This document shows, piece after piece, positions 1 to 64,000 of a stretch of DNA of 64,000 bases (within the stretch, counting starts at the first letter, position 1; every line of letters begins with the position of its first letter). Origin of the DNA: a virus. The stretch lies in the IMG/VR virus record IMGVR_UViG_3300046820_000495, positions 11,203 to 75,202 of that record. The stretch is one strand, 5' to 3'. The notes beneath the pieces are model-generated. The model saw only the letters and a list, made by a program, of their open reading frames with translations. It searched no databases and was not told where the DNA came from. Made by a program: the position numbers and the translations under genes.

Positions 1-762
1 GCGGTAACGTGTACCAGCAAGTAATTTGCCCATATCTAAACTGTAAACAGTTTTCTTCTTTAACACTTCTGGTACTTCATTGCGAATAATAGCTACAGCA
101 AGTCCTTCTACAATAGCTGTTTTACCTACACCAGGTTCACCAACCATGATAGCATTGTTTTTCTTTTTACGAGTAAGTGTCTGTGCAAGTCGGAACACTT
201 CTTTCTCACGACCAATCAAGGGATCGATCAGTTGCTTTTCAGCACTCTTATTCAAGTTAGTAGTATACTTGCTGAGTACTTTTTCACTATCACGTTTCTT
301 AGCGACCTTGCTTTCCTTGCTACGGCCATCTTTTAGTTTACCAACATAGGTAATGATAGCATCTTTGGTAACACCATTCTTGGCAAGGAAGAAGTTGGCA
401 TGGCTATTCTTTTCACTTGCAATACTGATCAGCAAGTCTAGTGGCTCCATGTGTCCACGGCCAGTAAAGATAGCCTGTGTGTATGCACGATTAAAGCATC
501 GTTCTAAGGTAGCTGTTTTGCGTGGTTTGGTTACACCCTCAACACGGATGTCTTCTTGGTCCCGTAACCACATATCAATTTCATCACGCAGGCCCATTAC
601 ATCTACTTGTAATTCACCAAGGATGTCTTTAATTTCTTCTTCTTCTAGCATGACACGTAGTATGTGCTCTAGTGTAACATACTCATGTTCACGGTTCAAT
701 GCATCTTGGAATGCACGAGCAATAACTTCATTAATGCGTCCGTTGTTTTCTTCTTGATTCAT
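1..762 (-). CDS. clpA: ATP-dependent Clp protease ATPase ClpA (5' part; runs off window start)
   Basis: Not in ORF track. Manual translation from ATG at 762: [14 protein letters not shown]...HEYVTLEH (Clp N-domain)...IDPLIGRE...[24 protein letters not shown] (Walker A)...[13 protein letters not shown]. Confidence 0.93.
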
Positions 763-782
763 AACTACCTTTTCAATTTGAA

Positions 783-788
783 TATTTA
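783..788 (-). promoter_or_regulatory. T4-late-like promoter TAAATA upstream of clpA
   Basis: TAAATA 20 nt before the clpA ATG; the same hexamer recurs before many genes. Confidence 0.55.
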
Positions 789-793
789 TTGTA

Positions 794-1609
794 CTACTTT
801 TCCGCTTGTAGGTCAATGACCGTTTTGTCCTGATCCTCTGGATTTAGCTTAGGAATAGATACTTCCAATGTTATAAAAGCATTTCCCCTGGCACTTGTTC
901 CCCTGACGTTAAATCCACGATTACGCAACCTAAGTTGTGATCCTGGTTGACTACCAGCAGGCACAGCAATTTGTATCACTGAGCCATCAATGTCTGTAAT
1001 TTCAACATCAGAGCCAAACATTGCTTGCCATACACTTATACGCATAGTGGCATGTAAATCGCGATGTACAAGGTTCCAGAATTTATGTGTTTCAACTTTT
1101 ATTTTTGCATACAAATCGCCTGGCGGCTGATCCTTTATAAGCTGACCGCCATCTCCTGCAAAGCGTATTTTAATATCTTCTGTGCTTCCGGGCGGAAATG
1201 TGATTTTCATTTCCTTTTCTGTACCGTCGGGCATGGTAAATGCTACATCTTTAGTAAATCCTGAATGCGCTTCTTCTAGTGTACAAGGTATTGAAATGTT
1301 TATATCTGGATTTTTAATTTCTGGTTCACGCCAGTCATCAAAGTTCCAATTACCGCCACGTTGTGTGCGTCTAATGATGTCATTTAAATCATTAAAGCCG
1401 CCAAATGGGCCACTGCCACGGAAGCCATTGAAGTTAGAAGTGTTGGCTCTACCCGAAGTGATAGCTTCGTATGCTTCTTTAATCTTTTTAAATTCTGCTT
1501 CACTACCACCGCGGTCGGGGTGGTGCTTCATTGCTAGCTTGCGGTAAGCCTGTTTGACTTCATCTGCGGTAGCATTTGATTCTAAGCCTAACGTTTTGTA
1601 ATAGTTCAT
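794..1609 (-). CDS. dnaJ: DnaJ/CbpA-like class B J-domain chaperone
   Basis: J-domain with HHPD, G/F-rich linker, C-terminal PGDLY domain, no zinc finger. Confidence 0.92.
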   Translation of the reverse strand: MNYYKTLGLESNATADEVKQAYRKLAMKHHPDRGGSEAEFKKIKEAYEAITSGRANTSNFNGFRGSGPFGGFNDLNDIIRRTQRGGNWNFDDWREPEIKNPDINISIPCTLEEAHSGFTKDVAFTMPDGTEKEMKITFPPGSTEDIKIRFAGDGGQLIKDQPPGDLYAKIKVETHKFWNLVHRDLHATMRISVWQAMFGSDVEITDIDGSVIQIAVPAGSQPGSQLRLRNRGFNVRGTSARGNAFITLEVSIPKLNPEDQDKTVIDLQAEK

Positions 1610-1618
1610 AGCCTTAAC

Positions 1619-1647
1619 ATTATAACACTAAAAAGTTATAGTGTCAA
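1619..1647 (-). promoter_or_regulatory. sigma70 promoter for dnaJ (near-leaderless)
   Basis: TTGACA-17nt-TATAAT, then 9 nt to ATG. Confidence 0.85.
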
Positions 1648-1650
1648 GGG

Positions 1651-1923
1651 TCACTTTACTTCTTCGAAAATTTTCTTTTGGTCTCTATACCAGGCCCTCC
1701 AAGCATCAACTTTAACAGAACACTCATAGTATGCTGTATAGTTTTCGCTAACGGTCCTGGCAATTTCACTCAAGGAAGATTTTTCGTTGTCTAATTTTCT
1801 TAGTGGAAGGCAACGTTCGTAAATGATTTCCGGTGCTTCTGGAAACTTTTGTCTAACTGGTACCGCTGTAGTAGAGCAACCAGTTAGTAGAGCCAATGCT
1901 ACAATAGATAATGTGTATTTCAT
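1651..1923 (-). CDS. o-spanin (Rz1-like outer-membrane lipoprotein)
   Basis: Signal peptide with lipobox LLTGC, Pro-rich segment, extra Cys; overlaps the upstream i-spanin. Confidence 0.75.
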   Translation of the reverse strand: MKYTLSIVALALLTGCSTTAVPVRQKFPEAPEIIYERCLPLRKLDNEKSSLSEIARTVSENYTAYYECSVKVDAWRAWYRDQKKIFEEVK

Positions 1924-2399
1924 TTTTTAGCATCCTTTGACGTTGGTTTTTCGGCGGCCATGTTAACTGCTGTTATGAACTCTTTGGGGATTTCACATTG
2001 TCCTCCAGCGGCAAACTTTGTATCATACTTGACAATTTCTCTGTCAACGTACTTGACAACTTCGTCGCCCTTTTCTTTGACTACTTTAACTTTGTCAACG
2101 TACTTGGTAATAACTTTAACGTTTTGTGTTGCGGCTTTGGCTTCTGCTTGGGCAACTTTTTGCTCTGCTTCGGCAACCTTTGCTTTCCACTCTGTATCTT
2201 TGGCAATGCCGCCTTCGTACCATACACCTAGTACAGTAAGAACTACACCTACCATCTGCAATGGCACACGATATTGCATTGCCATGGGAATGAATCTAAC
2301 TGGCAATACCTTAATCATCCAGCTGGCCACAAGAGCAAGCAAACCTAGAATTAGCACTAGGTGAAAAACAACGTCAGGCAACCAGTTTAATATCCACAT
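1920..2399 (-). CDS. i-spanin (Rz-like)
   Basis: N-terminal TM segments, coiled coil, VITKYVDKVKVV beta region, C-terminal Cys. Confidence 0.72.
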   Translation of the reverse strand: MWILNWLPDVVFHLVLILGLLALVASWMIKVLPVRFIPMAMQYRVPLQMVGVVLTVLGVWYEGGIAKDTEWKAKVAEAEQKVAQAEAKAATQNVKVITKYVDKVKVVKEKGDEVVKYVDREIVKYDTKFAAGGQCEIPKEFITAVNMAAEKPTSKDAKK

Positions 2400-2407
2400 G
2401 TTTATTT

Positions 2408-2629
2408 TTATCCTTTATGTCGGTATATGATCCTACCTTTTGAAGTGTCATATACACTCATTTCTACATCAACTGCATCTCCTGGTATGATTGTAATTCT
2501 ATTCATACGCAGTTTTCCTGCTAAGTGTCCTAAAATACTTTGCCCTGTTTCTAAATCAATTTGGAACTGAGCATTGGGTAGGGCTTCTGTTACTCTGCCC
2601 CTTAGAGTAAAATTATCTTGTTTCGACAC
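2408..2629 (-). CDS. infA: Translation initiation factor IF-1
   Basis: GRVTEALPNAQF...GHLAGKLRMNRITIIPGDAVDVEMSVYDTSKGRIIYR. Confidence 0.95.
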   Translation of the reverse strand: MSKQDNFTLRGRVTEALPNAQFQIDLETGQSILGHLAGKLRMNRITIIPGDAVDVEMSVYDTSKGRIIYRHKG

Positions 2630-2631
2630 GT

Positions 2632-3120
2632 TTAATACTTTGTTAAGTTTTTCATTCGGAGGTACCAGGCCCTGGATTCTGGGGGTAAGTCATAAAGTTT
2701 TGGGTCTTGTACTATTGAAGCGTTTAAGTTGCCAATATTTAATTCTAGTCGTTTGCCATCCATGCCTACAAATTTCCAATCTTGAGCTTCTGTTGCATGT
2801 TCAATATCTTTTATAATGTCTATAATTTTCTGGTTTAGGCCTGGTAGCCTTTTTAATTCTATGTATACGTGAAACTTGCCGCTTTCATCACTGGCATCAC
2901 TGGCCTCAACATCCTCAATGCCGGCACTTGACCATTCTAAGTAGGCGCCTAAGTCAACAGCTACTTCGTTAGTTGAGCATTTGAATGCTATGACAACGGT
3001 TTCGCTTTCGGTGCCAAGCTTAGGCTTATAACGGTCAATCTCAATTAACTCGTCAACGGTATTGCGTAGATCGCCTTCGCGAAGGCTTTCATTAAGCTTG
3101 TACTTCTTGACCTTGTTCAT
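2632..3120 (-). CDS. Hypothetical protein
   Basis: 162 aa ORF in tightly packed operon. Confidence 0.7.
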   Translation of the reverse strand: MNKVKKYKLNESLREGDLRNTVDELIEIDRYKPKLGTESETVVIAFKCSTNEVAVDLGAYLEWSSAGIEDVEASDASDESGKFHVYIELKRLPGLNQKIIDIIKDIEHATEAQDWKFVGMDGKRLELNIGNLNASIVQDPKLYDLPPESRAWYLRMKNLTKY

Positions 3121-3652
3121 TCTGTGGGACTTCTTCTGGTGGTGCGTCTTGCTCGTTCTTTAAGCCATTTTCGCCATCTAACTCTTCATCGTATGCGGCT
3201 TCAATGCTGTCATAATCAACATCATCTAAGTCTTTGATATCTTCGCTTACGTTTAACAATGCCTTTGGCACTCTTAAATTAACTAGCCAAACTTTTTTCT
3301 TGACTGGCCTTGGTACTTTTTGTCCCTCTTCATTTGTAATGACATCTTCGGGACCGTTTACCTTGGCAAATGTAGTTAATGTATCTTCGCCAAACTTGAC
3401 CTTACATCCACTTTTAATCAAACGCATAGCGGCATCTGGATTTGGCATAAGCTTGCGAGGGTACATTAGTGTTAGTTCGACCCAGTGACGCTCAACAAAT
3501 GGACCATCTACAATCTCACCTTTAATCCAGTTTTCGTAGGCATAAACATCCATACGGTCTAATACACGGTCAATTTCAACTAACGTGTCAATAACGTTAG
3601 GACTACGGTGTATTGTGTCTAGGTTTTTGTAAATTAAATCTTGTGTTGGCAT
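3092..3652 (-). CDS. Hypothetical protein with acidic C-terminus
   Basis: 186 aa ORF; TAAATA at 3660-3665, 7 nt before ATG. Confidence 0.72.
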   Translation of the reverse strand: MPTQDLIYKNLDTIHRSPNVIDTLVEIDRVLDRMDVYAYENWIKGEIVDGPFVERHWVELTLMYPRKLMPNPDAAMRLIKSGCKVKFGEDTLTTFAKVNGPEDVITNEEGQKVPRPVKKKVWLVNLRVPKALLNVSEDIKDLDDVDYDSIEAAYDEELDGENGLKNEQDAPPEEVPQNEQGQEVQA

Positions 3653-3821
3653 AGTCAGATATTTAGCTCTTTATTGCCATTACCCTAGCCAAGATTGTGG
3701 TCTGGCTTAAATACTTTTGGTTCAGCGATGAATCAACCCTGACGTAGTTGGGTTGACATTTGAAGAAATCTATTATTTTTAACATAAATCAGCCCTTTGC
3801 GTTAGTTTGTAAAGGAGCAAG

Positions 3822-4580
3822 ATGAGAAATAAGCAAAAACGTGTCCCACAGCAGGACCGTAAAGCGGCGTTTGATGGCAACGCAGTTATAGATTTGAATC
3901 ATTTTCGAGACACCGACACAAAACCATCCAAGTATAAACGAGTGGAAATTACGCCACGTAATTTGCGCCAGGAAGACTATCTGGCTCACTTAGAAAACTC
4001 CCGCAAAGACATGGTATTTGCCCTAGGACCAGCTGGTACGGGTAAAACGCTCATCGCCACGTTATGGGCAGTAAAGCAATTAAAAGCAGGTGCAATTGAT
4101 CGCATAGTAATCACTAGACCAGCAGTCAGTGTTGATGAACAACACGGCTTCTTACCAGGTGATCTAATGAGTAAAATGGCTCCATGGACTCGTCCTGTTT
4201 TTGATGTGTTCCGAGAATACTGGAATGCCAAGCAGATTGAAGGCATGATTGCCGAAGGTATAATAGAAGTTGCTCCTCTAGCATACATGCGCGGCCGCAC
4301 TTTTAAAGATAGTGTTGTCATTGCAGACGAAATGCAAAATGCCACAGCCAGTCAAATGAAGATGTTACTTACACGCATAGGTGACGGTAGCAAGTTTGTT
4401 ATTACTGGTGACCTTGGACAACACGATCGAGGATACGAGCACAATGGCCTTAAAGACTTTATGGAAAAACTTATCAACAACGATAGATCCAGTAGACTTG
4501 CTGTTGTAAAGTTTGAAGTGGCTCATGTAGAACGTCATCCTGCTGTAGCTCAGGTGTTAGGAGTTTATAACGAAGACTGA
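3822..4580 (+). CDS. phoH: PhoH-like ATPase
   Basis: GPAGTGKT, ITRPAV, GFLPGD, AYMRGRT, DEMQN, LLTRIG, GDLGQHD, RHP motifs. Confidence 0.95.
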   Translation: MRNKQKRVPQQDRKAAFDGNAVIDLNHFRDTDTKPSKYKRVEITPRNLRQEDYLAHLENSRKDMVFALGPAGTGKTLIATLWAVKQLKAGAIDRIVITRPAVSVDEQHGFLPGDLMSKMAPWTRPVFDVFREYWNAKQIEGMIAEGIIEVAPLAYMRGRTFKDSVVIADEMQNATASQMKMLLTRIGDGSKFVITGDLGQHDRGYEHNGLKDFMEKLINNDRSSRLAVVKFEVAHVERHPAVAQVLGVYNED

Positions 4581-5149
4581 ACTAACTTGTAAATTTCAGC
4601 CCAGTCATTAACCACTGGGACTGCACCTTTGTAATCTGCGTTATGGGGGACGGACATTAAAAGTGGTCGTAACCCATAACCTAATCCAAGTTCTGCGTTT
4701 GACGGTTTGTCTTCAATCCAAAACAATTTACTGTCTTGATAGTTCTTAAGTACCACGCCTTTGTCGCTATGTAAAGGCAAAATGTGTATTTCATTAAAAA
4801 TACCTTCGCCAAAGATTTTATCTAAATTGCTTTTGCGAAGGCCCGGCGTCCACGGATGGGTTCCTGCTGTTGTAATGATTATAAAGTTCCATCCTTCAGT
4901 ATGCAGGCGCTGTACAAACTTAACGCTGTCTTTCCATGCGGGTAATGATTCAAAGTCACTGCTAGAATTAAACTTAGCAATCAGTTCTACACTTTGTTCA
5001 TAGGAGATTCCATACTGCTCTCTAATGCCGTATACGTTAAGGCAATGTGGGTTAAGCCTATAACCAAGCCGTTCCATCCAAGGACGAAACTTAATTTCCC
5101 AATCTAGTAATACCCCATCGCAATCAGTTAAAATAGTTTTATTAACCAC
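4565..5149 (-). CDS. HAD-superfamily hydrolase (T4 gp30.2-like nucleotidase)
   Basis: LTDCDGVL motif I, WIEDK motif IV. Confidence 0.8.
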   Translation of the reverse strand: MVNKTILTDCDGVLLDWEIKFRPWMERLGYRLNPHCLNVYGIREQYGISYEQSVELIAKFNSSSDFESLPAWKDSVKFVQRLHTEGWNFIIITTAGTHPWTPGLRKSNLDKIFGEGIFNEIHILPLHSDKGVVLKNYQDSKLFWIEDKPSNAELGLGYGLRPLLMSVPHNADYKGAVPVVNDWAEIYKLVQSSL

Positions 5150-6065
5150 GTACCAACCTCTCTAGTTCAACAAACGTTGCACTTAAATTAATCTCTGCAT
5201 CTGCTACCAAGCCGTGGTTAACTAAACCTTTGCGAACAATTAACAATGCTTGATCTTGTGTATCTACATCCGCACCCCATAGATCCAAATTGCGATACAT
5301 GAAGCGATACATATCCTCATATTCTTCTAAGCTAATCTGTTTGATGATCAAGTTACGTGCTTCACGCAACCTACCTTGCCTAAACAAATCTACCATGGCA
5401 AGTTTATAATCACTTTCGGCATCTTCTTCTTTGGGTGCTTCTAGGTTACCAGTTACACTACGCATTTGGATAGTGTTAATGCCCTTACGCAAATCTGGGA
5501 AACAGGCTTTGACATAAAGCTCTAAAGTTTCCTTGTCTGTTGTGATGCCTTCCTTGTACAGGATCAAGGCCAGCTGTCTAAGATAGCCTTCCTCATCCAA
5601 TGTCTTAAAGCTGATGGTCTGACAACGACTATGTAATGCAGGGATAATCTTGTTGGGATAGTTGCAAGTTAAAATAAATCTAACGTTCTCGCTGTACTGT
5701 TCAATCATACCACGCAAGATGCCCTGCGCTGGCTGTGAAATGTAGTCAGCTTCATCTAGTAGCACAATCTTAAAAGGACCCATACTCATGGTGCTACAAA
5801 AGTTGGCAATCTTACCACGCAGGTCATCTACGCTGTTGTCACGACTTGCATTAATGTGCAAGAATTCACTGGGCTCAATGCCAAGAGCATTTACAAGAAC
5901 CTTAGCAAGAGTTGTTTTGCCTGCACCAGCTTTACCTGCTAGCAACAGGTGTGGAATGTAGTTGTCTTTAATCCAACTCTTGACCATGTTCTCTTGGTCG
6001 CTGTCAATCCAAACATAATCATCAACAGTAGTTGGGCGATACTTCTCTACCCATAGTTCTTTCAT
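5142..6065 (-). CDS. Sliding-clamp loader AAA+ subunit (T4 gp44/RFC-like)
   Basis: LWVEKYRP, GKAGAGKTT, NASRD, LLDEAD, SRC motifs. Confidence 0.93.
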   Translation of the reverse strand: MKELWVEKYRPTTVDDYVWIDSDQENMVKSWIKDNYIPHLLLAGKAGAGKTTLAKVLVNALGIEPSEFLHINASRDNSVDDLRGKIANFCSTMSMGPFKIVLLDEADYISQPAQGILRGMIEQYSENVRFILTCNYPNKIIPALHSRCQTISFKTLDEEGYLRQLALILYKEGITTDKETLELYVKACFPDLRKGINTIQMRSVTGNLEAPKEEDAESDYKLAMVDLFRQGRLREARNLIIKQISLEEYEDMYRFMYRNLDLWGADVDTQDQALLIVRKGLVNHGLVADAEINLSATFVELERLVRG

Positions 6066-6268
6066 TTGTATTCCTTTGCCTTTAGTGGTTTAATTAGTGT
6101 GTTTAATTGGTCTGCACATTTTCTCAAATCTGCGGCAAGAGTGCCTCGCCCAATCTCATGCTCCACAAGTCGAGCAATATCATGAAGCTTAATAACGGCC
6201 TCAGTCAGTTCATAATCAGATTCAATCATAGCTTTTAAGTGTTTGTTTAATGTCTTTGTGTTTAACAA
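6062..6268 (-). CDS. Hypothetical protein
   Basis: ORF with ATGA overlap to the clamp loader. Confidence 0.55.
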   Translation of the reverse strand: MLNTKTLNKHLKAMIESDYELTEAVIKLHDIARLVEHEIGRGTLAADLRKCADQLNTLIKPLKAKEYK

Positions 6269-6479
6269 TTATAAACGATTTGTAGTCTTTGTCAACCTTC
6301 ATTGGAAGATCCAAGTGGATGGTTACCTCTGGGCCGTCAATGTTGTTAATAAGCCTGTCGTTACCTACTGTGCCAACGAATGGAATCTTCTTATAGTGAC
6401 CAAACACACGGTCGCCAATTTGATACTTGCCGCGATAGCCTATGCGTTCAAAGTAATCAGTTTGGCTTCCCATCACCAA
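6222..6479 (-). CDS. Hypothetical small SH3-like protein
   Basis: YQIGDRVFG pattern; operon packing. Confidence 0.6.
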   Translation of the reverse strand: MVMGSQTDYFERIGYRGKYQIGDRVFGHYKKIPFVGTVGNDRLINNIDGPEVTIHLDLPMKVDKDYKSFIIVKHKDIKQTLKSYD

Positions 6480-6670
6480 GATTCCACATCAGTGATATCG
6501 ATAGTGGTATCTTCTGGTTCAAATGTTTGATACTTTACTACAATGCCTAAACCAATACCAGACTGCTCATGTTCCCAGCTAAGTGTAAAGCTATCAACGT
6601 CATTTACCTTGTTAGCAAGCTCTCCTAGTTGCTGTATTTGTTTTCTAGATAATCTAATTGAACTTCTCAT
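6473..6670 (-). CDS. Hypothetical protein
   Basis: Operon packing. Confidence 0.6.
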   Translation of the reverse strand: MRSSIRLSRKQIQQLGELANKVNDVDSFTLSWEHEQSGIGLGIVVKYQTFEPEDTTIDITDVESW

Positions 6671-6834
6671 ACTAGTTCCTCAACAATGCCTAACACTTCT
6701 GCCATAATAAGACAGACGCCTGCCATTAGCAAGTTGCCTGTAATCAAACAGCCGCCTGCTACGATACGAATAGCACTCTTTGCAAGGCTAACATAAAAAT
6801 GCCCACGACTTATGTCTTTAGGTTGTACTTCCAT
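6667..6834 (-). CDS. Small hydrophobic protein (55 aa, not in ORF track)
   Basis: MEVQPKDISRGHFYVSLAKSAIRI...AEVLGIVEELV; overlaps both neighbours. Confidence 0.65.
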   Translation of the reverse strand: MEVQPKDISRGHFYVSLAKSAIRIVAGGCLITGNLLMAGVCLIMAEVLGIVEELV

Positions 6835-7055
6835 TATTCTTTTCCTTCTAATTTTTCTAAGAACACATCTTGATCATGTTCTCTCAACCATTCATCTTCG
6901 TCTACAAATGTTGAACATCTATTGAGTTGCTTTTTAACAGCCCAATAGATTTTATAAAGTTCTTGTTTATGCGGCCAGTTATAGTATCCGGTCATATTCG
7001 GATCTGTAGCTTTGTTGCCTAGCTTTTGGATTTCCCAAATGATATCATTTGTCAT
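6834..7055 (-). CDS. Hypothetical protein
   Basis: Operon packing. Confidence 0.6.
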   Translation of the reverse strand: MTNDIIWEIQKLGNKATDPNMTGYYNWPHKQELYKIYWAVKKQLNRCSTFVDEDEWLREHDQDVFLEKLEGKE

Positions 7056-7219
7056 TTTCCAAACAACTTTCTTATACTTGTAAACAAATTAAGAAACCTA
7101 GCCTTGTAAGGATCAGACAAGATCTGTTCTGCTAGGCTAGGATGGTGTGGGCAACGGCCCTGGTTGTAATCACACGATGGTGAATATGTCTTATGGCAAG
7201 TTGTGCATTTAGTATTCAT
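7052..7219 (-). CDS. Small Cys/His-rich (zinc-binding?) protein, leaderless
   Basis: MNTKCTTCHK...CDY...RCPHH; start reassigned to ATG 7219, directly after a promoter. Confidence 0.65.
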   Translation of the reverse strand: MNTKCTTCHKTYSPSCDYNQGRCPHHPSLAEQILSDPYKARFLNLFTSIRKLFGK

Positions 7220-7225
7220 GTCACT

Positions 7226-7254
7226 ATTATAGCGTACACAAATACTAAAGTCAA
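7226..7254 (-). promoter_or_regulatory. sigma70 promoter, leaderless
   Basis: TTGACT-17-TATAAT, then 6 nt to ATG. Confidence 0.8.
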
Positions 7255-7256
7255 TG

Positions 7257-7631
7257 TTATCGTGCGCCGAAATCTTCCGCTTTGGCGCCGTCGGGCTTGG
7301 TGTCAATGCCAACACCTACAAAGTCATCGTCTGGTAACTCATCTGTTACAATAAGACATTCCTTGTTATCCAGGTGGACCAACTTCATTTTTTCGCCGGC
7401 GTGTTCGCATTCAAACTGGCGGCTCCATCTGCCGTGTGCCACTAACACATATTGGCCTGGTCGCACCCAATCAATGCCCTCACCTACTAAACGGACTCGG
7501 GCCCAACGTGGGCGAATGCCACGGTCCTTGCCGTTTTCACTTTGAATAATAATACCGCTTGATGTGACTCGTTGTTCAAGCCCCATAAGTTCTGCTAATA
7601 CACGCTCTTGTAAAGGTCTAATGATTGGCAT
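7257..7631 (-). CDS. groES: GroES-like co-chaperonin
   Basis: IRPLQERVL...TSSGIII...VGEG...VRPGQYVL. Confidence 0.85.
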   Translation of the reverse strand: MPIIRPLQERVLAELMGLEQRVTSSGIIIQSENGKDRGIRPRWARVRLVGEGIDWVRPGQYVLVAHGRWSRQFECEHAGEKMKLVHLDNKECLIVTDELPDDDFVGVGIDTKPDGAKAEDFGAR

Positions 7632-8023
7632 TATAGGCTCGTTGGGGTTGGTGTAGATTTTGGAACAACTTGAATACTGCCATCGCTGTATTCAATCTCC
7701 GTAGACGTACCGCTTTCTGTTACAATATCACGAGTACCAACAATAGTAGGCCCTGTAGAACTTGGTGTACCGGTTGGTGCTGTGTTCTTAATTTCAGCAT
7801 CAGCTTTTAAACTAACCGATGATGTTTCATTGTTTTTAAGATTAGCACTTGCTCGTGAAATAACTTGGTTAGGAATCTTAACGTTTCCTCTAGAATCAAT
7901 GATGTCACCTCTGGCATTCATTGAAGCATTTCCAACAGCACGTACATCGCCATTTTTTTCTGCAAAGGCGGTCATGTTGAATTCTTTGCCCCTGTGCGTT
8001 TTGTATCTTGGTGTTACACTCAT
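7631..8023 (-). CDS. Hypothetical protein
   Basis: 130 aa, AVGNASMNARGD motif, Thr/Pro-rich. Confidence 0.7.
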   Translation of the reverse strand: MSVTPRYKTHRGKEFNMTAFAEKNGDVRAVGNASMNARGDIIDSRGNVKIPNQVISRASANLKNNETSSVSLKADAEIKNTAPTGTPSSTGPTIVGTRDIVTESGTSTEIEYSDGSIQVVPKSTPTPTSL

Positions 8024-8496
8024 CTAATAAACTCCTCTATTCCTAAGTTATACTTAATCGGATTGATCTGGTGGAGTCCAACCAAGTAAAGTAAAAACGA
8101 GCTAACTGAGCTACCTCGTCCAACTCCCCAAACAATCTTATGTTCTTCCATTAATTTTACTAAAAATATCATGAACCTTAGCATTGTTTCTAATCCACGT
8201 TCGCGGAACAATGCCAATTCCTCTGCTACTCTTATAGCTTCTTCTACAGTAGAAACCTTATTAGCAAAGTATATATCTAAGTCCATGGTCTTGTATTCTT
8301 CTGGCATATCCCATTTTGAACTTGCTTCCTCCAATGATTCTGGAAGTTCTTTAACGCTAAAGATAGGATCTTGCCCAAGCTTGTTGCAACCATCAAAGTA
8401 CAAACCAAGTATATCTGGCGTAACTGTTAACGGGCCTGCTTTGTCTTGGTAAAGTAACTCTACCAAATCTGATTCTTTTATCATTGTAGCTGGCAT
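8020..8496 (-). CDS. Stand-alone fragment of a DNA polymerase III alpha (DnaE)-like protein
   Basis: EELALF...WGVGRGSSVSSFLLYLVGLHQINPIKYNL matches the DnaE GRGS region; ORF ends before the catalytic aspartates. Confidence 0.8.
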   Translation of the reverse strand: MPATMIKESDLVELLYQDKAGPLTVTPDILGLYFDGCNKLGQDPIFSVKELPESLEEASSKWDMPEEYKTMDLDIYFANKVSTVEEAIRVAEELALFRERGLETMLRFMIFLVKLMEEHKIVWGVGRGSSVSSFLLYLVGLHQINPIKYNLGIEEFIR

Positions 8497-8497
8497 G

Positions 8498-8725
8498 TTA
8501 GGCAATGCTGTCGTTGAATTGGTCACCGTCTTTGTTGCTTGCTTCAAAGCTTTGTTTGTATCCAATTTCCCACATGGCGTGTTTAATTGCTTCCATGTGT
8601 GCTAACATTTGATTCATTACTTCATGACTAGCACCGCCTTGGAAAGCGGCGTTGTATTTTTTAGTAATAAATCTTTGACGCTCCATCAGTTGCTCAAAGT
8701 TCATTGCGCTGTAGTTTGGATCCAT
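8498..8725 (-). CDS. Hypothetical protein
   Basis: Start reassigned to ATG 8725, just after the erpA stop. Confidence 0.6.
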   Translation of the reverse strand: MDPNYSAMNFEQLMERQRFITKKYNAAFQGGASHEVMNQMLAHMEAIKHAMWEIGYKQSFEASNKDGDQFNDSIA

Positions 8726-8729
8726 ATTA

Positions 8730-9062
8730 TTATATACCTGGGCTAAAGCTACTTCCGCATCCACACGTGGTCTGCGCCATTGGATTTTCAATTACAAATC
8801 TAGATCCATTTATGTCATCTTTAAAATCAATAACAGCACCAGTTAGATACTGCATACTCATGGAATCAACTAATACTTTAACATCGTTTTGTTCAAATGT
8901 AAAGTCATCTTCATTTACTTCTTCGTCAAAAGTAAAACCATATTCCATACCCGAGCAGCCGCCGCCTTGCACAAACACTCTTAAGGCTGTGCCTGTTGGG
9001 ATAGAGTCTTCTAGCTTAATAGCTTTAACTCTACCAAATGCGCTATCTGTAATGTTAACCAT
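8730..9062 (-). CDS. erpA: A-type Fe-S carrier (ErpA/IscA/HesB family)
   Basis: [12 protein letters not shown]...[14 protein letters not shown]. Confidence 0.93.
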
Positions 9063-9063
9063 A

Positions 9064-9267
9064 TTATGACCTTATAATAATCTCAATAAGCTCTTCTCGC
9101 TTTTTACGAGTATTAATTGCTATGCCACGCTCTTTTGCATAAACAATCAATTGCTTTTTGGTAAATGTATTTAACTTATCTATGTCGTGCCGGACTTTTA
9201 CCACAAGAGGCGGCTTTTCTGTTTCACTTGTGATTTGTTGGTCCAGCCATGATTTAATGTTAGACAT
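9064..9267 (-). CDS. Small protein with Rho-N/HeH-like domain
   Basis: [18 protein letters not shown]...[11 protein letters not shown]. Confidence 0.55.
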
Positions 9268-9526
9268 GATTCTCCCCAAAAAATAACTTGGCAAATAAAG
9301 CATCTTCTTTGTTTTCAAACAAAAGCCAGGCTTGACTGTCATTGAATCCCCAGCCTGTCCATTCCTTTGTTAGTTCCATTGCTTTTTCTAAGATCTGTTG
9401 TGGAATGCCTTGTATACTTTCCATGCCTGTTTGATCTACAACTGAAACAGCCCAAGCTTGGTCAGGCTTAGACCCTTCCAAGAAGCTGTATGTTTGATAC
9501 AAATCTTTAACAAAAATAAATTTCAT
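9260..9526 (-). CDS. Hypothetical protein
   Basis: Operon packing; FENKEDALFAKL tail. Confidence 0.6.
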   Translation of the reverse strand: MKFIFVKDLYQTYSFLEGSKPDQAWAVSVVDQTGMESIQGIPQQILEKAMELTKEWTGWGFNDSQAWLLFENKEDALFAKLFFGENHV

Positions 9527-10054
9527 TTAGCCTTCATATGTAGCAGAGTTAGCACCATGTTCAAACACTTCTACACTTTTAACTCTTACAGTTGGATTAA
9601 TTGGATATCGCATGTCGCCACTTGCAATTAGCTCTGCCATTTTATCAAACGCCATTTTAGCAAACATTTCGCAACCTACACCTGGTACAATGCGTAGATC
9701 ACAAATACCTTGTCGGCGATATGGTTCTACTTGTACACGTTCTGCGTTATCATCATGCTCTGGATTTGAGCTCCAGCCTGACATTAGTTTAAAACGATCT
9801 AACATTGGATCATCTTCGGCAACAACCAAAGTGTGATCAAACATGTGATCTGCCCATGCTTTGAACTCTTTGAGACCACCAAAATCCATACACCAGTTCT
9901 TGTCATCTAGTGTGTCGCATTCAAAAATTAGTTTGATGCCAATTGAATAACCATGTAGCGTGGAACAGTGGCTGTGTGTGGCTCTCCACTGCCTGAAACA
10001 GCAACTCAGACCTCTGTCGTTGCCGTATGTTTTTGTTGAATAAAATTTTGCCAT
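9527..10054 (-). CDS. queD: 6-carboxytetrahydropterin synthase QueD/PTPS family
   Basis: HCSTLHGYS, MDFGGLK, FDHT, GCEMFA, VEVFEH motifs. Confidence 0.88.
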   Translation of the reverse strand: MAKFYSTKTYGNDRGLSCCFRQWRATHSHCSTLHGYSIGIKLIFECDTLDDKNWCMDFGGLKEFKAWADHMFDHTLVVAEDDPMLDRFKLMSGWSSNPEHDDNAERVQVEPYRRQGICDLRIVPGVGCEMFAKMAFDKMAELIASGDMRYPINPTVRVKSVEVFEHGANSATYEG

Positions 10055-10078
10055 TGTTGTTTTTCCTTTGTTAACAAT

Positions 10079-10123
10079 GGCATGCAGAATTTGTATAGCG
10101 GGATGAATGCCGAAGAGACCGCT
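10079..10123 (-). ncRNA. preQ1-I-like riboswitch candidate in the queD leader
   Basis: AGCGG/CCGCU stem, loop ending UCAUC, A-rich tail AUACAAA, possible pseudoknot GGCAU/AUGCC; directly upstream of queD and directly after a TAAATA promoter (10129-10134). Confidence 0.6.
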
Positions 10124-10142
10124 GTTGATATTTATTAAGTGT

Positions 10143-10727
10143 TTAACGTGTCTGTAACTCGTTAATGCCTAATGCTTTGAAAGAACGTTGGACACCAACC
10201 AGTTGGCTCCAACAGTCCCATAAGGCATGATGCGCGGCACCTTGTGGACGTTGCAGTCCGGGTACTAATGCATACAATGTGCGAGCATCACGTGCCTGCC
10301 AATAACTCCAAGCTACACCACGCTTGAGTTCTCTGCTAAAGTGTTCGAGGATGTTTAAGTCAAAGCCTGTGCCGTTGGCCCAAATGGCATCAACACCGCC
10401 ACACCAACGATGGAAGTCTTGTAGTACATTACGTATGTCATGGCGGTCATCTTCTGCAAATGCTTCTCCACGAACTTCTTCGCTTTGCCGGCCCCACCAT
10501 GCTAGTGTGTCATCATCAATGACATGATCGAGGCCTTCAAAGCTTTCAAAACTTACACGACGATAAAACGTATCCATCTTTTCCATTGGATTGTTTGTAT
10601 CTTCTGCCCAGGGATTGAAACGAATAGCACCAATAGTAAGCATTAAACTGTTTGGTTTAGTGCCAAGTGTTTCCAAGTCAACCATGATATGATTGCCTGG
10701 TTTATAAAAGTTCATTTCATTTGCCAT
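10143..10727 (-). CDS. DEDDh 3'-5' exonuclease (Rv2179c/ExoVIII-like)
   Basis: MVDLETLG, WANGTGFD, RDARTL, HHALWD. Confidence 0.88.
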   Translation of the reverse strand: MANEMNFYKPGNHIMVDLETLGTKPNSLMLTIGAIRFNPWAEDTNNPMEKMDTFYRRVSFESFEGLDHVIDDDTLAWWGRQSEEVRGEAFAEDDRHDIRNVLQDFHRWCGGVDAIWANGTGFDLNILEHFSRELKRGVAWSYWQARDARTLYALVPGLQRPQGAAHHALWDCWSQLVGVQRSFKALGINELQTR

Positions 10728-10896
10728 CGGTAACTTCTGCTTTCCTTAAAGACCATGTACCATTGTTATTGTCAGTCCAGCTTAGTGTATCGCCCTCTGC
10801 CCAACCTGCTTCTTTAAGCAAATCTTCTGGCAAAGGCAAAATCAACTCTTCTGGATTGTCGGGATTTTCTTCAACTGTGATAGTCCAAGATTTCAT
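10717..10896 (-). CDS. AbrB/MazE-like small protein (59 aa, not in ORF track)
   Basis: MKSWTITVEE...ELILPLPEDLLKEAGWAEGDTLSW. Confidence 0.65.
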   Translation of the reverse strand: MKSWTITVEENPDNPEELILPLPEDLLKEAGWAEGDTLSWTDNNNGTWSLRKAEVTDGK

Positions 10897-11117
10897 TTTA
10901 TTACATTTCCGTTAAAGTCTTTGGTCGCTAGCATATCGGGAACCTTTGCTGCCAAGCGTGTTAATTCGTTTTGACTGGGATGATGTCGCATGATCCAGCG
11001 AGCCCGTTCTCTTACATCACCAGGCACTCTGGGTGTAACTTGCGGAATCAACAAGTCTTCAATTAGTTTTAAACCTTCTACCATGGCGCGGTAGCGTTCA
11101 TCAGGCATAGTCATCAT
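10893..11117 (-). CDS. Hypothetical protein
   Basis: MTMPDERYRA...TPRVP...RHHP. Confidence 0.65.
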   Translation of the reverse strand: MMTMPDERYRAMVEGLKLIEDLLIPQVTPRVPGDVRERARWIMRHHPSQNELTRLAAKVPDMLATKDFNGNVIK

Positions 11118-11295
11118 TGTCTCCGATCGTTGTAAATTCCGGCACGTCAATCCAGGCAGTCCATATCGTTGTTTTTATAAACGAGTTTGTCTTAGGATCA
11201 ATGCCACTATAGTCAGTGCCATTTTGCATGTTTCTATATTGTAACACACGATTGCTACCTTTTACAAGCCAGCGTAATTCCGTTTTCAAGTCCAT
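11101..11295 (-). CDS. Hypothetical protein
   Basis: Operon packing. Confidence 0.55.
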   Translation of the reverse strand: MDLKTELRWLVKGSNRVLQYRNMQNGTDYSGIDPKTNSFIKTTIWTAWIDVPEFTTIGDNDDYA

Positions 11296-12119
11296 AGTGC
11301 ATCTTTGATCTTAATAAGACGAATCATCATTGCTTCATCTTCTTTGGCATAGGCCTTTTCGATTCGTTGAAGTTCTTTATGAGCCTTGTTACTTGCTTTT
11401 TTAACAGCAGGGTCTTTTTCAACACCCCAGTTTAACTTGCCACCGTTGGCAACACGACTTGCTTCACAGGCCGCAGTCCAACCACTGGCTTCATATGGGT
11501 CAGGACGATTACGGTATGTAGTGGTCCACCACAAGTACAATTCTTTGATTTCTTTTGCGGCAAGTGCCTGGCTAGTTGGCACTGCTTCGCCTTTCTTACC
11601 TTCTTCTAGCCATTCTTCGTTGGTCAGCGTCATTGCCCAATCAAGATGGTCGAGCCCAGCGGCCGGACTGCGCCAGGTTCTCCAGCGGAACCATCCTGTT
11701 GCCCAGAATGGGGGGTTGTACTTTGCACGGTCTTCTGAAGATCCCCAAGCGACATGGGACCAAGCGGTTTCAATCTCAACGAAATCAACAAGCTCATTGA
11801 AGAGGCAAGGTAAAAAGCGATTACCAACGTCACACCAGTTTCCGGGCTTAATATCCCGGGCATGAGCAGTAAGAGCATGGCTACGAGTAACATAGCGATT
11901 ATTAATATAGTACTTAAGATCATAAAGCTTATCTGTAGGGTAGTAGACAATTGTCTGAAGGATGTCTAAGCCTTCTTCTGCCAACCAGTAGCGAAAGTTG
12001 TGTTTCATTTGGGCTTGAGTAGTCCACTCATCCCATTCTTCAGCTGTACCGGCACTGAGTTTTTCAGTGCCGCGAATCCAATCAGCAAATTTGCTACATG
12101 TCCAGTAATGACTTCTCAT
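11286..12119 (-). CDS. Hypothetical Trp-rich protein
   Basis: 277 aa ORF. Confidence 0.75.
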   Translation of the reverse strand: MRSHYWTCSKFADWIRGTEKLSAGTAEEWDEWTTQAQMKHNFRYWLAEEGLDILQTIVYYPTDKLYDLKYYINNRYVTRSHALTAHARDIKPGNWCDVGNRFLPCLFNELVDFVEIETAWSHVAWGSSEDRAKYNPPFWATGWFRWRTWRSPAAGLDHLDWAMTLTNEEWLEEGKKGEAVPTSQALAAKEIKELYLWWTTTYRNRPDPYEASGWTAACEASRVANGGKLNWGVEKDPAVKKASNKAHKELQRIEKAYAKEDEAMMIRLIKIKDALWT

Positions 12120-12262
12120 TCTTTAACTCCAGTTAATGGTTTGTCGGGTCTGTTAATACAGTACTCGCAGGCAGGATCATTGCACTTGTCTTCTACCCAC
12201 TCGTTAGTTTTGGCATTGTAATAAGTGTCATACTCTTCAGAATACACAATGTCTTCGTTCAT
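12116..12262 (-). CDS. Small Cys-containing protein (48 aa, not in ORF track)
   Basis: MNEDIVYSEEYDTYY...KCNDPACEYCINRP; ATGA overlaps at both ends. Confidence 0.65.
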   Translation of the reverse strand: MNEDIVYSEEYDTYYNAKTNEWVEDKCNDPACEYCINRPDKPLTGVKE

Positions 12263-12714
12263 TCTTCTACCTTGTTAATTGTAACACCTGCTTGCTTTAA
12301 AAAAGCAATGCCTGCTTCGCTTCTGTAATTATCACGATAAAACACTTGTTTAATACCACTTTGGTATATCAACTTAGCGCACTCGATACATGGTGCATGG
12401 GTAACAAAGATTACTGCATTTTCAGATGACTCTGGGCTACGTGCTACCTTCGCAATAGCATTTGCCTCTGCATGAATAACTTCGGGTTTGGTTTTGAGTT
12501 CTTTTATCTCTCGCTGTGGTACTCCGTCAACTATGGCAACAACAACTTCTTCTTCACAGTTGTTGTCCCAACCTGCAGGCATACCATTGTAACCAATGCT
12601 GATAATTCTGTCATCTTTGACCACAATAGCACCTACTTGAAGTCGTCGTGCTGTACTAAGACGGGCATACGTGCCAGCTACTTCCATATGTGCTTTGATA
12701 TATTTTGGTTTCAT
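12259..12714 (-). CDS. dCMP deaminase
   Basis: GYNG, HAEANA, PCIEC. Confidence 0.92.
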   Translation of the reverse strand: MKPKYIKAHMEVAGTYARLSTARRLQVGAIVVKDDRIISIGYNGMPAGWDNNCEEEVVVAIVDGVPQREIKELKTKPEVIHAEANAIAKVARSPESSENAVIFVTHAPCIECAKLIYQSGIKQVFYRDNYRSEAGIAFLKQAGVTINKVEE

Positions 12715-12720
12715 ACCATA

Positions 12721-12749
12721 AGTATAACACTATTGTAAAGGAAAGTCAA
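12721..12749 (-). promoter_or_regulatory. sigma70 promoter (leaderless) overlapping a divergent TAAGTA late-type element
   Basis: TTGACT-17-TATACT, then 6 nt to ATG; TAAGTA on + strand at 12719-12724. Confidence 0.75.
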
Positions 12750-13339
12750 TGGAAATAGTTTTTATTCACGGAGCCAATGCATCCAATGTGTCCTGGAACT
12801 GGGCCGGTTCTCAGATTAAAAATCATACCAGACTCCCCTGGGGTATGATGACTGATCCAGACGATAACTTAACAGATATGGAACTTGCCTTGCCTGAAAG
12901 GTGCATTGTAGTTGGTCATAGTATGGGTGGTCTTTATGCTTGGCATTTGGCAAACCGAAACCCAGGTAAAGTAGTAGCAGGTATTAGTATTGCTACTCCA
13001 TGGGGAGGTTCAATGCAAGCTAGCCTTTGGAAGATGGTCAATGTAAACATACCCTGGCTTAGAATGATAAGCAGAATGGAACCATGGACTGCTGAAACAA
13101 GATTGCTAGAAGCACCTGTGCCCTGGACTAATGTTGTATGTACACACGGATTTGACTTATTTGGAGTTGGTCCAAACGATGGTGTTGTCACTGTACAAAG
13201 CCAACGTGAATTATTTGGACCTGCAAAAGAAATAACTCTGGACTATGGGCACAATACTGTGCTTCAAAGTACAGAGTTAGTGGACATCGTACAGACTGTT
13301 AGTCGTCGTTCTTCGCGCCAAACAGTTGCAGTAAGTTAA
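12749..13339 (+). CDS. Alpha/beta hydrolase
   Basis: FIHG, GHSMGG nucleophile elbow, NDGVV, C-terminal His. Confidence 0.88.
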   Translation: MEIVFIHGANASNVSWNWAGSQIKNHTRLPWGMMTDPDDNLTDMELALPERCIVVGHSMGGLYAWHLANRNPGKVVAGISIATPWGGSMQASLWKMVNVNIPWLRMISRMEPWTAETRLLEAPVPWTNVVCTHGFDLFGVGPNDGVVTVQSQRELFGPAKEITLDYGHNTVLQSTELVDIVQTVSRRSSRQTVAVS

Positions 13340-13997
13340 TAAAAATATTGATAAAGTCCATGTAGAGTGTTAGTGCTCCGCGGATTTCTGCAATACCATC
13401 TGTTTCTAAGCTAACCTCTTCTCGGATTTGTTGCGTATCATAAGCAGTCAATCCAAGGAAGATGATAATGGCCAAGGCACTGATAACCATTTGCAATACG
13501 CTACTGCCAATAAAGAGGTTAACAATACTGGCAATAATGATAGCAATTAACCCAACAAACATAAACTTGCCAACGCTGTCTAAACTACGTTTGGTAAAGT
13601 AGCCATAACCACTCATAACACCAAACAAAATTGCCGCACCCATAAAGGCACTAACAATACTACCCATGGTAAAGATAGCAAAGATTGTGGCAAAGCTCAA
13701 TCCCATAAGTGCCGCGAATCCATGTAAGCATAACTGAGCAGTACTCTTAGTAGGACTTGCATTTAACACAAAGGTGACACCAAAGATGGCAACCAAGGGT
13801 GCAAAAATTACAATCCATTTCATTACACCTGTAAAAAAGAATTGTAGCAACTCTGGGCTAGTGCCAACAAAGTAACTGACAATCATTGATACAACGACTG
13901 CAAGGCTCATGTGTCCGTAAACACGACCCATAGCAGAGTTAATTTCCTCTGCTGAACGATAAGGCAATTCGTTGCCTGTATAAGTTGTTCCAAACAT
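13299..13997 (-). CDS. Bax inhibitor-1/YccA family membrane protein
   Basis: About 7 TM segments; YDTQQI and ALTLYMDFINIF motifs. Confidence 0.9.
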   Translation of the reverse strand: MFGTTYTGNELPYRSAEEINSAMGRVYGHMSLAVVVSMIVSYFVGTSPELLQFFFTGVMKWIVIFAPLVAIFGVTFVLNASPTKSTAQLCLHGFAALMGLSFATIFAIFTMGSIVSAFMGAAILFGVMSGYGYFTKRSLDSVGKFMFVGLIAIIIASIVNLFIGSSVLQMVISALAIIIFLGLTAYDTQQIREEVSLETDGIAEIRGALTLYMDFINIFINLLQLFGAKNDD

Positions 13998-14000
13998 AAT

Positions 14001-14204
14001 TTACTCCTTAAAATATTTTTCAATCACTTCCAACTTGTCCATATATTCAGCAATCTGAGCTACTTCTTTTTCAATAGCTTCCATAATGTCCGAATGTTCA
14101 GGAATAGCAGTAGGATTTGCCAACATGACTTCTACATTGATACGATGTTTTTCAATATGCGCCTGATAGTGCAGTTTACTAGCTGTGATCAATTTTTGTC
14201 TCAT
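14001..14204 (-). CDS. Hypothetical protein
   Basis: NVEVMLANP...EHSDIMEAIE; SD AGGAG. Confidence 0.7.
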   Translation of the reverse strand: MRQKLITASKLHYQAHIEKHRINVEVMLANPTAIPEHSDIMEAIEKEVAQIAEYMDKLEVIEKYFKE

Positions 14205-14214
14205 TATTCACTCC

Positions 14215-14547
14215 TTAAATAATAACCGATTTCTCTCTTGTATATTTAAACAAATTACTGCCTTTCTCTCGCACCAAATCTGCTACTACTTGTGGTGAGC
14301 TTTCCCACATACTACGCATTTCTTCGTAGTCATAGTCCTCTGCTGTATCATACGCCCACACTTCGGGAAAACGTTGATGATTGACCCTGGCTCGCATAAT
14401 CATCATGTTAACACGTTGGCCGCCATGGTCTCTTGGTTTCTTGCCCGACAGTACAGCCAGCATGTCATCGCCTTTAAGGTCATCCCACGGAATGAGTGTA
14501 TCAACACCAAGTGTGTCAAATAGTACTATCCATTGTTTAGCCATCAT
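14215..14547 (-). CDS. Hypothetical protein
   Basis: SD GGAG before ATG. Confidence 0.65.
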   Translation of the reverse strand: MMAKQWIVLFDTLGVDTLIPWDDLKGDDMLAVLSGKKPRDHGGQRVNMMIMRARVNHQRFPEVWAYDTAEDYDYEEMRSMWESSPQVVADLVREKGSNLFKYTREKSVII

Positions 14548-14731
14548 TCTCTCCTGTTTCAAGAACCCAAAGTGCATGTTTCATGTTGTCAAAGTTTGAT
14601 ACACACGCTCTAAGAAGTGTTTGGCCGCTGTGTTCATCATACACACTGACCATTGGAATGTCATCTGCTCCTTTGATCAACAGCAACTGACGTGAATCAT
14701 AACTGGCAATTTGAGCAACATTATAAAACAT
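14537..14731 (-). CDS. Hypothetical protein
   Basis: Start reassigned; SD GAGGAG. Confidence 0.55.
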   Translation of the reverse strand: MFYNVAQIASYDSRQLLLIKGADDIPMVSVYDEHSGQTLLRACVSNFDNMKHALWVLETGENDG

Positions 14732-15026
14732 TTGCAGTCTCCTCTTTAGGTTCAACAATAACACCACGACGGTCCGGATAGCGTTTGCCAAAGTTGGCAT
14801 TTAAATCATCCATGTCTGTGCCTTGGCAAATAAACTCTTCGCTCATTGCATTGTAAGCAAAGACCTTATTGTCATGTTTTTCTATTCGCATAAACATAAT
14901 CTTGTCCATGACCAAGCGAATATCTTTTTCCATCTCTTTAATTTCACGATGCAGTCTTCGAGAATACAACCATACTCCCACAACAAGAACCATACAAAGT
15001 AAAAACCAAACTTCAAGACTTTCCAT
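14721..15026 (-). CDS. Hypothetical membrane-anchored protein
   Basis: N-terminal TM helix. Confidence 0.65.
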   Translation of the reverse strand: MESLEVWFLLCMVLVVGVWLYSRRLHREIKEMEKDIRLVMDKIMFMRIEKHDNKVFAYNAMSEEFICQGTDMDDLNANFGKRYPDRRGVIVEPKEETANVL

Positions 15027-15325
15027 TATACAGCCCGTACACTGATAACATTGTCAACACGGAAGCTACGCCACTCTTGTTTGTCTGTGCAGAACACACT
15101 CATGACTTCCGGCTTGGGTTCCTTCTTTTTCTTGCCGTCGGTAACTACTGCCTGTGGCAACAAATCGGGGTGTAGGGTGCAAGGCATTGTACGAACAGAG
15201 CCATCTACCTTGGTGAACTCCACAACCAACTCCTTATGATGCTTGAAGAAGTCGCTGAGAATGTTTCGGCGTTCTGTAAGATCAAAGATCTCTGTACTAA
15301 ACACCACTTCAATTTCGTCTGTCAT
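15026..15325 (-). CDS. WYL_2/SH3-like domain protein
   Basis: VEFTKVDGSVRTMPCTL...EWRSFRVDNV. Confidence 0.75.
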   Translation of the reverse strand: MTDEIEVVFSTEIFDLTERRNILSDFFKHHKELVVEFTKVDGSVRTMPCTLHPDLLPQAVVTDGKKKKEPKPEVMSVFCTDKQEWRSFRVDNVISVRAV

Positions 15326-15645
15326 TTCTGTTCCTTTACAATATTATATAACACATCAAATTCTTTTTTGGCTTCGGCTAGGTTTGGGTATTGTTTGCAA
15401 AGCTCTTTGATGGCTTCTTCCTCTGCCCTCATCTTTTCAAACCAAACAATCATCTCTCTTAGCTTGGGACCAACATTGATATTGGCCGTGCCTTGTGGCA
15501 TTGATTGTGCATTGCCATTTATATCAACAACCTTGTACTGCCTGGTGTCGGCGTACCAATAAACTGCTCCACTGGTGTAAGCACCATTGTTAAAGGAGGA
15601 TACTTCAAGTACGCCTGGATCAGAGCTTATAATGTAATCAATCAT
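15322..15645 (-). CDS. Hypothetical protein, leaderless
   Basis: Preceded by TTGAAA-17-TATAAT (15651-15679), 5 nt before ATG. Confidence 0.7.
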   Translation of the reverse strand: MIDYIISSDPGVLEVSSFNNGAYTSGAVYWYADTRQYKVVDINGNAQSMPQGTANINVGPKLREMIVWFEKMRAEEEAIKELCKQYPNLAEAKKEFDVLYNIVKEQK

Positions 15646-15667
15646 AGCTTATTATACACTAGTTTGT

Positions 15668-16225
15668 TTAGATTTTCAAGTGTTTAAAATACTCAAAATG
15701 CTTTTCAAGTGTCCATGTTTCAGGATCAACTGGCGTACCATCGTGAGTTTGGTAACTTGCTGTAAACACATTCGAGTACCGTTTGAATGGCAACCACATG
15801 TCTGGGGTATGGCTAGCCCAACCTGCATCTTTGAGGGCCATGTGTTTGGCTCGGCTCAACTTTACTGTAGGAACATTCAGTGCTTGTTCTACTGTAATGG
15901 CACCGGCCAACAACAAGTCTCGAACTCGTGCGGCCGGAATCAAATGCTCAAAGTCTGTGTCGGCATCAGCGCCAATCTCAATATAGTGTGCATCCATGCC
16001 ATCACGTTCTTCAATGCAGTACTTGTGATACCTACGCAGATAGTAATCCATGTCGTTACGTATTTCACGAAGCTTCTGTTGGTCATTGCGAGTTGTAATG
16101 TATTCGTCCTTGAGCTTGGCCAAATGCTGTTCACAATGCTCTGCTACTGTTTTATAGGTAGCAGGGCTTCGCTTGGTCTTGCCATACACAGGCGCTGTAA
16201 AGTTTTCTAGTAGTTCTTTTAACAT
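15668..16225 (-). CDS. Hypothetical protein, possible His-Me finger nuclease
   Basis: DFEHLIP motif and a downstream His. Confidence 0.5.
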   Translation of the reverse strand: MLKELLENFTAPVYGKTKRSPATYKTVAEHCEQHLAKLKDEYITTRNDQQKLREIRNDMDYYLRRYHKYCIEERDGMDAHYIEIGADADTDFEHLIPAARVRDLLLAGAITVEQALNVPTVKLSRAKHMALKDAGWASHTPDMWLPFKRYSNVFTASYQTHDGTPVDPETWTLEKHFEYFKHLKI

Positions 16226-16725
16226 TATTCAAACAACTCATTTATAATAGCAGAATTTTGTTTGGCCTGGACTTTACGTTTGGTTGACTTTTCGTTGTTG
16301 CCAACTGGAGCATGACCAGATAGTTCAATGTGATTGCCAATAAGTTGCGATTCTATGCGTTCACACTTTGCTCGCATCTCAGACTGAGAAAGACTATTGT
16401 CAGTTTGGTCCCAAGCCAAAACAGAAACATTCATGCGAGTCAACGGCACACCGTATAACTTTTCATAGTCCTCGGCAACTTTTTGCATTGTCATACCACT
16501 AGAACTGTAAGGCATTGGTTTACCCCATCCATTTAGATTTGCCGCTTGTCTGTAAACTCTTTCGCCGGGTAGATGACCAGGAGACCATTGGATTCCATAT
16601 TTGATTACACGACCGTAATTATCAACAAACGCATAATTGTAAGTTTGTATGTTGCTTACCTTAAAACTTTTAAGAAGCTGTGCTGGGTCATATAACTCCC
16701 AAAGATCAATTTTAATATATTTCAT
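16225..16725 (-). CDS. GIY-YIG-like nuclease
   Basis: YNYAF...IKYGI...RVYRQ...ESQLI...PVGN pattern. Confidence 0.5.
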   Translation of the reverse strand: MKYIKIDLWELYDPAQLLKSFKVSNIQTYNYAFVDNYGRVIKYGIQWSPGHLPGERVYRQAANLNGWGKPMPYSSSGMTMQKVAEDYEKLYGVPLTRMNVSVLAWDQTDNSLSQSEMRAKCERIESQLIGNHIELSGHAPVGNNEKSTKRKVQAKQNSAIINELFE

Positions 16726-17768
16726 TTTGTTTCCTCCGGAATCAATCCATCAGCAATATTGCCTTCTTCGATACCAATTTTAGAACCTGCGCCATGATAC
16801 GGCAAGTTAAGTTTACCACCATTGCAAATGTGCATCTCCCTTAGGAAGTTGCTCATTGCTTCTGGGGCACTCCAACTAGCACCCGGACGAACATGTGCCC
16901 ATTGTACCTTGGCTTTAGAATGTACAAGGCCAGCACTCTTAAAAGTTTTCTTAACACTTTCAAGTAATGTCCTCATCCAACCGTTTGGTAAACTTGCAGC
17001 CTCTGCTTTAGAAAGCTTGTGCAATTCCAGTAGCCCAATGTAAACACCTTGGTCGATTTCTTCACCAATGGGAAATACTTCTTTAATTGTAGTGAGTATC
17101 TCTAACAGTACTTTGCCCTTCTCGTCCACCTCAATGCCTTTTTGTGCATATTTAAAGTGACTAAAGAAATAATCATTTTCACCACGTAGATTGTCGCTAT
17201 TGCGACTACCTTTGTCTTGCAAGTCAACACCTGCTGTGTCAAACTGGTCTTGCATGGTCTTTGCGGCAACAACCTTTTTGTCACGGCTACCATTCTTATA
17301 ACGCACCAATGCATTACGATGCAAGTCCCCGGGAGTCAGACGCTTAACACCTGTATCGTTTAACAATTCAAACGCATAGCTGGCAAAGTTTGGATCTGTA
17401 GTGTCAACAATAGCACAAGGCACTTGCGTATAGCCAAGCAATGCGGCTGAAAGTGTGCGGTGTTGTGCATCATACAAATAAATCTTGCCGTTAATGCGGC
17501 AAGCAGAGCCTGGGCTACAAACTCGTGGGTCCCATTTCTTCATAATGTTCATAACGTGCTTGTGAATAACATCACGTTGTACCTCATAGTCAATCCATAG
17601 ATCTTCAATTTCGACCATGGTGCTATGTGGGAATGAATGGACTAGAGCTTTAGCACGGGCTCGCCATGCTTCCAAGTCCTTATCGGTAACTTCGTAGTGC
17701 GCTTTAAGTTGACGTTCAACTTCGGATACGACGTCGGTGAACTTACGGGTGAGTCGTTTGACTGCCAT
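16722..17768 (-). CDS. ParB/Srx-like domain protein
   Basis: IDYEVQRD...YLYDAQHRTL (DGQHR-like)...FELLN. Confidence 0.65.
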   Translation of the reverse strand: MAVKRLTRKFTDVVSEVERQLKAHYEVTDKDLEAWRARAKALVHSFPHSTMVEIEDLWIDYEVQRDVIHKHVMNIMKKWDPRVCSPGSACRINGKIYLYDAQHRTLSAALLGYTQVPCAIVDTTDPNFASYAFELLNDTGVKRLTPGDLHRNALVRYKNGSRDKKVVAAKTMQDQFDTAGVDLQDKGSRNSDNLRGENDYFFSHFKYAQKGIEVDEKGKVLLEILTTIKEVFPIGEEIDQGVYIGLLELHKLSKAEAASLPNGWMRTLLESVKKTFKSAGLVHSKAKVQWAHVRPGASWSAPEAMSNFLREMHICNGGKLNLPYHGAGSKIGIEEGNIADGLIPEETK

Positions 17769-17782
17769 TTCTTTCTCTCCTT

Positions 17783-17847
17783 CTTTACCCGACACAATGC
17801 GGGATTGGTAAAGTATATATTTTACAAGTTTATAAGGTACCTGTCAA
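17783..17847 (-). promoter_or_regulatory. sigma70 promoter plus leader hairpin for the ParB-like operon
   Basis: TTGACA-17-TAAAAT; CTTTACC...GGTAAAG stem before SD AGGAG. Confidence 0.7.
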
Positions 17848-17855
17848 CCTTAGAA

Positions 17856-18293
17856 TTACCAACTTGCGCGGTAGTAAAAGTCCCATCCTGTCCATTCTTT
17901 AGACAAGATGTCCTCCAAGCGTCTTTTGGTCCGAACTAAGTCTTCCCAATACCATTCATCTACATCTTTGCTACCAAAAAAGAAACCCGACTGTGGCGGA
18001 AGCAGTTCCATAGCCTTCTTACGGTCCACAAGAACTTCATTGATGACTGCCAACAAGGCTTCGATGTGTTTACGTTCAACCCACGACTCTTGACATTCGT
18101 CCATACCATCTTGCACGTTATCCACAAACCATTTATGGATTGCATTTGACTTGCGCCAGTACATGAGTTCTGCTGTGATTTCTTTAACACGAGCATCGCC
18201 AAGTTCAGGGAATACTTCACCTACCTTGCCTGCAAGTTCATCTTCGCTGTGCCAAAGAAAACGTTTGGCATTCAAGTACATGTCTAAGCCCAC
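17856..18293 (-). CDS. Hypothetical phage protein
   Basis: (M)GLDMYL...YWRKSNAIHKWF...LPPQSGFFFGS...YRASW; GTG start after AGGAG. Confidence 0.75.
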   Translation of the reverse strand: MGLDMYLNAKRFLWHSEDELAGKVGEVFPELGDARVKEITAELMYWRKSNAIHKWFVDNVQDGMDECQESWVERKHIEALLAVINEVLVDRKKAMELLPPQSGFFFGSKDVDEWYWEDLVRTKRRLEDILSKEWTGWDFYYRASW

Positions 18294-18571
18294 GGCCATC
18301 TCCTTAGGATTGTAATACAATTAGAATAAAGAATATCAATGCCATCCATGGATGCCCAGTCAAGAGCAAACATGTAAAAGCAAATATGCCTGCCATATTA
18401 TGAATTGCAAGTAGCAAAAGGGCTCAGGTCTTCTGCACGTGGTGCAACCCAGGCTCGAACCACTGCTTCAAGATCAGCAAAGTTATAGTTCACTGGCGCA
18501 GGGCGAACACGTGAACGCTGATCGTGTGCTGTGTTTTTTTCGCGGTTGGTAAGAGTTGACATGATGTTTCC

Positions 18572-18766
18572 TTAGAGTGATTTAATATGATTAATAACTT
18601 GGTTTGCTTCTGCGTAACCAGAGTCTTCTAGCATTTGATCTTCATTCATTTCTGCTAGCATCTTCCTGGCTATCATTTCTAGGTCTTTTGTAGTTAACGG
18701 GCCACTCAGTTTGTATGCCTGCACCCAACGAACCTTGTAGCCTTTGAATGGATCATTGTCTTCCAT
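18572..18766 (-). CDS. Hypothetical protein
   Basis: Operon packing. Confidence 0.55.
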   Translation of the reverse strand: MEDNDPFKGYKVRWVQAYKLSGPLTTKDLEMIARKMLAEMNEDQMLEDSGYAEANQVINHIKSL

Positions 18767-18767
18767 A

Positions 18768-18992
18768 TTAGTCCTTGGATGAAACTGACAGCTTGAAGAA
18801 GATGTTTACAAGAATCATCAAGCCCCAGGCCTGCAACCAAGAGATTTCGTTGATGCCTGTGACTGCAGGAACTAAACAACCGTTCCACAGCAACATCACA
18901 GGGAAGCTAAAAACTGCACCAACGATTGCACCAAACAGGATGACACCTGCAATAATGCCAACGGCACTGGGGCGACCATTAAGAGTAAGCAT
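18768..18992 (-). CDS. Small membrane protein
   Basis: Two hydrophobic segments; MLLWN...ISWLQAWGL. Confidence 0.65.
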   Translation of the reverse strand: MLTLNGRPSAVGIIAGVILFGAIVGAVFSFPVMLLWNGCLVPAVTGINEISWLQAWGLMILVNIFFKLSVSSKD

Positions 18993-19264
18993 TATGCCAT
19001 CTCCAACATGTTAGCAGGAACGTTATAACGACCTTGCGGTGTGTTCACTAGTACAAACTTGACCTTGATCTTGTCAACGGTGCCGTTGTAGGTCATGCCA
19101 TTTCGGTTGCTGGTGAATTTGACCTTGGCACCAATTGTGAGTTGACGCTTGGTTGACTTGACCAATGAGGCCTTTGCAAAGCGAACTGCATCAAGGATGC
19201 TAGAAAGTTCAGTGTCAGTAAACTGACCAAACATGATTGCAGAATTGACTTGTTTGATATCCAT
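18992..19264 (-). CDS. Hypothetical protein (C-terminal SH3-like)
   Basis: SD AGGAG; LTIGAKVKF...YNVPANML. Confidence 0.7.
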   Translation of the reverse strand: MDIKQVNSAIMFGQFTDTELSSILDAVRFAKASLVKSTKRQLTIGAKVKFTSNRNGMTYNGTVDKIKVKFVLVNTPQGRYNVPANMLEMA

Positions 19265-19295
19265 CTCGGACTCCTTGAGTTAATAAGTTAAATGA

Positions 19296-19649
19296 TTAAT
19301 CTAAACGTGAACCAGCATAAACACGATCTAGTCCCAACTTGTCTTTCAACACCTGGGCGTAGGCTTCTGCACCTGCTTCCAAAATACTAATGCTCTGAGT
19401 AGGGAAACCACTGGGGTTCCACAAACACAATGAACCGGTGTAGTCCTTACGGAAGCCTGTGGCCGCTAGCCACTTGCCCAGCTTGGAGTTTGAGCGAACG
19501 CCGTAGACGTTAACCCAGGCAAAGCCACAAGCATCACGATCGCCATGCTTGGCGTGGAATGCCTTGGCGGCAGAGCGGGCTTGAATGCCTGCTTCGTTGC
19601 AAGTGTCTTGAACCAACTGCTCTGTGATGTGTGTTGCGATTGCTGTCAT
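19296..19649 (-). CDS. Hypothetical early protein
   Basis: ACGFAWV...SRLD; strong SD and own promoter. Confidence 0.75.
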   Translation of the reverse strand: MTAIATHITEQLVQDTCNEAGIQARSAAKAFHAKHGDRDACGFAWVNVYGVRSNSKLGKWLAATGFRKDYTGSLCLWNPSGFPTQSISILEAGAEAYAQVLKDKLGLDRVYAGSRLD

Positions 19650-19681
19650 TTTAAACTCCTGTTTTGTTTGCGTATGTATGT

Positions 19682-19745
19682 ATTATAGCACCGAACCAAT
19701 AACCCGTCAACCTGATGGGCTATTGTATGTTGTTTTTAAGCAACA
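19682..19745 (-). promoter_or_regulatory. sigma70 promoter with upstream TGTTG-N8-CAACA palindrome
   Basis: TTGACG-17-TATAAT; palindrome at 19728-19745. Confidence 0.8.
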
Positions 19746-19939
19746 AAGTCAAAAGCAAACTCCACTGGAGTTCGGCTGACGCGGACCTTGCCAAATCCAA
19801 AGGCCTTGGACAATTTGTGAAACACTTGACGGGCTTCGTCTTCAGTACAGTCAATAAAGAGTGTACCGTATTCAAAAGCGGCTTTGTTGTCGCCGAGAAC
19901 GCTTGAAACTTTGGTAAGAACAACTGTTTCGAAACCCAT
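19736..19939 (-). CDS. Hypothetical early protein
   Basis: SD AGGAG; promoter TTGACC-17-TATAAT at 19969-19997. Confidence 0.7.
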   Translation of the reverse strand: MGFETVVLTKVSSVLGDNKAAFEYGTLFIDCTEDEARQVFHKLSKAFGFGKVRVSRTPVEFAFDFVA

Positions 19940-19993
19940 TTAAACTCCTTTTTGCTTGCTATGTGTATATTATAGCGCAAATTGAGCCTAAGG

Positions 19994-20296
19994 TCAACCG
20001 TTTTTCACAACTTTTTGTGTTATATTTTTGCGACTCTTTAAGGGTACTACCTTAGTATTACTTTTACTTTTTTGCTTTTTTACAACACGCTTAGAAAACT
20101 CTTGACTTAGATAATAAGTGGTAATTTTTTTGCTAATGTAATAAACAACATCCGATGAATCGTCTTCAATGACCCACTGGTACGGGCAATGAATCCAACT
20201 TGAAGTGCTAAGGAACTTATGGTACAGTTCTCGATGAGCTTTGTTGTTAGGATCAAATAGTGTAGGAGGCCTTTGATGTATGAATGATTTTAACAT
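19994..20296 (-). CDS. Hypothetical basic protein
   Basis: FDPNNKAHR...WIHCPYQW; promoter TTGACT-18-TATAAT at 20333-20362. Confidence 0.65.
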   Translation of the reverse strand: MLKSFIHQRPPTLFDPNNKAHRELYHKFLSTSSWIHCPYQWVIEDDSSDVVYYISKKITTYYLSQEFSKRVVKKQKSKSNTKVVPLKSRKNITQKVVKNG

Positions 20297-20429
20297 GTGT
20301 GTAAATTACTACTAAAAGTTGGTAACAACGTAATTATACACGAAGTGTTGTAAACAAGTCAACCATGCTTTGGTTAGTTGGACCGTTATGTGCTATGATA
20401 ACTATATGAACACAACAAGGAACTTTTGA

Positions 20430-21191
20430 ATGGCTTGGGAAAAAACATACGACTTTTTTATACACTCGTTCTATGGCAACAACTTTGGTAAGAGAGTCAA
20501 CGCCAACATCATCTACTCACCGGGTATTGACAGGATTATTGCAGTCGACAGTTATGATCCTTTCACTGCTGTAGAGTCTGCACAAATTTTATCATCCAAG
20601 CTTCCTTTGTTGGTAGGTATCCTAACAAAGAATGATGACATGGATATCAACAACTACAATTGCCTTGAGTACACGCTCAAAGAAAAGAACGCACAGGCCG
20701 GCTCCAGTTCAATCCTTGTTAGCAGACAAACGCCTTTACTCAAACGTCTAACAGGTGGTGTTGTTAAAGTTGGTCCAACTGTGGAGTATGGGGATGGTGA
20801 CCGCAAAGAAGTATTGACACAGTTACATGAGTATGCTAAATTTGTTATCCAAGCTTGGCATGCTGTAAAGGTATTGGATTTGATTTTTAACATCTATCCA
20901 TTGGGTGTGTATGCAGATGATTATTTCAACGACACCATACCTGCAGAGTTTAAAACACCATATGACAATACAAACATTGCCACTGGAACAGGTGTCAAAC
21001 AAGAAATGAAGAAAATACTTTATCGTGCCGATACACCAGCACAGGCATTACAACAAATAGAAGACCTGTGGGCGTCGGTTCCTGATGCTGTTCTGTTTCG
21101 TAATGCATGGTATCAAGTTTTAGAATTACCGCTTCCCGAGAGGCTGAAGAACATATCATACTCAGGCAACTTAACTGCCTTTGCTGTCTAA
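20430..21191 (+). CDS. Hypothetical protein, first gene of a 4-gene operon
   Basis: 253 aa; TAACTA upstream; TAATG coupling to the next gene. Confidence 0.75.
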   Translation: MAWEKTYDFFIHSFYGNNFGKRVNANIIYSPGIDRIIAVDSYDPFTAVESAQILSSKLPLLVGILTKNDDMDINNYNCLEYTLKEKNAQAGSSSILVSRQTPLLKRLTGGVVKVGPTVEYGDGDRKEVLTQLHEYAKFVIQAWHAVKVLDLIFNIYPLGVYADDYFNDTIPAEFKTPYDNTNIATGTGVKQEMKKILYRADTPAQALQQIEDLWASVPDAVLFRNAWYQVLELPLPERLKNISYSGNLTAFAV

Positions 21192-22486
21192 TGCTAAAAC
21201 CCAACGATCCAATTTACTTCAGTAGCGTTATCTTCAACGGCTACCAAAATAAGTTTTGGCAGAACCTATATGATGAAGCACCTCCCAACAGTGGTGGCCG
21301 TTTTGCTATTAACTTGGCAAGACGTATCAACCCCAACAGATTTGTAAGTCGCGACAAGAGTTCATGGAGCCTGCCATGGAACCAACCTGTTTGGCCTGGC
21401 TTTGAGCTTCCAACATACAATCCCAACTTCTCAATGAGTTTTGAAGAAGCAACAGATTTACGAGCATTAGAAATTAAAGACCGTATCAACAATCATGGTG
21501 AGAAGTTTGCCATGATGTGGTCAGGTGGTATTGACAGTACACTAGCATTATCTGCTCTTATTAAGAACTTGACCAAAAGCGAATTAGCAAACATTGTTAT
21601 TTGTACAGGCACTATTGCACTTATTGAAAACCCAGAGTTTTGGCACAAGTTTGTACACGGCAAGTTCCAGTTGTTTGACAGTTTAAAAGTCAAGTATCAT
21701 GACTTGATTGGCATGGGCTATAGGCCTATTACCTGTGACGAAGGCGACTGTATCTTTGGTACTGCATTTGGTCTCAGCTTGTATTACAATTGGGAATCAT
21801 ACGGAGATAAGATGAGTGCTGAAAGCCGTGCTCACATTGCCAGTATCATTGACAAAGCAACTGATCCGGAAGTACACTTTAGTCAGTTCAAAGACTTGCT
21901 GATTGCTTACTTCCAAATTCCACGCAAGCAAGGATTTCCTTGGCCCAGTATCGACGAACCAGATCCAGACTTTGGTCGCTTGCTGTATGAGAAGTATGCA
22001 AAGAACGCAATGACTACAGATGTTCCTATCCGTAGCTTGCATGATTTCTTTTGGTGGTTAATCTTTAACGTAAAATATTTGAACTGTGCTGTACGTGGTA
22101 GCTTATACTTTAACGATCACATTCCTGTGCAACAATGCGTAGACACTATTGTTAACTGGTTTAATGCTGACAACTACCAATTGTGGAGCATGGCCAATAA
22201 CAACAATGGTCAGAAGATTAGACACAATGCCGCTAGCTACAAGTGGGCGGCACGCGAGTACATTTATAGTGTAGACAAGAACATTTACTACAAGAACTTT
22301 AAACTTAAACTTGAGTCCATGGGCGTGGCCACATATAAACAAGATGTAAGCAGGTTACCGTTGGCAACTAGACCCAACGCACGTTTTGGTATAGACTCTA
22401 ACTACAACTTGCTTTACATTGATCAACCTGATGTGCAGGAATATATCCGCCATCATATTATGAATTTTGAAATTGACTGGGGTTAA
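21191..22486 (+). CDS. PP-loop ATP pyrophosphatase (asparagine-synthase C-domain-like; no glutaminase domain)
   Basis: WSGGIDST and CDEGDCIFG motifs; start reassigned to 21191. Confidence 0.72.
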   Translation: MLKPNDPIYFSSVIFNGYQNKFWQNLYDEAPPNSGGRFAINLARRINPNRFVSRDKSSWSLPWNQPVWPGFELPTYNPNFSMSFEEATDLRALEIKDRINNHGEKFAMMWSGGIDSTLALSALIKNLTKSELANIVICTGTIALIENPEFWHKFVHGKFQLFDSLKVKYHDLIGMGYRPITCDEGDCIFGTAFGLSLYYNWESYGDKMSAESRAHIASIIDKATDPEVHFSQFKDLLIAYFQIPRKQGFPWPSIDEPDPDFGRLLYEKYAKNAMTTDVPIRSLHDFFWWLIFNVKYLNCAVRGSLYFNDHIPVQQCVDTIVNWFNADNYQLWSMANNNNGQKIRHNAASYKWAAREYIYSVDKNIYYKNFKLKLESMGVATYKQDVSRLPLATRPNARFGIDSNYNLLYIDQPDVQEYIRHHIMNFEIDWG

Positions 22487-23440
22487 ATGAAACACTATCC
22501 AAGTAAAGAAGAACTTGACAGCTTGCCAGGCTTTGGCAAGGACGGTTGGATTAAGTATCGCTTCAACAGAAGCTTTGAAAATCCATATCCAGAATCCGAA
22601 ATGGATGCATACTTGTGTCCAAGCGGCCCATCTACTATTTTAAGCGTGGAGCAGGCATCAGATAACAATGCCATGGACATTTATGAAACATATGGAAAGC
22701 AAGGTCCATTGTTTGTGGCAATGAGCGGAGGTATTGACAGCGAATGGGTTGCCAAGACACTACATCGTAATAAGATTCCGTTTACTCCTATTATCTATCA
22801 GTGCCAAGACTTACATAGTTTAGATACCTGGTGGGCATACAAATGGTGCAGAGAAAACGGATATGAGCCGGTAAAGTATACTGACCTTATTGGTGAGTTT
22901 GCTGATAGACTTATTCGTGTTGCTCGTGAAAACTGTACACGCCTAACAGGTGGCCCGGCAGCTATTTTACCATGTCGCGAATATGCAGAAAGTCGCGGTG
23001 GCTTCTTGTTAACAGGAGCAGGCTTCTTTGAATTCTTCCCAGATGACAACTCCGATTATATGTGGAGTCGTTACAAAGATACCAAACTGGTCGACGATGA
23101 AGGTATTGCTCACGAGCATTGCTGGATCATCAGCGAGTGTGAATTTACACACGCACGTTGGACAGCGCCAGGACACCCTTGGAACTTTATGAGTTGGACA
23201 CCCGAGTCCTTCCTTGCTTATGTCAATGCCAGACAGGTTGGTCGTAACAGTGAATGGAACAAGGCAAAGATCTTTGGTTGCAGTCCACGTCCTAAGATTG
23301 CTGGCGCACATGACTTCTTCTGGAGAACCAATCCACTAGTAGCCAAGTACATTATGCTTAAAAATAATCTTGGTTGTAGCGAAGTTGATAACTTGGGCAC
23401 AACTGAAGAAATTATTGCACGTTTAACAGGAACGATATGA
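22487..23440 (+). CDS. Second PP-loop (adenine nucleotide alpha hydrolase) protein
   Basis: VAMSGGIDSE motif. Confidence 0.7.
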   Translation: MKHYPSKEELDSLPGFGKDGWIKYRFNRSFENPYPESEMDAYLCPSGPSTILSVEQASDNNAMDIYETYGKQGPLFVAMSGGIDSEWVAKTLHRNKIPFTPIIYQCQDLHSLDTWWAYKWCRENGYEPVKYTDLIGEFADRLIRVARENCTRLTGGPAAILPCREYAESRGGFLLTGAGFFEFFPDDNSDYMWSRYKDTKLVDDEGIAHEHCWIISECEFTHARWTAPGHPWNFMSWTPESFLAYVNARQVGRNSEWNKAKIFGCSPRPKIAGAHDFFWRTNPLVAKYIMLKNNLGCSEVDNLGTTEEIIARLTGTI

Positions 23441-24039
23441 GTACTAGAACACAAGAAGACCTTTATTTTCAAATCGCCGTAACTGCATTATCTTATAACG
23501 ATAGGAAACCAAACTTCACAGTTGACATCGACGGGAGAGATTCTGTTACATATCACTTTGATAAACGAAACAAGCAGACCATGGAATTTACATTCCCTGC
23601 CAAGTCTTTAGATTTTACATCGGACCATAGTCTTAACATTACATTACTCAATCATCCTGTGTTAACCAGTTTGTACAGTGGAGAAACACTAATAGAATCT
23701 GCAGGACTTGAAATTATCAACATTGCAGCCATCTTCCTTCCTAGCAAACGTCAATACTCTATCCCAACAGGATTTGGACAAGAAGATACCACTGGAAGAA
23801 ATGTTACAGTACCTCCACTGGCCCCACACATTGTAAAGTTTGGCGATCAGGTTGGATTTAAGTTTTGGTTAAATGGCGATATTCTAAGCAAAGAAGCCAA
23901 GTTCCATAAAGCAGATGGCTCTGTACAACAAAGCACTGGCAAGAACTTTAGAATGACACAAAACGGCACATTTAAACTTTCATTCCGTAGTCCCATACCT
24001 TACTGGATACTGCAAAGATTTTATGTAGTTGACAAATGA
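23437..24039 (+). CDS. Hypothetical beta-rich protein
   Basis: 200 aa; ATGA overlap. Confidence 0.7.
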   Translation: MSTRTQEDLYFQIAVTALSYNDRKPNFTVDIDGRDSVTYHFDKRNKQTMEFTFPAKSLDFTSDHSLNITLLNHPVLTSLYSGETLIESAGLEIINIAAIFLPSKRQYSIPTGFGQEDTTGRNVTVPPLAPHIVKFGDQVGFKFWLNGDILSKEAKFHKADGSVQQSTGKNFRMTQNGTFKLSFRSPIPYWILQRFYVVDK

Positions 24040-24065
24040 AAAAAGCCCTCGAAAGAGGGCTTTTT
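24039..24065. terminator. Bidirectional Rho-independent terminator
   Basis: AAAAAAGCCCTC-GAAA-GAGGGCTTTTT between convergent genes. Confidence 0.9.
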
Positions 24066-24082
24066 GTTGAGTCAAGCTTAAA

Positions 24083-24376
24083 TTAAGCTTCTGTCATTGT
24101 AATGCCGTTAGCCGCATTATATGCATCTAAGGCAGTACGATTGCTGGCGTTGACTGAGTCAGCCGCCCATTCAGTGTAGGCTGCTTCGTTAACGTATGTG
24201 TTTTTAACAACAAGTGTTAAACGATCAGGACTGATTTCAGAAGAAATGCCTAATATTTTAGCAACTGCACCGTTTGTATAAACAGTACGGTTGTGAATAA
24301 TTGTAGCATCATCAGGCTTGTAGAAAGCAGTAGAAGTGTTGCTTCTAACCATTGTTAATGTTTTAGTGAAAGCCAT
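24083..24376 (-). CDS. Small protein, paralog 1 of 3 (possible dimeric alpha-beta barrel)
   Basis: Shares R.N...F...Y...S.DRL.L...YN..N.I pattern with neighbours. Confidence 0.72.
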   Translation of the reverse strand: MAFTKTLTMVRSNTSTAFYKPDDATIIHNRTVYTNGAVAKILGISSEISPDRLTLVVKNTYVNEAAYTEWAADSVNASNRTALDAYNAANGITMTEA

Positions 24377-24386
24377 GATTGTTTCC

Positions 24387-24686
24387 TTATAGTGTACCTA
24401 AAATAACTGTAATGTTATTTTCAGTGTTGTACGTGTCCATTACAGTCATGTTAGCGGCTACAATTGGGTCTGCCATAAAAGCGGCATGTGTTTCTACGCT
24501 AGACCATGTACTGGCCATAGTTAACGATAGTCTATCTTCTGATAGCATGAACTCTGATTTACGTAAGTCACCAGATCCAAATCTGTATGTGGCGTTGATA
24601 TAATCCAAGACTGTGCTTGGAGTTTGAAACCAGGCTACACTAGCGTTTGGGCGAATAGTGGTTCTTGTTAATGTAATGTCTGACAT
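24387..24686 (-). CDS. Small protein, paralog 2 of 3
   Basis: IRPNASVAWF...SEDRLSL...TWSS...ADPIV...YNTENNI; TAAATA upstream. Confidence 0.72.
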   Translation of the reverse strand: MSDITLTRTTIRPNASVAWFQTPSTVLDYINATYRFGSGDLRKSEFMLSEDRLSLTMASTWSSVETHAAFMADPIVAANMTVMDTYNTENNITVILGTL

Positions 24687-24769
24687 TTTTTAAAATCCTT
24701 TTAGCAATAAATGCATCAAATTTATTTATGATTTAACAGGAAACCATCGTGGCCTGTTGCTTCTTTTAT

Positions 24770-25084
24770 TTAGTCCGTTTGGGACATATCCGAGATATCT
24801 TGTGCAATAATGCCATTTTCGACATTATATGCATTGCTTTCTATGATAGAAATTAGTACAATTGGATCGCGTCTGAACTTTAAGTACTCATCATATGAAA
24901 TCCATGTTCTAGTAATCAAGAAAGTTGTTCCGGTGTTTTCGTACATTTCTGCTATCAGTGTTGGGTTTTCGGCGTTTCTGCCATAAGTTTTCCACATGTA
25001 CTCAACTGAGGCCAAATCAAAGTGAAAATCTACATCTGCGTTTGGGCGGACCGTTATTAGTTTCTGAATAAATTGCTTTTGCAT
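24770..25084 (-). CDS. Small protein, paralog 3 of 3
   Basis: Start reassigned to MQKQF (SD GGAG, TAAATA upstream); VRPNADVDF...TWIS...DPIV...YNVENGI. Confidence 0.7.
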   Translation of the reverse strand: MQKQFIQKLITVRPNADVDFHFDLASVEYMWKTYGRNAENPTLIAEMYENTGTTFLITRTWISYDEYLKFRRDPIVLISIIESNAYNVENGIIAQDISDMSQTD

Positions 25085-25202
25085 TATTGCTCCTGTACTA
25101 TATTTAGCATGTGGGTATCGAGTGTGCTTGCCGCTTGCGTTTGACAAACAAAGAGCGTATAATAAAATGCTAAGTAATTCGACAGCCAAACTTTCAATTT
25201 TT

Positions 25203-25760
25203 ATGATTGCAGAAAACCAATACCCAGCATTACTACTAAATGCTGACTTCCAACCGGTGCACATGCATCCACTCAGTACAATTACATGGCAGGATGCTAT
25301 CAAGTCTGTATTTGCGGACCGTGTAACTGTGGTCGAAGAATACGACGTAGAAGTACACAGTGGACATCAATCTTGGAGACTTCCAAGTGTTGTGGCTCTA
25401 AAGGATTATGTACGTAGAGATCAGACGCCTACATTTAGCCGTTACAATGTATACCTGCGTGATTCCTTTGCTTGCCAATACTGTGGCGGGGAATTTGAAG
25501 CCAAGCATTTGACATTTGACCATGTTATTCCAAGAGCACATGGTGGTATCAGTTCATGGCAAAACGTTGTTGCGGCTTGCAGTCCTTGCAATCATCGCAA
25601 GGGTTCTAAGTTACCAGCCGAAGCTAAAATGTTCCCAATAAACAAGCCAGTGGCACCTAGTGCTTGGGACTTGTATGCTCGCGGCAAGAAGCGGCCATAT
25701 AAGAATCTCCACGAAACGTGGAGAGACTACTTGTACTGGGATAGTGAGCTAGAGTCTTAA
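25203..25760 (+). CDS. HNH endonuclease (McrA-like)
   Basis: LLLNAD, RD.F.CQYCG, TFDHVIPR..GG, WQNVVAACSPCN.RK. Confidence 0.9.
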   Translation: MIAENQYPALLLNADFQPVHMHPLSTITWQDAIKSVFADRVTVVEEYDVEVHSGHQSWRLPSVVALKDYVRRDQTPTFSRYNVYLRDSFACQYCGGEFEAKHLTFDHVIPRAHGGISSWQNVVAACSPCNHRKGSKLPAEAKMFPINKPVAPSAWDLYARGKKRPYKNLHETWRDYLYWDSELES

Positions 25761-26371
25761 GGCGCGGTATAATAATCCCCTGGCCCATCAACAAGGGCTA
25801 TGGGGTTTAGTTTATCAATCTTAATGGCCACAAGCCATTTTTCTTCTGGCATAATGTCTAAGATCAAATGAGTGCGCGGAGTATCTCCGCGATTGGTAGC
25901 ACTATGTATAACACGATTGTTCAACTCATATAGATTACCCAGATCCATGTGGTATTCTTCTCCTTCCCATAACTGAACACAATTTTCATTTGTGTATATA
26001 GGAACATGTAGTCTAACACAATTGTCGTGGAACCAACATGGATCTTTGTGCCAACCAAGTGTAACGCCTGGCACAAGTGTAGCAACCTCTCCACGTATCC
26101 ATTTGTAACCTTTGTACTGCGGCAGACTCATTATCCAGTCTAGTAAAGGTCTACTGGCTTTTAAAATTGCACTTTGCTCGGGTGTATACTCTTTGTTTGG
26201 CTTTGCAATAGGAAAAGGATATTCAACTAGCTTACCCGATGCAAGGACTTTTTCAAATCTGTCATACTTTCCGTTTGACCAATCTGCTACTGCTTTACAT
26301 GCTTCAGTAACAGGGTCTATTAGCTCGGAAGCCACTGTTGAAATTATCCTGTGGTTTGATTCGAATAACAT
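25757..26371 (-). CDS. AspH-like 2OG-Fe(II) oxygenase
   Basis: WHKD...RLHVPIYTN...ELNNRVIHSATN...RTHLI. Confidence 0.82.
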   Translation of the reverse strand: MLFESNHRIISTVASELIDPVTEACKAVADWSNGKYDRFEKVLASGKLVEYPFPIAKPNKEYTPEQSAILKASRPLLDWIMSLPQYKGYKWIRGEVATLVPGVTLGWHKDPCWFHDNCVRLHVPIYTNENCVQLWEGEEYHMDLGNLYELNNRVIHSATNRGDTPRTHLILDIMPEEKWLVAIKIDKLNPIALVDGPGDYYTAP

Positions 26372-27099
26372 TACCAGTCCTTAATTTTTATAATTTTTCT
26401 AATTTCTCTTGGCCTGTATGTTCTGCAATTCCAGTTCTTGGCAAAAGGTTTTACTGCACTTTTTAAAATGTCAACAAGCATGATAATCCTGAAGTCTTTA
26501 CCTTCATGCTTTGTGCCATGGAACACATTACAGTCATCAAATGCAAATAGCTCTCCATCGACCCATTCGTGTCTTTCGTTTTCAATATCAAACACACAAC
26601 CTTTTGCACCCTTTAACACCAAGTGGAATCTAACATAGTTGTCATCAAGACCCCAGTGGTGATTTAGTCTACTACCGGGTAAGCAAGTGTTGAATGTGAT
26701 TCCACCGATTACATCAATATTGTCCATCATCCATTTTTCAGTGAAAGGAAAGCTTGCAATTGTATCTTCAAAGAACATTACATGATTGCCACCTGGCTCT
26801 CTCCACTTGTTCCACTTTAATGTAAATGCTTCGTTAATGTCAACTAGAGTGTCTCTAAGTAAAAGTGATGTAGCTTTAAAATTACCATAGTACAACTGAT
26901 CCTTAAAGAAGTCAGTGGTGTAGTTTAGCTTTGCACCAGTTTCTCTTTCCATTAGACCTTCTGTAGTAATGGATTCTAAGTTTAATTTTTTCTTCAGATG
27001 CTCTAATATTTCATCACGTATGATTGTCCAATTTTCAGTTAAAGGATCTAAAAGTGGGCAATCATTAAAATACATGTAGTGAGATTTTTTACTGTCCAC
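26371..27099 (-). CDS. Aspartyl/asparaginyl beta-hydroxylase-like oxygenase
   Basis: PGSRLNHHWG...RFHL...FAFDD...H...RI.MLVD. Confidence 0.82.
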   Translation of the reverse strand: MDSKKSHYMYFNDCPLLDPLTENWTIIRDEILEHLKKKLNLESITTEGLMERETGAKLNYTTDFFKDQLYYGNFKATSLLLRDTLVDINEAFTLKWNKWREPGGNHVMFFEDTIASFPFTEKWMMDNIDVIGGITFNTCLPGSRLNHHWGLDDNYVRFHLVLKGAKGCVFDIENERHEWVDGELFAFDDCNVFHGTKHEGKDFRIIMLVDILKSAVKPFAKNWNCRTYRPREIRKIIKIKDW

Positions 27100-27949
27100 T
27101 TACCTCTCCTGTTAACGATATATCATGTTCAATGTTACAACGCCACATTAGGCGTTCATCTTCACCTTTAAGGTCCAAGAATGTACGACGGTGAACAAAC
27201 GGCCAGTTATCATACAATACCATATCATTAGGAGCCCATGTATGTGTGTAAACACATTCTGGAACTTCTGCCATTGCTTCCATTAGTTCTTCTACAATGC
27301 CTGTGCCCATGCTCTTACCATCTAGCTTTGTATCAACGATCCACGAGTCAGTTGTGCCATGATAATTGCAACGTGGGCTCCAACGTCCTGTAATTGGTTC
27401 TTGTTTCATTGCAGGCCATTCAATAATGTCTTTGCCTAAGTGGTGCCAGTTCTGCTGAACAACTGTTCGCTTTTCCCAACGCTCTCTAAGTTTAGGATGT
27501 ACTTCTGGGTAAGCCTTTTCCATATCGAGCCAAACAGTTAGGCCAGCTTTGGGATTAGGTACAGTTTTCATATAGATAATACGATGCGGGAATTGAATGC
27601 CGCCATCAACACGATTGGCGATGTCAGCATGCCAAGGCATTTCTTTGTCTGCTAGTCGGATACTAATCTTATTACTCATCGACGTAATGTACTTTGGCTT
27701 TAATGGCTCAGTTGGATCTTTAACTATTTCCCATTTCTCAGTACTACGGTGGTAATCGATTGCGTCCCAAGGTTTCCCCCATAACGCACAAAATTTCCAA
27801 TAGGTTGCTTTATCCCATTCAGGAGCATGAAATACCAGCATCTTTCGATCGTATAATAGTTTTCGCAATTCTCGTGTATCTTGTTCAAAGATATCGCTCA
27901 TGTCGGTAAACTCTGTACCCCAGTCGTTGAATATGTTTTTTATCTGCAT
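27089..27949 (-). CDS. TauD/TfdA family dioxygenase
   Basis: WHAD, HTW.PNDMVLYDN...HRR, RLMWR; TAAATA 5 nt before ATG. Confidence 0.87.
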   Translation of the reverse strand: MQIKNIFNDWGTEFTDMSDIFEQDTRELRKLLYDRKMLVFHAPEWDKATYWKFCALWGKPWDAIDYHRSTEKWEIVKDPTEPLKPKYITSMSNKISIRLADKEMPWHADIANRVDGGIQFPHRIIYMKTVPNPKAGLTVWLDMEKAYPEVHPKLRERWEKRTVVQQNWHHLGKDIIEWPAMKQEPITGRWSPRCNYHGTTDSWIVDTKLDGKSMGTGIVEELMEAMAEVPECVYTHTWAPNDMVLYDNWPFVHRRTFLDLKGEDERLMWRCNIEHDISLTGEVSGQ

Positions 27950-27967
27950 GAATGTATTTAAGCAAAT

Positions 27968-28210
27968 TTACTTGCTAAGTTTTTCTAACATAAGTTTTTC
28001 TGCTTCTTCTTTGATCTGCAAGTCACGTGCTTTGGCTAACATAGGAAGAACTGATTCTACTAAATTAACAGCCATTTCCTTGCCAGGCCCTTCCAAGTGT
28101 GAAAATTTGTAATCTGACATGTTGCTTATATAAGCATACTTCCTGTGAGTAATTAGTTCTCGTAATGTGCCTAATACAATCATGGCCGCTTGTTCATCTA
28201 ATTCTGTCAT
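27968..28210 (-). CDS. Hypothetical protein
   Basis: Likely start MTELDEQ after SD AAGGA. Confidence 0.55.
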   Translation of the reverse strand: MTELDEQAAMIVLGTLRELITHRKYAYISNMSDYKFSHLEGPGKEMAVNLVESVLPMLAKARDLQIKEEAEKLMLEKLSK

Positions 28211-28221
28211 TTTACGTTTCC

Positions 28222-28803
28222 TTATCGGACCAACCACTCTGCGACAGGCTGTCCACCAAGCTCGCCTTCCAAAAGTTTTAATCTTTTCCACAGTGGATTG
28301 CATACTGATCCTTCTCTAATTACTGCTCTACCTACTAAAACTACTATGCCCCATTCACGCCTTTCCCAGCGAGGCTCATATCTAGGAACGGTGCCATGTT
28401 TCTGTTTATACTCTTCAGATAATATTTCTCTTTGTAACTTATATCCGTTTAGTTCATGATAATATACTGCATCATCTGGTATGATAATTCCATCTGGTAT
28501 GCGATCTGTTTCATACCAATGCCTGTATCCATTTCGAACCCATTCTACCATTACTTGGTTTTCCCATAGCAGTCTGCCAGCAACATCACGTAGGTGTTTG
28601 CCATGCCACTCCTGGGGGCTGGCATTGCTAACAGCCGCTACACTTGTATTGTCGCCACCAATGACACCAATGGGCATGTCATTGCCTTGTGCTATCTTAA
28701 TCTTATCACCGACCAAAGCCACTGTTAGGCCTGTGCGGTCTTCTTCATTTGGGTTACCATCTTCCCATTCAAACATTTCAGCGTAGCCGCTTGCTATTTT
28801 CAT
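28222..28803 (-). CDS. Stand-alone Peptidase_G2-like intramolecular chaperone domain
   Basis: YAEMFEWEDGNPNEEDRTG...PIGVI...RREWGIVVLVG. Confidence 0.72.
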   Translation of the reverse strand: MKIASGYAEMFEWEDGNPNEEDRTGLTVALVGDKIKIAQGNDMPIGVIGGDNTSVAAVSNASPQEWHGKHLRDVAGRLLWENQVMVEWVRNGYRHWYETDRIPDGIIIPDDAVYYHELNGYKLQREILSEEYKQKHGTVPRYEPRWERREWGIVVLVGRAVIREGSVCNPLWKRLKLLEGELGGQPVAEWLVR

Positions 28804-29357
28804 TTAGGTTCCAATCTAATATCTAATTCTTTGAGTACTTCTCTGTAGAGTGGTTCGCCTGCGGCCACTTGTTCTTTCCAAGTCTTTCCTGCGCTGGCAT
28901 CTGCTGGGTCACTGATATACTTCCATATCTCAATGTCAATGCCTAGCTTATTTGCTACCTTGGCCACACTATATGCTTCCATGTCAACTACATCGCACTC
29001 TACTCGAAGCTTGTCGGGTTCAGTAATAAAAATATCGCCCGATGCACATGTCTTTCCTGTGCCAGGCATGATAATCATGCTTTCTGGATCATTGAAGTGT
29101 ATGCCCGGTTTCATACCTAAAGCCATCAAGTTTACATCATGTTGCCATACTGTATTAATACGATGTACTCCTGTACCTAACCTAATCCCGCCTGCTGTAC
29201 CCATATTAATAATACGACTGGGGCGATAGTAGTTACATAACCTTGTGGTGTTGATTGCGGCATTTACTTTGCCTACGCCTATACAATGAACATTAGAGTA
29301 CTGTTTAAAAAGGCCTGGGGCTTCGTCTTCTAATGCAAATAAAATTAAATCATTCAT
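28800..29357 (-). CDS. 5'-methylthioadenosine/SAH nucleosidase (Pfs/MtnN-like)
   Basis: GVGKVNAA, NMGTAGG, SGDIF, DMEAY, KYISD; start reassigned to ATG 29357 (TAATTA 5 nt upstream). Confidence 0.87.
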   Translation of the reverse strand: MNDLILFALEDEAPGLFKQYSNVHCIGVGKVNAAINTTRLCNYYRPSRIINMGTAGGIRLGTGVHRINTVWQHDVNLMALGMKPGIHFNDPESMIIMPGTGKTCASGDIFITEPDKLRVECDVVDMEAYSVAKVANKLGIDIEIWKYISDPADASAGKTWKEQVAAGEPLYREVLKELDIRLEPK

Positions 29358-29395
29358 GTATATAATTACCAACTCCAAAGTAGAGTTGTTTAGTC

Positions 29396-29421
29396 AAAAG
29401 AAAACCCGCCGAAGCGGGTTT
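29396..29421 (-). terminator. Rho-independent terminator
   Basis: AAACCCGC-loop-GCGGGTTT stem followed by a U-tract on the minus strand. Confidence 0.8.
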
Positions 29422-29423
29422 AA

Positions 29424-30122
29424 TTATATTGCTATTTTGACTCTGGTTAGCCTAGTCTCCTGGGCACCATCCCTATCTTGTCCGTGTGCTTTAACAACAC
29501 CAACAATTGGGAATTGCTCAGGGGCATCGGGCCACATATCAACAGTCTTACTACTGGTCCAAAAATACAAGTTGACACCATCTGTAGCACGAATAACACT
29601 ACCAGCAAACACTCTGCCTTCAAACTTGTTGATTACAGTAACGTCAAGCCTAATGTGTTGACCCACGGAACCCTGATGTATACTGGTGCCAACAATCTTG
29701 TTCATTACTTCTTGGTGAGCTTCCTTTTGAATTTCTTTGTGATAACGGGCGCCAAGGCAAGCCATGTATGCCATGCCCATGTTAGCATCAACTTCTTCTT
29801 GTGTGATAAGGTTCATGATCTTTTGATCAAAGTCATTTGACTTACCACCAAGCATGTTAAATGCAAGTCCTTGGAAATGCTCTGCCATCTTGGCACCAAA
29901 TTCCCTGTCAACATCAGTAACATTAGGAAAGTTTAGTGTAACCTGAGTCTTAATAAGCTCGCGGTTAGGATGCTGTTTAACATTGCCAGTTTCTTGATCC
30001 AACTCAGGGAACTTAACATAACGGCCTTCGTTAATGCGATCAGCAAAGGCCACTAAGGCCCAAGCATCAGCAATAGGCAACTTCTGTTCTTTAAGAAAAC
30101 GCTTTTTCTGTGCTTGATCCAT
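29424..30122 (-). CDS. Hypothetical protein with C-terminal OB-fold-like domain
   Basis: GSVGQHI...GVVKAH...QETRLTRVK; start reassigned to MDQAQ. Confidence 0.65.
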   Translation of the reverse strand: MDQAQKKRFLKEQKLPIADAWALVAFADRINEGRYVKFPELDQETGNVKQHPNRELIKTQVTLNFPNVTDVDREFGAKMAEHFQGLAFNMLGGKSNDFDQKIMNLITQEEVDANMGMAYMACLGARYHKEIQKEAHQEVMNKIVGTSIHQGSVGQHIRLDVTVINKFEGRVFAGSVIRATDGVNLYFWTSSKTVDMWPDAPEQFPIVGVVKAHGQDRDGAQETRLTRVKIAI

Positions 30123-30129
30123 AGTGTCC

Positions 30130-30324
30130 TCAAAAGGCAAATGTTCTAACCCAATCAAAGCGAGTACTGGCAGGCACCCACTTAAATTGTTCCTTCTTGC
30201 GTTCGGGCTTTTCAAAGTCCATGCACACCATTACCCAGCCACGCTCTGTGGAGAACGCAACTGTGTCAGCAACACGAACGACTTGAACTAACCTATCCCT
30301 CATCCTTGCTACAGTAACGGTCAT
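30130..30324 (-). CDS. Hypothetical protein
   Basis: SD GGAGG. Confidence 0.6.
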   Translation of the reverse strand: MTVTVARMRDRLVQVVRVADTVAFSTERGWVMVCMDFEKPERKKEQFKWVPASTRFDWVRTFAF

Positions 30325-30333
30325 AATGACCTC

Positions 30334-30723
30334 CTATGCTAACTTTTCATATTCCAAACTAACACCCTCTGAGTAGTAGCCGTTTGACTCACCTAACCAG
30401 CGAATGTCAACCCAACCTTTAAAGGTTGCAAATTTGTAAAAGGTCCAGGTGTATGACTCACTGCCTTCAAAGCCATCCACTTCACCGCCAACTGCTTCTT
30501 CTGCTACCAAGATAGGAGTGCCTACCAAGTCTTGCAAGTCGCCAACAATGTCGTTTACTTCTACAGATTCACAACAATCTTGGAAGTGCATAAATGTAAA
30601 AGTTTCTTTGTCGGTTGCAAAGACAATTTCACGTGAGCCTACTTCACCAGTAACACTGGTAAAGACTTTGCCAATCATGTCTTTCAATCCAACTGTCATG
30701 TTCAATGTTTTTTCGTAAGTCAT
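30334..30723 (-). CDS. Hypothetical phage protein
   Basis: HFQDCCESV...SYTWTFY...RWLGESNGYYSE. Confidence 0.75.
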   Translation of the reverse strand: MTYEKTLNMTVGLKDMIGKVFTSVTGEVGSREIVFATDKETFTFMHFQDCCESVEVNDIVGDLQDLVGTPILVAEEAVGGEVDGFEGSESYTWTFYKFATFKGWVDIRWLGESNGYYSEGVSLEYEKLA

Positions 30724-30745
30724 TTTTATTCCTTTCATTTATAAT

Positions 30746-30946
30746 AGGAGGGAACCATGTGGATCTCATTCTGCTGGGTTTGCGAAGCCCAGTCACCACG
30801 GTCATTACTGCCAGATACTTCCGTCAACCATTTGGATCTATTGCTAGTCCTCAGTCTTCATGCGTTGTAAGATTGCGCCAAACGCCTTGGTGCTCCTCTC
30901 TTACGGTCCGCCTAACGGATCTGGTAACCCTTTTATTTCTTGCTAT
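30746..30946 (-). ncRNA. Putative structured non-coding RNA or long leader (~200 nt)
   Basis: No credible ORF; multiple complementary helices; follows TTGACA-17-TATAAT (30953-30981). Confidence 0.5.
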
Positions 30947-30952
30947 GTATCT

Positions 30953-31010
30953 ATTATAGTACTTCTAGGGCCACTTGTCAACCATTTTGTTGTTGTATTT
31001 TTACAACAAC
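30953..31010 (-). promoter_or_regulatory. Consensus sigma70 promoter with upstream palindrome GTTGTTGTA-TTTT-TACAACAAC
   Basis: TTGACA-17-TATAAT; palindrome at 30989-31010. Confidence 0.85.
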
Positions 31011-31015
31011 TTTGC

Positions 31016-31300
31016 TTACTTTTTAGGCAGATCTTTTGCTAGCTCAAACCACCGTGTAGCTTGTTTATAGTTAAAATTTGGGTGCCTAAACATATAATCC
31101 CGTTTGCGCTCTGCTATCTCTAAAGCATCTAGCATACGCATTTTATCATTAAATGGCAATGACATTAACACTTTATTCATATCTGTAATGTCTAACATAT
31201 ACTCCACCCATTTTTCTGTGGCTTTTATTTTGTAGAAACTTACTTGTCCTTTTTTATTATTGGCGCTTGTATATTTGCTTATAAAGTTTTTAGCTTGCAT
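31016..31300 (-). CDS. Hypothetical protein
   Basis: SD AGGAG; own promoter. Confidence 0.7.
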   Translation of the reverse strand: MQAKNFISKYTSANNKKGQVSFYKIKATEKWVEYMLDITDMNKVLMSLPFNDKMRMLDALEIAERKRDYMFRHPNFNYKQATRWFELAKDLPKK

Positions 31301-31320
31301 ACGTTCTCCTTTAATTAAAC

Positions 31321-31375
31321 ATTATAACAGAGATTGGACCGCTTGTCAAGTATGCTGTGTTGCAAAAATACAACA
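31321..31375 (-). promoter_or_regulatory. Consensus sigma70 promoter with TGTTG-N8-CAACA palindrome
   Basis: TTGACA-17-TATAAT; palindrome at 31358-31375. Confidence 0.85.
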
Positions 31376-31418
31376 CCGGTGGATTAGCAGAACGTTATAG
31401 TAGCACATAAATATCAAT

Positions 31419-32237
31419 ATGAGCAACCACTTTAATACACAAATTGGCTTTGGAACTTCAGGGCTTGGAGATAGTTTAGAACCAGAAAAATGGAAAAGAC
31501 ATTTAGCGGCTATGCAACATGCTATCGAAGTAGGATACAAAGTTTTTGATACTGCTGAAATGTATGGTGACGGCAAGACAGAGCTACTGCTTGGACAAGC
31601 CTTAAAGGCAACAGGCAAAAGAGATAGCTTACATATTGTTTCTAAAGTTCTGCCAAAGAATGCTACTACAGTAGACGACGTTATAAAAGCTTGCCAAGCA
31701 AGTATTCGTAGAATGGGGTGTGACTATATTGATACATACCTGCTTCATTGGCGCGAAGGTCCTATGTCGATTAATCCAGCCATTGAAGCCATGCTAGAGC
31801 TGAAACAAAAAGGTCTTATTAAAAGTTATGGTGTAAGCAATTTTAGAAAGTTTTCTCTTGAAGAGTGGCAGATGATAGAACGTCAATTAGGCGTAGATAG
31901 TACTATATCTACTCACCAGCTCAGGTATGCTGTAACTTACAGAGAGCACGAAAAAGAAGTTGTTCCGTGGAACAACAATCATAATATCACGACAATGGCA
32001 TGGGGTCCGCTAGGCAAAGGTGCAATATTTAAAGACCGACTGTTTGTTGATATTGCACAACGTTACGGGTACCTACCTGCACAACTTGCTATAGCATGGA
32101 CTATTAAGAATCCAAACTTTATTTCAATCCCCAAGGCAACAGATCTAAATAGAATCGAAAAGAATCTTGCTTCACAAAAATTAACACTGAACGATGAGAT
32201 ACTCAGTGAACTAGAAAAGAAATTTCCAATACAATGA
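31419..32237 (+). CDS. Aldo/keto reductase
   Basis: FDTAEMYG, SKV, YLLHW, GVSNF, IPKA; TAAATA 5 nt before ATG. Confidence 0.92.
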   Translation: MSNHFNTQIGFGTSGLGDSLEPEKWKRHLAAMQHAIEVGYKVFDTAEMYGDGKTELLLGQALKATGKRDSLHIVSKVLPKNATTVDDVIKACQASIRRMGCDYIDTYLLHWREGPMSINPAIEAMLELKQKGLIKSYGVSNFRKFSLEEWQMIERQLGVDSTISTHQLRYAVTYREHEKEVVPWNNNHNITTMAWGPLGKGAIFKDRLFVDIAQRYGYLPAQLAIAWTIKNPNFISIPKATDLNRIEKNLASQKLTLNDEILSELEKKFPIQ

Positions 32238-32896
32238 TAGGTCCAAAAGAACTTGCCCCTTTAACAGATGATCAACTGTTAGGGCTAATAGAATGCTTTA
32301 CAAACAATAAGCAAATGCAAAGCTACCCTGGTAGGGCGTTTGCATTAGACTTAGATCCAGCAATGGAAATCGTTAAGCCTATTATAGATAACGAACTTGG
32401 AGAAGGTACATGGGAAAGAGACGGCGGAAACTTCTTCCTTACTAACACAGGGTATCGTGTTCATGCTGATACAGGTAAGCAAGGTCCAGAAAAAGTCTGG
32501 CAGACATTCTTGTTCCCATTGGCAATGACATTCAAAGAAGACACTACACCGCGTCTAGACAAGAATAAGTTTATTGTGCTTAACCAAACGTGGGATGGTA
32601 ATGCGGCCTTCTTCTTACGTGGGAGTGATGACGAACCAAACGAATACAACATTGTAGTCAAAGACTATGCGGCAGTTGGCAACATCGAACATCATACTAT
32701 GGATGGATGGTTACTAGAAAACTGCCCTCACTTAAATCCAAGCAACTTCTATGGTTTAACAGTTGACAAGATGTTTACTTGGACTCCAGGAGTACCAATT
32801 ACATTTCCACGTAATCGTTTACATGTAAACACACCTTTCCCAAGGTATGGAATTGCTACCAAGCTTGGCTTGAGTGTGTTTATATCGAGAAAATAA
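32234..32896 (+). CDS. Putative 2OG-Fe(II)/cupin oxygenase
   Basis: VHAD...FPRNRLH...K.GLS. Confidence 0.55.
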   Translation: MIGPKELAPLTDDQLLGLIECFTNNKQMQSYPGRAFALDLDPAMEIVKPIIDNELGEGTWERDGGNFFLTNTGYRVHADTGKQGPEKVWQTFLFPLAMTFKEDTTPRLDKNKFIVLNQTWDGNAAFFLRGSDDEPNEYNIVVKDYAAVGNIEHHTMDGWLLENCPHLNPSNFYGLTVDKMFTWTPGVPITFPRNRLHVNTPFPRYGIATKLGLSVFISRK

Positions 32897-33867
32897 TGTC
32901 TAAAATAATTGAAATAAAAAGAAATTACGATGTACTGTATGTATATTGGACACTAACGGATTTTTGCAACTTTAGATGTAACTATTGTCCAAGTAGCTTA
33001 CATGCCGGAGACTACAAGAATGGTAGAAAGCCAGGCTACCCATCAAATGACGAGATACGAACTTTTCTTGATAAGCTAATAAATGTTCACGCCAAGGATA
33101 GAGTATTGCTTGTTTCGATTGGTGGGGGTGAACCTACTCTACATCCAATGTATGAAGAAATAGTAGACACAATTTATCCACATGGTATAGTTGAAACCAT
33201 TACAAATGGTTCGCGAGATTTCAAGTGGTGGCAAGGACTCAATCACCTGCCAGATAAACTTACTATTAGCCTACATGCTGAATGGACTAAAATGGATCGT
33301 GTCAATGAGTTAGGCGAATTCCTACTAGACAATAAAGTACAGGTTGCGTACAATATGATGTGCGACCCAGGAAACTGGAATCGTGTACAAGAACTGTACA
33401 ATCAAATGTCTCCGCGACTACGGCCATATGTTGCTGGTAAAATTATAACAGACCATGATGACGGCCCCGACAATGGCAAACCATGGGACTATACCCCCGA
33501 GCAAATGGAATACATTAAAAGCATCTATGCAACAGGTGAACGGCCTGCAAGAAGAAAAATATACGAAGGTGTGAACATTACGCCTGTGATATACTACGAA
33601 GATGGTTCAACGTCAAAGATGGAAAATCCGTTTGAAGTAGTCAATAACTGGCAGCATAGTTTTACAGGATGGGAATGTAGTGCTGGTAGAAACGGAATAG
33701 CCATTGACTTTGATGGCTATGCTTACGCTGGCAATTGCAGGACACAAAAGCTTGGAAGAATTGATAAGTTTGATTTATTGTCTGAACCAATTATCTGCCC
33801 CAACAAGTGGTGTAAGACAGCCGCAGATATTCAGACCAATAAGCGTTACATAGAACCAGGGTCTTGA
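32896..33867 (+). CDS. Radical SAM protein with C-terminal Cys cluster
   Basis: CNFRCNYC, GGGEP, TNG; C-terminal C...C...C...C. Confidence 0.88.
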   Translation: MSKIIEIKRNYDVLYVYWTLTDFCNFRCNYCPSSLHAGDYKNGRKPGYPSNDEIRTFLDKLINVHAKDRVLLVSIGGGEPTLHPMYEEIVDTIYPHGIVETITNGSRDFKWWQGLNHLPDKLTISLHAEWTKMDRVNELGEFLLDNKVQVAYNMMCDPGNWNRVQELYNQMSPRLRPYVAGKIITDHDDGPDNGKPWDYTPEQMEYIKSIYATGERPARRKIYEGVNITPVIYYEDGSTSKMENPFEVVNNWQHSFTGWECSAGRNGIAIDFDGYAYAGNCRTQKLGRIDKFDLLSEPIICPNKWCKTAADIQTNKRYIEPGS

Positions 33868-34475
33868 AATCCTAGCTCATTGAACGCCCATGCACGTTCT
33901 GTGCAGTTATAACACTCGCCACATCGACCTTCTGTTTGTGCTGTACAACTATGAGTAAGTTCTATTAGAGGCCATATATCAAAGACATTGAACAAGTCTA
34001 ATGTGTGCCTTTTGTCAACTAGTGCAAAAGGAATAGTTGTCCCGGGCAAATTGACCTTGTCCGGTCTTGCTGGATATTCTCCTGGCATTTGAACAGGAGG
34101 GTGTGCCTGACTACCGTAAAAGCAATGTTCAATGTTGTATGTTGCTCTTGCTTCTCTTTCACCACTACGTCCTTGCTGACTATGATGTAGTGTTGGGTCT
34201 CCTACTTGTATAGGAGCTGGCAATTCTATGCCAAGTATTTCGTTAACTTTATCAACGATTGGCTTGACATAGTTCCAAGCACCATCGGGCCTAGCAACTG
34301 TAAACGGAATCAACTCGTGGTCGCTGCCTGACATTTTCTTTTCTAGTGCCAAGATATAAAGTAGTATAGCACTATCTGCTCCACCACTAAGCATTACCCC
34401 GATGCGTTTTTTATCTGTTGGCAATGCTATTTCAACTTGCCGCTTGTTGCCTTCTGGCCCAACTATTACAATCAT
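33846..34475 (-). CDS. QueC-like (7-cyano-7-deazaguanine synthase-like) PP-loop protein
   Basis: LSGGADS; THSC...CGECYNC.ER zinc site. Confidence 0.72.
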   Translation of the reverse strand: MIVIVGPEGNKRQVEIALPTDKKRIGVMLSGGADSAILLYILALEKKMSGSDHELIPFTVARPDGAWNYVKPIVDKVNEILGIELPAPIQVGDPTLHHSQQGRSGEREARATYNIEHCFYGSQAHPPVQMPGEYPARPDKVNLPGTTIPFALVDKRHTLDLFNVFDIWPLIELTHSCTAQTEGRCGECYNCTERAWAFNELGFQDPGSM

Positions 34476-35336
34476 TTAGTGCCTGTGCTGTAGGTTCTTT
34501 AATACCTTATCAACGTTGGCCAATGTCATTGGCACATTTAAGATTAAATGCCAACTATCGTCTACCCAAGATATTGTTCTGTGTGTCATACGAGTATTAA
34601 CATAATACACACGGCCTACTTCAATATTGGCTTTGCGATCATCCATTAACCAATCGTAATCAAAAGGACCACAGTTCTTTAAAAAGCACACAAGTCTAAA
34701 GCAAGGACGCGGCATGCCGGGATGGTCGCGATGCGGGACAAAGTAGCCACCTGTACCCGAGTTAACAATAAAAGACCTGCCCAGTGGTTGCCACTCGTCT
34801 AAAAATCCTTTAAGACTTTTCTTGCTCGGGTCGCCTGTCTTATCACAATCATTATATAAATCAGTTGGTACACAGAACTCTGCTTCGCGAACAGGCCTGC
34901 CAAGTTTTTTAGTTGCTTCCGGTAAGCTAGGTGGGCTTTGATGATTCCAACCTGGAATAGTTGTTAGTGATAAACTTTTTCTGTTGTTTGGACGATCAGT
35001 TCTTGGAAGATAGTCTACCCAGTCCTTGCTGTACTTTTCATTGATAACTTCTTCTATTTTCCAGTGGTCAAGTCTAATATCCAATGGTTCAAAATTACCA
35101 ATGGTAGAAAGTGCAAGTTCTGATGCCATAATGTCATTGCTTACAAAATCCATGCCTGCTCTTGTTCCGCTGGCTCCTACACCAATTACTGCATCTGGAT
35201 TGCCACTGAGATTTTCTACAGGCTTGCTTTCTTCTGCCTTGACTTCTGGCTTCTTCTTAGTAAGAGGTGTTTTAATTTTCTTTGGTTCCGGCGTTTTTTC
35301 TACTGCCGGTGATTTGATATCAAATAAAGTTCCCAT
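34476..35336 (-). CDS. AspH-like 2OG-Fe(II) oxygenase with N-terminal extension
   Basis: PHRD...YYVNTRMTH...HLILN. Confidence 0.65.
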   Translation of the reverse strand: MGTLFDIKSPAVEKTPEPKKIKTPLTKKKPEVKAEESKPVENLSGNPDAVIGVGASGTRAGMDFVSNDIMASELALSTIGNFEPLDIRLDHWKIEEVINEKYSKDWVDYLPRTDRPNNRKSLSLTTIPGWNHQSPPSLPEATKKLGRPVREAEFCVPTDLYNDCDKTGDPSKKSLKGFLDEWQPLGRSFIVNSGTGGYFVPHRDHPGMPRPCFRLVCFLKNCGPFDYDWLMDDRKANIEVGRVYYVNTRMTHRTISWVDDSWHLILNVPMTLANVDKVLKNLQHRH

Positions 35337-35391
35337 GTTTTACCTTGTAATGTTCAAGATAGTTATCAGGGCTAGGACTGTACTGTGTAGC

Positions 35392-35850
35392 CTATTTTAC
35401 TGTGGGTTTATCTAGTCTATAGTGTTTCATTCTATAGCATCTGCTGAGTGTGATATTGTAGTTTGTCAATTGTTCGCGCCACAAAAAGAATTGAGGACCG
35501 TGTGTCATATTCTCATTGGTTAACCATTCCCATTGGTGAACCATTTCATGTGCCATGGTGTTGATGAATAATCGTTTGCTGAGAAAACTCTTATTGATCT
35601 TCATCTTAACTCGAGTAGTATCTCCTTCAACTCCTTGGCACTCTCCCCAAAATGCCTTAGTGTACACCAACCTAAAACTTGGCATTTTAAGTTCATTGTT
35701 AAAAACATTGCGGTTGATGTTTCTAAATGCTTCCCTGCAATCTGCTATTGTGGGCCTAAACTTAGCATCATGTTCGTCAAACGATTGAACCATTCTAAAC
35801 AGTTTAGTCCTACTAATGTCCTTCTTATTGGCCATTGTATTAAGTTCCAT
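35392..35850 (-). CDS. SprT-like zinc metalloprotease
   Basis: AHEMVHQ, HGPQF; exact TATAAATA at 35873-35880. Confidence 0.85.
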   Translation of the reverse strand: MELNTMANKKDISRTKLFRMVQSFDEHDAKFRPTIADCREAFRNINRNVFNNELKMPSFRLVYTKAFWGECQGVEGDTTRVKMKINKSFLSKRLFINTMAHEMVHQWEWLTNENMTHGPQFFLWREQLTNYNITLSRCYRMKHYRLDKPTVK

Positions 35851-35930
35851 GTAATGCTCTTAGCGAGTAAGTTATTTATAACATACTATGAAAACTTAAA
35901 CTATCGTTTAGATGTGCCAAAAGTACCTAC

Positions 35931-37106
35931 TTAATACTCCAAGAAGTTAATACCTTCGATGACATCGCCATCAAATAACATATCCATAGGATGTTTTTTG
36001 TTTGCAAATTTATTTGATGTCCAACTATTCTTTTTCTCGTTGAAATCCCACCAGCAACTAAAGCCTAGCATAATATGAATGCGCGGCGGCGCAGTTCTAG
36101 ATAGCGCATAGGCACGGTGGCTTGTGTTGGTGTCCCAACTATATCCGTATCCTGCTTCTAAATGCTTTGGTTCAAATCCCTCTTGCTCAAGAACATAATC
36201 AGGATGTGTAACAATTGGAATATTGATACGTAGGTTGCATGTCATAGCTTCGTCTTTATGCCATGTTACGCCAGCATATCTGTCTTGGCCCACTGGGCCT
36301 TCGTGTTCAGAATAAATGATACGAATAGCAGTTCTAACCATGGTCCGCTTAAAACTGTTTAGGAAAGTTCCCAATGACTTATATTGACTTGCAGGTGTTC
36401 TATAAACAAGCCCCATTGTATCAAAGTGACTATTCTTTTTATTCAATGGCATTGAATCGACGCTATGGTTTGAGTAAGGGTTTGATACACCTACTGTTCC
36501 GGGTCTATGATTACCTTGTGTGTGCTCGTGTATGTTTGCAGTATCGCCGTCTAGGTGTTTAGGATTATAAGTTAAACCAAGACCGCCGTAGCTCAAATCC
36601 TTTCTAACTCTATTAGCATCAGGAAGCCTATAATTCCACTCACCAAACTCTTTTAAAGCTTCTAGGGTGTCTGTTGTTAGTTGTTGAACATCAATGGACT
36701 TAGGAAGTTCAAATTTGATTAAAGGTGCATAATTTCTTTTTGGAGGGACGCTACAAACGGGCTCTGAAATTTTAAAAGGAGCAATCAGATCTAGATACCT
36801 GGCTGTTATCATGGAATCTGGGATGGCATCTAAATCGTCAACAATAATATTCTTTCTCTTGTCGTTGTTTTTAAATTGTGCCATTTTCTTAACAGCGTAT
36901 TCGTCAATTGTAACTTTCTTAAGAACTTCTTCTTTTTCTCGTTCCATTCTTTGAAAATTAGCAATATCTCGAAGACGCTTTTCTTCAGCACGTTCTTCTT
37001 CTAGTTTCTTAGACATTGCAAGAACAGCTTCGGCAGCTCTATTTGCACGTTCTTGAGCTGATTCAACTGCCGCTACTTCTGCTTCAACTTTATCAAAAAT
37101 GTTCAT
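35931..37106 (-). CDS. AspH-like 2OG-Fe(II) oxygenase with N-terminal coiled coil
   Basis: WHKD...RINIPIVT...WDTNTSH...RIHIM. Confidence 0.7.
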   Translation of the reverse strand: MNIFDKVEAEVAAVESAQERANRAAEAVLAMSKKLEEERAEEKRLRDIANFQRMEREKEEVLKKVTIDEYAVKKMAQFKNNDKRKNIIVDDLDAIPDSMITARYLDLIAPFKISEPVCSVPPKRNYAPLIKFELPKSIDVQQLTTDTLEALKEFGEWNYRLPDANRVRKDLSYGGLGLTYNPKHLDGDTANIHEHTQGNHRPGTVGVSNPYSNHSVDSMPLNKKNSHFDTMGLVYRTPASQYKSLGTFLNSFKRTMVRTAIRIIYSEHEGPVGQDRYAGVTWHKDEAMTCNLRINIPIVTHPDYVLEQEGFEPKHLEAGYGYSWDTNTSHRAYALSRTAPPRIHIMLGFSCWWDFNEKKNSWTSNKFANKKHPMDMLFDGDVIEGINFLEY

Positions 37107-38089
37107 TTGTTAATCCAACCTTTGTACTTTTCATAATGTGGTTCAAGTGCCTTTAGCCACTCGTTAATCTTTGGACGGCCTTTAACAGCCATAATAATCT
37201 TGGGCTTGGCCAAGTCTGCTCCGTGCATAAATGCTCCGTTGTTAAACACAAATGTATTTGTATCAGGTGGCAAATCTACGTATGTTCTTTTTTCGTGTGG
37301 GATACGATTTGCACTAACACCATATGCCGCACCTGTTCTAACGCTGATAGGTTTTGGATCATACTCTGCTGTGCGCTCTGGCCACTTGCTGATCCAGAAT
37401 GTAGGACCATCGTTTGTGTCCCAAATCATGATACGTAAGCTATCTGGCCACGGATAGATAACTGCGTCTGGATCAATGTGTGGAGTTACTTCGTTGATGT
37501 TAGACCATAATACAACCTTCTCAACACTATGGAAAGGCAAGCAACTGAAGATCTGCTCAAACATCTTTGGAAAGTGGCTGGTCCAATCATCTACCACTGT
37601 ATTCTTATAGTTAAATTTGGTATGGTCTACGTCTGGGTGTAGATAGCAACATAAGCCTTTCCAAAACTGTGTTTCATTTAGGCCACGTGTGATGTCAGCT
37701 TGCTTTTCATTCCACAGCTTCCAGAACAGGTCCCAGTCATCTGGTTCAATCTTAGGCACATCCAATGGTACCCATGCAATAGGTGACCACTTAGGATCTA
37801 CCAATGCCATTTCTGGCCAGGCTGCAGGGCTAATGTAGCTTAAGAAACCTACATCAACATTGGGCATATGAAAGACCTTGCCTCCTAGTCTGACCCACTC
37901 TTCAAACGGATTGCGCCCGTTTAATAACCAAAATGCAGAATGATGATCTAGTACTACCCATTCCCCTGGATGTAAGTCTGCAGGGAGTGTTTGTCCTGGA
38001 CCTAGTGTTATTGTTTTGCCTGTTAGCCTACTGGTACGCCAATTTACATGGGCCAGTATCGTTTCTTTAGGTGGGATGAGCAGTGACAT
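37103..38089 (-). CDS. Putative 2OG-Fe(II)/cupin oxygenase
   Basis: PHID...FVFNN...MHGA...K; TAACTA 5 nt before ATG. Confidence 0.55.
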   Translation of the reverse strand: MSLLIPPKETILAHVNWRTSRLTGKTITLGPGQTLPADLHPGEWVVLDHHSAFWLLNGRNPFEEWVRLGGKVFHMPNVDVGFLSYISPAAWPEMALVDPKWSPIAWVPLDVPKIEPDDWDLFWKLWNEKQADITRGLNETQFWKGLCCYLHPDVDHTKFNYKNTVVDDWTSHFPKMFEQIFSCLPFHSVEKVVLWSNINEVTPHIDPDAVIYPWPDSLRIMIWDTNDGPTFWISKWPERTAEYDPKPISVRTGAAYGVSANRIPHEKRTYVDLPPDTNTFVFNNGAFMHGADLAKPKIIMAVKGRPKINEWLKALEPHYEKYKGWINK

Positions 38090-38119
38090 AACAATAGTTA
38101 TGCTTGTGTAGAAGGGGTG

Positions 38120-38716
38120 TTAGGTCAATAATTCTTTTCCTATATCATGCCAGTTATTAAACTTGCGTACAGATATATCAGAAAAGTTAACGTTCCAGGG
38201 TTGATTGATCATGTAGGTTGCGTGTCCTGCTTGAGCACTTGCCCTTGCTACGCTTTCAATTGAAGTCACACATACTGCATCATCATGTTCTATTAACATA
38301 GGATACAAATTAGCATTACGTGGCACAACATATAGTTCTTTTATTATGCCAGGGAATAATAACTCTAGGTTAGCACGTCTTAGAATTGCACGATGCATAT
38401 CTTTGCTGGCTCTGCTGTAGCCTACCACTGTCCAGCCATTCATCGGAAAATGTTTTAGTACGTGCTCTGCGCCTAGCAATGGAAACAAGGCGCCCCATTG
38501 CCACGAGTGTTCACAAAACTCCCTCATCCAAAGATCAGCCAAGTCATCTGGTATGTTTAACCAGTGTCCCAAATGTTCTCTGTTGGAAATTTTGTTGCCT
38601 TCGACCCCTTTAAGTCTATCAAGTGTGCTTAGCCACTTGACAAAACCTGTAAGTGTATCTATGCAAGTATCATCTAAATCAATGATTAACTTGCGGGTGT
38701 CATCCGGCAAGCTCAA
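38120..38716 (-). CDS. HAD-like 5'(3')-nucleotidase (divergent)
   Basis: IIDLDDT motif I; QPWN. Confidence 0.6.
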   Translation of the reverse strand: MSLPDDTRKLIIDLDDTCIDTLTGFVKWLSTLDRLKGVEGNKISNREHLGHWLNIPDDLADLWMREFCEHSWQWGALFPLLGAEHVLKHFPMNGWTVVGYSRASKDMHRAILRRANLELLFPGIIKELYVVPRNANLYPMLIEHDDAVCVTSIESVARASAQAGHATYMINQPWNVNFSDISVRKFNNWHDIGKELLT

Positions 38717-39011
38717 CGCTTACCCCCAATGGGTGCCCATTAGTGCGAGCAATTTGTGTAGACTCCATTGCTTTTTGTTCAGCAACTTCATATGTGTAAA
38801 TGCCGGCTGTACCTTTACCATTTTCATGTACTTGTAACATGACCTGTACTGCGGCTTCTTGAGTGTGATGGAAAATAACTTTTAACAATTCAATAACAAA
38901 TTCCATCGGTGTGCTATTGTCGTTTAAGATAACCACACGGTAACGCTCGGGCTCTTTTACGCCTGTAATATTTTCTGTTATAGTAGCTGTATCAACTGAT
39001 GATTGTGACAT
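38700..39011 (-). CDS. clpS: Clp protease adaptor ClpS
   Basis: YRVVILNDNSTPMEFV...MLQVHENG...YEVAEQK...GHPL. Confidence 0.93.
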   Translation of the reverse strand: MSQSSVDTATITENITGVKEPERYRVVILNDNSTPMEFVIELLKVIFHHTQEAAVQVMLQVHENGKGTAGIYTYEVAEQKAMESTQIARTNGHPLGVSVELAG

Positions 39012-39040
39012 AATGTTTCCGTGTTAACTTTGATATTTAG

Positions 39041-39068
39041 CTTGGGTAAGCTTTTACACTTACCCAAG
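39041..39068 (-). terminator. Hairpin after the sHSP gene, immediately followed by a TAAATA promoter for clpS
   Basis: CTTGGGTAAG...CTTACCCAAG inverted repeat; TAAATA at 39034-39039. Confidence 0.55.
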
Positions 39069-39079
39069 GACTAGGTTTA

Positions 39080-39505
39080 TTATTCCTTAATTAGAGGAAT
39101 CTTTTTAGGTTTGTTTTCCTCTGGAACAATTTGCTCCAAATCAATTACTAGCATACCATCTTTGAGGCTTGCTGTTTTAATCTCAACATGTTCGCCAAGC
39201 ACAAATTCGCGCTTGAAACTGCGAGTAGCAATACCACGATGTAGATAGTTTGTAGTATCTTCTTCTTTCTTTTCCCCTACGACAACAAGAGCATTTTCTT
39301 GATGTGTAACTTCAATATCCTTTTCTGTAAAGCCAGCCACCGCCATGGTAATGCGGTAATGGTTTTCAGAGGGCTTCTCTAAGTTAAATGGGGGATAGCC
39401 ACCGTTGCTAGGACTGCTGACATTCATTAAACGATCCAAGTCGTTAAACAAACGATCAAAGCCAACACCAAATCGATGGTATGGTAAAGTTAGATTATTA
39501 GACAT
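39080..39505 (-). CDS. Small heat shock protein (IbpA/Hsp20)
   Basis: GFDRLF, YPPFN, AVAGF, YLHRGIA.RSF, DGMLVI, PEENKPKKI. Confidence 0.93.
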   Translation of the reverse strand: MSNNLTLPYHRFGVGFDRLFNDLDRLMNVSSPSNGGYPPFNLEKPSENHYRITMAVAGFTEKDIEVTHQENALVVVGEKKEEDTTNYLHRGIATRSFKREFVLGEHVEIKTASLKDGMLVIDLEQIVPEENKPKKIPLIKE

Positions 39506-39586
39506 AATATAGTCTCCTTAAAGCGAGTCTAAATTGTGATCTCATCTCGAGCATCACATTGTGAACTAGTCCTATTGGCACTAGTA
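39506..39586 (-). promoter_or_regulatory. ROSE-like RNA thermometer in the sHSP 5' UTR
   Basis: Three hairpins; the last pairs CUCGCU with SD AGGAG (UAGACUCGCU-UUA-AGGAGACUA). Confidence 0.65.
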
Positions 39587-39592
39587 TACACA

Positions 39593-39621
39593 ATTATATT
39601 TATATTCAATCAGAATGTCAA
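39593..39621 (-). promoter_or_regulatory. Overlapping sigma70 and T4-late-type promoters
   Basis: TTGACA-17-TATAAT with TATAAATA overlapping the -10. Confidence 0.8.
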
Positions 39622-39623
39622 TT

Positions 39624-39890
39624 TTAATATAACCGTTTACGCTGACCTTCGCGACTGGGTCTTCGACCGGCAACTTCATCTTCTTCTACTTTTTTGAGCC
39701 AACGTCTACGGGCTTTGTTTTCTTTGACCAAACGCTCAACGCAGGGTTTTACATATTCCATACGTTCACGTACTTCTTCTAACTTGCCACTGTCTTGTAT
39801 CTTATTTTTAAACTTTCTTAGGGCTTTTTCTACATTGCCGTCTTTAACGGAAACGGCGGTGCCCTTAAGTTTCTTTTGGGTTTCTCTCAT
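39624..39890 (-). CDS. rpsU: Ribosomal protein bS21
   Basis: [16 protein letters not shown]...[16 protein letters not shown]...R. Confidence 0.88.
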
Positions 39891-41110
39891 GCGACTATTT
39901 CTAAATTTTTGTAAATTGTGACGGGCTTATGGTCTTCCACGGCCTGTTCAGTAATTATAACTTTACTTAATCCTTCACGGGCCAATTCAGGTAGATTAAA
40001 CTGTATATCTAACAAAATATGCTCAATAATGCTTCTAAGTCCGCGAGCACCCGTCTTCTTAGTTATGCTCAGGTTTGCAATAGCAATTCGTGCTTCCGTT
40101 GTAAATTCCAACTCAACACCATCCATTGCAAAAACGGCACAATACTCTTTTTCAATGCTGTCTTCTGGTTCAGTTAGGATTCTAACCAGGCTATCTGCGT
40201 CCAGCGTTTCTAGTGCAGAGATAACTGGAATACGTCCCATGAACTCAGGAATCATACCAAACTTGACAAAGTCTTCTGGTTCTACTTCTGCTAACCAACG
40301 ATCAGTACTGATTTCAGCTGTGCCTACTTCGGCACCAAAGCCAATCCGAGTACCGCCGGTCATGCGCTTCTTAACTTGTTCATCTAAGCCAACAAAGGCA
40401 CCGCCCAAAATAAACAAGATGTTCTTGGTGTTTACTGTGTTTGCATCTTGCCCTGGATGCTTACGCCCACCATTGACAGGCACACGACACTCAGTGCCTT
40501 CAATTAGTTTGAGCAGGGCCTGTTGTACACCTTCTCCTGACACGTCACGAGTGATACTTGCGCTTTCACTCTTGCGACCTTTCTTATCGATCTCATCAAT
40601 GTAGATGATACCAGTCTCTGCACGTTTGATATCACCATCAGCACTTTGTACCAGTCGGTGTATAACGCTTTCAACGTCATCACCTACATAGCCTGACTCA
40701 GTTAATGTAGTAGCATCAGCAACTGCAAAAGGCACGTTGAGTTTTTCTGCCAGCTTCTTGGCCAACAAAGTTTTACCACTTCCAGTAGGACCAATCAATA
40801 GCACGTTGCTTTTCTTAATAAGGTCTGCTGTACTTTGCCCCAGACGTTTGTAGTGATTGCGAACAGCAACACTTAGACTACGCTTGGCCAAGTCTTGTCC
40901 AATGACAAATCTATCCAAGTAAGATTTGATTTCACTTGGTGTACTAGACCCAGTAAACGTGGTAGGTGCTTTTTCTTCTGATAGTGCTTCCAGGCACAAA
41001 TGAATACACTCGTTGCAGATATATGCTTTGTCTCCAGCAATGAGTGCTGTGACTTCATCTCTGTGTTTATTGCAGAAGCTACACTTTAAATTTTGTACTT
41101 TATCCACCAA
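39887..41110 (-). CDS. clpX: ATP-dependent Clp protease ATPase ClpX
   Basis: C4 zinc domain, [36 protein letters not shown] and IGF loops, TGARGLRS. Confidence 0.96.
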
Positions 41111-41525
41111 GTGCTAACTCCAGAATTCTCAATAGCTCATCTGTATCTTCGTAGCTTGGAATGCCAACAGCATTAAGCAAGGATACAAACTCATCGCTAC
41201 CAGGGCGTGTATTAAAAATAACTGGTTGGTCAACTTTGGTCATTGCCATGGCCATTCTTATTTCATGTTCACTACAGCTGGCCATGTCACAAATAACAAT
41301 GTCACAGTTATCAACTACATGCCAATACCATACCCATGCTTTTGGATCTTTAACTCCGCTTTCGTTTGTATAGAAAGTAAGTTGATTCTGCTGTATATTC
41401 TTTTCAACAGTTGATATAATTGTGTCTTGCCAGTCTTTGTTATTACTGATTAAACAAAATGCCAGGCCACCTCCGGGCATATAAAGTGTAGGTGGACTAA
41501 CAACATAAACATTGGAATCGGTCAA
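41100..41525 (-). CDS. Hypothetical protein
   Basis: 141 aa ORF in operon. Confidence 0.65.
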
Positions 41526-41534
41526 AATAATCCT

Positions 41535-42854
41535 TTAGACATCGTCACGTTTTGGAAATACAGACTGGAACCAACCACGACTGCGCTTCTGTTTAAGCAG
41601 ATCATCTTTGTTTGCTTTAACTATTTTATCAGTAACAACTTCTGGTTGTTGCTCAGAAACTGCCCATGCCTCACCGGGTGTGCCAGGTGGTGCAAAGTCT
41701 AATTTTTTACCAGCTTCTAGTTGTGCTATATCTGCTTCACTTAGTTCATTGAACGTTGGTGTAATTAGTGTGCCATTGGGATTGTAAACACCTGCATCGA
41801 CAGCTTCTTTAAATGCTGGCTCGGTGGTAATGTCAGCCAATTCTTTGCCAATGACTTTTTCTTTGGCCAGGCGTTTAGCCTCAGCTAGTTCATCAACTTC
41901 TACATCTGTTTTAGGATAAACTGGATCTAGATTGCTTGCAATGCTTTCATTGTGGGAATTAAGTTCTTCATACTCAGCTAGGAATTTAAAGTCTTCAACT
42001 GGTGGTGTTTGTGTGACAGTGGGTTGCTCAGTTTCCTGAATCCTTACTGGGCTGTCACCCTCCGCTTCTTCATCTTGTTTACGGAACCATTGGAAGCTGT
42101 ATTGGCTTGCCAACAGCAAGATAACTGCCAAGGGGTCAAATACACTAACAATAATAATGATTACCCATGTAACTGCTTTTTCTAATACATTGGCATCTGG
42201 GTTGTCACCATAGATAAATGCCGCAATGTATTTGACAGGGCCTACTTCAGCTTCTACTTTACGTACTTCTGCGGCAATGGGCGCCCGTGCCTCATTGAGT
42301 ACTGCGATTTTCTTTTGAGCTTCTGCAATGTCTGTAAGGAGGCGAGCACGTTCTTTCTGCTGGGCTCGGCGTATGGCAACTGCTTTGTCCGCCCCCTTTT
42401 CATCTTGACTGCGACCCATAACTTGATCCACAGCCTCATCCATTTGTTTGAGAGCCTTGCGACTAGCATCTATATTTTCCCGTTCAGTTTTAATTTTTTC
42501 ATCGTAGACAGCAATCTTTGCTAGTACATCACCTGACACCAAGCCAGCATCACTGTGTGCTTTGCTTAAGAAGCCAAAGATACCCATACTGGTGATTATC
42601 ATTAAGATAGCCACTGCAATAGTCATATATGTTTTTATAAAGAAAGGAGCACGACTCCAGTTCTGCTTTAGCCATACTGTGGCTATCAGTTTACTGACTT
42701 CAAGTGCCACACCCATAACAATAATGGGTACAACTGCGGCGGCGAAAATGCTTACTAGGCCTGCTACCGAATAGTATACGGCCACAGCTGATATGCTTAG
42801 GCCGCTGATTAGTGCCAAGTAGGCAACTATTTTGTCTGTGCGTGTGATTTTCAT
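41535..42854 (-). CDS. Multi-pass membrane protein with coiled coil
   Basis: Three N-terminal TMs, coiled coil, VFDPLAV TM, acidic tail. Confidence 0.75.
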   Translation of the reverse strand: MKITRTDKIVAYLALISGLSISAVAVYYSVAGLVSIFAAAVVPIIVMGVALEVSKLIATVWLKQNWSRAPFFIKTYMTIAVAILMIITSMGIFGFLSKAHSDAGLVSGDVLAKIAVYDEKIKTERENIDASRKALKQMDEAVDQVMGRSQDEKGADKAVAIRRAQQKERARLLTDIAEAQKKIAVLNEARAPIAAEVRKVEAEVGPVKYIAAFIYGDNPDANVLEKAVTWVIIIIVSVFDPLAVILLLASQYSFQWFRKQDEEAEGDSPVRIQETEQPTVTQTPPVEDFKFLAEYEELNSHNESIASNLDPVYPKTDVEVDELAEAKRLAKEKVIGKELADITTEPAFKEAVDAGVYNPNGTLITPTFNELSEADIAQLEAGKKLDFAPPGTPGEAWAVSEQQPEVVTDKIVKANKDDLLKQKRSRGWFQSVFPKRDDV

Positions 42855-42855
42855 T

Positions 42856-43578
42856 TTATACGTGTGTCCTTGCTGGGAAGCAATGTGGTAGATCGTTAAA
42901 CAAAGTCCAATACTTTACCATATTGCCATCTTTGTCAAGATCAAATGTGTCGTTCTTGGCTTGTACGTTGGGTACCTTGCCAAATGCATTTGGGAATTTT
43001 TCCCACATGCGTTCATAGTAGTTGCGTGGCATAACATCAATGATCAAGTGTGTTCTCCATGTTGTGCCGTAGTTAACTGCTGTGTGTGGAATCTTGTTAT
43101 TAAGTTCCCACAACTCACCGGGTTCGATATGATCACGAACTCCGCCGTTTTCTAAGTCATAGCTGACATGATACAAATAGCAATCTGGATTGGTTTCTAG
43201 TGCTATGTTGTAACGTCTACTGTAACGCTGTGTAAAACGTGTATCAGTGTGCATAATGGTATCGCCACCTGGTTGCATGTATGCAATGTCAGCTTGACAT
43301 AACACTGGATCAGCAATGCCAGTTATCTTCATAAGATAATTAATAGGCTGGCGGAACGCACACATGATATCAATTTGCGATTTGGTAATAGGTCCAGTGA
43401 TATCATAAAAGCCTGCAATACGCTCTGGGCTATTAGGCAAATACATCAGGTAAGTGTCATCACCTTTACGCTTGTCAGAGTCAGACCATTTATATGCCTT
43501 AAGCAAGGCATTTGCTTTGTCAAAAATTTTAGGGTCAAATACAGCCACCTTACGTGCTGTCATTCCTGGTTCGTACAT
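42856..43578 (-). CDS. AspH-like 2OG-Fe(II) oxygenase
   Basis: MHTD...WELNNKIPHTAVN...RTHLIID. Confidence 0.8.
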   Translation of the reverse strand: MYEPGMTARKVAVFDPKIFDKANALLKAYKWSDSDKRKGDDTYLMYLPNSPERIAGFYDITGPITKSQIDIMCAFRQPINYLMKITGIADPVLCQADIAYMQPGGDTIMHTDTRFTQRYSRRYNIALETNPDCYLYHVSYDLENGGVRDHIEPGELWELNNKIPHTAVNYGTTWRTHLIIDVMPRNYYERMWEKFPNAFGKVPNVQAKNDTFDLDKDGNMVKYWTLFNDLPHCFPARTHV

Positions 43579-43923
43579 TTAATCATCCTCATCATCATCA
43601 GGTACTTGGAAGCTGGTTGCTAATCCTTGCTCCACTAATGCTTCATTTATATTTAATGTTGGCTCACCGGATTCGTTTGCAATGTATGCCCAGCCAAGAA
43701 CGCGACCCAACTTAGAACGCTTGGTTATAATGGGTTCTACAATTAGACCATCCTTGCATAGCTCTGAAAGCACAATACGGACATCACTGTCTTTACCGCA
43801 CGAAGCTACTCCAAACAATCTAATCTTCTGGCGTGTGTACACATTAAAGCCAAGATCTAGTTCTACTTCTAAGGTATCAGTACCACGCACTTCTAGTATT
43901 TTGGCTGGGTATAATCTTCTCAT
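43579..43923 (-). CDS. SNase/thermonuclease-like protein (degenerate)
   Basis: GTDTLEVELDLGF...IRLFGV...KLGRVLG...NEALVEQGLA. Confidence 0.7.
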   Translation of the reverse strand: MRRLYPAKILEVRGTDTLEVELDLGFNVYTRQKIRLFGVASCGKDSDVRIVLSELCKDGLIVEPIITKRSKLGRVLGWAYIANESGEPTLNINEALVEQGLATSFQVPDDDEDD

Positions 43924-44594
43924 TTTTCTTCTTTTGGTTTTACTCTATAAAAAACATGGTTACCAATTTGCTGTACGGAATCTTTGACTCGCTTCCAAGT
44001 TGGTTTCCAGTCTATGTATGTAGCATGAAAGTGTGTGGCTCCGCGAGTCGGATCCTCTACCTTGTCTGATTCGTTGATTGTTACAAGTGCAACGCCTACT
44101 GCTTGATACCAATGGAATCCAGCAGGCTGTGTGCCGGGATGATTGCAGGTCCAAGAAAATTGGCAACCTTGTTTAACTACACCGCAAACAGTCTTGGCAT
44201 AACCTTCTTCAAGGCGATTAAGTGTTACTTTGGCCACTGCTACCTGACCTTGTAGGCTTTCGCCACGACTTTCGTAGTAAACATTTTCTGCTAGACAACG
44301 AACTTGCTTGTCTACAACTGCTTGACGGATACCACCGGCATTTTCTACGCTACTACGCATAAGCCTACGAACACGCTGTTCCCATGTTTCATTTTCATAA
44401 GAATGTATTTGGTTATCAAACCATTCCTGAAACGTGGTTAGGCTGTTGTTTTTTGCCTTAGGATCTGGGCTGTACTGACCAGCTACTGCTGTGACAACCA
44501 CTAATAATGTTAAAGCCAATAAGATGACTTTAGATAGCAAACGTTCTACCGCTTGCTTTGACATGCCCGAGAAAAACTTAGGGGTCATGTGCAT
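43920..44594 (-). CDS. SleB-like cell wall hydrolase (Hydrolase_2)
   Basis: TM anchor; CLAENVYYESRGE, QFSW, GATHFHATY, IGNHVFY. Confidence 0.9.
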   Translation of the reverse strand: MHMTPKFFSGMSKQAVERLLSKVILLALTLLVVVTAVAGQYSPDPKAKNNSLTTFQEWFDNQIHSYENETWEQRVRRLMRSSVENAGGIRQAVVDKQVRCLAENVYYESRGESLQGQVAVAKVTLNRLEEGYAKTVCGVVKQGCQFSWTCNHPGTQPAGFHWYQAVGVALVTINESDKVEDPTRGATHFHATYIDWKPTWKRVKDSVQQIGNHVFYRVKPKEEK

Positions 44595-44626
44595 GTTACA
44601 CCTCCTTTCATTAGGATTACCTCCAG

Positions 44627-45145
44627 TCAGGTCTTTGACGATAAGATATCATCTAAAACTTCACCTGGGCTCTGATATCCATGATCAACCTGGGTGTAGG
44701 TTATATCATGCTTGGCCAAGAGCACCGCAATCCGCCGATCGACCTCAATGCTAGCATCAAGGTTATGCACACGGCCGCGATCATCGAACCACGGGCCGCG
44801 CCCTAGAAATGCCACAACATTGTCGTAACGCTTCCAGAGTTCTACTACTACCTGTTCCCACTCTGCAGGATAATCCTCCGGAGCATAGATAGCACTCAAT
44901 AAAAAGGGACTGTCAGTTATAATATAATCAACTTGTCCTACTAACCTATGTATTCGTTGTACTTGACGACCAAATACATAAGCCTGATTTTCCAGCGCAC
45001 AATGTCTACCTTCCCAGACTAGGTCTTTGGCAACTTCCGTTACCAACTCTACATTCCACCCTCGGCGTTTTGCTTCGTGATATAAGCCTGACGCTAGAGT
45101 GCTTTTACCTGCTCCTGGGCCAGCAATGACATTAATTACTTTCAT
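44627..45145 (-). CDS. P-loop NTPase/kinase (AAA_28/NadR-like), leaderless
   Basis: GPGAGKST, ITDSP; promoter TTGACT-17-TACAAT (45152-45180) 6 nt before the second ATG. Confidence 0.8.
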   Translation of the reverse strand: MKVINVIAGPGAGKSTLASGLYHEAKRRGWNVELVTEVAKDLVWEGRHCALENQAYVFGRQVQRIHRLVGQVDYIITDSPFLLSAIYAPEDYPAEWEQVVVELWKRYDNVVAFLGRGPWFDDRGRVHNLDASIEVDRRIAVLLAKHDITYTQVDHGYQSPGEVLDDILSSKT

Positions 45146-45181
45146 CATGTTATTGTAGCATTTTACTTATTATTAGTCAAG

Positions 45182-45207
45182 AAAACAGGGCAACCAATGT
45201 GCCCTGT
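45182..45207 (-). terminator. Rho-independent terminator
   Basis: ACAGGGCA...TGCCCTGT followed by TTTT on the minus strand. Confidence 0.65.
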
Positions 45208-45278
45208 CTAGCGATACCGTATGAGGCGATTTTTATTTTTAGTACGAAATAATGTCTGTTAAAGCTAGTGTTATTGGA

Positions 45279-45995
45279 CTAACTGGGTAGGTTCTGTACC
45301 CAGTTAATGACATCAGTGTATGCATTGAGGCAAACACTTCCGTGGTCATCATTGGTCACAATCCACGAGCTGTAAGCAGTCTTTGGTACTGGATCGTAGA
45401 TAAATTCTTTGGTAATGGCCTGTGTGGTATCATTGGATCCACTGACCATTATCACATTCAATTGTCTAGTGATTCGTCTTACATTGGTTGCCATGTTGGC
45501 ATTGCCTTCTGGATCAAAGTAACTAAGGTAGCAACTGGGACGGGCCTGGAGTGCCAGGATATCAATGGCACTCCAGTCTACAAACTCAGTGACATCATCA
45601 TTGCCTTCTGCTGTCAGACGTTTGGCCTTGGCCACTGACCATTTGACCACGTACTGCATTCTGGGATGGTGAATGTTATGTGCGCCAGCTAGGCCAATGA
45701 TACTGTCAAAGTCGCTGTTGCGTATAGCATAGTAAAAGGAAATACTAACGCCCATACTATGGCCAACCAAGTGTATTTTTGTTGCACCACCGGCACGTAG
45801 ACGTTGAATACCTGCACGTAATTCAGCTTCAGTTTCTTCAAATTTACTATGGTATAATGAGTTGATGCCCCAAGAATATGCTTGGTAATCTACCAGCAAC
45901 CCATCTTCAATCATTTTGTTTGCCAATGGGGTAATTGAGCAACTGGGGTTGTTAGGGCCAGAACCCTTGCCGTGTAGTATTAAAAAGCCATCCAT
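45279..45995 (-). CDS. Alpha/beta hydrolase
   Basis: LILHG, GHSMG, GSND, C-terminal His. Confidence 0.82.
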   Translation of the reverse strand: MDGFLILHGKGSGPNNPSCSITPLANKMIEDGLLVDYQAYSWGINSLYHSKFEETEAELRAGIQRLRAGGATKIHLVGHSMGVSISFYYAIRNSDFDSIIGLAGAHNIHHPRMQYVVKWSVAKAKRLTAEGNDDVTEFVDWSAIDILALQARPSCYLSYFDPEGNANMATNVRRITRQLNVIMVSGSNDTTQAITKEFIYDPVPKTAYSSWIVTNDDHGSVCLNAYTDVINWVQNLPS

Positions 45996-46103
45996 GCAGT
46001 ATATAACTCATTTAGATCATGGGCTTTTGCCAAATATACTTGTGTACTAATTCAAAATCATCACTGACGTCTGGAAAATATACTTGCTCAAACTTATGAG
46101 AAA

Positions 46104-46182
46104 TGGTGGGCCGTCTTGGAGTCGAACCAAGCACCAATGGATTATGAGTCCACTGCTCTAACCAAGCATGAGCTAACGGCCC
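46104..46182 (-). tRNA. tRNA with CAU anticodon, most likely tRNA-Ile2 (lysidine)
   Basis: Cloverleaf GGGCCGT...CTCATAA...TTCGACT...ACGGCCCACCA; G1-C72, C4-G69, C5-G68; encoded CCA; promoter TTGACA-17-TACAAT at 46192-46220. Confidence 0.88.
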
Positions 46183-46223
46183 TATACACGTATTGTACTG
46201 TAGTAAAGCCGCGCTGTCAATGA

Positions 46224-47045
46224 TTATTCTGCGTTCTTACCACACTTGGCACGTTTGGCATTGGTTAGGGCACCAAAGTCCACTGGCCATTCTGAACCTA
46301 CAGCTACTTCTTTAGCGCCAGCTGGGTATTCATAACTGACACCAGCTTCCTTTTGTATCTGTGCTATGTTTACACGGAACTTGGTCAAGTCATTGCCCAG
46401 GTTAACATAAGGCCTGGTATGCGGGAATCTCCAACCTGCTATTTCTTTTGTAGCATTATTGATTACAATTTTATAATACCCATGTGGTACAATAACTCGA
46501 CCTGCACCAATTGTCTCATTACCAGCACCATACATAGCGCCAACGTATATGGTAAAAGCCTGGTTGCGTTGGACTGTCCAACCTCTTATAGATGTCTCTA
46601 ACAACTTCCATATTCCCCGATTTAAAGAGCCGTGTTGAGGATACATGTTTGTCATTAAAAAACTTTCGTACTCCACAATGGCTGACCATGATAAATCACC
46701 GTCTGGGGCCGCATGTCCTTTGTCATAGCCTGTGCCAGCGTAGTCATCTGGCTTGGCACCTGTGCCGCCCAAACTTTGATCAGCAACAAAGGCATTGGTG
46801 CGTGGGAAGCATCCTAATGCGTTGGGCGGTGTTAGTGTATAACTTACATACGCAGGAATCTTAACAGGAGCGTCATACGCTACTAGATAAGCTTCACGGC
46901 AAATTGGTTTGACGTCGCGCTTGGTATCGGCGAAGCCGTAGGGTGCATGAACTTTACAAGCGGCCAAGGGCAATGGCGGTCGTTGTTCCCATGCATGTGA
47001 TAGGTTAGCAAAAAGTGCAAATGCTAATACTACTAGGTGTTTCAT
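46224..47045 (-). CDS. DNA/RNA non-specific endonuclease with signal peptide
   Basis: Sec-type signal; YDKGH, SFLMTNMYPQ, LNRGIW..LE. Confidence 0.9.
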   Translation of the reverse strand: MKHLVVLAFALFANLSHAWEQRPPLPLAACKVHAPYGFADTKRDVKPICREAYLVAYDAPVKIPAYVSYTLTPPNALGCFPRTNAFVADQSLGGTGAKPDDYAGTGYDKGHAAPDGDLSWSAIVEYESFLMTNMYPQHGSLNRGIWKLLETSIRGWTVQRNQAFTIYVGAMYGAGNETIGAGRVIVPHGYYKIVINNATKEIAGWRFPHTRPYVNLGNDLTKFRVNIAQIQKEAGVSYEYPAGAKEVAVGSEWPVDFGALTNAKRAKCGKNAE

Positions 47046-47071
47046 TTGAGTATCCTTTAAAACAATACTTA

Positions 47072-48529
47072 TCAGTGAACGGGTATATTATGTAATGTTT
47101 GGAATCTTACAGCGTCTGCCCAGGAGTTGACCAAGGGTTCGCCTTTGATATTTAGGCTGGTGTTCATTAGGATAGGGCAACCTGTACGACGATTCCATTC
47201 TTCCAGGATACTACGGAACACAGGATTATCTTGACGTGTTACTGTTTGAACTCTACTGGAATTGTCCACATGGCACACACCCGGCAACATGTCTGGTAGT
47301 CTGCAACGTGCCACAAACTGCATATAAGGACTAGACTTAACAGGCATATCAAAGTATGTGTCTGCAGATTCTGCTAATACAGCAGGCGCAAATGGCCTAA
47401 ACTGTTCACGCCGCTTAATAGAGTTCATTCTAGGTTTTGCATCCGACCCTCTAGGATCGCAAAGTAAACTTCGGTTGCCAAGTGCCCTTGGACCAAACTC
47501 GGCTCTGCCGTTAGCCAATGCCACAACACGGCCTGCTTCAAGGTCATCCACAATTGCATTAACATCTACGTCCCTTTCAATATTTGTGCCCAAGTAAGGG
47601 CCTTCCCACGTTAAATGGCGTTGGGTGTGTGCGGCCACTGCTCCTAAAGCACTTCCAGCATCGCCTGGATTGGGCATAATCCATACTTCTTTAAATAAAC
47701 CGCTACGAGCAATAACGCTGTTGGCTACACAATTAAGCGCAACGCCTCCCATGAATACCAAGTTGTCACTGACAGTATTAGAGCGCATCACTAATATTGT
47801 TTCTAGTAGGTATTCTTCAATTAATTTCTGTACACTAGCGGCAATGTCAAATTTACTAGCAGTGGGATCCTTAGGTTCCCACCATAAGCAACCACGATGT
47901 AAATTATGACGTAATTTAAAGTCAGGTGGCGCCCATTTAGTAAAGAATGTTTCGCGTAATTCTTCTAAGTATTTGGGTGTGCCGTGTGCGGCCATGCCCA
48001 TTAAAATATATTCTTCTTCGTTGGGCTTTAGGCCCAACCACTGTGTCATTGCTGTGTAAAATAATCCCATGCTGTCTGGGTATTTTTTAGCCCAGCGGCG
48101 TGTCATTTGATCTTTACGAGCTTCCCATATGCTTACACTATCCCATTCGCCAATTGCATCTACTACTAATATTGACGCATCTTCAAATGGACTTGTATAA
48201 TATCCTGCTGCCGCATGGCTTTCATGATGCCCTACATAATCAACAGGCAGGGAATTTAATCCTACTAAACGTAATTGATCACGCGGACTTACAATCCAAG
48301 GACGCTGTCCGGAAAATAGTCTGCGTAAATTCTTTTGAAAAGGCTTTTCAAACCAAACAATTTGTGTAGGTTCACCATATTGTCGCATTTCTTTAACCAT
48401 GTCAGCATCTAACATAGTATCATTCTTTACTCTACTGTAGCGTTCACTGTGTGCCGCCCAAACAATTCGATCCCCATCGATCAGTGCCATGCTGGCATCG
48501 TGGTTCTGCGATGTAATACCTAGTATCAT
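47072..48529 (-). CDS. Carbamoyltransferase (NodU/CmcH/TobZ family)
   Basis: HDAS, ERYSRVKND, HHESHAA, GGVALNCVAN, EFGPRALGNRS, FRPFAP, NTSLN. Confidence 0.94.
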   Translation of the reverse strand: MILGITSQNHDASMALIDGDRIVWAAHSERYSRVKNDTMLDADMVKEMRQYGEPTQIVWFEKPFQKNLRRLFSGQRPWIVSPRDQLRLVGLNSLPVDYVGHHESHAAAGYYTSPFEDASILVVDAIGEWDSVSIWEARKDQMTRRWAKKYPDSMGLFYTAMTQWLGLKPNEEEYILMGMAAHGTPKYLEELRETFFTKWAPPDFKLRHNLHRGCLWWEPKDPTASKFDIAASVQKLIEEYLLETILVMRSNTVSDNLVFMGGVALNCVANSVIARSGLFKEVWIMPNPGDAGSALGAVAAHTQRHLTWEGPYLGTNIERDVDVNAIVDDLEAGRVVALANGRAEFGPRALGNRSLLCDPRGSDAKPRMNSIKRREQFRPFAPAVLAESADTYFDMPVKSSPYMQFVARCRLPDMLPGVCHVDNSSRVQTVTRQDNPVFRSILEEWNRRTGCPILMNTSLNIKGEPLVNSWADAVRFQTLHNIPVH

Positions 48530-48530
48530 A

Positions 48531-48644
48531 TCAATAGATAAATGGATCTCGTTTGCGTAATTCTTCCATACGCTTTTTAATTCTGCGTTTTTCTTTATAA
48601 TTGCGGTACGGGGCTAATAGTAAATCAAGTAATTTCTTAAACAT
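48531..48644 (-). CDS. 37-aa basic peptide directly upstream of the carbamoyltransferase (not in ORF track)
   Basis: MFKKLLDLLLAPYRNYKEKRRIKKRMEELRKRDPFIY; SD AGGAG; TAAGTA upstream. Confidence 0.7.
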   Translation of the reverse strand: MFKKLLDLLLAPYRNYKEKRRIKKRMEELRKRDPFIY

Positions 48645-48664
48645 GGCTGTCTCCTGTCAATTAC

Positions 48665-50734
48665 TTATTGCCACGTACCAGTATCGTTGTATCTGTGAGT
48701 AAAAGAAAAGTCCCAAGTCTTACGTTCTTCTAATAATGCTATTTCTTCTGAATATTCTTCATTGGTAAACTGGCTTTCTCCACCACTGCCAGGCAATGCT
48801 AGCTTACGAGCACGTCGAGCCGCCACAGAGTCAGCACGACTAAACTCACTGTAGTGCCAAGCATCGTCACGTTGAACAAAATCGTAGTAGAAATCCGCTA
48901 TCCAATGTCCATTTGTGTCAATGTCAAACTTGAATACACCTGTAAAGTTACAGCCCATCCTATCACCAAACTCTCTATTACTGAATTCTGGGGTAATAGT
49001 CATGTCTAGTGTATAAGCACCGCGACTGCGCCACATTAGTCGTAGCAATGGCCATATTTCATTTACAAGACTATCAGCAAAATCACTGATTCCAGGCTTG
49101 ATAATGTTGTAGTCAAACACTTCGTACTCTACTTCACGTACCACGCTGTTATCAAAGTTTAATTGGCATATATCATTGACACCACTGCGATTGGTAAAGT
49201 CAATATTTTCCTCTGTTACAATATTATTAAGGAATATATTAAATGTAGTCAGGCGAATTAGTCTATGCACCTTGCTGTTAGCCGAGTCCTTGGTAATCCA
49301 ATTACCTTCAAAATAGCTTTTAGCAATATTATACTTGTCAGTGTTCTGCGCTAAGATAGTGTCAGGCGGAATAGTAAAACCGTGTCCGGCGCTTACGTTG
49401 GTTAAATTGTTGTTGCGGTTACGCCAAATAAAGGTCATTGACTCATAAAAGTCCTGTGGAGTTTCTGTAGGGAAACCAATAATCCAATTTGAAAACGCTT
49501 CTACCCCTACCTCCTTACCGTGACGCAGATTCTGTTCCATTTCCTCTACAGTGACACCCTTGTCCATGTCGGCCAAGACCCGGGTACTACCCGATTCAAT
49601 TCCGTAGCTTAGGCTAATACAGCCTGATTCCGCCAGGTCTTTGTAGTATTCCAAGTCCATACGTCCGTCACAGCGAGCATAACCTGTCCATGCAATTTTC
49701 ATTTCACGGGCAATTACGCCTTTACAGAACGCACGTAGCTCATTTAAGTTCCCATTTACCAAGCTGTCCAAGAACCAAATAACATTGACGCCACGATTAA
49801 AATACAAGTCTGCTACTTCTTCTAAGATGTTACGTGCCATGCGTCCGCGATACTTCCAAAAGTGTGTTTCGCTACAGAATACACATTTAGCTGTACAGCC
49901 GCGGCTTAGTTCTGCGTTAACACCGTTAGGAAATCCATAGTCTAGTGGGTCAAAATAGCTATAATCCGGACTAGGCAGTTGATCTAAGTCTAGTCGCTGA
50001 CCATCTGTTTGACGTAACCAGCGTTGCTTACCATCAAACTGGCCTGTTTCTATTTCTTCTAATGCTTCTAGTAGTAGCTGTTCGCCTTCCCCTGTGATAA
50101 TATAATCATATTCAGATTCAGGTTGCCAGTAACTTTGATGACATTGTGGGCCACCTACCATTACTAATATATGCGGATAGCGGCGCTTTAATTCTTTTAC
50201 CATCCACTTGGTAGGTTCTTGATTACAGTAGTAAAGACTAAAGCCCACCACAGTGGGATTCATTTCCCCAATTTTATCTAAATATTGATTTAAAAAAGGC
50301 TCTACGTATTTGTGCAAATATTCGTAATAATGATTGTCCATCCAACGCCATTCGCGTGAACCATCCCAAGGGTTAAAGTCCAAGCCTGGCCAGTTACCGT
50401 GGTCTTTGTGTGCTTTGGCGTTTAAATCAAATGCGTGTGTAGCGTAACCAGCGTCACGAGTAATAGCGGCTAATCGTGCTATGTTGTAAGGAGGAAAGTT
50501 ATGTGCCCACTCTGGCAGCAACATAAACACAATGCTGGTAGCTCGTGTAGCAGGTGTTATCGCCACTTGCGTTAAATTACTCTGTGGTTTAGCACGAGCA
50601 AAGGGTTGCAGGGCTTCTAGAACCTTACGGTGTTTGGCATCATAGTCTTCTTCTGTTTTAGCTACAGGCTTGGTTTCTTTTAAGGCGTAAATCTTTTGCC
50701 AGCCGTATACACTATTTTCTTTGGGTTTAGTCAT
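48665..50734 (-). CDS. B12-binding radical SAM enzyme
   Basis: VGFS...VGGP...GEGE B12-binding domain; SRGCTAKCVFC; GIESGS; GFPTET. Confidence 0.9.
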   Translation of the reverse strand: MTKPKENSVYGWQKIYALKETKPVAKTEEDYDAKHRKVLEALQPFARAKPQSNLTQVAITPATRATSIVFMLLPEWAHNFPPYNIARLAAITRDAGYATHAFDLNAKAHKDHGNWPGLDFNPWDGSREWRWMDNHYYEYLHKYVEPFLNQYLDKIGEMNPTVVGFSLYYCNQEPTKWMVKELKRRYPHILVMVGGPQCHQSYWQPESEYDYIITGEGEQLLLEALEEIETGQFDGKQRWLRQTDGQRLDLDQLPSPDYSYFDPLDYGFPNGVNAELSRGCTAKCVFCSETHFWKYRGRMARNILEEVADLYFNRGVNVIWFLDSLVNGNLNELRAFCKGVIAREMKIAWTGYARCDGRMDLEYYKDLAESGCISLSYGIESGSTRVLADMDKGVTVEEMEQNLRHGKEVGVEAFSNWIIGFPTETPQDFYESMTFIWRNRNNNLTNVSAGHGFTIPPDTILAQNTDKYNIAKSYFEGNWITKDSANSKVHRLIRLTTFNIFLNNIVTEENIDFTNRSGVNDICQLNFDNSVVREVEYEVFDYNIIKPGISDFADSLVNEIWPLLRLMWRSRGAYTLDMTITPEFSNREFGDRMGCNFTGVFKFDIDTNGHWIADFYYDFVQRDDAWHYSEFSRADSVAARRARKLALPGSGGESQFTNEEYSEEIALLEERKTWDFSFTHRYNDTGTWQ

Positions 50735-51890
50735 CTTGCCATTCTGCTAAAAAATCAGGCCATAATTCATTAAATGAATACTTTTTATCATTTAAGTATT
50801 TTACTTCTGTCGCGTGTGTCCAGTCAGTGAATTCTAGTTTCTTTATTAACCATTCATCACCTGTGCGACCAATGGTTGGGATAAGCTGGCTTCTAATGTT
50901 TTCTAGTGCTGACATATCATAGCCGCTTGAGCTGTATTTGGCTATACATAGATCCAACTCTGCTAAAGCTTTGCGCTTAAAGTTGTCTGGCAATTTGAAT
51001 ACGTTTAAGCTACGAATGTTTTGTATAGCGCACCAGTATACTTCATTGAAATAACCTTCTCCGATAACGAAGTCATAGTACTCGCATAAGTTAAATGCTG
51101 AGTATGTACAGTATAAGGGATGTGCGTTAATAGTTTTGACACCTTGTGCATTAAGATATCGCAAGTTAGACACAAAGGTTGTCCATTCTGCACCGTGACG
51201 TACATATTCAAATCTCTTGTCCACTGTGTCAAAGCTGATGCCCCACTGTGCGTTTGGGTTGGCTATCAACTTGGGTGCTATTGTGTTATTGGGCAGGTCA
51301 ATGCTTAGATTGCTTAGTATGTAATAGTTCTTTGTAGGCAGTAAATCAATTAGCCGATGATTTTGCTTTTGTAGCAAAGGCTCGCCGCCTAGTAGATTAA
51401 TTGTTTCAATGCTGTCAACAGAGTTGATATTTTCAGCTATTAGCGTAAACAAGCTGTCTTCTGCTTCGGCCTTGTTGGCATTGATCTTAATACCTTTGAG
51501 TACACTCCATTTACTGCTGAAATATTCATAGCAGTAATTGCAGGCCAGATTACACAAGTTGCTCCAGCGTAGATCCAGCTTTTGAAGTTCAAATGTTTCT
51601 TTTGTTGCTGATTCAAACTCTTCAAATTTTTGAACACTATTGGTATCAACTCGTTCACTTCTGGCCCCCATTGCTTCTAGCTTTTGGCATTGGGCACATT
51701 GTGGATGCCAGCGTTCTTCTACAATGGCCTGACGTATGCCTTGTGCTGTAGGACCTTGTAGTATTTCTTGTATGCTTTGCTTGTTGATATCGCCTATGTC
51801 CATTTCAGCACTACAGCAGGTTTTAACCCCGCCGTCTGCGCCTAAGAAAATAGTATTAAATGGGTAAGCGCAAAAGGTTTCTTTATTCAT
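50727..51890 (-). CDS. Radical SAM protein with N-terminal Twitch-like domain
   Basis: FCAYPF...GGVKTCC...CAQC precedes CNLACNYC; GGEP. Confidence 0.88.
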   Translation of the reverse strand: MNKETFCAYPFNTIFLGADGGVKTCCSAEMDIGDINKQSIQEILQGPTAQGIRQAIVEERWHPQCAQCQKLEAMGARSERVDTNSVQKFEEFESATKETFELQKLDLRWSNLCNLACNYCYEYFSSKWSVLKGIKINANKAEAEDSLFTLIAENINSVDSIETINLLGGEPLLQKQNHRLIDLLPTKNYYILSNLSIDLPNNTIAPKLIANPNAQWGISFDTVDKRFEYVRHGAEWTTFVSNLRYLNAQGVKTINAHPLYCTYSAFNLCEYYDFVIGEGYFNEVYWCAIQNIRSLNVFKLPDNFKRKALAELDLCIAKYSSSGYDMSALENIRSQLIPTIGRTGDEWLIKKLEFTDWTHATEVKYLNDKKYSFNELWPDFLAEWQDD

Positions 51891-53655
51891 TGTTTAATAA
51901 TTTATTCATTAATGCATCAGCAAGTTGCTCGTGGTATTCCACGTGTGCATGATAAAATCCATGAACTTGTGAATCGTTTCGCCAGTCAATGAGTTTGCTC
52001 AAGCACATGTCATGATCAACAATGCTTCTTAACTTGTGAGTATTGGTTGCCATACACATAAAACGTGGATTCAGCTTTTTATCCTGGACAAAACTGGCAT
52101 AGTCATCCATGGTGCAATGTAGATACTGTACTAATAATCTGCCGCCAAGTTCCTGACTCAGCAGGTCCAGATAGCGCAAAGAAGCATAGTAGTTAAAAAA
52201 TAAAAAGTATTCGTCCCCAATATGTTCAACAAATTCATTGTGGAAACGCTCGCTAGGCCAGTATTTAGGATGACCAATGATTGGGGTAGCAGGCCATGGC
52301 CATCCAAATCGTTCTTTTTTGTCAAAGTACATCCAGCGTTCCATGCTAGTTGCGCCAACTAGTATTAGATCATATTCAGTTAGTACACCTGAGGACAAAT
52401 CTTGTTCAATCATGTAAATCATTCCTTGCATACCGCTGCCAGGTATGCCACGATTTAAAATAGGAACATCAAGTCGTTTGGCAAGTTGTCCGGCCCAACT
52501 GAGTTTGGACTGAGTATCTAATACTGTTTTATCGCCCAAGAATGGATAATCAGTGTAAAAGTCATTGGCGCCAGTGGCTGAATATTTTCGTTTTATCTTA
52601 TCAACTTCTCCACGTGACGCGGGCGTTGGCCAAAACAAATGATCAGCCAATTCACTGCCTGCTGTGTGACTGCATCCGTACGCTACAACTCTATTAAATT
52701 TAATAGTTTGACCGTTCCGAGTGATAGACTTTAACGGAAGCATTTCCCAGTCTGAATGAAGTATTTCAATAACCTCAGGTCGCAATTGATACAATGAATT
52801 TTTAAAAGTCTGATTGAAGAATTCTTTCTTCCAATCACCTATTACATTGAGTCCTTTAAGAAACTCACCAAGGACTTCGGCACTTTCAGGCGTTATATGG
52901 AAACGATGTACTGTGACCATAAAGCCGTTTTCAGCTACTGCTCTGTCTAATTCATTTTTTAATTGGGCAGGTGTTAATCTTTCAGCCAGATTAAATCCAC
53001 CAAACTGACCAACTGCCCATTTATCCTTGGACTCTACCCAGAGTTCTCTACTTTGTGCATATATCCAATACAAGCTTGCTTCACTGCTGTTTAGTACAGG
53101 ACGAGTCAATATGTCATAGTTCATTGAACTCAAGTGTTCTAATAAACTCCTAACAAAGGTGTTGCGCCAAATAAAGGGTGTAATTGGAAACTGTTCTCTA
53201 ACCGAGTCAACATCAATTCCCAGTATTCTTGCAGATCCAATTTGATCTGTACTTGGCGCATGATCTTTGTCAAATACCACTACCTTTAAGTTGTTGTCAA
53301 TAAAGAAGTCGCCAAGAGACAAATTTCTAATTAGAAAGTTCTTGCTATCTAGTACTACGCTGTAGTCAGCTTGGCTTTCACTTGCGGCCCATAACTTTAA
53401 TATTTGTTGTCTATGCCATCCATCAACTGCAACTAATTTAGGTCCTGTTTTAACATTCAGTGTCCAGCCTGGCATATTTGATTTAATATGATCGTTGATC
53501 CAATCAATTACACGCTGATAAATGTCTTCATCTTCGACCACTATGGTCCAATTCTTTTCACCTTGCCAGAATTTTTCCAAGCTGTGTGCATGATAATATA
53601 GCGTGGCTAGGTCACCACTGTAAGTTACTGTAATTAATTCTGAGGTATATCGCAT
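51883..53655 (-). CDS. Fusion of a glycosyltransferase-like (DUF6492-like) N-domain and an SGNH/GDSL-like C-domain
   Basis: GWHRQQILKL...VLDSKN; YGCSHTAG...SWAGQLA...NRGIPGSG...H. Confidence 0.6.
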   Translation of the reverse strand: MRYTSELITVTYSGDLATLYYHAHSLEKFWQGEKNWTIVVEDEDIYQRVIDWINDHIKSNMPGWTLNVKTGPKLVAVDGWHRQQILKLWAASESQADYSVVLDSKNFLIRNLSLGDFFIDNNLKVVVFDKDHAPSTDQIGSARILGIDVDSVREQFPITPFIWRNTFVRSLLEHLSSMNYDILTRPVLNSSEASLYWIYAQSRELWVESKDKWAVGQFGGFNLAERLTPAQLKNELDRAVAENGFMVTVHRFHITPESAEVLGEFLKGLNVIGDWKKEFFNQTFKNSLYQLRPEVIEILHSDWEMLPLKSITRNGQTIKFNRVVAYGCSHTAGSELADHLFWPTPASRGEVDKIKRKYSATGANDFYTDYPFLGDKTVLDTQSKLSWAGQLAKRLDVPILNRGIPGSGMQGMIYMIEQDLSSGVLTEYDLILVGATSMERWMYFDKKERFGWPWPATPIIGHPKYWPSERFHNEFVEHIGDEYFLFFNYYASLRYLDLLSQELGGRLLVQYLHCTMDDYASFVQDKKLNPRFMCMATNTHKLRSIVDHDMCLSKLIDWRNDSQVHGFYHAHVEYHEQLADALMNKLLNNE

Positions 53656-54917
53656 GAAGAGTCCACGGGCTGATTCTTTGACGATCTGTCATTGATTTCG
53701 TGTGTAAAGATTCTATCTATACTGCTGTACTGTCCACATGTGTCTGCACAATAACTTAAACGTCCATTTTCAACTTGATCTATTTTCCATGTATCTGCAA
53801 ACACACGATCTAAATGTTGTGCGCTTAGAATTTCTGTTAGCGAATATGTATCCAAGCTAAAGTGTTCCCAACCGTAATCATTCATATGCTTGTGAAGCTG
53901 TAAGCTACGAGTGTCTGTGTAGACACCATTCAAATGTGTGCCAATGTAACAGCAAGGCATCACGCGGCCAAAGTTGTCTACAAAGATTTCTTTACCGCCT
54001 GTCCAAGTACGACTTTTACATTTAATTTCACAACTGTTATACTTGGTGTTGTCTTCTGCAAAGATTCTATGTGTGTATACTTCTGCTACTTGTTGTTGGA
54101 ACGCTTTGGATATTTGCTTTGTTTCTTTTAACTTACGATAGTCATCTACGTTAAAAGGATAAAATGTTACTTCAGCTTCGCCTTTGGGTTCTGCTAGGTT
54201 ACGGTTCTTTGCTTGCGTTGGCGCTTCGATAATGTAATCTAACTTGCCATCTTTGTCTAGTACAGGCATTTTAGTCAGATACTCGCCGTTGTCAACGCCT
54301 AGTGCTTTCTTGGGCACAAACTCAGCAAACTTCATTTGTTCTGCTAGTGCTTGTGCCGCTTCAATTTGATGCTCGTTATGGCGGAAGATTAAGTAGTCCC
54401 AGTTAGCTGAGCCACCTGCGTTAATGAATGCTTTGACGTTTTCCATAAGCACACTCCAGTTAACATTACGGCGATACAAATGATTGGTATCTTCTAAGCC
54501 GTCGATGCTAAATGTAATTTGCCAGTAACTGGGATTATGGTCGCGGGGGAATTGGGCAAACAGCGCACCCATTTTGGCCCACCAATCGGGCTTTCGCATA
54601 CCACCATTGGTGTTCATGCGTACTGCTGTGGTCTTGCTTACTGAGGCAATGTAATCGCAAATTTCGTAAGTGTCCTTTGCTGTACCAGGGTCTCCGTGTA
54701 CGCCACAAAATAAGATCAGCTTGCAACGCTGTATAACTTCTGGTGGGAAATACTGCTTGAACTTGTCCAAGGTAATTTGACCAATTTCTAAGTCTGGTCT
54801 AGCATGTGGACTGTTGTTGTGAAAGCGTACACACATGGGGCAGGCGGCATTGCAACCATTGGTAAGCTCAATGTGCATTTGCTCTATTTCTTCTAAGGTC
54901 CAGAACGCTTTATCCAT
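53634..54917 (-). CDS. Radical SAM protein with C-terminal Twitch/SPASM-like domain
   Basis: CNAACPMC, HGDP, TNGG, SIDG; C...GRVMPCC...C...C. Confidence 0.88.
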   Translation of the reverse strand: MDKAFWTLEEIEQMHIELTNGCNAACPMCVRFHNNSPHARPDLEIGQITLDKFKQYFPPEVIQRCKLILFCGVHGDPGTAKDTYEICDYIASVSKTTAVRMNTNGGMRKPDWWAKMGALFAQFPRDHNPSYWQITFSIDGLEDTNHLYRRNVNWSVLMENVKAFINAGGSANWDYLIFRHNEHQIEAAQALAEQMKFAEFVPKKALGVDNGEYLTKMPVLDKDGKLDYIIEAPTQAKNRNLAEPKGEAEVTFYPFNVDDYRKLKETKQISKAFQQQVAEVYTHRIFAEDNTKYNSCEIKCKSRTWTGGKEIFVDNFGRVMPCCYIGTHLNGVYTDTRSLQLHKHMNDYGWEHFSLDTYSLTEILSAQHLDRVFADTWKIDQVENGRLSYCADTCGQYSSIDRIFTHEINDRSSKNQPVDSSCDIPQN

Positions 54918-56142
54918 TATGTGCCTTTACTACTTGTCCATAAGCTTCAAATGTTGCAAAGAAGTCTTGTTCTCTGTAAACATCGTGTGTCTTAATTGTA
55001 CTTAAGAATTTGGCCCATTCTTCTTCTGAACAAGGAGTACCATTTTCAATAAAGCCAATGATGCCGGGCAATTGCCACCAGGCATGTTCATAGTTCTTGG
55101 GAATATTGTGCAGTCTATCAAGCACAGCTTCTTTGATGTCAGTGGGCAAACTGCCCATGTTAAAGTGTGCAGGGCGATGTACTAGGTTTAAGTATAAACC
55201 AAAGTCTGTAAAGTTATCATAGTAAGCATCTAGTGTTTCAGGCAAGTTGTAGATGTTAATACTGCTTAATGTAATACACCAGCTTAGGCTTAGGTTGCCG
55301 TGCTGTTTAGCAAATGCCGATGCCTTCTTCATGTTGTCTACTGCTTCTGTCCATACAGCTGGATACCGCATGTATTCAAATTGTTCGCCTGTGCCATCAA
55401 TACTAAAGCTAAGGTTAACATGCTTGAAGTTCTTCCAAACTTCTGTTTCTTCTGGCCATGTTGTACCGTTGGTGTTGTAGTGTAACTCAATGTCTTTGGC
55501 ATAACCGTTGTCTACACAAAGCTTTAGCACTTCCCACATTTTCTTACTAAGGAATGGCTCGCCACCATAAAAGTCAAACTGTCTAATGGTGCTTAGGTTA
55601 TTAGCCAGGTCATCCCAAAACGGACTGTCTTCATCATATGTTTGATGATACTTCTTCATGTTAATAGAGTAATCTTTATAGCTTACACGATTAGCATGAT
55701 TCAAGTCATAATCCTCTTTCATCCATAAACTACTAATAGTCGGATGGCATGTACGGCATTTGATGTTGCAGGTGTTACCCAAGTTAAGTTCAAACTTGGC
55801 AAGACCTGTAAAAGGCTCTGCACCTTCGTACTCTATAGCATGAAAGTACTTTTCATTGTCACGCAGGCGTTTGCTCTTACGTCCGCCATCTTCTTCTTGC
55901 CAGCACTGATTACACGCACGATCGCGTACACCTGCGGCCAAATTGGCTTTGATACCCTGGGCAATAGGATTGTTAAAGTTTTCTTCAATTGTTTTACTAC
56001 CTAAGAACCAATCTTGTTTGCCACCCATGTAGTTGTATGACTCATCAATCATACAGCACATTTTACTAGAGCCGTCATTGTTACCGCTCATGCCATGTAG
56101 TGCATTCACGCACCAGCTACGTTCATTCTGTTGGTTCATCAT
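54910..56142 (-). CDS. Radical SAM protein with N-terminal Twitch-like domain
   Basis: WC...KMCC...CNQC; CNIKCRTC; GGEP; TNG; SIDG. Confidence 0.88.
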   Translation of the reverse strand: MMNQQNERSWCVNALHGMSGNNDGSSKMCCMIDESYNYMGGKQDWFLGSKTIEENFNNPIAQGIKANLAAGVRDRACNQCWQEEDGGRKSKRLRDNEKYFHAIEYEGAEPFTGLAKFELNLGNTCNIKCRTCHPTISSLWMKEDYDLNHANRVSYKDYSINMKKYHQTYDEDSPFWDDLANNLSTIRQFDFYGGEPFLSKKMWEVLKLCVDNGYAKDIELHYNTNGTTWPEETEVWKNFKHVNLSFSIDGTGEQFEYMRYPAVWTEAVDNMKKASAFAKQHGNLSLSWCITLSSINIYNLPETLDAYYDNFTDFGLYLNLVHRPAHFNMGSLPTDIKEAVLDRLHNIPKNYEHAWWQLPGIIGFIENGTPCSEEEWAKFLSTIKTHDVYREQDFFATFEAYGQVVKAHNG

Positions 56143-57493
56143 AGGTTAGATATATCTGCTTACATAGTTTGTAAAATTCCTCGTACTCGGGAAATAGTTC
56201 AATTAGGTTAGTACCTAGTCTGTTGTCGTTTTCGTTAAAGAAGCTGAAAAAGTCTCTGCGGCCTGCACGAATATGCTCGGGCGTTAATTCATGTTCTTTC
56301 ATGTAGCCAGTCACACGCTTGAACTTTTCATACTCAACAGCCGTAAAGAATTCAGGGTGACTCTTGATAAATTCCAAGTTGCCATCCATGTAAGGAATAA
56401 AGTCTGGTGTTAAAATCTTAATCATCCAGTGCGGTGGTTCCTTCAAGTAAGGCGTATCAAAAGATACTGCATCCTTGCCGAACTCAGTGCGCCATTCAAT
56501 TACTTTTTCCAGTAGCGCACGGAATGTTGTAACGCATAGCACATTGAATGTACACATTAGGTTAATTGTAGCACCAGTTTTCATAACTGCTTTCATGTTG
56601 CGTTCCCAGTGGGCACAATCCATACCTGTACGCATATACTCTGCTTGTGCGCCCCAACCTTCAATTGACGTAAAGAAGCTGAACTTACGAATCTTCTTTT
56701 GTGCCAACAAGCTTTCTACACGCTCGATTAACGAGTCTACCTTGGCAAAACTTACGCCCAAGTTACTGTTTAGTGTAATTTCCAACTGTGGTGCTGGTTC
56801 TGTTTCTAATAGATCAAAGAACTGCATGGCACCCTTGTTCATCAAGGGCTCGCCACCTGTGATGCGAAGTGTATGTAAATCGTGCTTGAGACTTGGCCAC
56901 CATTTCCAAAACGCTTCAATGTACGGGTTCTCATCTTTAGGACCATAGTAAGTGCCTGTTTTCAAGAACTCAATACCATACTGATTGTATGTTAAGTCGT
57001 GGTTACCAAACTTCTTAATTTCTTCCATCCATGCTGTGCTGGCTTGTGGACTGCAATAGCCACAGCGATAGTTACAGTTATTACCAAAGCTGACTTCTAA
57101 GTAACGTGGGTTAATAGGTGCGTCCCAAGGCAACTCTGCCAGCTTTTCAATGTGTGGTGCGGCAAAGTCTGAACTACTGTGAATCATACGATCGCTAATA
57201 TGCTCGCCCGGCAAGTCTTCAATGTTCCAGCAGTAGTAACATTCATCTGGACGGCCGCCTTCTAACATGGTCTTGCGCTGTTCCTTTTTCCACTTGGTGT
57301 TGTGTAATGCGCTGGGATCAGCGGCAATTTCATCTAGAGGAATATGATGAGGACGTGGATGATAGCAACTGTGATTATCACCTGTGTGCAGATACAAGGT
57401 TTGGTGCAACCATTTCATTGCACAAAAACCTGGCCCTACTTTGTTTAATCTGTCTCTTACACTTTTAATGTGTACTACTCTATGATCTGACAT
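56123..57493 (-). CDS. Radical SAM protein with N-terminal Twitch-like domain (SCYH variant)
   Basis: FCAMKW...HSCYHP...ECYYCW; CNYRCGYC; TGGEP. Confidence 0.88.
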   Translation of the reverse strand: MSDHRVVHIKSVRDRLNKVGPGFCAMKWLHQTLYLHTGDNHSCYHPRPHHIPLDEIAADPSALHNTKWKKEQRKTMLEGGRPDECYYCWNIEDLPGEHISDRMIHSSSDFAAPHIEKLAELPWDAPINPRYLEVSFGNNCNYRCGYCSPQASTAWMEEIKKFGNHDLTYNQYGIEFLKTGTYYGPKDENPYIEAFWKWWPSLKHDLHTLRITGGEPLMNKGAMQFFDLLETEPAPQLEITLNSNLGVSFAKVDSLIERVESLLAQKKIRKFSFFTSIEGWGAQAEYMRTGMDCAHWERNMKAVMKTGATINLMCTFNVLCVTTFRALLEKVIEWRTEFGKDAVSFDTPYLKEPPHWMIKILTPDFIPYMDGNLEFIKSHPEFFTAVEYEKFKRVTGYMKEHELTPEHIRAGRRDFFSFFNENDNRLGTNLIELFPEYEEFYKLCKQIYLTYDEPTE

Positions 57494-57501
57494 TGTTATC
57501 C

Positions 57502-59091
57502 TTATCTTAGTTTATATATCTTACTTGCTCTGTCGCTGAGGTTAACTAACTCCGTCAACTCCGGAAATGTTTCTTTAAAGTCTGTCCCGCGGCGTCGATC
57601 ATGTTCTGTATAGAAAGCATGAAAGTTTGCTCTAGCAGTCAACGCTTCTTCTGGCGTGTATGGATTACTTGCCCAATCCAATAATCTACGCACTTTATCT
57701 ACTTCATAGTCCTTGAAACCTCTAAAAGGATTTTCCTTAGTTTCGAGGTTAGCTTCCATGAATTCAATGCTTTCACGCAGTACTTCTAAGTCACCAGTTG
57801 GAAGTATTTTTAAACTTAACCAATCTGGATCCATCAACATGGGCACATCAAACCAAACAAGCTGTCGTGTAGTGTTAAACTCTTGGCGTAGGGCCAAGAT
57901 GTTTTTAACATACTCCAGCCATCCTGGTATACTTAGTGCATTGAAAGTAACAATGAAAGTTAAACTGTGCTTGGTGCCTTTACGCAAGTACTCTCTAACG
58001 TTCTTGTACATAACATCAAAGTCTAGTCCATTGCGAATATACTCTGCTTGCTTGCCCCATGAGTCCAGGCTACAGTAAAGCATAAAGTGATCAATGGCGT
58101 TGCGTTCTTCTAATACTGTCAAGGACTTGATAAACTTCTTCCATTGTCCTTTAGGAGGGCAACAATTACTTGTAATGCTTAGATGTAGTTCATCACCTTT
58201 GGGATGTTCTGCTACATAATCAAATACCTTAAACGTATTCTTATCCATAAGCGGTTCGCCGCCAGTCATGCGGAATGTTTGTAAGCCTGTGTATACTGTA
58301 GGGAACCATTCCCAAAACGCTGTTAGATAAGGATTGTCTGGTCCGTTATCTGGCATGCCTTGTTGTACCATCCAACGGATATCATTGTGTGTACGCTTGT
58401 CAGCTAAGACATATGGCCCGTACTTTTCTGATTCCTTCATCCACTCTGTACTTAGATGAGGACTGCAATATGCACACTTAAAATTACAAGCTTGGTTAAA
58501 GTTTACTTCTACATAGCGTGGGGTGGCATTACCTGTGTGCAAGTCTACTGCAAGGTCTTCTAGCATACCAGGACGATATACATCCTTGCTACGATAAGCA
58601 CGATCGCTTAACTGTTCGCCAGAGTCTTCAATGTCCCAACAGAAGTTGCACTCTTCGGGCCGCTCACCTTTAAGCATCTTTAGTCGCTGTTCCTTCTTGT
58701 GCTTGGTGTTGTGTATAGCACTAGAGTCTGCTGTAATTTCTTCTAAGGGTATGTGGTGTGCAGGAGGATGATAGCACGAATGTGTCTTGCCTGTAGGGAT
58801 ATGGATACTAACATTATACCATTTGGCCAAGCACATACTTGGACTAATTTCATTTACAATTTCAAACACCTTGCGGGCTTCGTGAGCGTAAATGCTTTTA
58901 ATTTCTGTTTTCTTACCTGTAGCTAAATTGCCGTCGCCGCGAACATTATGAACCAATTTGAGTTTGTCTTTGTCTGACTGACTCATAAAGCTGTACAGTT
59001 CGGGTTCTTTAATGGCTAGAATTTTTGCACGAATATTGTCTTCGCTAAAGGGCTTTGGTAAGTTTTTTGTAATTTTGTCAAAGATATTCAT
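57502..59091 (-). CDS. Radical SAM protein with N-terminal Twitch-like domain (SCYH variant), paralog of the previous gene
   Basis: MCLAKW...HSCYHP...ECNFCW; CNFKCAYC; TGGEP; extended -10 TGnTATAAT 8 nt before ATG. Confidence 0.88.
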   Translation of the reverse strand: MNIFDKITKNLPKPFSEDNIRAKILAIKEPELYSFMSQSDKDKLKLVHNVRGDGNLATGKKTEIKSIYAHEARKVFEIVNEISPSMCLAKWYNVSIHIPTGKTHSCYHPPAHHIPLEEITADSSAIHNTKHKKEQRLKMLKGERPEECNFCWDIEDSGEQLSDRAYRSKDVYRPGMLEDLAVDLHTGNATPRYVEVNFNQACNFKCAYCSPHLSTEWMKESEKYGPYVLADKRTHNDIRWMVQQGMPDNGPDNPYLTAFWEWFPTVYTGLQTFRMTGGEPLMDKNTFKVFDYVAEHPKGDELHLSITSNCCPPKGQWKKFIKSLTVLEERNAIDHFMLYCSLDSWGKQAEYIRNGLDFDVMYKNVREYLRKGTKHSLTFIVTFNALSIPGWLEYVKNILALRQEFNTTRQLVWFDVPMLMDPDWLSLKILPTGDLEVLRESIEFMEANLETKENPFRGFKDYEVDKVRRLLDWASNPYTPEEALTARANFHAFYTEHDRRRGTDFKETFPELTELVNLSDRASKIYKLR

Positions 59092-59136
59092 TGTATACTA
59101 TTATAACAGTGAACTACTTATATGAGCAACCTGAAC

Positions 59137-59162
59137 AAAAAAAGCCGCACTAGGCGGCTTTT
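59137..59162 (-). terminator. Rho-independent terminator
   Basis: AAAGCCG-loop-CGGCTTT with a 7-nt U-tract on the minus strand. Confidence 0.85.
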
Positions 59163-59176
59163 ACAAGTGTTTTAAA

Positions 59177-59536
59177 TTATATGGTGCGAATAAAAATACC
59201 AACGATCAGTAGATATACCAGGCTGTGAGCAAGTTGATCTAAACCCAAGTGATTCCAAAACTCAGGTGTAGCAATGTCTCTGCTACCATAGTTCATCTTA
59301 ATCCAATCAACGTGGTAGTGTGTAATAAAGTCCAGCAGGGCCATGCTACATGCAAAAGGAATACCAGCAAGTATAAAAATAAAAAAGGTAGCTACACCAT
59401 GTTGTAGGCTATGTAAGATTCCATGCCACTTACCGTACTGTCCTTTTTCTTCTACCATGCGTGGTGTCTGACACACAAAGTCAATGACCCAATGTTTAAT
59501 AAACAACAAAACCAGCGCGGCTTCATATAATAGCAT
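59177..59536 (-). CDS. DUF3307-like membrane protein
   Basis: KHWVIDF..QT..M...K, HSLQH, THYHVD, GLDQLAH. Confidence 0.8.
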   Translation of the reverse strand: MLLYEAALVLLFIKHWVIDFVCQTPRMVEEKGQYGKWHGILHSLQHGVATFFIFILAGIPFACSMALLDFITHYHVDWIKMNYGSRDIATPEFWNHLGLDQLAHSLVYLLIVGIFIRTI

Positions 59537-59697
59537 TAATTGTTCTCGTTTAAATCTATGATTGACACGTGATCATAATGGCCTTGTTCTTGTTCAATAA
59601 TAGAATCTGCTTCAAATAGATTGTCGCAATACTCTGTTCTTATTAAGATAGGTTGGTTATCTTTTTCTCTGTAAAATTTAACAAGGACATTTGACAT
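59536..59697 (-). CDS. Hypothetical protein (53 aa, not in ORF track)
   Basis: MSNVLVKFYREK...; SD GGAG; TAATG coupling. Confidence 0.55.
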   Translation of the reverse strand: MSNVLVKFYREKDNQPILIRTEYCDNLFEADSIIEQEQGHYDHVSIIDLNENN

Positions 59698-59705
59698 AAT
59701 AACTC

Positions 59706-60011
59706 CTATAACCACGAATTTGCTGTGTACTTATTAAGGAACCTAACCGAAGCACGGCCATTTTGGGCAAGATGCTTATTGCAAAAATTGTTGTAAGCAG
59801 GACGCCAATGTTTTTGCACAGGCTCTGGTGCATGGCAAGCAAGGTAGTGTAGTCGGCCAAAGATACGACCAAGTGTTCGCTTGTTAAAGCCCCAACCTGC
59901 AGGATACCATCTAACTCGTGATTGCCAATTAAAGCTTTCACTATGTCCTGTGAGCAGGCGTAAGCGAATAATGTAACGCTTGTTAATACTCTGAGGACGG
60001 AACTTGTTCAT
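59706..60011 (-). CDS. Hypothetical basic protein
   Basis: 101 aa ORF in operon. Confidence 0.6.
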   Translation of the reverse strand: MNKFRPQSINKRYIIRLRLLTGHSESFNWQSRVRWYPAGWGFNKRTLGRIFGRLHYLACHAPEPVQKHWRPAYNNFCNKHLAQNGRASVRFLNKYTANSWL

Positions 60012-60012
60012 A

Positions 60013-60504
60013 TTATGCTTTAGGAGAAAAAGGCCATGATGTAGCAGGATCAGGTCTTGGCTTTAGCTTAACATTCTCTTCGATTACTTCACCGGTTATT
60101 TCATCACACAAACTAACTTGATATGGACCGTAGATATGTACAGCTGAGTCTTCTTCTTGCCAATCATGTTCGCCGTCATAAAGCCAACCTGCTCCGCCTT
60201 CATAGTAGAGTTCTTTGAGTTCTTGTTGTTCAAGTTCGCTAATGTCATCGCTGAATTCCCACTCAACGCTGGTACTGTCATCAAACTCACAGCCCCAACC
60301 TGCATCGGTTTTAGCATAAGCAACATCATCGCCTTCCCAAGGAAGATTGCAATCCATGTCTTCTTCAATAAAGCCTTGTCCCCAACGATAAGTTTCATCG
60401 ATGTTAAACCAACTAACAGTACCGTCCGGATTTTCACGAAACATCTCTACATGGTAGACAATGCTTTTCTTGTGTAAAGGTTTGATAAGATAGACTTTAC
60501 TCAT
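60013..60504 (-). CDS. Hypothetical acidic protein
   Basis: 163 aa ORF. Confidence 0.7.
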   Translation of the reverse strand: MSKVYLIKPLHKKSIVYHVEMFRENPDGTVSWFNIDETYRWGQGFIEEDMDCNLPWEGDDVAYAKTDAGWGCEFDDSTSVEWEFSDDISELEQQELKELYYEGGAGWLYDGEHDWQEEDSAVHIYGPYQVSLCDEITGEVIEENVKLKPRPDPATSWPFSPKA

Positions 60505-60527
60505 TCTTCAACTCCGAAATGTTCCAT
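60501..60527 (-). pseudogene. Mini-ORF MEHFGVEE, remnant of a repeated gene family
   Basis: SD plus ATG fused directly to the HFGVE tail; shares TTCAACTCCGAAATGT with 62578-62593. Confidence 0.55.
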
Positions 60528-60536
60528 GATAGTTCC

Positions 60537-60836
60537 TTAAGAGTCTAGATCCATTGCGTTATATTCTTTGACTACAGCAAGAACTTCTTCTTCTGTGTTA
60601 CATACAATCTTACAGTTCTTCCATTCACTGTCTGCATCACGCCCACCAACTTCTACCATCCAACCATTGTCATATCGATTGATAGTAATTGATTCGTTTA
60701 CTTTTTCTAACTTACCCAATTTTGCTGTTGCCATGTCATTTCCCTTTACTAGTTGATCAAATTCTAACATAAGTTCCTCTAGGCCGTCAATAAGATCCTG
60801 TTCGGAAACTAGAGGTTCTGGTTTACGCTTCGACAT
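60537..60836 (-). CDS. Hypothetical protein (true start may be the internal MATAKL)
   Basis: ORF track. Confidence 0.6.
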   Translation of the reverse strand: MSKRKPEPLVSEQDLIDGLEELMLEFDQLVKGNDMATAKLGKLEKVNESITINRYDNGWMVEVGGRDADSEWKNCKIVCNTEEEVLAVVKEYNAMDLDS

Positions 60837-61047
60837 CTTTCTTCTTACGTGTACGTTTTGGTTTTTCTTCTATACTAACTGAAATAGTGCTTTCTGCTTT
60901 TAACAATGCGGCACGAACATCACGCAATAGTGCTTCGTCATCCCATTCAAGTTCTGTGCGACCATCCGGGTATGTTGTTACTGTAAGGTGACTGCCTTTA
61001 ACAACCACTGCCTTGGTAACTTCTGCTTTTTTCTTTTTTGTTGCCAT
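60823..61047 (-). CDS. Hypothetical protein
   Basis: Operon packing. Confidence 0.6.
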   Translation of the reverse strand: MATKKKKAEVTKAVVVKGSHLTVTTYPDGRTELEWDDEALLRDVRAALLKAESTISVSIEEKPKRTRKKKDVEA

Positions 61048-61286
61048 TAGTAGGCCTCCTGTTGAATAATCATGTGCTTGCCTAATTCAAATAGGCCAAC
61101 CGCTGTAGGTAAGTCTCTTACCAAACTATGAATCTGCGGTTCGTTATCTTCGCACATACTTACTGCTACAAATTCTACAATGTTGCCCTGTTCAATTTGG
61201 TCGCGCATTTCATTTAGAACTTCTAGCAGTTCTGCTTTATGCTTTCGTTTTTCTTTTTCTACTGGATCAATGCTAATAACGTTCAT
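61047..61286 (-). CDS. Hypothetical protein
   Basis: SD GGAG. Confidence 0.6.
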   Translation of the reverse strand: MNVISIDPVEKEKRKHKAELLEVLNEMRDQIEQGNIVEFVAVSMCEDNEPQIHSLVRDLPTAVGLFELGKHMIIQQEAY

Positions 61287-61294
61287 GTGTACTC

Positions 61295-61522
61295 CTAATT
61301 AGACAACTGCATGACCATGTATTCTTCGTCGGTTACATGGGCAACAGGTTTAATCCATCCTGCGTTTATAGCAGTAATAAAGATGCTCTTGTATTCTGCT
61401 GGACAGTTATTGCTGATTTCAAAGCTGGCTCTGTTGGTCAGTACCAGGCCGTTGCTGATTGTAAAATGCGGTTCGCCGGGGCGGATAGATTTTATATTAG
61501 AACGAGCAACTGTGTAGTTCAT
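61295..61522 (-). CDS. Hypothetical protein
   Basis: Operon packing. Confidence 0.6.
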   Translation of the reverse strand: MNYTVARSNIKSIRPGEPHFTISNGLVLTNRASFEISNNCPAEYKSIFITAINAGWIKPVAHVTDEEYMVMQLSN

Positions 61523-61661
61523 TTCTTACCCCACAAGAACTTTAAAGACAATCCATCAACTAGTCCTTGCTTGAAAGGTGTAGCAGGTGCCCAAAGAATA
61601 TATCCAACTGTGATACCTTGGATAAACATTACAACCATTAGTACTGCTGTTTCAACTTCGG

Positions 61662-61928
61662 TCATTCTTCTTCTCCAAAGAAATGTTCTCTAATTGCTAC
61701 ATAACTATCAACCCCGCATTGTACATAACCATCCCAATGCGTGTCCTTCATCATTTCGGTATCTTCCAGCACAGGCTTGTATTGTTCTTCAACCTGCCGC
61801 ATACATTCCTGCACAATCAACTCGGCGAACTTTGCTAACTGCGCTGGCAAAAGTTTATCGGTATTGGGGTTATCCCAATATTCTTCTGCCCAAATTTGGT
61901 CAGCAAGTTTTTTAATTCGTTCGTTCAT
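61662..61928 (-). CDS. MNERI...FAELIV.EC...EHF family protein, copy 1
   Basis: Paralogous to 62575-62826. Confidence 0.65.
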   Translation of the reverse strand: MNERIKKLADQIWAEEYWDNPNTDKLLPAQLAKFAELIVQECMRQVEEQYKPVLEDTEMMKDTHWDGYVQCGVDSYVAIREHFFGEEE

Positions 61929-62036
61929 TTCCAACCCCTGTTAGGATCAAGTTCTTCATCAGTAAAGCATGAAGCCAAGTTGATCCACTGCTTGCTCAAG
62001 TCTGCGAAGTTCAAGAACTGCTTGATATCCTGCCAT
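61925..62036 (-). pseudogene. Frameshifted or internally deleted small gene
   Basis: SD plus MAGYQAVLELRRLEQAVDQLGFMLY* (25 aa); another frame gives TDEELDPNRGWK* ending in an ATGA overlap with the next gene. Confidence 0.45.
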
Positions 62037-62045
62037 TTTATTTCC

Positions 62046-62366
62046 TTAGGCTATATAAACCAAGTCGTCGAATGTGCGTAAGCTTTCGCTACCGTCATAT
62101 TCTTCAACTAAAAATCGTGTGCCCGGTTCTAACCATTCAACTTGTACATCTTCTGCGCCGCCCATATAGCCTGTATAACCCAAGGACTCAGCATAAGCAC
62201 CCAAACCCTCTGCACCATGCGACAATACAAAGTCTACCAAACGGCTGTCAAACAACATGCCTTCTGTTTGTTCAGAGGAAGACCATGTGCTCCAGCCTGC
62301 GCCAAAGCCTGGTGATATCAATACTGCAACCAATCCTTGGTCATCATAACGTCGATCAAATTCCAT
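62046..62366 (-). CDS. Hypothetical phage protein
   Basis: VAVLISPGFGAGWSTW...EEYDGSES; likely start MEFDRR. Confidence 0.7.
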   Translation of the reverse strand: MEFDRRYDDQGLVAVLISPGFGAGWSTWSSSEQTEGMLFDSRLVDFVLSHGAEGLGAYAESLGYTGYMGGAEDVQVEWLEPGTRFLVEEYDGSESLRTFDDLVYIA

Positions 62367-62413
62367 TTTAAATCCTTTACGCAACGGGCCAATTGGTACT
62401 AAAGTTGTAATAG

Positions 62414-62575
62414 TCAACGTGTTGGATCAAACTCACAGATTTCCGCATCCCAAGGAAGAGAATACCATCTTTTCCGTTGCTCTACATCAAATGTATCAGA
62501 AAGGGAGCCGGGTCGGTATTGATTAATCTTTTTAACAAAGCCATTTGGACCCTTGATGTAAAGTTGTTTGTTCAT
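62414..62575 (-). CDS. Hypothetical protein (53 aa, not in ORF track)
   Basis: MNKQLYIKGPNGFVKK...; TAATG coupling. Confidence 0.5.
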   Translation of the reverse strand: MNKQLYIKGPNGFVKKINQYRPGSLSDTFDVEQRKRWYSLPWDAEICEFDPTR

Positions 62576-62826
62576 TATTCAACTCCGAAATGTAGTTTCA
62601 TTCGATTCCTAATTCCCCAGGCAGCGTTTCGCCGCCCGTCATTGATACCTTTGCGATACTCAGGTTCAGCGGAGCCTGCAACTTCAAATTTTTCGTTTTC
62701 TACCTGTTTGGCAATGCTCATACATTCTGTCACAATCAACTCGGCGAATTTTTCATATCTAGCCTGAATCATAATGTCATTTCGCTGTGCCGATTCTTCC
62801 CACAATTCTGTAATCCTGTTGTTCAC
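62575..62826 (-). CDS. MNERI-family protein, copy 2
   Basis: (M)NNRITEL...KFAELIVTEC...HFGVE. Confidence 0.65.
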   Translation of the reverse strand: MNNRITELWEESAQRNDIMIQARYEKFAELIVTECMSIAKQVENEKFEVAGSAEPEYRKGINDGRRNAAWGIRNRMKLHFGVE

Positions 62827-64000
62827 AGTTTTTCTCCGGGTTCAAATCCACGGAAGCGTAGGAAACGTGGAAATCGCAGGCTGTAAGAACCGTCTTGGTT
62901 TTGTGTCACAGCATCGGCACGTACTTCTGCTACCATACCTACACAATCTTCTTTGAACTGCCAAAAGCCTGTACGCTGGTCATCTGTTAAGCCACTGCCA
63001 ACGTTGGTGCGAATAGTCTTGCCGTCATCAACACCTTCTACAATTAGCGCACCCAAACGACCTAGATTCTTACCAGTGCCTTCTTCTGTACCAACTACAG
63101 TCAGACTAACTTCAATGAAAGGCTTGAGCTTGAGCCAAGATACGCTACGTTTACATTCGTAGCCTGCATCCGGATTCTTAATCATAATGCCTTCATAACC
63201 ACCTTCAATGGCTTTGGCATTAATCAACAAGTTCTTGCGATAAGGCACGAACATGAGTCAGCGTGTCTTTGTGATGCTCAACAAAGTTAGTGATGTGCTC
63301 GGTGCGGAATGTTTGAGTAGCGTTCCACTTACCTGCTTTAAAGTGTACAAGGGGAATACAATCAAACAGATTCAATACTGCGTCATCTGCGGCGACTGCA
63401 CTTTTACGATGCACTTGTTTCATTAAGTCTTGGAAACTGCTAGACATGATCTCGCCGTCAAACACCCAAGGCTCCTGCAAGCTAGTCGCCACTTGTTCGA
63501 ATTGGCTTTTGATGTGACCAAAGTTCACCAGCTCCTTGCCGTTGCGACTGTACTGATTGACTTGTCCATCCGGGTAAACGATTGTTAGAATTCGAACCCC
63601 ATCTAGTTTGACTTCGATTAGTTTTTTGCCACATACTTTGCTTTCGTGATTAGCCGAATCATGTGCAAGTTGACATTCAAACACAGGAATCAAATACTCG
63701 GGTTTGAGTTGTTTAACTGGCTTGAGTTTGTTGATTACCTTGTTTACGGTAACTTCACTAAAGCCACAGCGTAGGTCCTTTTGCAGGATACGCATGTACC
63801 AGTCGTTCCATTCACTTTGCTTTGCACAAGTCAGGCAAAGTTCGATTGCAGTTTTAGCGGCATCACCTGTGAGGTCACGACGAGCCAGATTATCTGCCAA
63901 GGCACGGAAGGCAGTCCAAGTCAAGCCTTGGCCATCTGGACCACTGTGCTTGGGGATTTTCTTGACACCAAAAGTAATCATTGGGTCAAGTGCAAGGCGC
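62823..64000 (-). pseudogene. lig: ATP-dependent DNA ligase split by a frameshift near 63220 (5' end outside window)
   Basis: Upstream frame: EVKLDGVR (motif I), FDGEI (III), LFD (IIIa). Downstream frame: YEGIMIK (IV), WLKLKP (V), OB-fold SLRFPRF. Confidence 0.85.

Follow-up and report, generated by a model that had tools for sequence, protein, structure and literature searches.

A conserved pseudoknot in the queD leaders of uncultured phages, a candidate for a new riboswitch class

Results

Organization of the queD leader

The window, i.e., the whole 64,000-nt stretch of viral DNA analysed here, comes from a 75-kb IMG/VR record with a CheckV completeness of 23%. On its minus strand, on which all elements of the leader lie, a gap of 88 nt extends from the stop codon (10143–10145) of a gene for an Rv2179c-like exonuclease (194 aa, 10143–10727) to the start of queD (9527–10054), the putatively regulated gene. 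The first-pass annotation had placed a preQ1-I-like riboswitch in this gap, made up of a TAAATA box, an AGCGG/CCGCU stem (P1) closed by a 17-nt loop, a loop segment GGCAU complementary to a downstream AUGCC, a Shine-Dalgarno (SD) sequence and the queD AUG, and every one of these elements is present as it described. The downstream gene was also named correctly: the 175-aa product belongs to the PTPS/QueD family (Pfam PF01242, 1.4e-15), and an association with queD was found in every operon examined.

The 5′ strand of P1, AGCGG (10123–10119), pairs with the 3′ strand CCGCU (10101–10097), and compensatory changes link the two strands. The intervening loop of 17 nt, UCUCUUCGGCAUUCAUC (10118–10102), falls into three parts. 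L1, UCUCUUC (10118–10112), has an invariant C and U as its second and third nucleotides according to column counts in two alignments of relatives (A1 and A3, see below). The 5′ strand of the second helix, P2, follows as GGCAU-U-CA (10111–10104), in which a variable helix strand is succeeded by the U of a U·C mismatch and then by a conserved CA. The two-nucleotide junction UC (10103–10102) ends in an invariant C, a candidate for the base that would pair with a ligand. After P1 comes the tail AUACAAAUUCUGC (10096–10084), which begins with L3, AUACAAAUUC (10 nt, 10096–10087; consensus WUAHANAYUC), with three invariant adenines and an invariant final UC. The 3′ strand of P2, UG-C-AUGCC (10086–10079), contains the AUGCC (10083–10079) that is complementary to the loop GGCAU (10111–10107).

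The last four bases of this strand (10079–10082) are shared with a second structure. In MFE folds computed without pseudoknots, the leader forms P1 and a second hairpin of 10 bp that buries the start codon, with the 5′ arm UGCCAUUGUU (10082–10073) overlapping the P2 3′ strand by 4 nt and the 3′ arm AACAAUGGCA (10058–10049) including the queD start codon (10052–10054). The SD sequence AAGGA (10068–10064), 9 nt before the AUG, lies in the loop of this sequestering hairpin. The leader fold has a z score of −2.6, being better than 198 of 200 shuffles. The range originally assigned to the element, 10079–10134, thus contains the aptamer but stops short of the full feature, the expression platform (10049–10082) reaching beyond it.

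The TAAATA sequence (10134–10129), just upstream of the aptamer, may be the −10 box of a phage promoter; a sigma-70 scan made no call there. Among 130 relatives, a TAnnnT box is found 3–12 nt before P1 in 62, most commonly as TATAAT (21), and is accompanied by a −35-like motif in 31 of the 62. In many relatives a promoter of the form TTGAC-17-TATAAT ends 7–8 nt before P1, so that the aptamer would begin the transcript. A covariance model built from the relatives (first alignment) scores the aptamer site at 66 bits (E 1e-22) and detects no second copy in the 75-kb record, including before other pathway genes. A reading of the site as a terminator was rejected, as no U-tract follows P1 and no terminator was called at the site.

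Conservation and covariation of the pseudoknot

More than 230 phage contigs of IMG/VR have the motif ahead of a gene of the QueD family. Homologous leaders were retrieved through the QueD protein, blind to the RNA, which yielded 374 IMG/VR relatives; of the 80 best loci, 79 include upstream DNA, and the motif is present in every one of these. A second protein retrieval, starting from a QueD subfamily 35% identical to the window QueD, found it in 74 of 75 loci with upstream DNA. A search of IMG/VR with a degenerate pattern added at least 120 further stretches, of which at least 119 have four or five of the five P1 pairs.

Three alignments were used. Alignment A1 was made with MAFFT from 50 protein-retrieved aptamers (46 distinct rows) and is free of RNA-pattern bias; sets derived by pattern are biased toward the conserved loop letters that the pattern demands. 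MAFFT applied to 133 aptamers mis-registered P1, and model-based alignments were used in its stead: one of 103 all-distinct sequences made with a covariance model, and a joint alignment of 98 distinct sequences. In A1, P1 is 99.6% paired and P2 84.7%; across the alignments, the larger of which hold 98–103 distinct homologues, the values are 99% for P1 and 76–85% for P2.

The covariation analysis of related leaders that the first-pass annotation had called for bears out its H-type pseudoknot, which is real and conserved, both helices covarying in the 98–103 distinct homologues. In A1 the covariation score is 0.371, as compared with 0.137 ± 0.013 in shuffles, none of 500 of which reaches the observed value, and control pairings with the 3′ partner slid by 1–3 columns score at most 0.077. 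Changes on both sides of a pair occur at 10–11 of 12–14 pairs in the 98–103 distinct homologues; in the 103 model-aligned sequences they occur at 10 of 12 pairs, matched by no shuffle. Compensatory changes are seen at three to four of the five P1 pairs. For the variable part of P2, whose partner in the window is 10079–10083, all seven alignment pairs show both-sided changes, and 47 different strand combinations occur. The anchored length of P2 averages 3.9 bp, against 1.65 ± 0.15 bp when tails are permuted among the sequences.

L1 ranges from 4 to 10 nt and has C and U invariant at positions 2–3. Of 101 aligned sequences, 100 have the junction C, and the base before it is U (71), C (19) or A (10). 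The invariant columns of L3 (A.A.A.UC) appear in the protein-retrieved A1 and also in a further alignment, A3. The downstream QueD proteins are 31–98% identical to the window QueD (median 43%). That L1 CU, the junction C and L3 A.A.A.UC stay invariant while QueD falls to 31% identity implies that the core of the RNA is much better conserved than the protein. We regard it as practically certain that the leader element is a real, strongly conserved, phage-restricted cis-regulatory pseudoknot.

Extension of P2 by a strictly Watson-Crick pair

Four low-scoring members of the second set have UCGNC in the loop in place of UCANC and UCCGC in the tail in place of UCUGC. These paired variants suggested that the loop CA pairs with the tail UG and that P2 continues across the conserved U·C mismatch. 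The outer pair of this extension was tested in all of IMG/VR with four patterns that are identical except for the form of the pair. The A:U and the G:C patterns each returned at least 120 stretches, of which at least 119 are genuine. The A·C pattern returned none, and the G·U pattern five, none genuine (P1 is unpaired, or no queD-like leader lies downstream); these five spurious matches calibrate the rate at which such patterns match by chance. In the joint alignment of 98 distinct sequences the extension pair is A:U in 51, G:C in 42 and unpaired in none, and the neighbouring pair is C:G in 93 of 93.

P2 therefore consists of a variable helix of 3–7 bp followed by U·C, C:G, and A:U or G:C. In the window it comprises GGCAU-U-CA against UG-C-AUGCC, so the GGCAU/AUGCC pairing first noticed there stands, although it is only part of the helix. 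With the extension, the true P2–P1 junction shrinks to the UC at 10103–10102, and L3 becomes the 10 nt at 10096–10087. A pair that tolerates only Watson-Crick forms beside a junction with invariant unpaired bases is what would be expected if a ligand pocket had its floor or ceiling here.

Gene association and distribution

Among the matches listed, all 118 operons with the A:U form have QueD/PTPS as their first or second gene. The first downstream gene belongs to a single QueD/PTPS cluster in 115 of these and is a distant PTPS by Pfam in a 116th; in the remaining two, a cupin gene or a gene for a 243-aa protein of no assigned function comes first and queD second. For the G:C form, again among the matches listed, a QueD-like gene lies directly downstream, about 30 nt past the aptamer, in 118 of 119 operons.

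A few loci depart from the simple arrangement. One phage carries a second copy (L013:1345–1396, 49.8 bits) before a gene for a 312-aa radical SAM protein with a UUG start and no clear SD. In another phage a degenerate second copy (L089:6–50, 24.8 bits) without UCUGC precedes a gene for a 309-aa methyltransferase-like protein. At L178:6750–7172 the motif stands before tandem QueD-family genes, the first encoding a canonical QueD of 141 aa (CAHLHGHNY) and the second a paralogue of 171 aa.

Applied to 185,579 bacterial and archaeal species genomes, the pattern matched 87 stretches, six of them genuine. All six lie on MAG contigs of 4–32 kb, which are probably mis-binned phage DNA. Nearly all of the other matches were rejected as a single conserved coding stretch, which we take to be glycine dehydrogenase, that recurs in dozens of bacterial phyla with two or three of the five P1 pairs; pattern matches must therefore be filtered by P1 pairing. 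GenBank phages contain nothing similar at the DNA level, as judged by megablast and blastn with the locus and two leaders. Three cultured phages, HD01, Iggy and Moby, were checked with the covariance model; it finds no motif in their queD regions, where the gene is leaderless and sits within a tight operon.

Expression platform

According to fold predictions made without pseudoknot energies, the 3′ side of P2 is paired with the initiation region in 114 of 133 distinct A:U-form leaders, namely with the AUG in 72 and with the SD in 42, and in 112 of the 133 the start codon anchors an uninterrupted helix of 6 bp or more. Such sequestering pairing is predicted in 55 of 88 G:C-form leaders and is missing from the MFE structure in the other 33, as it is in 19 of the A:U-form leaders. 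The complementarity extends over three strands. Genes that start with AUGACUU go with a P2 composed of AAGUCAU (3′ strand) and GACUU (5′ strand), and those that start with (G)AUGGCA with a P2 composed of AUGUCAU (3′) and AUGGCAU (5′). This three-way covariation indicates that the P2 5′ strand mimics the start region of the gene and competes with it for the same partner. The first-pass annotation had remarked that the pseudoknot partner is not the SD, and this is so: the P2 3′ strand is instead complementary to the AUG/SD region.

The G:C form uses a shared strand ACACUCC or CCCCUC that pairs with GGAGU or GAGG, and in some members a CUCC within the aptamer, formed by L3 and the extension, pairs with the SD. 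One aptamer is thus combined with at least three platforms (anti-AUG, anti-SD and CUCC-in-aptamer), all of which overlap P2 or L3. The mean cost of keeping the P2 3′ strand out of other pairing is 4.7 ± 1.9 kcal/mol (8.9 kcal/mol in the window), and the number of unpaired bases among the seven of the SD and AUG rises from 2.1 to 3.9 on average and from 4 to 7 in the window when the strand is freed. Since the P2 3′ strand is at the same time the anti-AUG or anti-SD arm, formation of the knot would open the ribosome-binding region and turn translation on. If the element is a riboswitch, this ON logic is quite probable, the direction of control being read from the predicted structures.

QueD and the 7-deazaguanine pathway

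The window QueD shares 52% identity with its counterpart in Pseudomonas phage Iggy and 58% with the one in Acinetobacter phage HD01; each of these two genes belongs to a queE-queC-queD-folE-dpdA cluster. At residues ~102–122 the window protein has an insertion of ~21 residues, GWSSNPEHDDNAERVQVEPYR, that is absent from six other aligned QueD-family proteins, including those of Iggy and HD01. Its subfamily has C-x3-HGY where canonical QueD has C-x3-HGH.

Other pathway genes were sought in five larger jumbo relatives (L044, L064, L019, L003 and L074; 147–364 kb, two of them 91–100% complete). FolE was found in all five, and a QueE-like radical SAM protein in all four that were searched for it; the window's own 23%-complete record gave no QueE-like match. 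QueC was represented in the five by weak QueC-like matches only. A Pfam search for TGT/DpdA found none in the five, with positive controls, and the DpdA of Iggy matched nothing in four larger relatives or in the window's own record. In the window, a minus-strand gene at 33846–34475 encodes a 209-aa QueC-like PP-loop protein in which Pfam QueC matches the C-terminal 54 residues (3e-7) and the N-terminus shows a weak Asn_synthase match; it may be a divergent QueC.

Comparison with known RNA families

The first-pass annotation had suggested the Rfam PreQ1 models as a check on its assignment, and this check went against it. The preQ1-I model RF00522 (gathering threshold 39 bits) gives no match at the site at E values up to 10, either in a 301-nt scan or in the whole 75-kb record, and none at the site in five short-loop variants at the same limit. 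The models for preQ1-II (RF01054) and preQ1-III (RF02680) do not match at the site either, and a cmscan of 9950–10250 against all 4227 families of Rfam 15 at E values up to 10 returned two unrelated chance matches only. A 15-bit RF00522 match elsewhere in L162 was dismissed, as it has the appearance of ordinary sequence and not of a preQ1 motif. A full-text search of the literature found no prior description of the motif.

In preQ1-I riboswitches, the aptamer is an H-type pseudoknot with UC (type I) or AC (types II and III) just ahead of the 3′ strand of P1; this C recognises the ligand, P1 is lined by an A-rich L3, and P2 takes in bases of the SD (PMC11625349). The family is further characterised by an L3 that occupies the minor groove of P1 and touches the ligand with its last adenine, by a P2 3′ strand that reaches into the SD or continues to a terminator, and by selective binding of preQ1 and preQ0. 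With the examples from B. subtilis (queC), T. tengcongensis, C. antarcticum and E. coli the phage motif shares the H-type fold with a 5-bp P1 and a loop–tail P2, the invariant C that abuts the 5′ end of the P1 3′ strand and follows a U or A (in the phages also a C), spaced adenines in the tail after P1 with an L3 that starts WUA.A.A, and a place before genes for 7-deazaguanine or queuosine synthesis with translational control, which for the phage motif is predicted. The differences are substantial. P2 has 6–10 positions in the phage motif, including the U·C mismatch and the CA:UG (or CG:CG) module, and 3–4 bp in preQ1-I; L1 is 4–10 nt with an invariant CU, as opposed to UU or UC; the P2–P1 segment is 2 nt rather than 4–6; and L3 ends in an invariant UC rather than in A. 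The P2 3′ strand is an anti-AUG or anti-SD in the phage motif, which implies ON control, whereas in preQ1-I it is the SD itself, giving OFF control. Unlike preQ1-I, moreover, the motif is found only in uncultured phages. The description as preQ1-I-like therefore fits the architecture (5-bp P1, invariant C, A-containing tail), while membership of the family is not supported.

The preQ1-II and preQ1-III riboswitches are likewise pseudoknotted aptamers at queuosine-pathway genes, but they are larger (~60–100 nt), have extra helices, and bury the SD in or near the knot (OFF). Translational ON control is known from the adenine riboswitch of add, and PRPP and ZTP riboswitches are ON switches of biosynthetic genes. 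As in these, ligand-stabilised pairing within the phage aptamer would compete with a helix that hides the ribosome-binding site or start codon, and a pathway would be activated by a precursor or signal rather than repressed by its end product; their folds (three-way junctions, larger pseudoknots) are unrelated, however, and none of them is known to be restricted to phages.

Discussion

We propose that a compact H-type pseudoknot in the queD leader serves as the aptamer of a translational switch that acts in cis. This switch is most likely a riboswitch that responds to a small molecule and represents a hitherto undescribed class, a reading to which we assign a probability of roughly 0.6. Two helices that covary, an extension pair that is strictly Watson-Crick, mutually exclusive pairing of the P2 3′ strand and an exclusive association with queD are observed across the homologues. 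A conserved 5′ UTR aptamer, a variable expression platform, exclusive pairing and a consistent gene association, which belong to the general definition of a riboswitch alongside selective ligand binding that alters gene expression, are all found in this family. That the element responds to a small molecule, a binding event predicted from sequence, has in our estimate a better than even chance of being correct. Counted against it is the predicted ON control of a biosynthetic gene, which is unlike that of every known preQ1 riboswitch.

In the absence of ligand, P1 alone would form and the variable 3′ strand of P2 would pair with the start-codon region, or with the SD in other clades, leaving queD untranslated. 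A small molecule would stabilise the knot by pairing with the invariant junction C. The full knot, i.e., P1 and P2 with its CA:UG extension stacked around the N-C junction, would then withdraw the sequestering strand, expose the AUG and SD, and turn QueD synthesis on. Pairing with the junction C would call for a ligand with a guanine-like face, such as a purine, a 7-deazapurine or a pterin (e.g., dihydroneopterin triphosphate).

QueD catalyses the committing step of 7-deazaguanine synthesis, from dihydroneopterin triphosphate. We reason that an ON switch at this step fits the sensing of a precursor or physiological signal better than feedback by an end product; the ON logic thus makes feedback sensing of preQ1 or preQ0 less likely, and either of these as the specific ligand seems improbable to us. 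A possible but tentative elaboration is that this is the first riboswitch class found only in phages and that it responds to a compound sensed by no known riboswitch, a guanine-faced precursor such as 7,8-dihydroneopterin triphosphate or another pterin close to it, which the junction C would recognise so as to turn QueD on. If so, the phage would draw on the GTP/folate precursors of its host only at times when these are available.

The same conserved loops might instead serve a translational switch that involves no metabolite, a reading that we consider rather unlikely. Either the loops would be bound by a protein, be it QueD or some other factor of phage or host, or the control would be kinetic, the knot forming first during transcription and permitting a burst of translation before the more stable closed hairpin takes over. 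Such a switch agrees with the pseudoknot-free folds, in which the sequestering hairpin is thermodynamically favoured, and with the order of transcription, P2 being made ahead of the AUG region. Protein-bound leader pseudoknots are, moreover, established in phages: that of T4 gene 32 nucleates protein binding in translational autoregulation (repression), and it has in common with the queD leader that a pseudoknot in a phage 5′ leader controls translation. It is, however, without a conserved small junction pocket and without the three-strand design of mimic and anti-RBS. The queD element is also very small and lies 25–45 nt upstream of the RBS, and its invariant unpaired junction bases beside a Watson-Crick-only pair are typical of ligand pockets and not of protein sites. 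Its downstream partners include QueD proteins with identities as low as 31% as well as one radical SAM gene that is not homologous to queD, and this speaks against autoregulation through one particular protein surface.

The resemblance to preQ1-I raises a different question, namely whether the motif is a divergent member of that family that binds preQ1 or preQ0 and reports the end product of the pathway. The 5-bp P1, the 2-nt junction ending in an invariant C, the WUA.A.A start of the tail and the location before a 7-deazaguanine pathway gene all speak for membership, and yet we judge it quite unlikely: RF00522 finds nothing at E values up to 10 here or in the five short-loop variants, and P2 (6–10 as against 3–4 bp), the U·C and CA:UG module, the CU of L1 and the UC that ends L3 all set the motif apart. 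In the preQ1 riboswitches described so far the ligand-bound state turns the gene off (PMC11625349), contrary to the ON wiring predicted here, and activation of a committing enzyme by its end product would make little regulatory sense. Still other kinds of structured RNA, i.e., an element of mRNA stability or processing, a small self-cleaving ribozyme or a terminator of the upstream exonuclease gene, are very improbable. The intergenic gap does begin directly after the stop codon at 10143–10145, and small pseudoknotted ribozymes are established in phages; no Rfam ribozyme or other family matches at E values up to 10, however, and only a role in controlling translation initiation accounts for the three-way complementarity among the two P2 strands and the start region. 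We retain the small-molecule riboswitch as the preferred reading. The leader element is a real riboswitch candidate that has probably gone unreported. It resembles preQ1-I in how it works and should not be filed in that family; we regard it as a candidate for a new class related to preQ1-I in design.

To our knowledge, the riboswitches reported in phages so far (e.g., glutamine) belong to classes first described in bacteria, so a class found only in phages would be new. A relative of preQ1-I with reversed logic and a different pocket would amount to a natural experiment in rewiring a minimal pseudoknot, and its ligand would tell which cue these phages, which are abundant in fresh water and the sea, follow at the onset of 7-deazaguanine synthesis. 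With a length of ~45 nt, hundreds of natural variants and a predicted built-in ON platform, the element could also serve as a compact genetic part.

Other features of the window

The sole Rfam family above threshold in the window is a tRNA gene on the minus strand (46107–46182; RF00005, 58.9 bits). A run of large genes on the same strand (47072–59091) resembles a large auxiliary biosynthetic cluster. By PHROGs it includes a Nol-like carbamoyltransferase (47072–48529, 1e-96) and three members of radical-SAM families (53634–54917, 56123–57493 and 57502–59091), and a 689-aa ORF within the run weakly resembles a B12-binding radical SAM protein of Streptomyces phage SF3.

Follow-up and report, generated by a model that had tools for sequence, protein, structure and literature searches.

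A tightly folded non-coding RNA of about 200 nucleotides, conserved among uncultured phages and often encoded beside tRNA genes

The window analyzed here, a stretch of 64,000 nucleotides, belongs to an IMG/VR record of 75 kb that is estimated to be 23% complete. On its minus strand, the start of a DUF7448 gene is separated from the nearest promoter by about 200–205 nt without a credible ORF, as the initial annotation had pointed out, and this interval is occupied by an RNA that is present as a single copy within the 75-kb record. The locus comprises the following features.

30992..31007, no strand assigned: 16-bp palindrome, operator-like, exact match, about 10–11 nt upstream of the -35 box
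30953..30981, minus strand: sigma70-type promoter, with -35 TTGACA at 30981-30976, a 17-nt spacer and -10 TATAAT at 30958-30953
30741..30939, minus strand: conserved RNA core, a full-length (1-197) match to covariance model R1 with 114.1 bits and E 6e-32
30334..30723, minus strand: DUF7448 gene (Pfam PF24240, E 5e-23), with the Shine-Dalgarno (SD) sequence AAGGA at 30734-30730

The promoter had been described as a perfect sigma70 site, and a consensus scan of the minus strand bore this out, with TTGACA-17-TATAAT at 30981..30953 matching 12 of 12 consensus positions; transcription would start near 30946 (minus). The DUF7448 gene begins at either 30723 or 30738 (minus). The other perfect promoter in the window also has a copy of the palindrome, with one mismatch, at 31359-31374, immediately ahead of its -35 box; two matches in the window compare with 0.09 expected. 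The same exact 16-mer is present in 56 related loci, and in several of them it precedes the promoters of RNA/tRNA operons. The palindrome probably serves as the operator of a regulator encoded by the phage or the host.

Homologues of the RNA were collected by several routes. Relatives reached via two flanking proteins included three near-identical copies and one copy of 60–70% identity, the latter lying downstream, not upstream, of DUF7448. A strict 3'-domain pattern, made of two blocks common to the protein-anchored copies, matched 60 viral loci, and an independent pattern that used 5'-domain blocks only found at least 119. In 49 of 50 new loci, a covariance model built from 36 sequences and a hand-drawn structure gave a full-length match of 39–181 bits, and it also matched three divergent members (L032, L058 and L076) in protein-anchored loci. 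The family set used below consists of 79 distinct homologues, all from uncultured phage contigs. The carriers are giant freshwater phages: exactly one copy is present in each of five genomes that are 92–100% complete and 320–356 kb long. A search of 185,579 bacterial and archaeal genomes, made with the strict pattern only and hence silent on divergent bacterial relatives, returned three matches (L156-L158) that neither the profile nor the covariance model recognizes and that we regard as chance.

The elements of the fold, in window coordinates and in the order in which they follow one another along the RNA, are listed here.

30928..30937, minus strand: terminal stem P0, 5' strand, partner 30741-30752 (helix 1, double changes at 6 of 8 pairs)
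30925..30927, minus strand: junction UUA between P0 and P1, at least 97% conserved (n = 79)
30919..30924, minus strand: P1, 5' strand, partner 30811-30816 (helices 2 and 3, double changes at 5 of 6 pairs)
30913..30918, minus strand: P2, 5' strand, partner 30821-30826 (helix 4, 100% paired, double changes at 2 of 4 pairs)
30862..30911, minus strand: P3 arm, proximal GCG/CGC and distal 30904-30899 with 30872-30867 (helices 5 and 6)
30890-30878, minus strand: hairpin P3b inside the P3 arm, loop type G-N-C-G
30857..30861, minus strand: junction AUGAA between P3 and P4, with A, G, A and A at least 97% conserved
30834..30850, minus strand: P4 hairpin with a GCAA tetraloop (helix 7, double changes at 4 of 4 pairs)
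30804..30810, minus strand: junction CAGUAAU between P1 and P5, GUAAU invariant
30753..30803, minus strand: P5 arm, 30803-30796 with 30762-30753, enclosing P5b (helices 8–11, double changes at 12 of 14 pairs)
30792-30774, minus strand: hairpin P5b, inside and enclosed by P5

The fold supported by covariation has two three-way junctions, stacked on each other, and a terminal stem that closes them. The path runs from P0 through UUA into P1 and P2, enters the inner junction, returns through P2' and, across an A-rich bulge, through P1', and then passes by way of (C)AGUAAU into P5 with P5b before closing at P0'. The inner junction is made up of UAG, the P3 arm with P3b, AUGAA(R), P4 and a strand of 4–7 nt, and P2 overlaps its invariant UAG (30914-30912). 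All seven helices proposed in the initial annotation (CCAGAU/AUCUGG, CCGUUA/UGACGG, GUAAGA/UCUUAC, CCAA/UUGG, the GCAA-capped hairpin, GACC-GUGG/CCAC-AUGGUU and CUGGG/CCCAG) are present where it had placed them, and each corresponds to a family helix with compensating changes. Within P1, the five-pair helix has 100% of its cells paired and the single pair 90.9%; double changes affect 6 of 7 pairs in helix 5 and 5 of 5 in helix 6 of the P3 arm. P4 is GNRA-capped and differs in length among family members. P0 pairs at 6 of 8 positions in the window and is lengthened to about 22 bp in the copies that lie in tRNA arrays, where it ends a few bases before the tRNA.

Conservation in the 79 sequences reaches at least 97% for the junction letters GG-UUA-CC, CC..UAG, AUGAA and GUAAU, a figure that is partly due to the pattern-based retrieval of these sequences. 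The same 5'-domain letters nevertheless recur in the set retrieved by 3'-domain blocks only and in three protein-anchored members, and the CAGUAAU motif is also present in the divergent L032, L058 and L076, which were reached via neighboring proteins, without a DNA pattern. In divergent members the 3' domain is swapped for other architectures.

Covariation was computed on 40 sequences and then on 79. In the alignment of 79, standard pairs fill 92.7% of paired cells against 70.5% after shuffling, and none of 500 shuffles reached the observed value. The homologues keep the helices through double changes, 40 of 48 pairs being altered on both sides (shuffled mean 34.8). The covariation score was 0.53, compared with 0.17 for shuffled data and no more than 0.10 when the partners were slid by 1–3 columns. 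The window sequence by itself folds no better than its shuffles (minimum free energy of -51.7 kcal/mol, shuffled mean of -51.2, z = -0.12), so the support for the structure comes entirely from the comparison with relatives. The longest open stretch in six frames had a median of 51 amino acids across the 79 homologues and of 56 in shuffled sequence. The window carries an antisense ORF of 84 amino acids at 30705-30959, and the open antisense frame differs between homologues; the variable hairpins differ in length by steps other than multiples of three. The interval is thus a genuine gene for a tightly folded non-coding RNA of about 200 bases.

A search of Rfam 15 (4227 models) gave no match in 30600-31100 up to E = 10, in keeping with the initial reading of the element as neither a tRNA nor a common riboswitch, and the sole gathering-level match in the window was a tRNA at 46107-46182. 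Applied to ten related loci, Rfam returned tRNA and tmRNA only, the flanks matched no family, and ARAGORN called the flanking tRNAs and tmRNAs in these loci and never the RNA itself. A family member gave no blastn match at word size 11 in 50,697 GenBank phage records and none in E. coli genomes; when 1.1 kb around the RNA was compared with GenBank phages, the DUF7448 ORF alone was matched. 6S RNA is rod-shaped and extended, and its central bubble imitates an open promoter. The present RNA shares with it a length of about 200 nt and a strong promoter, but it is multi-branched, with two three-way junctions in place of a rod with a central bubble, and the search against all Rfam families was empty, so the suggestion that it is loosely 6S-like is not supported. 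Y RNA/YrlA likewise has no Rfam match here, and the Ro60/TROVE domain PF05731, for which control genomes gave matches, is absent from the five 92–100% complete phage genomes, a scope that leaves a host-encoded Ro60 possible. No model match supports membership in GOLLD, ROOL or manA, and sequence comparison gives no support for homology to T4 rnaC or rnaD, blastn finding no match in GenBank phages. We found no paper that names or describes the family. Fragments of it may be contained in a 2023 catalogue of 8,495 unnamed IMG/VR RNA candidates of 29–151 nt (Fremin et al. 2023, PMC10690425). The occurrence of structured RNAs near phage tRNAs is a general theme already known; the present family is large, uncatalogued and new in both fold and sequence.

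The genomic surroundings of the relatives connect the RNA with tRNA genes, its usual place being the start or the interior of a tRNA operon. A tRNA on the same strand starts within 40 nt downstream of the model match in 33 of the 78 non-window members and lies within 250 nt in 45 of 78; those within 40 nt are for Asp (12), Glu (10), Tyr (4), Leu (3), Ser (2), Ile (1) and Lys (1). Related arrays have 15–30 tRNA genes around the RNA. Four members lie 4–5 nt behind a tRNA-Glu, and in three (L170, L188 and L076) the next tRNA follows 12–14 nt downstream. An RNA wedged in this way between closely spaced tRNAs would have its ends set by tRNA processing. One phage carries two diverged copies in tandem, the upstream one having altered P3b and P5b loops. 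The elements 3' of the RNA vary, and include tRNAs of seven kinds, a fresh promoter and unrelated small ORFs.

L113:8160-8424, L099:85-331, L125:4952-5198, L108:4790-4909, L144:519-640 (minus strand) and others: rRNA-operon-like leaders
L144:89-287 and 315-518, minus strand: tandem diverged copies in one phage, then a tRNA

In the array copies, the gap between the previous tRNA and the RNA measures about 245–256 nt and contains two sigma70-like promoters at a distance of about 98 nt. A GAAA-loop hairpin comes after each of them, and a boxA-like GTTCTTTAA motif after the second. This motif lies 43–57 nt ahead of the RNA, or 108 nt in L076, where a tRNA-Glu intervenes. Ribosomal RNA operons have tandem P1-P2 promoters, a boxB-boxA leader and RNase III processing stems. 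The RNA of the relatives occupies the position of 16S rRNA in such an operon, after tandem promoters and a boxA-like signal, with a long stem of leader-trailer type and tRNAs behind it; it differs in that no SSU, LSU or 5S model and no E. coli sequence is matched, and in that the window copy has no boxA leader.

Stand-alone copies, among them that of the window, are located among small early genes and have their own consensus promoter, often with a new consensus promoter within about 40 nt downstream. No protein is a constant neighbor among the relatives, the stand-alone copies being flanked by small early ORFs of several clusters. With respect to DUF7448, the order is reversed in L035 and L133, where the RNA lies downstream of the gene, and in L032 the gene is found just past a block of Glu, Asp, Ser and Cys tRNAs. 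Given the order in L032, the adjacency of RNA and DUF7448 in the window looks like a tRNA-less version of the same neighborhood rather than a regulatory pairing, and DUF7448 is best described as a neighbor by synteny.

The window stretch was found in sequencing runs from freshwater, lake and estuary metagenomes and in six metatranscriptomes. Assembled contigs from four metatranscriptome studies cover 30495-30969 and all run on into the DUF7448 ORF, and three of them (in X4, X5 and X10) reach upstream of the predicted start. The region is thus present in RNA libraries, in the form of assembled contigs that carry no information on ends, strand or level; they are compatible with co-transcription with DUF7448, and read-through or DNA carry-over is possible.

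We consider it somewhat more probable than otherwise (about 0.55) that the family is a discrete, stable non-coding RNA of about 190–205 nt that is excised by host RNases and acts in trans on some partner. The initial annotation had offered an early-expressed sRNA, a ribozyme or a cis-regulator, and what stands of this is a conserved structured RNA behind a host-type early promoter. According to the model, host RNA polymerase would make the RNA early, the window copy from its own consensus sigma70 promoter and the copies of most relatives as part of a unit resembling an rRNA operon, in which tandem promoters and a boxB/boxA leader precede the RNA and tRNA-Asp, -Glu or -Tyr follows it. On the 3' side, we infer that release from the precursor would be by host RNase P, at the 5' end of the following tRNA; after a preceding tRNA, an RNase Z-type cut would serve, and the long terminal stem could be cut by RNase III. 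The freed RNA might then serve, in its folded form, as a scaffold or a decoy and bind some macromolecule of the host or the phage that is connected with tRNA or translation. A discrete stable RNA would account for the covarying stem that abuts tRNA 5' ends, for the wedged and the stand-alone copies, for the tandem duplication and for the occurrence of one copy per genome, and the rrn-like leader with the steady company of tRNA-Asp, -Glu and -Tyr suggests that the RNA belongs to a translation-related RNA program of the phage. For the window copy, the weak P0 (6 of 8 pairs) and the lack of a downstream tRNA count against the release model.

The RNA is promoter-proximal in most contexts, a position that would fit a cis role too. 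We therefore weighed the possibility that it is a cis-acting leader, whether a processive antiterminator (like HK022 put or EAR), a helper of tRNA folding or processing, or a ligand-sensing riboswitch. Besides being usually first behind the promoters and the boxA leader, the RNA of the window forms the 5' leader of the DUF7448 mRNA, with contigs from RNA libraries spanning both, and the invariance of the junction letters would be in keeping with a binding pocket. However, neither a terminator-like site before the next gene nor any other expression platform is evident, and the SD sequence at 30734-30730 lies outside every conserved helix and is not sequestered. The class of the downstream element is inconsistent among relatives, ranging over the seven kinds of tRNA, a new promoter and varied, unrelated small ORFs; in the four phages in which the RNA follows tRNA-Glu it does not head the unit; and the covarying terminal stem, set against the 5' end of a tRNA, suggests that the RNA is cut out as a molecule of its own. 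With a usually promoter-proximal place but neither an expression platform nor a constant downstream gene, we consider a cis role unlikely, and the cis-regulator proposed in the initial annotation is not supported.

A more ambitious form of the trans-acting reading, which we regard as speculative and rather doubtful, is that the RNA is the product of a new type of stable RNA operon that would use the host machinery for rRNA transcription and processing. The product would then target translation, either acting as a decoy, with a ribosomal protein or one that binds tRNA as its target, or assembling itself into a particle that holds the Asp, Glu and Tyr tRNAs. How the large tRNA arrays of giant phages contribute to host takeover is debated, and such an operon, if real, would amount to an RNA-based takeover of translation by giant phages.

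By analogy with ROOL, GOLLD and the manA motif, the RNA could also form an RNA-only homo-oligomer, a cage or ring held by loop-loop contacts, perhaps with tRNAs enclosed or tethered. Nanocages are formed by ROOL and GOLLD, which are encoded by phages or prophages, often close to tRNA islands (PMC12286853), and RNAs of less than 200 nt, such as manA, can form 60-mers (bioRxiv 10.64898/2026.07.01.735769). The present RNA has two exposed hairpin loops, P3b and P5b, whose conserved letters (G-N-C-G and A-G-A-C-G-K-U) are partly complementary, and in the first 36 sequences a kissing contact between them showed three covarying states. Across the 79 sequences, however, this complementarity is only partly kept, the middle pair fitting in 37 sequences with the common loop type (A-U in 20, C-G in 17) and failing in 24 (A.G in 15, C.U in 7, A.A in 2), and there is no sequence relation to ROOL, GOLLD or manA. 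We consider oligomer formation improbable.

For a ribozyme, which would either cleave itself from its precursor or act as a miniature catalyst of tRNA processing, speak the complex fold with its invariant unpaired junction letters and the 15–30 surrounding tRNA genes, which need processing. Yet Rfam, including its ribozyme and RNase P RNA families, gave no match even at E = 10, and a search by eye of the conserved single strands for a pseudoknot like P4 of RNase P RNA found none that are complementary. The RNase P protein (PF00825) is absent from the five complete genomes, identity with RNase P RNA is not supported, and host RNase P and RNase Z would suffice to produce the ends. We consider a catalytic role very improbable. 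That the spacer contains no RNA gene at all, but a fold arisen by chance or, on one or the other strand, a gene for a small protein, might be argued from the single-sequence z score and the 84-residue antisense ORF, but is excluded by the double changes in 79 homologues, by hairpin-length differences that would shift a frame and by open stretches that are unconserved and no longer than in shuffles.

The closest analogues of the RNA by context are T4 rnaC and rnaD, GOLLD and ROOL. The T4 genes, which form part of the tRNA cluster of that phage, encode the stable RNAs called species 1 (about 140 nt) and species 2 (about 120 nt); these RNAs are co-transcribed with the tRNAs and released by host tRNA-processing enzymes, and their function is not established. 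The likeness lies in being small stable non-tRNA RNAs among phage tRNA genes, whereas the present RNA is larger, has a two-junction fold, also occurs as a stand-alone early gene and shows no sequence similarity to them. GOLLD and ROOL, "ornate" RNAs with Rfam families and cryo-EM structures (PMC12286853), are likewise structured RNAs of phages or prophages that covary heavily, often adjoin tRNA islands and have no partner or function assigned to them; they differ in their size of 500–800 nt or more and in their distinct folds, and the Rfam models of both are without a match here. The family adds to the small number of structured RNAs from phage tRNA islands that lack an explanation, and its smaller size may ease work on it. 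With a fold of about 200 nt that is well determined, and with over 100 natural variants, it is a ready target for structure determination and partner pull-downs. An RNA of complex fold that occurs once per genome, beside tRNA arrays and with an rRNA-operon-like leader, is likely to be part of the takeover program.

Several further elements were seen in the related phages, two of which are located as follows.

L096:6156-6248, L123:12450-12543 (minus strand), L150:13363-13456, L154:7047-7139 (minus strand), L162:12187-12279 and 13 more: "element X", a second conserved RNA of about 90 nt
L099:6233-6631, L104:3059-3603 (minus strand), L141:11345-11811 and L200:9579-9995: permuted two-piece tmRNA genes in phage tRNA regions

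In some phages, element X is placed after the promoter and before the main RNA; in others it is as much as several kb distant. Its predicted fold has 25 pairs, 5 of them with double changes, and Rfam up to E = 10 gave nothing for it except two junk lncRNA matches. At L032:1871-1968, an extra spacer of about 90 nt separates the RNA from tRNA-Glu and has an AU-rich closing stem like that of the RNA itself, which suggests that these tRNA arrays hold other small folded RNAs. Two array tRNA calls are odd, namely an 87-nt "tRNA-Asp" with anticodon ATC at L168:7053-7139 and a call with a two-letter anticodon at L187:12431-12517; both may be tRNA-like RNAs and not working tRNAs. Three of the permuted tmRNAs encode the tag ANDEQFALAA, and the Rfam matches of the permuted tmRNAs are of beta- or alpha-proteobacterial type, which hints at a host group among the alpha- or beta-proteobacteria. 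Within the window itself, an unbroken run of eight large genes at 47072-59091 (minus strand) encodes a carbamoyltransferase, a B12-binding radical SAM enzyme, a SPASM radical SAM enzyme and a DUF6492 protein, with four further ORFs that have radical SAM matches, three of these below the Pfam curated cut-off; the run looks like a large modification or biosynthesis cluster.

Follow-up and report, generated by a model that had tools for sequence, protein, structure and literature searches.

A nine-gene phage operon of six radical SAM enzymes and a carbamoyltransferase, possibly a sugar-tailoring pathway

A fragment of an uncultured giant phage carries an operon of nine co-oriented minus-strand genes (47072-59091) that encode six radical SAM proteins, a DUF6492/SGNH fusion, a 37-aa peptide and a NodU/TobZ-type carbamoyltransferase. 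The cassette recurs in hundreds of phages and in some bacteria. Judged from sequence, its synteny among phages, its natural gene fusions and the like gene set in bacteria support a coherent, conserved pathway over a chance juxtaposition of genes. We propose, at what we judge to be an even chance, that the nine genes constitute a soluble sugar-tailoring pathway that probably serves a virion glycan. Coordinates refer to the window, the whole stretch of 64,000 nucleotides that was analysed; its own record is 75 kb long.

Results

Operon layout and control elements

ORFs were found on the minus strand for all nine genes, which the preliminary description had listed as abutting and co-oriented. They are given from g1 to g9, followed by two adjoining elements.

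57502..59091, minus strand: g1, N-terminal-twitch radical SAM protein, 529 aa, with an N-terminal extension of ~80 aa (NF033640, 319 bits)
56123..57493, minus strand: g2, N-terminal-twitch radical SAM protein, 456 aa (NF033640, 296 bits)
54910..56142, minus strand: g3, N-terminal-twitch radical SAM protein, 410 aa (NF033640, 300 bits)
53634..54917, minus strand: g4, radical SAM protein, 427 aa, CxxxCxxC at residues 22-29 and C-terminal SPASM-like Cys clusters
51883..53655, minus strand: g5, DUF6492/Stealth-like GT-A domain (residues 1-276) and SGNH fold (307-590), from the DUF6492 match and a structural model
50727..51890, minus strand: g6, N-terminal-twitch radical SAM protein, 387 aa (NF033640, 201 bits)
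48665..50734, minus strand: g7, cobalamin-binding (class B type) radical SAM protein, 689 aa, with B12-binding and Radical_SAM domains
48531..48644, minus strand: g8, 37-aa micropeptide ending ELRKRDPFIY, with an AGGAG Shine-Dalgarno sequence and a stop 1 nt before the g9 start
47072..48529, minus strand: g9, NodU/TobZ/SxtI-type carbamoyltransferase, 485 aa (Carbam_trans_N 162 bits, Carbam_trans_C 183 bits)
59140..59162, minus strand: intrinsic terminator of the upstream gene, 9-bp stem with 5 GC pairs, then a T-run
59115..59122, minus strand: TATAAGTA box, tentative operon promoter resembling a T4-type late promoter (consensus match)

Neighbouring genes overlap by 8-22 nt or stand 1-20 nt apart, and no membrane segment was predicted in any of the operon proteins. 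The stem and T-run confirm the terminator that had been proposed upstream, a strong one; it marks the 5' edge of the operon and ends a gene for a 119-aa membrane protein. The promoter that had also been proposed upstream corresponds to the TATAAGTA box and a TATAAT beside it (59100-59105), and its support consists of this consensus match. TATAARTA occurs only three times in the window, in all three cases on the coding strand and upstream of genes. Just downstream of the operon lie a thymidylate kinase and a nuclease. A spot check of a neighbouring claim, that of eight 2OG oxygenases, yielded Pfam confirmation of one (42856-43578).

Four divergent N-terminal-twitch radical SAM paralogs

Membership of NF033640 (NCBIfam N_Twi_rSAM) was assigned on a full-length HMM score above the curated cut-off of 170 bits. 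The four radical SAM proteins in which the preliminary description had recognized an N-terminal Cys cluster, g1, g2, g3 and g6, all exceed this score and cover the full model length, whereas g4, at 50 bits, was rejected as a member. The family shares with these four proteins an N-terminal four-Cys site and the CxxxCxxC motif; it has no tested member, and here four divergent paralogs stand within one operon. In g2, the auxiliary site (C24, C43, C85 and C88) and the radical SAM triad (C140, C144 and C147) are both invariant among 28 homologs, and Pfam SPASM matches residues 7-69 of g6. All ligands of the auxiliary cluster are Cys, which is also the case in enzymes where such a cluster serves electron transfer, and its domain lies before the core, in contrast to solved twitch/SPASM enzymes, in which it follows the core. 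The partial TIM-barrel core itself is common to the N-twitch enzymes and BtrN, MoaA, anSME, SkfB, SuiB, BlsE and viperin.

An AF2 model of g2 (pLDDT 90.6) retrieved generic radical SAM cores only when searched with Foldseek, with SkfB and SuiB at the top and TM-scores of <=0.37, so no functional transfer is justified. The analogy with BtrN that had been drawn beforehand is thereby reduced to a superfamily resemblance, the g2 model being without a close solved relative. g2 is the slowest-evolving gene of the cassette, with >120 clusters at 77-93% identity. g1 and g6 each form a separate orthogroup, and the g3 clade includes a Bacteroidota homolog; on sequence comparison, the N-twitch paralogs of the operon are separate, old orthogroups. 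Those of g1 and g2 are nearly confined to phages (196 viral stretches versus 4 MAG contigs, the latter from 185,579 species genomes). Invariant Arg, Lys and His residues are abundant in g1 and g2, which would fit an anionic substrate.

Radical SAM proteins g4 and g7

The remaining two radical SAM proteins have the architectures expected from the preliminary description, one with C-terminal Cys clusters and one of the B12 type. Besides its N-terminal CxxxCxxC, g4 has seven C-terminal Cys; its Pfam SPASM match is below the cut-off (E 0.018), whereas a locus protein with which it shares 29.5% identity scores 34.9 bits with the same model. It accompanies g3 in 71 of 86 viral loci. In g7, a B12-binding domain (PF02310, 36.9 bits, cut-off 32.1) precedes the Radical_SAM domain (PF04055, 66.3 bits), and the protein is lengthened by about 140 aa on the N-terminal side and 250 aa on the C-terminal side. 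This domain order is that of class B radical SAM methylases, but the scores of g7 against class B equivalogs are 5-7 times below every cut-off: none of the NCBIfam equivalogs (ApyD, PhpK, BchE, HpnR and others) was reached, the best score being 112 bits against a cut-off of 750. The best of these sub-threshold matches are ApyD, the RiPP C-methyltransferases of TIGR03975, and PhpK. GenK and Fom3 are further class B methylases, and g7 may likewise be a methylase. Homologs of g7 adjoin N-twitch genes in bacteria.

A Stealth-like/SGNH fusion

g5 had been described as a fusion of a GT-like and an SGNH domain, and its structural model is consistent with both halves. Its N-terminal half matches Pfam DUF6492 (56.3 bits versus a cut-off of 22.9, residues 20-204), and in the structural model (pLDDT 84) it resembles GNPTAB, a GlcNAc-1-phosphotransferase (Z 18.3), and CpsY (Z 16.7) over ~250 residues, ahead of generic GT-A folds (Z 12-13). 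The C-terminal half resembles CE2/GDSL carbohydrate esterases (Z about 12), and the SGNH tail fibre G7C gp63.1 is also among the g5 fold matches. The block I motif AYGCSHTAG is conserved; its Ser, S329, is invariant among the domain-bearing rows, and the block V His, H569, is nearly so; no catalytic Asp was identified. The two halves of the model align to the folds of the Stealth hexose-1-phosphate transferases CpsY and GNPTAB and of SGNH carbohydrate esterases/acyltransferases, but Pfam sequence matches to these are absent: g5 has neither a Stealth nor a GDSL Pfam match, the SGNH domain has no Pfam or PDB sequence match, and its profile was not significantly similar to bacterial GDSL neighbours in hhalign. 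The protein models as a Stealth-like sugar(-phosphate) transferase joined to a carbohydrate-esterase fold, a two-domain combination for which we found no description in the literature.

A micropeptide coupled to the carbamoyltransferase

The assignment of g9 as a NodU/TobZ-type carbamoyltransferase holds, since its Kae1-like N domain and YrdC-like C domain both pass the Carbam_trans Pfam cut-offs and the metal motif HHESHAA is present; the NodU equivalog was not reached (153 bits versus a cut-off of 1000). g9 matches 148 phage records. The preliminary description had listed the 37-aa ORF next to it as a bare peptide. The ORF exists, but it is more than that: an ORF ending ELRKRDPFIY, the invariant part of g8, was recovered from 68 of 81 sources. 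It comes in 51 nucleotide versions, among which codons vary synonymously, and abuts the carbamoyltransferase in 42 of 78 loci. On this sequence pattern, g8 is a real peptide and a conserved partner of the carbamoyltransferase.

Saxitoxin clusters contain SxtI, its small partners SxtJ and SxtK (DUF5989) and the GDSL protein SxtL together (PMC2679770), and g8 is likewise a tiny ORF translationally coupled upstream of g9. In contrast, SxtI-type enzymes are longer than g9 by about 120 aa, and g8 is without the membrane helix of the SxtK/DUF5989 partner. Assignment of g8 to DUF5989 (PF19451) was rejected: Pfam returned nothing for it with the threshold relaxed to E 10, and BLAST detected no similarity between it and the true DUF5989 peptide found in another locus (L095), which also ends in PFIY and has only this ending and its position in common with g8.

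Conservation among phages and bacteria

Synteny across relatives, put forward earlier as a check on the operon, proved to be conserved. g2 follows g1 in 84 of 86 related viral loci, and 72 of those loci also contain a GT-A-like module (a-module). Among 80 carbamoyltransferase loci, N-twitch genes were found within 6 kb in 47 and x529-like genes in 46; g8 follows the carbamoyltransferase, not the radical SAM genes. Natural fusions join an N-twitch enzyme to a carbamoyltransferase (P0257) and an x529-type GT-A-like domain to an N-twitch enzyme (P0145). At E <= 1e-30, a g1/g2 profile matched 1,116 sequences, each the representative of a 50%-identity cluster, and nearly complete jumbo-phage genomes contain 6-10 N-twitch copies each. 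Megablast of the 12-kb operon against 50,697 phage records found nothing, and the ESM Atlas returned unnamed clusters only.

In most relatives, the g1-g2 core stands directly behind four GT-A-like genes and tail-fibre/baseplate genes, and among the proteins encoded upstream of the a-module there are matches to a phage tail Collar domain and to tail-fibre/virion PHROGs. A minimal cassette is present in the cultured Ralstonia phage RsoM2USA, where the N-twitch gene ORF349 lies behind homologs of a117, a298, a277GT and a298b and behind the structural ORFs 356-364 (PMC8504454). The proteins x529 and a298b have a VFISYNEPNA...DGD motif in common, and the a298 profile weakly matches glycogenin, a GT8 enzyme, among PDB sequences; the a298b profile found nothing there. 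These motifs and weak matches hint that a298, a298b and x529 are GT-like proteins. Three N-twitch fusions (P0171, P0165 and P0150) have N-terminal extensions that were not significantly similar to the a298b profile in hhalign, and P0171 gave a weak beta-1,4-galactosyltransferase match only.

In three Bacteroidota loci, N-twitch paralogs occur with g7 and g9 homologs, SGNH proteins, a GT2-methyltransferase fusion, GT-C-like and GT11-like proteins, and a polysaccharide deacetylase. T9SS-linked genes are present in bacterial loci along with the GT-C-like genes. One bacterial N-twitch locus has a fibre-like neighbour, a Peptidase_S74/T9SS protein, and bacterial locus L110 has five PhyH oxygenases, a WelO5-like enzyme and a methyltransferase.

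Discussion

A sugar or glycan is the substrate class best backed by context, because of the GT-A-like neighbours, the SGNH proteins, the polysaccharide deacetylase and the Stealth-like fold of g5. The pathway would be soluble and cytoplasmic and would edit a nucleotide sugar or a sugar already on an acceptor. Each of g1, g2, g3, g6, g4 and g7 would abstract a hydrogen atom from a different position, with oxidation, epimerisation, dehydration or C-C chemistry as possible outcomes and C-methylation as that of g7. The Stealth-like GT-A domain of g5 could add a sugar or sugar-phosphate, its SGNH domain could add or remove an ester, and g9 with its partner g8 could O-carbamoylate a hydroxyl. Since the g1-g2 core stands behind GT-A-like and tail-fibre/baseplate genes in most relatives, the most likely destination would be a glycan on a virion (fibre) protein. 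Of the multi-step sugar pathway in the preliminary description, the coherent pathway and the contextual backing for a sugar stand, whereas the identity of the substrate as a sugar, the chemistry of each step and the final target are inferred.

Several observations weigh against this proposal. NF033640 has no member of known substrate or product, and the g2 model fits generic cores only; no nucleotide-sugar synthesis gene is present in the operon; and the abundance of PhyH- and WelO5-type oxygenases in one bacterial locus is typical of small-molecule pathways. Moreover, the cassette of the window and of its closest-relative fragments (L014, L015 and L008) does not adjoin tail-fibre or GT-A-like genes. 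No a-module or tail-fibre gene was found in these fragments or in the window's 75-kb record, an absence that says little because the records are only 12-26% complete.

The best sub-threshold NCBIfam matches of g3, g4, g6 and g7, which fall far short of their cut-offs, are for the most part peptide maturases of the RiPP type. This counts against a sugar and would suit radical SAM enzymes that directly cross-link, epimerise or methylate side chains, whether in a fibre or other virion protein or in a RiPP-like peptide. The top Foldseek matches, SkfB and SuiB, and the fibre-like neighbours in phages and in one bacterial locus are also consistent with such protein or peptide modification, which we nevertheless consider unlikely. 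A non-exhaustive small-ORF search found no conserved precursor-like ORF (Cys-rich or hypervariable) beside the radical SAM genes, a domain of the RRE type was likewise not detected, and the persistent GT-A-like, SGNH and deacetylase partners would be left unexplained. Two candidate precursors were rejected, a117 for having no Cys and no variable core, and g8 for its linkage to the carbamoyltransferase.

Radical SAM enzymes and glycosyltransferases act in known phage DNA hypermodification, and bases in the phage DNA could be given a side chain, sugar-like or carbamoylated, as a means of evading host nucleases. The solubility of all operon proteins, the downstream thymidylate kinase and nuclease, and the very strong conservation of g2, which fits a universal small substrate, are compatible with this explanation. 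We regard it as distinctly unlikely, however, given that homologs of hydroxymethylases, base kinases and DNA glycosyltransferases are absent from the cassette and from its relatives, that the usual position of the cassette is behind tail-fibre genes, and that its bacterial counterparts lie among polysaccharide-type genes.

The mix of twitch and B12 radical SAM enzymes, carbamoyltransferase and SGNH domain resembles antibiotic and toxin clusters such as that of saxitoxin (PMC2679770), and the oxygenases and methyltransferase of L110 point the same way. A diffusible nucleoside-, aminoglycoside- or cyclitol-like compound produced in the course of infection and directed, for example, at competitors or host defence is nonetheless distinctly improbable: the phage cassettes are without a scaffold-forming enzyme, transporter or resistance gene and are linked to structural genes and multi-repeat GT-like proteins. 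Remodelling of host LPS, capsule or glycoprotein to block superinfection or aid release is highly improbable, for although surface polysaccharides are common substrates of SGNH and Stealth-type enzymes, the g5 fold matches include G7C gp63.1 and bacterial loci have GT-C-like and T9SS-linked genes, radical SAM chemistry needs a reducing cytoplasm and the phage cassette genes show no signal peptide, membrane segment, flippase or polyprenyl-phosphate transferase.

The virion-glycan pathway favoured here has a partial parallel. Mycobacteriophage glycosyltransferases adjoin structural genes, an instance of phage-encoded virion glycosylation. An example of such an annotation is available (PMC11256854). 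As in relatives of the cassette, the soluble glycosyltransferase-like genes lie behind structural genes; known virion glycosylation, in contrast, consists of ordinary glycosyltransferases and host sugars. To our knowledge, nothing comparable to six radical SAM enzymes and a carbamoyltransferase has been reported in it. In agreement with the preliminary description, the literature searched yielded no characterised phage pathway with such a make-up, nor any description of the cassette, including in the RsoM2USA paper (PMC8504454).

If the sugar pathway is correct, it would mean new radical chemistry on carbohydrates and a viral glycan that the phage produces with enzymes of its own, and it would give a role to the 'Nol-like carbamoyltransferase' of marine and freshwater phages and to an overlooked micropeptide. 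RsoM2USA, with its minimal cassette, makes the question testable. A bolder proposal, possible but rather doubtful, is that the N-twitch paralogs represent a new enzyme class that edits sugars or nucleotide sugars, each orthogroup functionalising its own C-H position. Together with the B12 radical SAM protein, the Stealth/SGNH enzyme and a carbamoyltransferase that requires the micropeptide, or uses its C-terminal Tyr as carbamoyl acceptor or carrier much as the C-terminal Cys of HypE is used by HypF, they would assemble a hypermodified glycan on the fibres of very common aquatic jumbo phages. The virus would in this way make its own coat, one that shapes adsorption or shields the virion.

Layout of the operon and its upstream boundary

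The 75-kb IMG/VR virus record from which the window derives has an estimated completeness of 23%, implying a jumbo phage with a genome of about 300 kb. Minus-strand positions 47072-59091 are filled by nine ORFs, g1 to g9, whose neighbors overlap by 8–22 nt or are separated by gaps of 1–20 nt. The preliminary description of nine co-oriented, abutting genes behind a terminator is borne out by these ORFs and by a strong terminator upstream of g1. The boundary elements and related boxes are:

59162-59140, minus strand, strong terminator of the gene upstream of the operon, followed by the TATAAGTA box and then the g1 start codon
59115-59122, minus strand, TATAAGTA box between the terminator and the g1 start codon
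35873-35880, minus strand, perfect TATAAATA box, on the coding strand ahead of a gene
39597-39604, minus strand, perfect TATAAATA box, on the coding strand ahead of a gene

TATAARTA has three matches in the whole window, all on the coding strand and ahead of a gene, a count below the shuffled expectation of 7.5. This scarcity suggests that the motif is reserved for promoters, and the position of its few matches weakly supports a T4-type late promoter.

Several other genes in the window encode enzymes:

46224-47045, minus strand, DNA/RNA non-specific endonuclease with an N-terminal signal-like sequence, starting 26 nt past the carbamoyltransferase gene g9
42856-43578, minus strand, 2OG oxygenase, Asp/Asn beta-hydroxylase-like, identified with Pfam
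32896-33867, plus strand, seventh radical SAM gene, 23.5% identical to x332, a radical SAM gene of the related loci L010 and L013

The carbamoyltransferase-then-endonuclease order is also kept in three other loci (L114, L115, L116). The seventh radical SAM gene adjoins an aldo/keto reductase and a QueC-like PP-loop protein (31419-32237, 33846-34475), and in L010 and L013 x332 accompanies the cassette. A Pfam scan of four oxygenase candidates (32234-32896, 34476-35336, 35931-37106, 37103-38089) returned no match.

Family assignments and structural models

The g1, g2, g3, and g6 proteins all scored above the NCBIfam threshold for NF033640, the N-terminal-twitch (N-twitch) radical SAM family. A tree splits them into old orthogroups, which argues for distinct, non-redundant steps. 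Across 28 g1/g2 homologs the four auxiliary cysteines, the radical SAM triad, and many Arg, Lys, and His residues never vary. The structure model of g2 is confident (pLDDT 90.6) and resembles only generic radical SAM cores (SkfB, SuiB, BlsE, viperin, anSME, and MoaA; TM-scores ≤0.37), indicating a family without a close solved relative. The remaining radical SAM enzymes are g4, with CxxxCxxC near its N-terminus and seven cysteines at its C-terminus, and g7, which combines B12-binding and radical SAM domains and reached no cut-off among the equivalog models. Both carbamoyltransferase domains are present in g9.

The g5 protein matches DUF6492, and its model (pLDDT 84) contains two domains. Residues 1-276 align best with two Stealth-type enzymes, GlcNAc-1-phosphotransferase (Z 18.3) and CpsY (Z 16.7), with ordinary GT-A folds scoring lower (Z 12-13). 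Residues 307-590 align with SGNH carbohydrate esterases (Z about 12), and gp63.1, the esterase tail fibre of phage G7C, is among the matches. What relatives conserve of g5 is the SGNH half, often as a free-standing protein; it retains an AYGCSxTAGxE motif and a near-invariant C-terminal His.

A conserved core with a variable tail among related phages

A DNA-level search for phage records with the operon gave no match; protein-guided searches using g2 peptide patterns retrieved 86 related viral loci. Comparison across related phages, the check proposed in the preliminary description, found the linkage kept, with g1 followed by g2 in 84 of the 86. Accessory content varies (g3 and g4 in 71 loci, an SGNH gene in 33, g6 in 18, g7 in 10), and L014 and L015 carry nearly the whole operon. 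L008 is close to the window (g1 72% identical, a flanking gene 84%), yet g1 and six other tandem N-twitch paralogs (seven in all, 2213-11626) stand where the window has g1 and g2-g7, so the tail of the cassette turns over. Cassette content shifts rapidly from one related phage to another. The g2 protein itself is unusually conserved, with more than 120 database clusters at 77–93% identity. Median identity to the window is 60% for g1, about 55% for g3 and g4, and 78% for g2, a figure biased upward by the choice of loci with g2 peptide patterns. Near-complete jumbo relatives of 281–374 kb carry 6–10 N-twitch genes at several sites.

A fixed module precedes the g1-g2 core in 72 of the 86 loci and comprises a117, a298, a277GT, a gene of ~205 aa, a298b, and x529. 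The proteins encoded upstream of this module carry a tail Collar domain and PHROG matches to tail-fibre or virion proteins. Within this GT-A-like module, a298 has an LLxDSD motif and a weak glycogenin match, a277GT weakly matches a mannosyltransferase family, and a298b shares VFISYNEPNA...DGD with the C-terminal domain of x529. The x529 proteins (e.g., L010 14427-16016, L041 5967-8594) are 529–875 aa long, exceeding 1000 aa at some loci. Each has three to six degenerate repeats, about 100 aa in length and similar to the core of the protein's own GT-A-like domain at the C-terminus. A search of the window's record and of fragments from its closest relatives, all incomplete, did not turn up the module.

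Gene fusions join components of the cassette

At E ≤ 1e-30, a g1/g2 profile search recovered 1,116 cluster representatives (clustering at 50% identity). One of these proteins, P0257, joins a carbamoyltransferase to an N-twitch enzyme, and another, P0145, fuses an N-twitch enzyme with an x529-type GT-A-like domain. Tandem N-twitch fusions (P0126, P0127, P0128, P0215) contain two or three radical SAM units per ORF, one type joining a g3-like unit to a g1/g2-like unit. Taken together, these fusions tie the N-twitch, carbamoyltransferase, and GT-A-like components to one process.

The carbamoyltransferase and its micropeptide

The g9 protein corresponds to the "Nol-like carbamoyltransferase" of 148 phage records, mainly cyanophages. 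Among 80 viral loci fetched with g9, N-twitch genes lie within 6 kb in 47 and x529-like genes within the same distance in 46. The 37-aa g8 peptide has counterparts ending [LIMV]x[EQ]L[RK][KR]RDPFIY[KR] in 68 of 81 sources. The 51 nucleotide versions of this ORF vary freely at synonymous positions (e.g., five Leu, five Arg, and four Pro codons), and it adjoins the carbamoyltransferase start in 42 of 78 loci; its occurrence, codon variation, and adjacency indicate that g8 is a real, selected micropeptide. In a Bdellovibrionota MAG locus, the ORF immediately upstream of the carbamoyltransferase encodes a true DUF5989 peptide with the C-terminus APFIYTIF; g8 itself gave no match to DUF5989.

SxtL of the saxitoxin clusters is a GDSL-type protein, and the operon's trio of carbamoyltransferase, peptide, and SGNH protein parallels SxtI/SxtJ/SxtK/SxtL. 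SxtI is proposed to work with SxtJ and SxtK, and decarbamoylation is assigned to SxtL, encoded by the next gene (PMC2679770).

Bacterial counterparts argue for a sugar substrate

Genes like g2 are nearly absent from cellular genomes, with four MAG contigs matched among 185,579 species genomes; of 401 Bacteroidota genomes sampled, four scored above cut-off for the wider N-twitch family. Three chromosomal Bacteroidota loci were read. Each contains two to four N-twitch paralogs and SGNH/GDSL proteins, two have g7 homologs, and there is one g9 homolog (33% identity, E 4e-94). The same loci also encode a GT2-methyltransferase fusion, GT-C-like and GT11-like proteins, a polysaccharide deacetylase, and methyltransferases. 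That the phage gene set turns up again, independently, among carbohydrate-active genes of bacteria argues for a sugar substrate more strongly than any other observation. One of the three loci is:

G083:C2, about 1.21-1.23 Mb, L110, Bacteroidota chromosome with two N-twitch and two B12 radical SAM genes

These radical SAM genes are surrounded by genes for five PhyH dioxygenases, a halogenase-type enzyme resembling WelO5, a ferredoxin protein similar to reductive dehalogenases, and a fibre protein that is secreted by T9SS and bears a Peptidase_S74 chaperone domain.

Site of the chemistry and candidate targets

A literature search for a description of the cassette found no paper; a marine survey recorded 12 radical SAM genes in one T4-like genome and offered no explanation for them (PMC5332604). 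In the cultured Ralstonia phage RsoM2USA, a cassette gene is placed behind fibre and baseplate genes, as in most relatives. Proteomics confirmed ORFs 356 and 359 of this phage as virion proteins, and the paper makes no mention of the cassette genes (PMC8504454). RsoM2USA also has a g8-like ORF:

L193 about 5030-5136 (MG752970.1), small unannotated ORF ending RKQDPFIYK, between RsoM2USA_201 and _200

A single gene separates this ORF from the carbamoyltransferase gene RsoM2USA_199 that follows, and RsoM2USA_202, a second N-twitch gene, is close by.

None of the operon proteins has a membrane segment, and neither a flippase nor a lipid-carrier enzyme is present in the operon, which points to cytoplasmic chemistry. 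The substrate is probably a nucleotide sugar, or a glycan joined directly to a macromolecule. Competing explanations are DNA hypermodification, direct modification of a protein or peptide, a small-molecule product, and remodelling of the host surface. The position behind fibre and baseplate genes in most relatives and RsoM2USA points to virion proteins as the target. Our main reading, to which we give about an even chance, is that the cassette would carry out cytoplasmic sugar tailoring with virion proteins as the destination.
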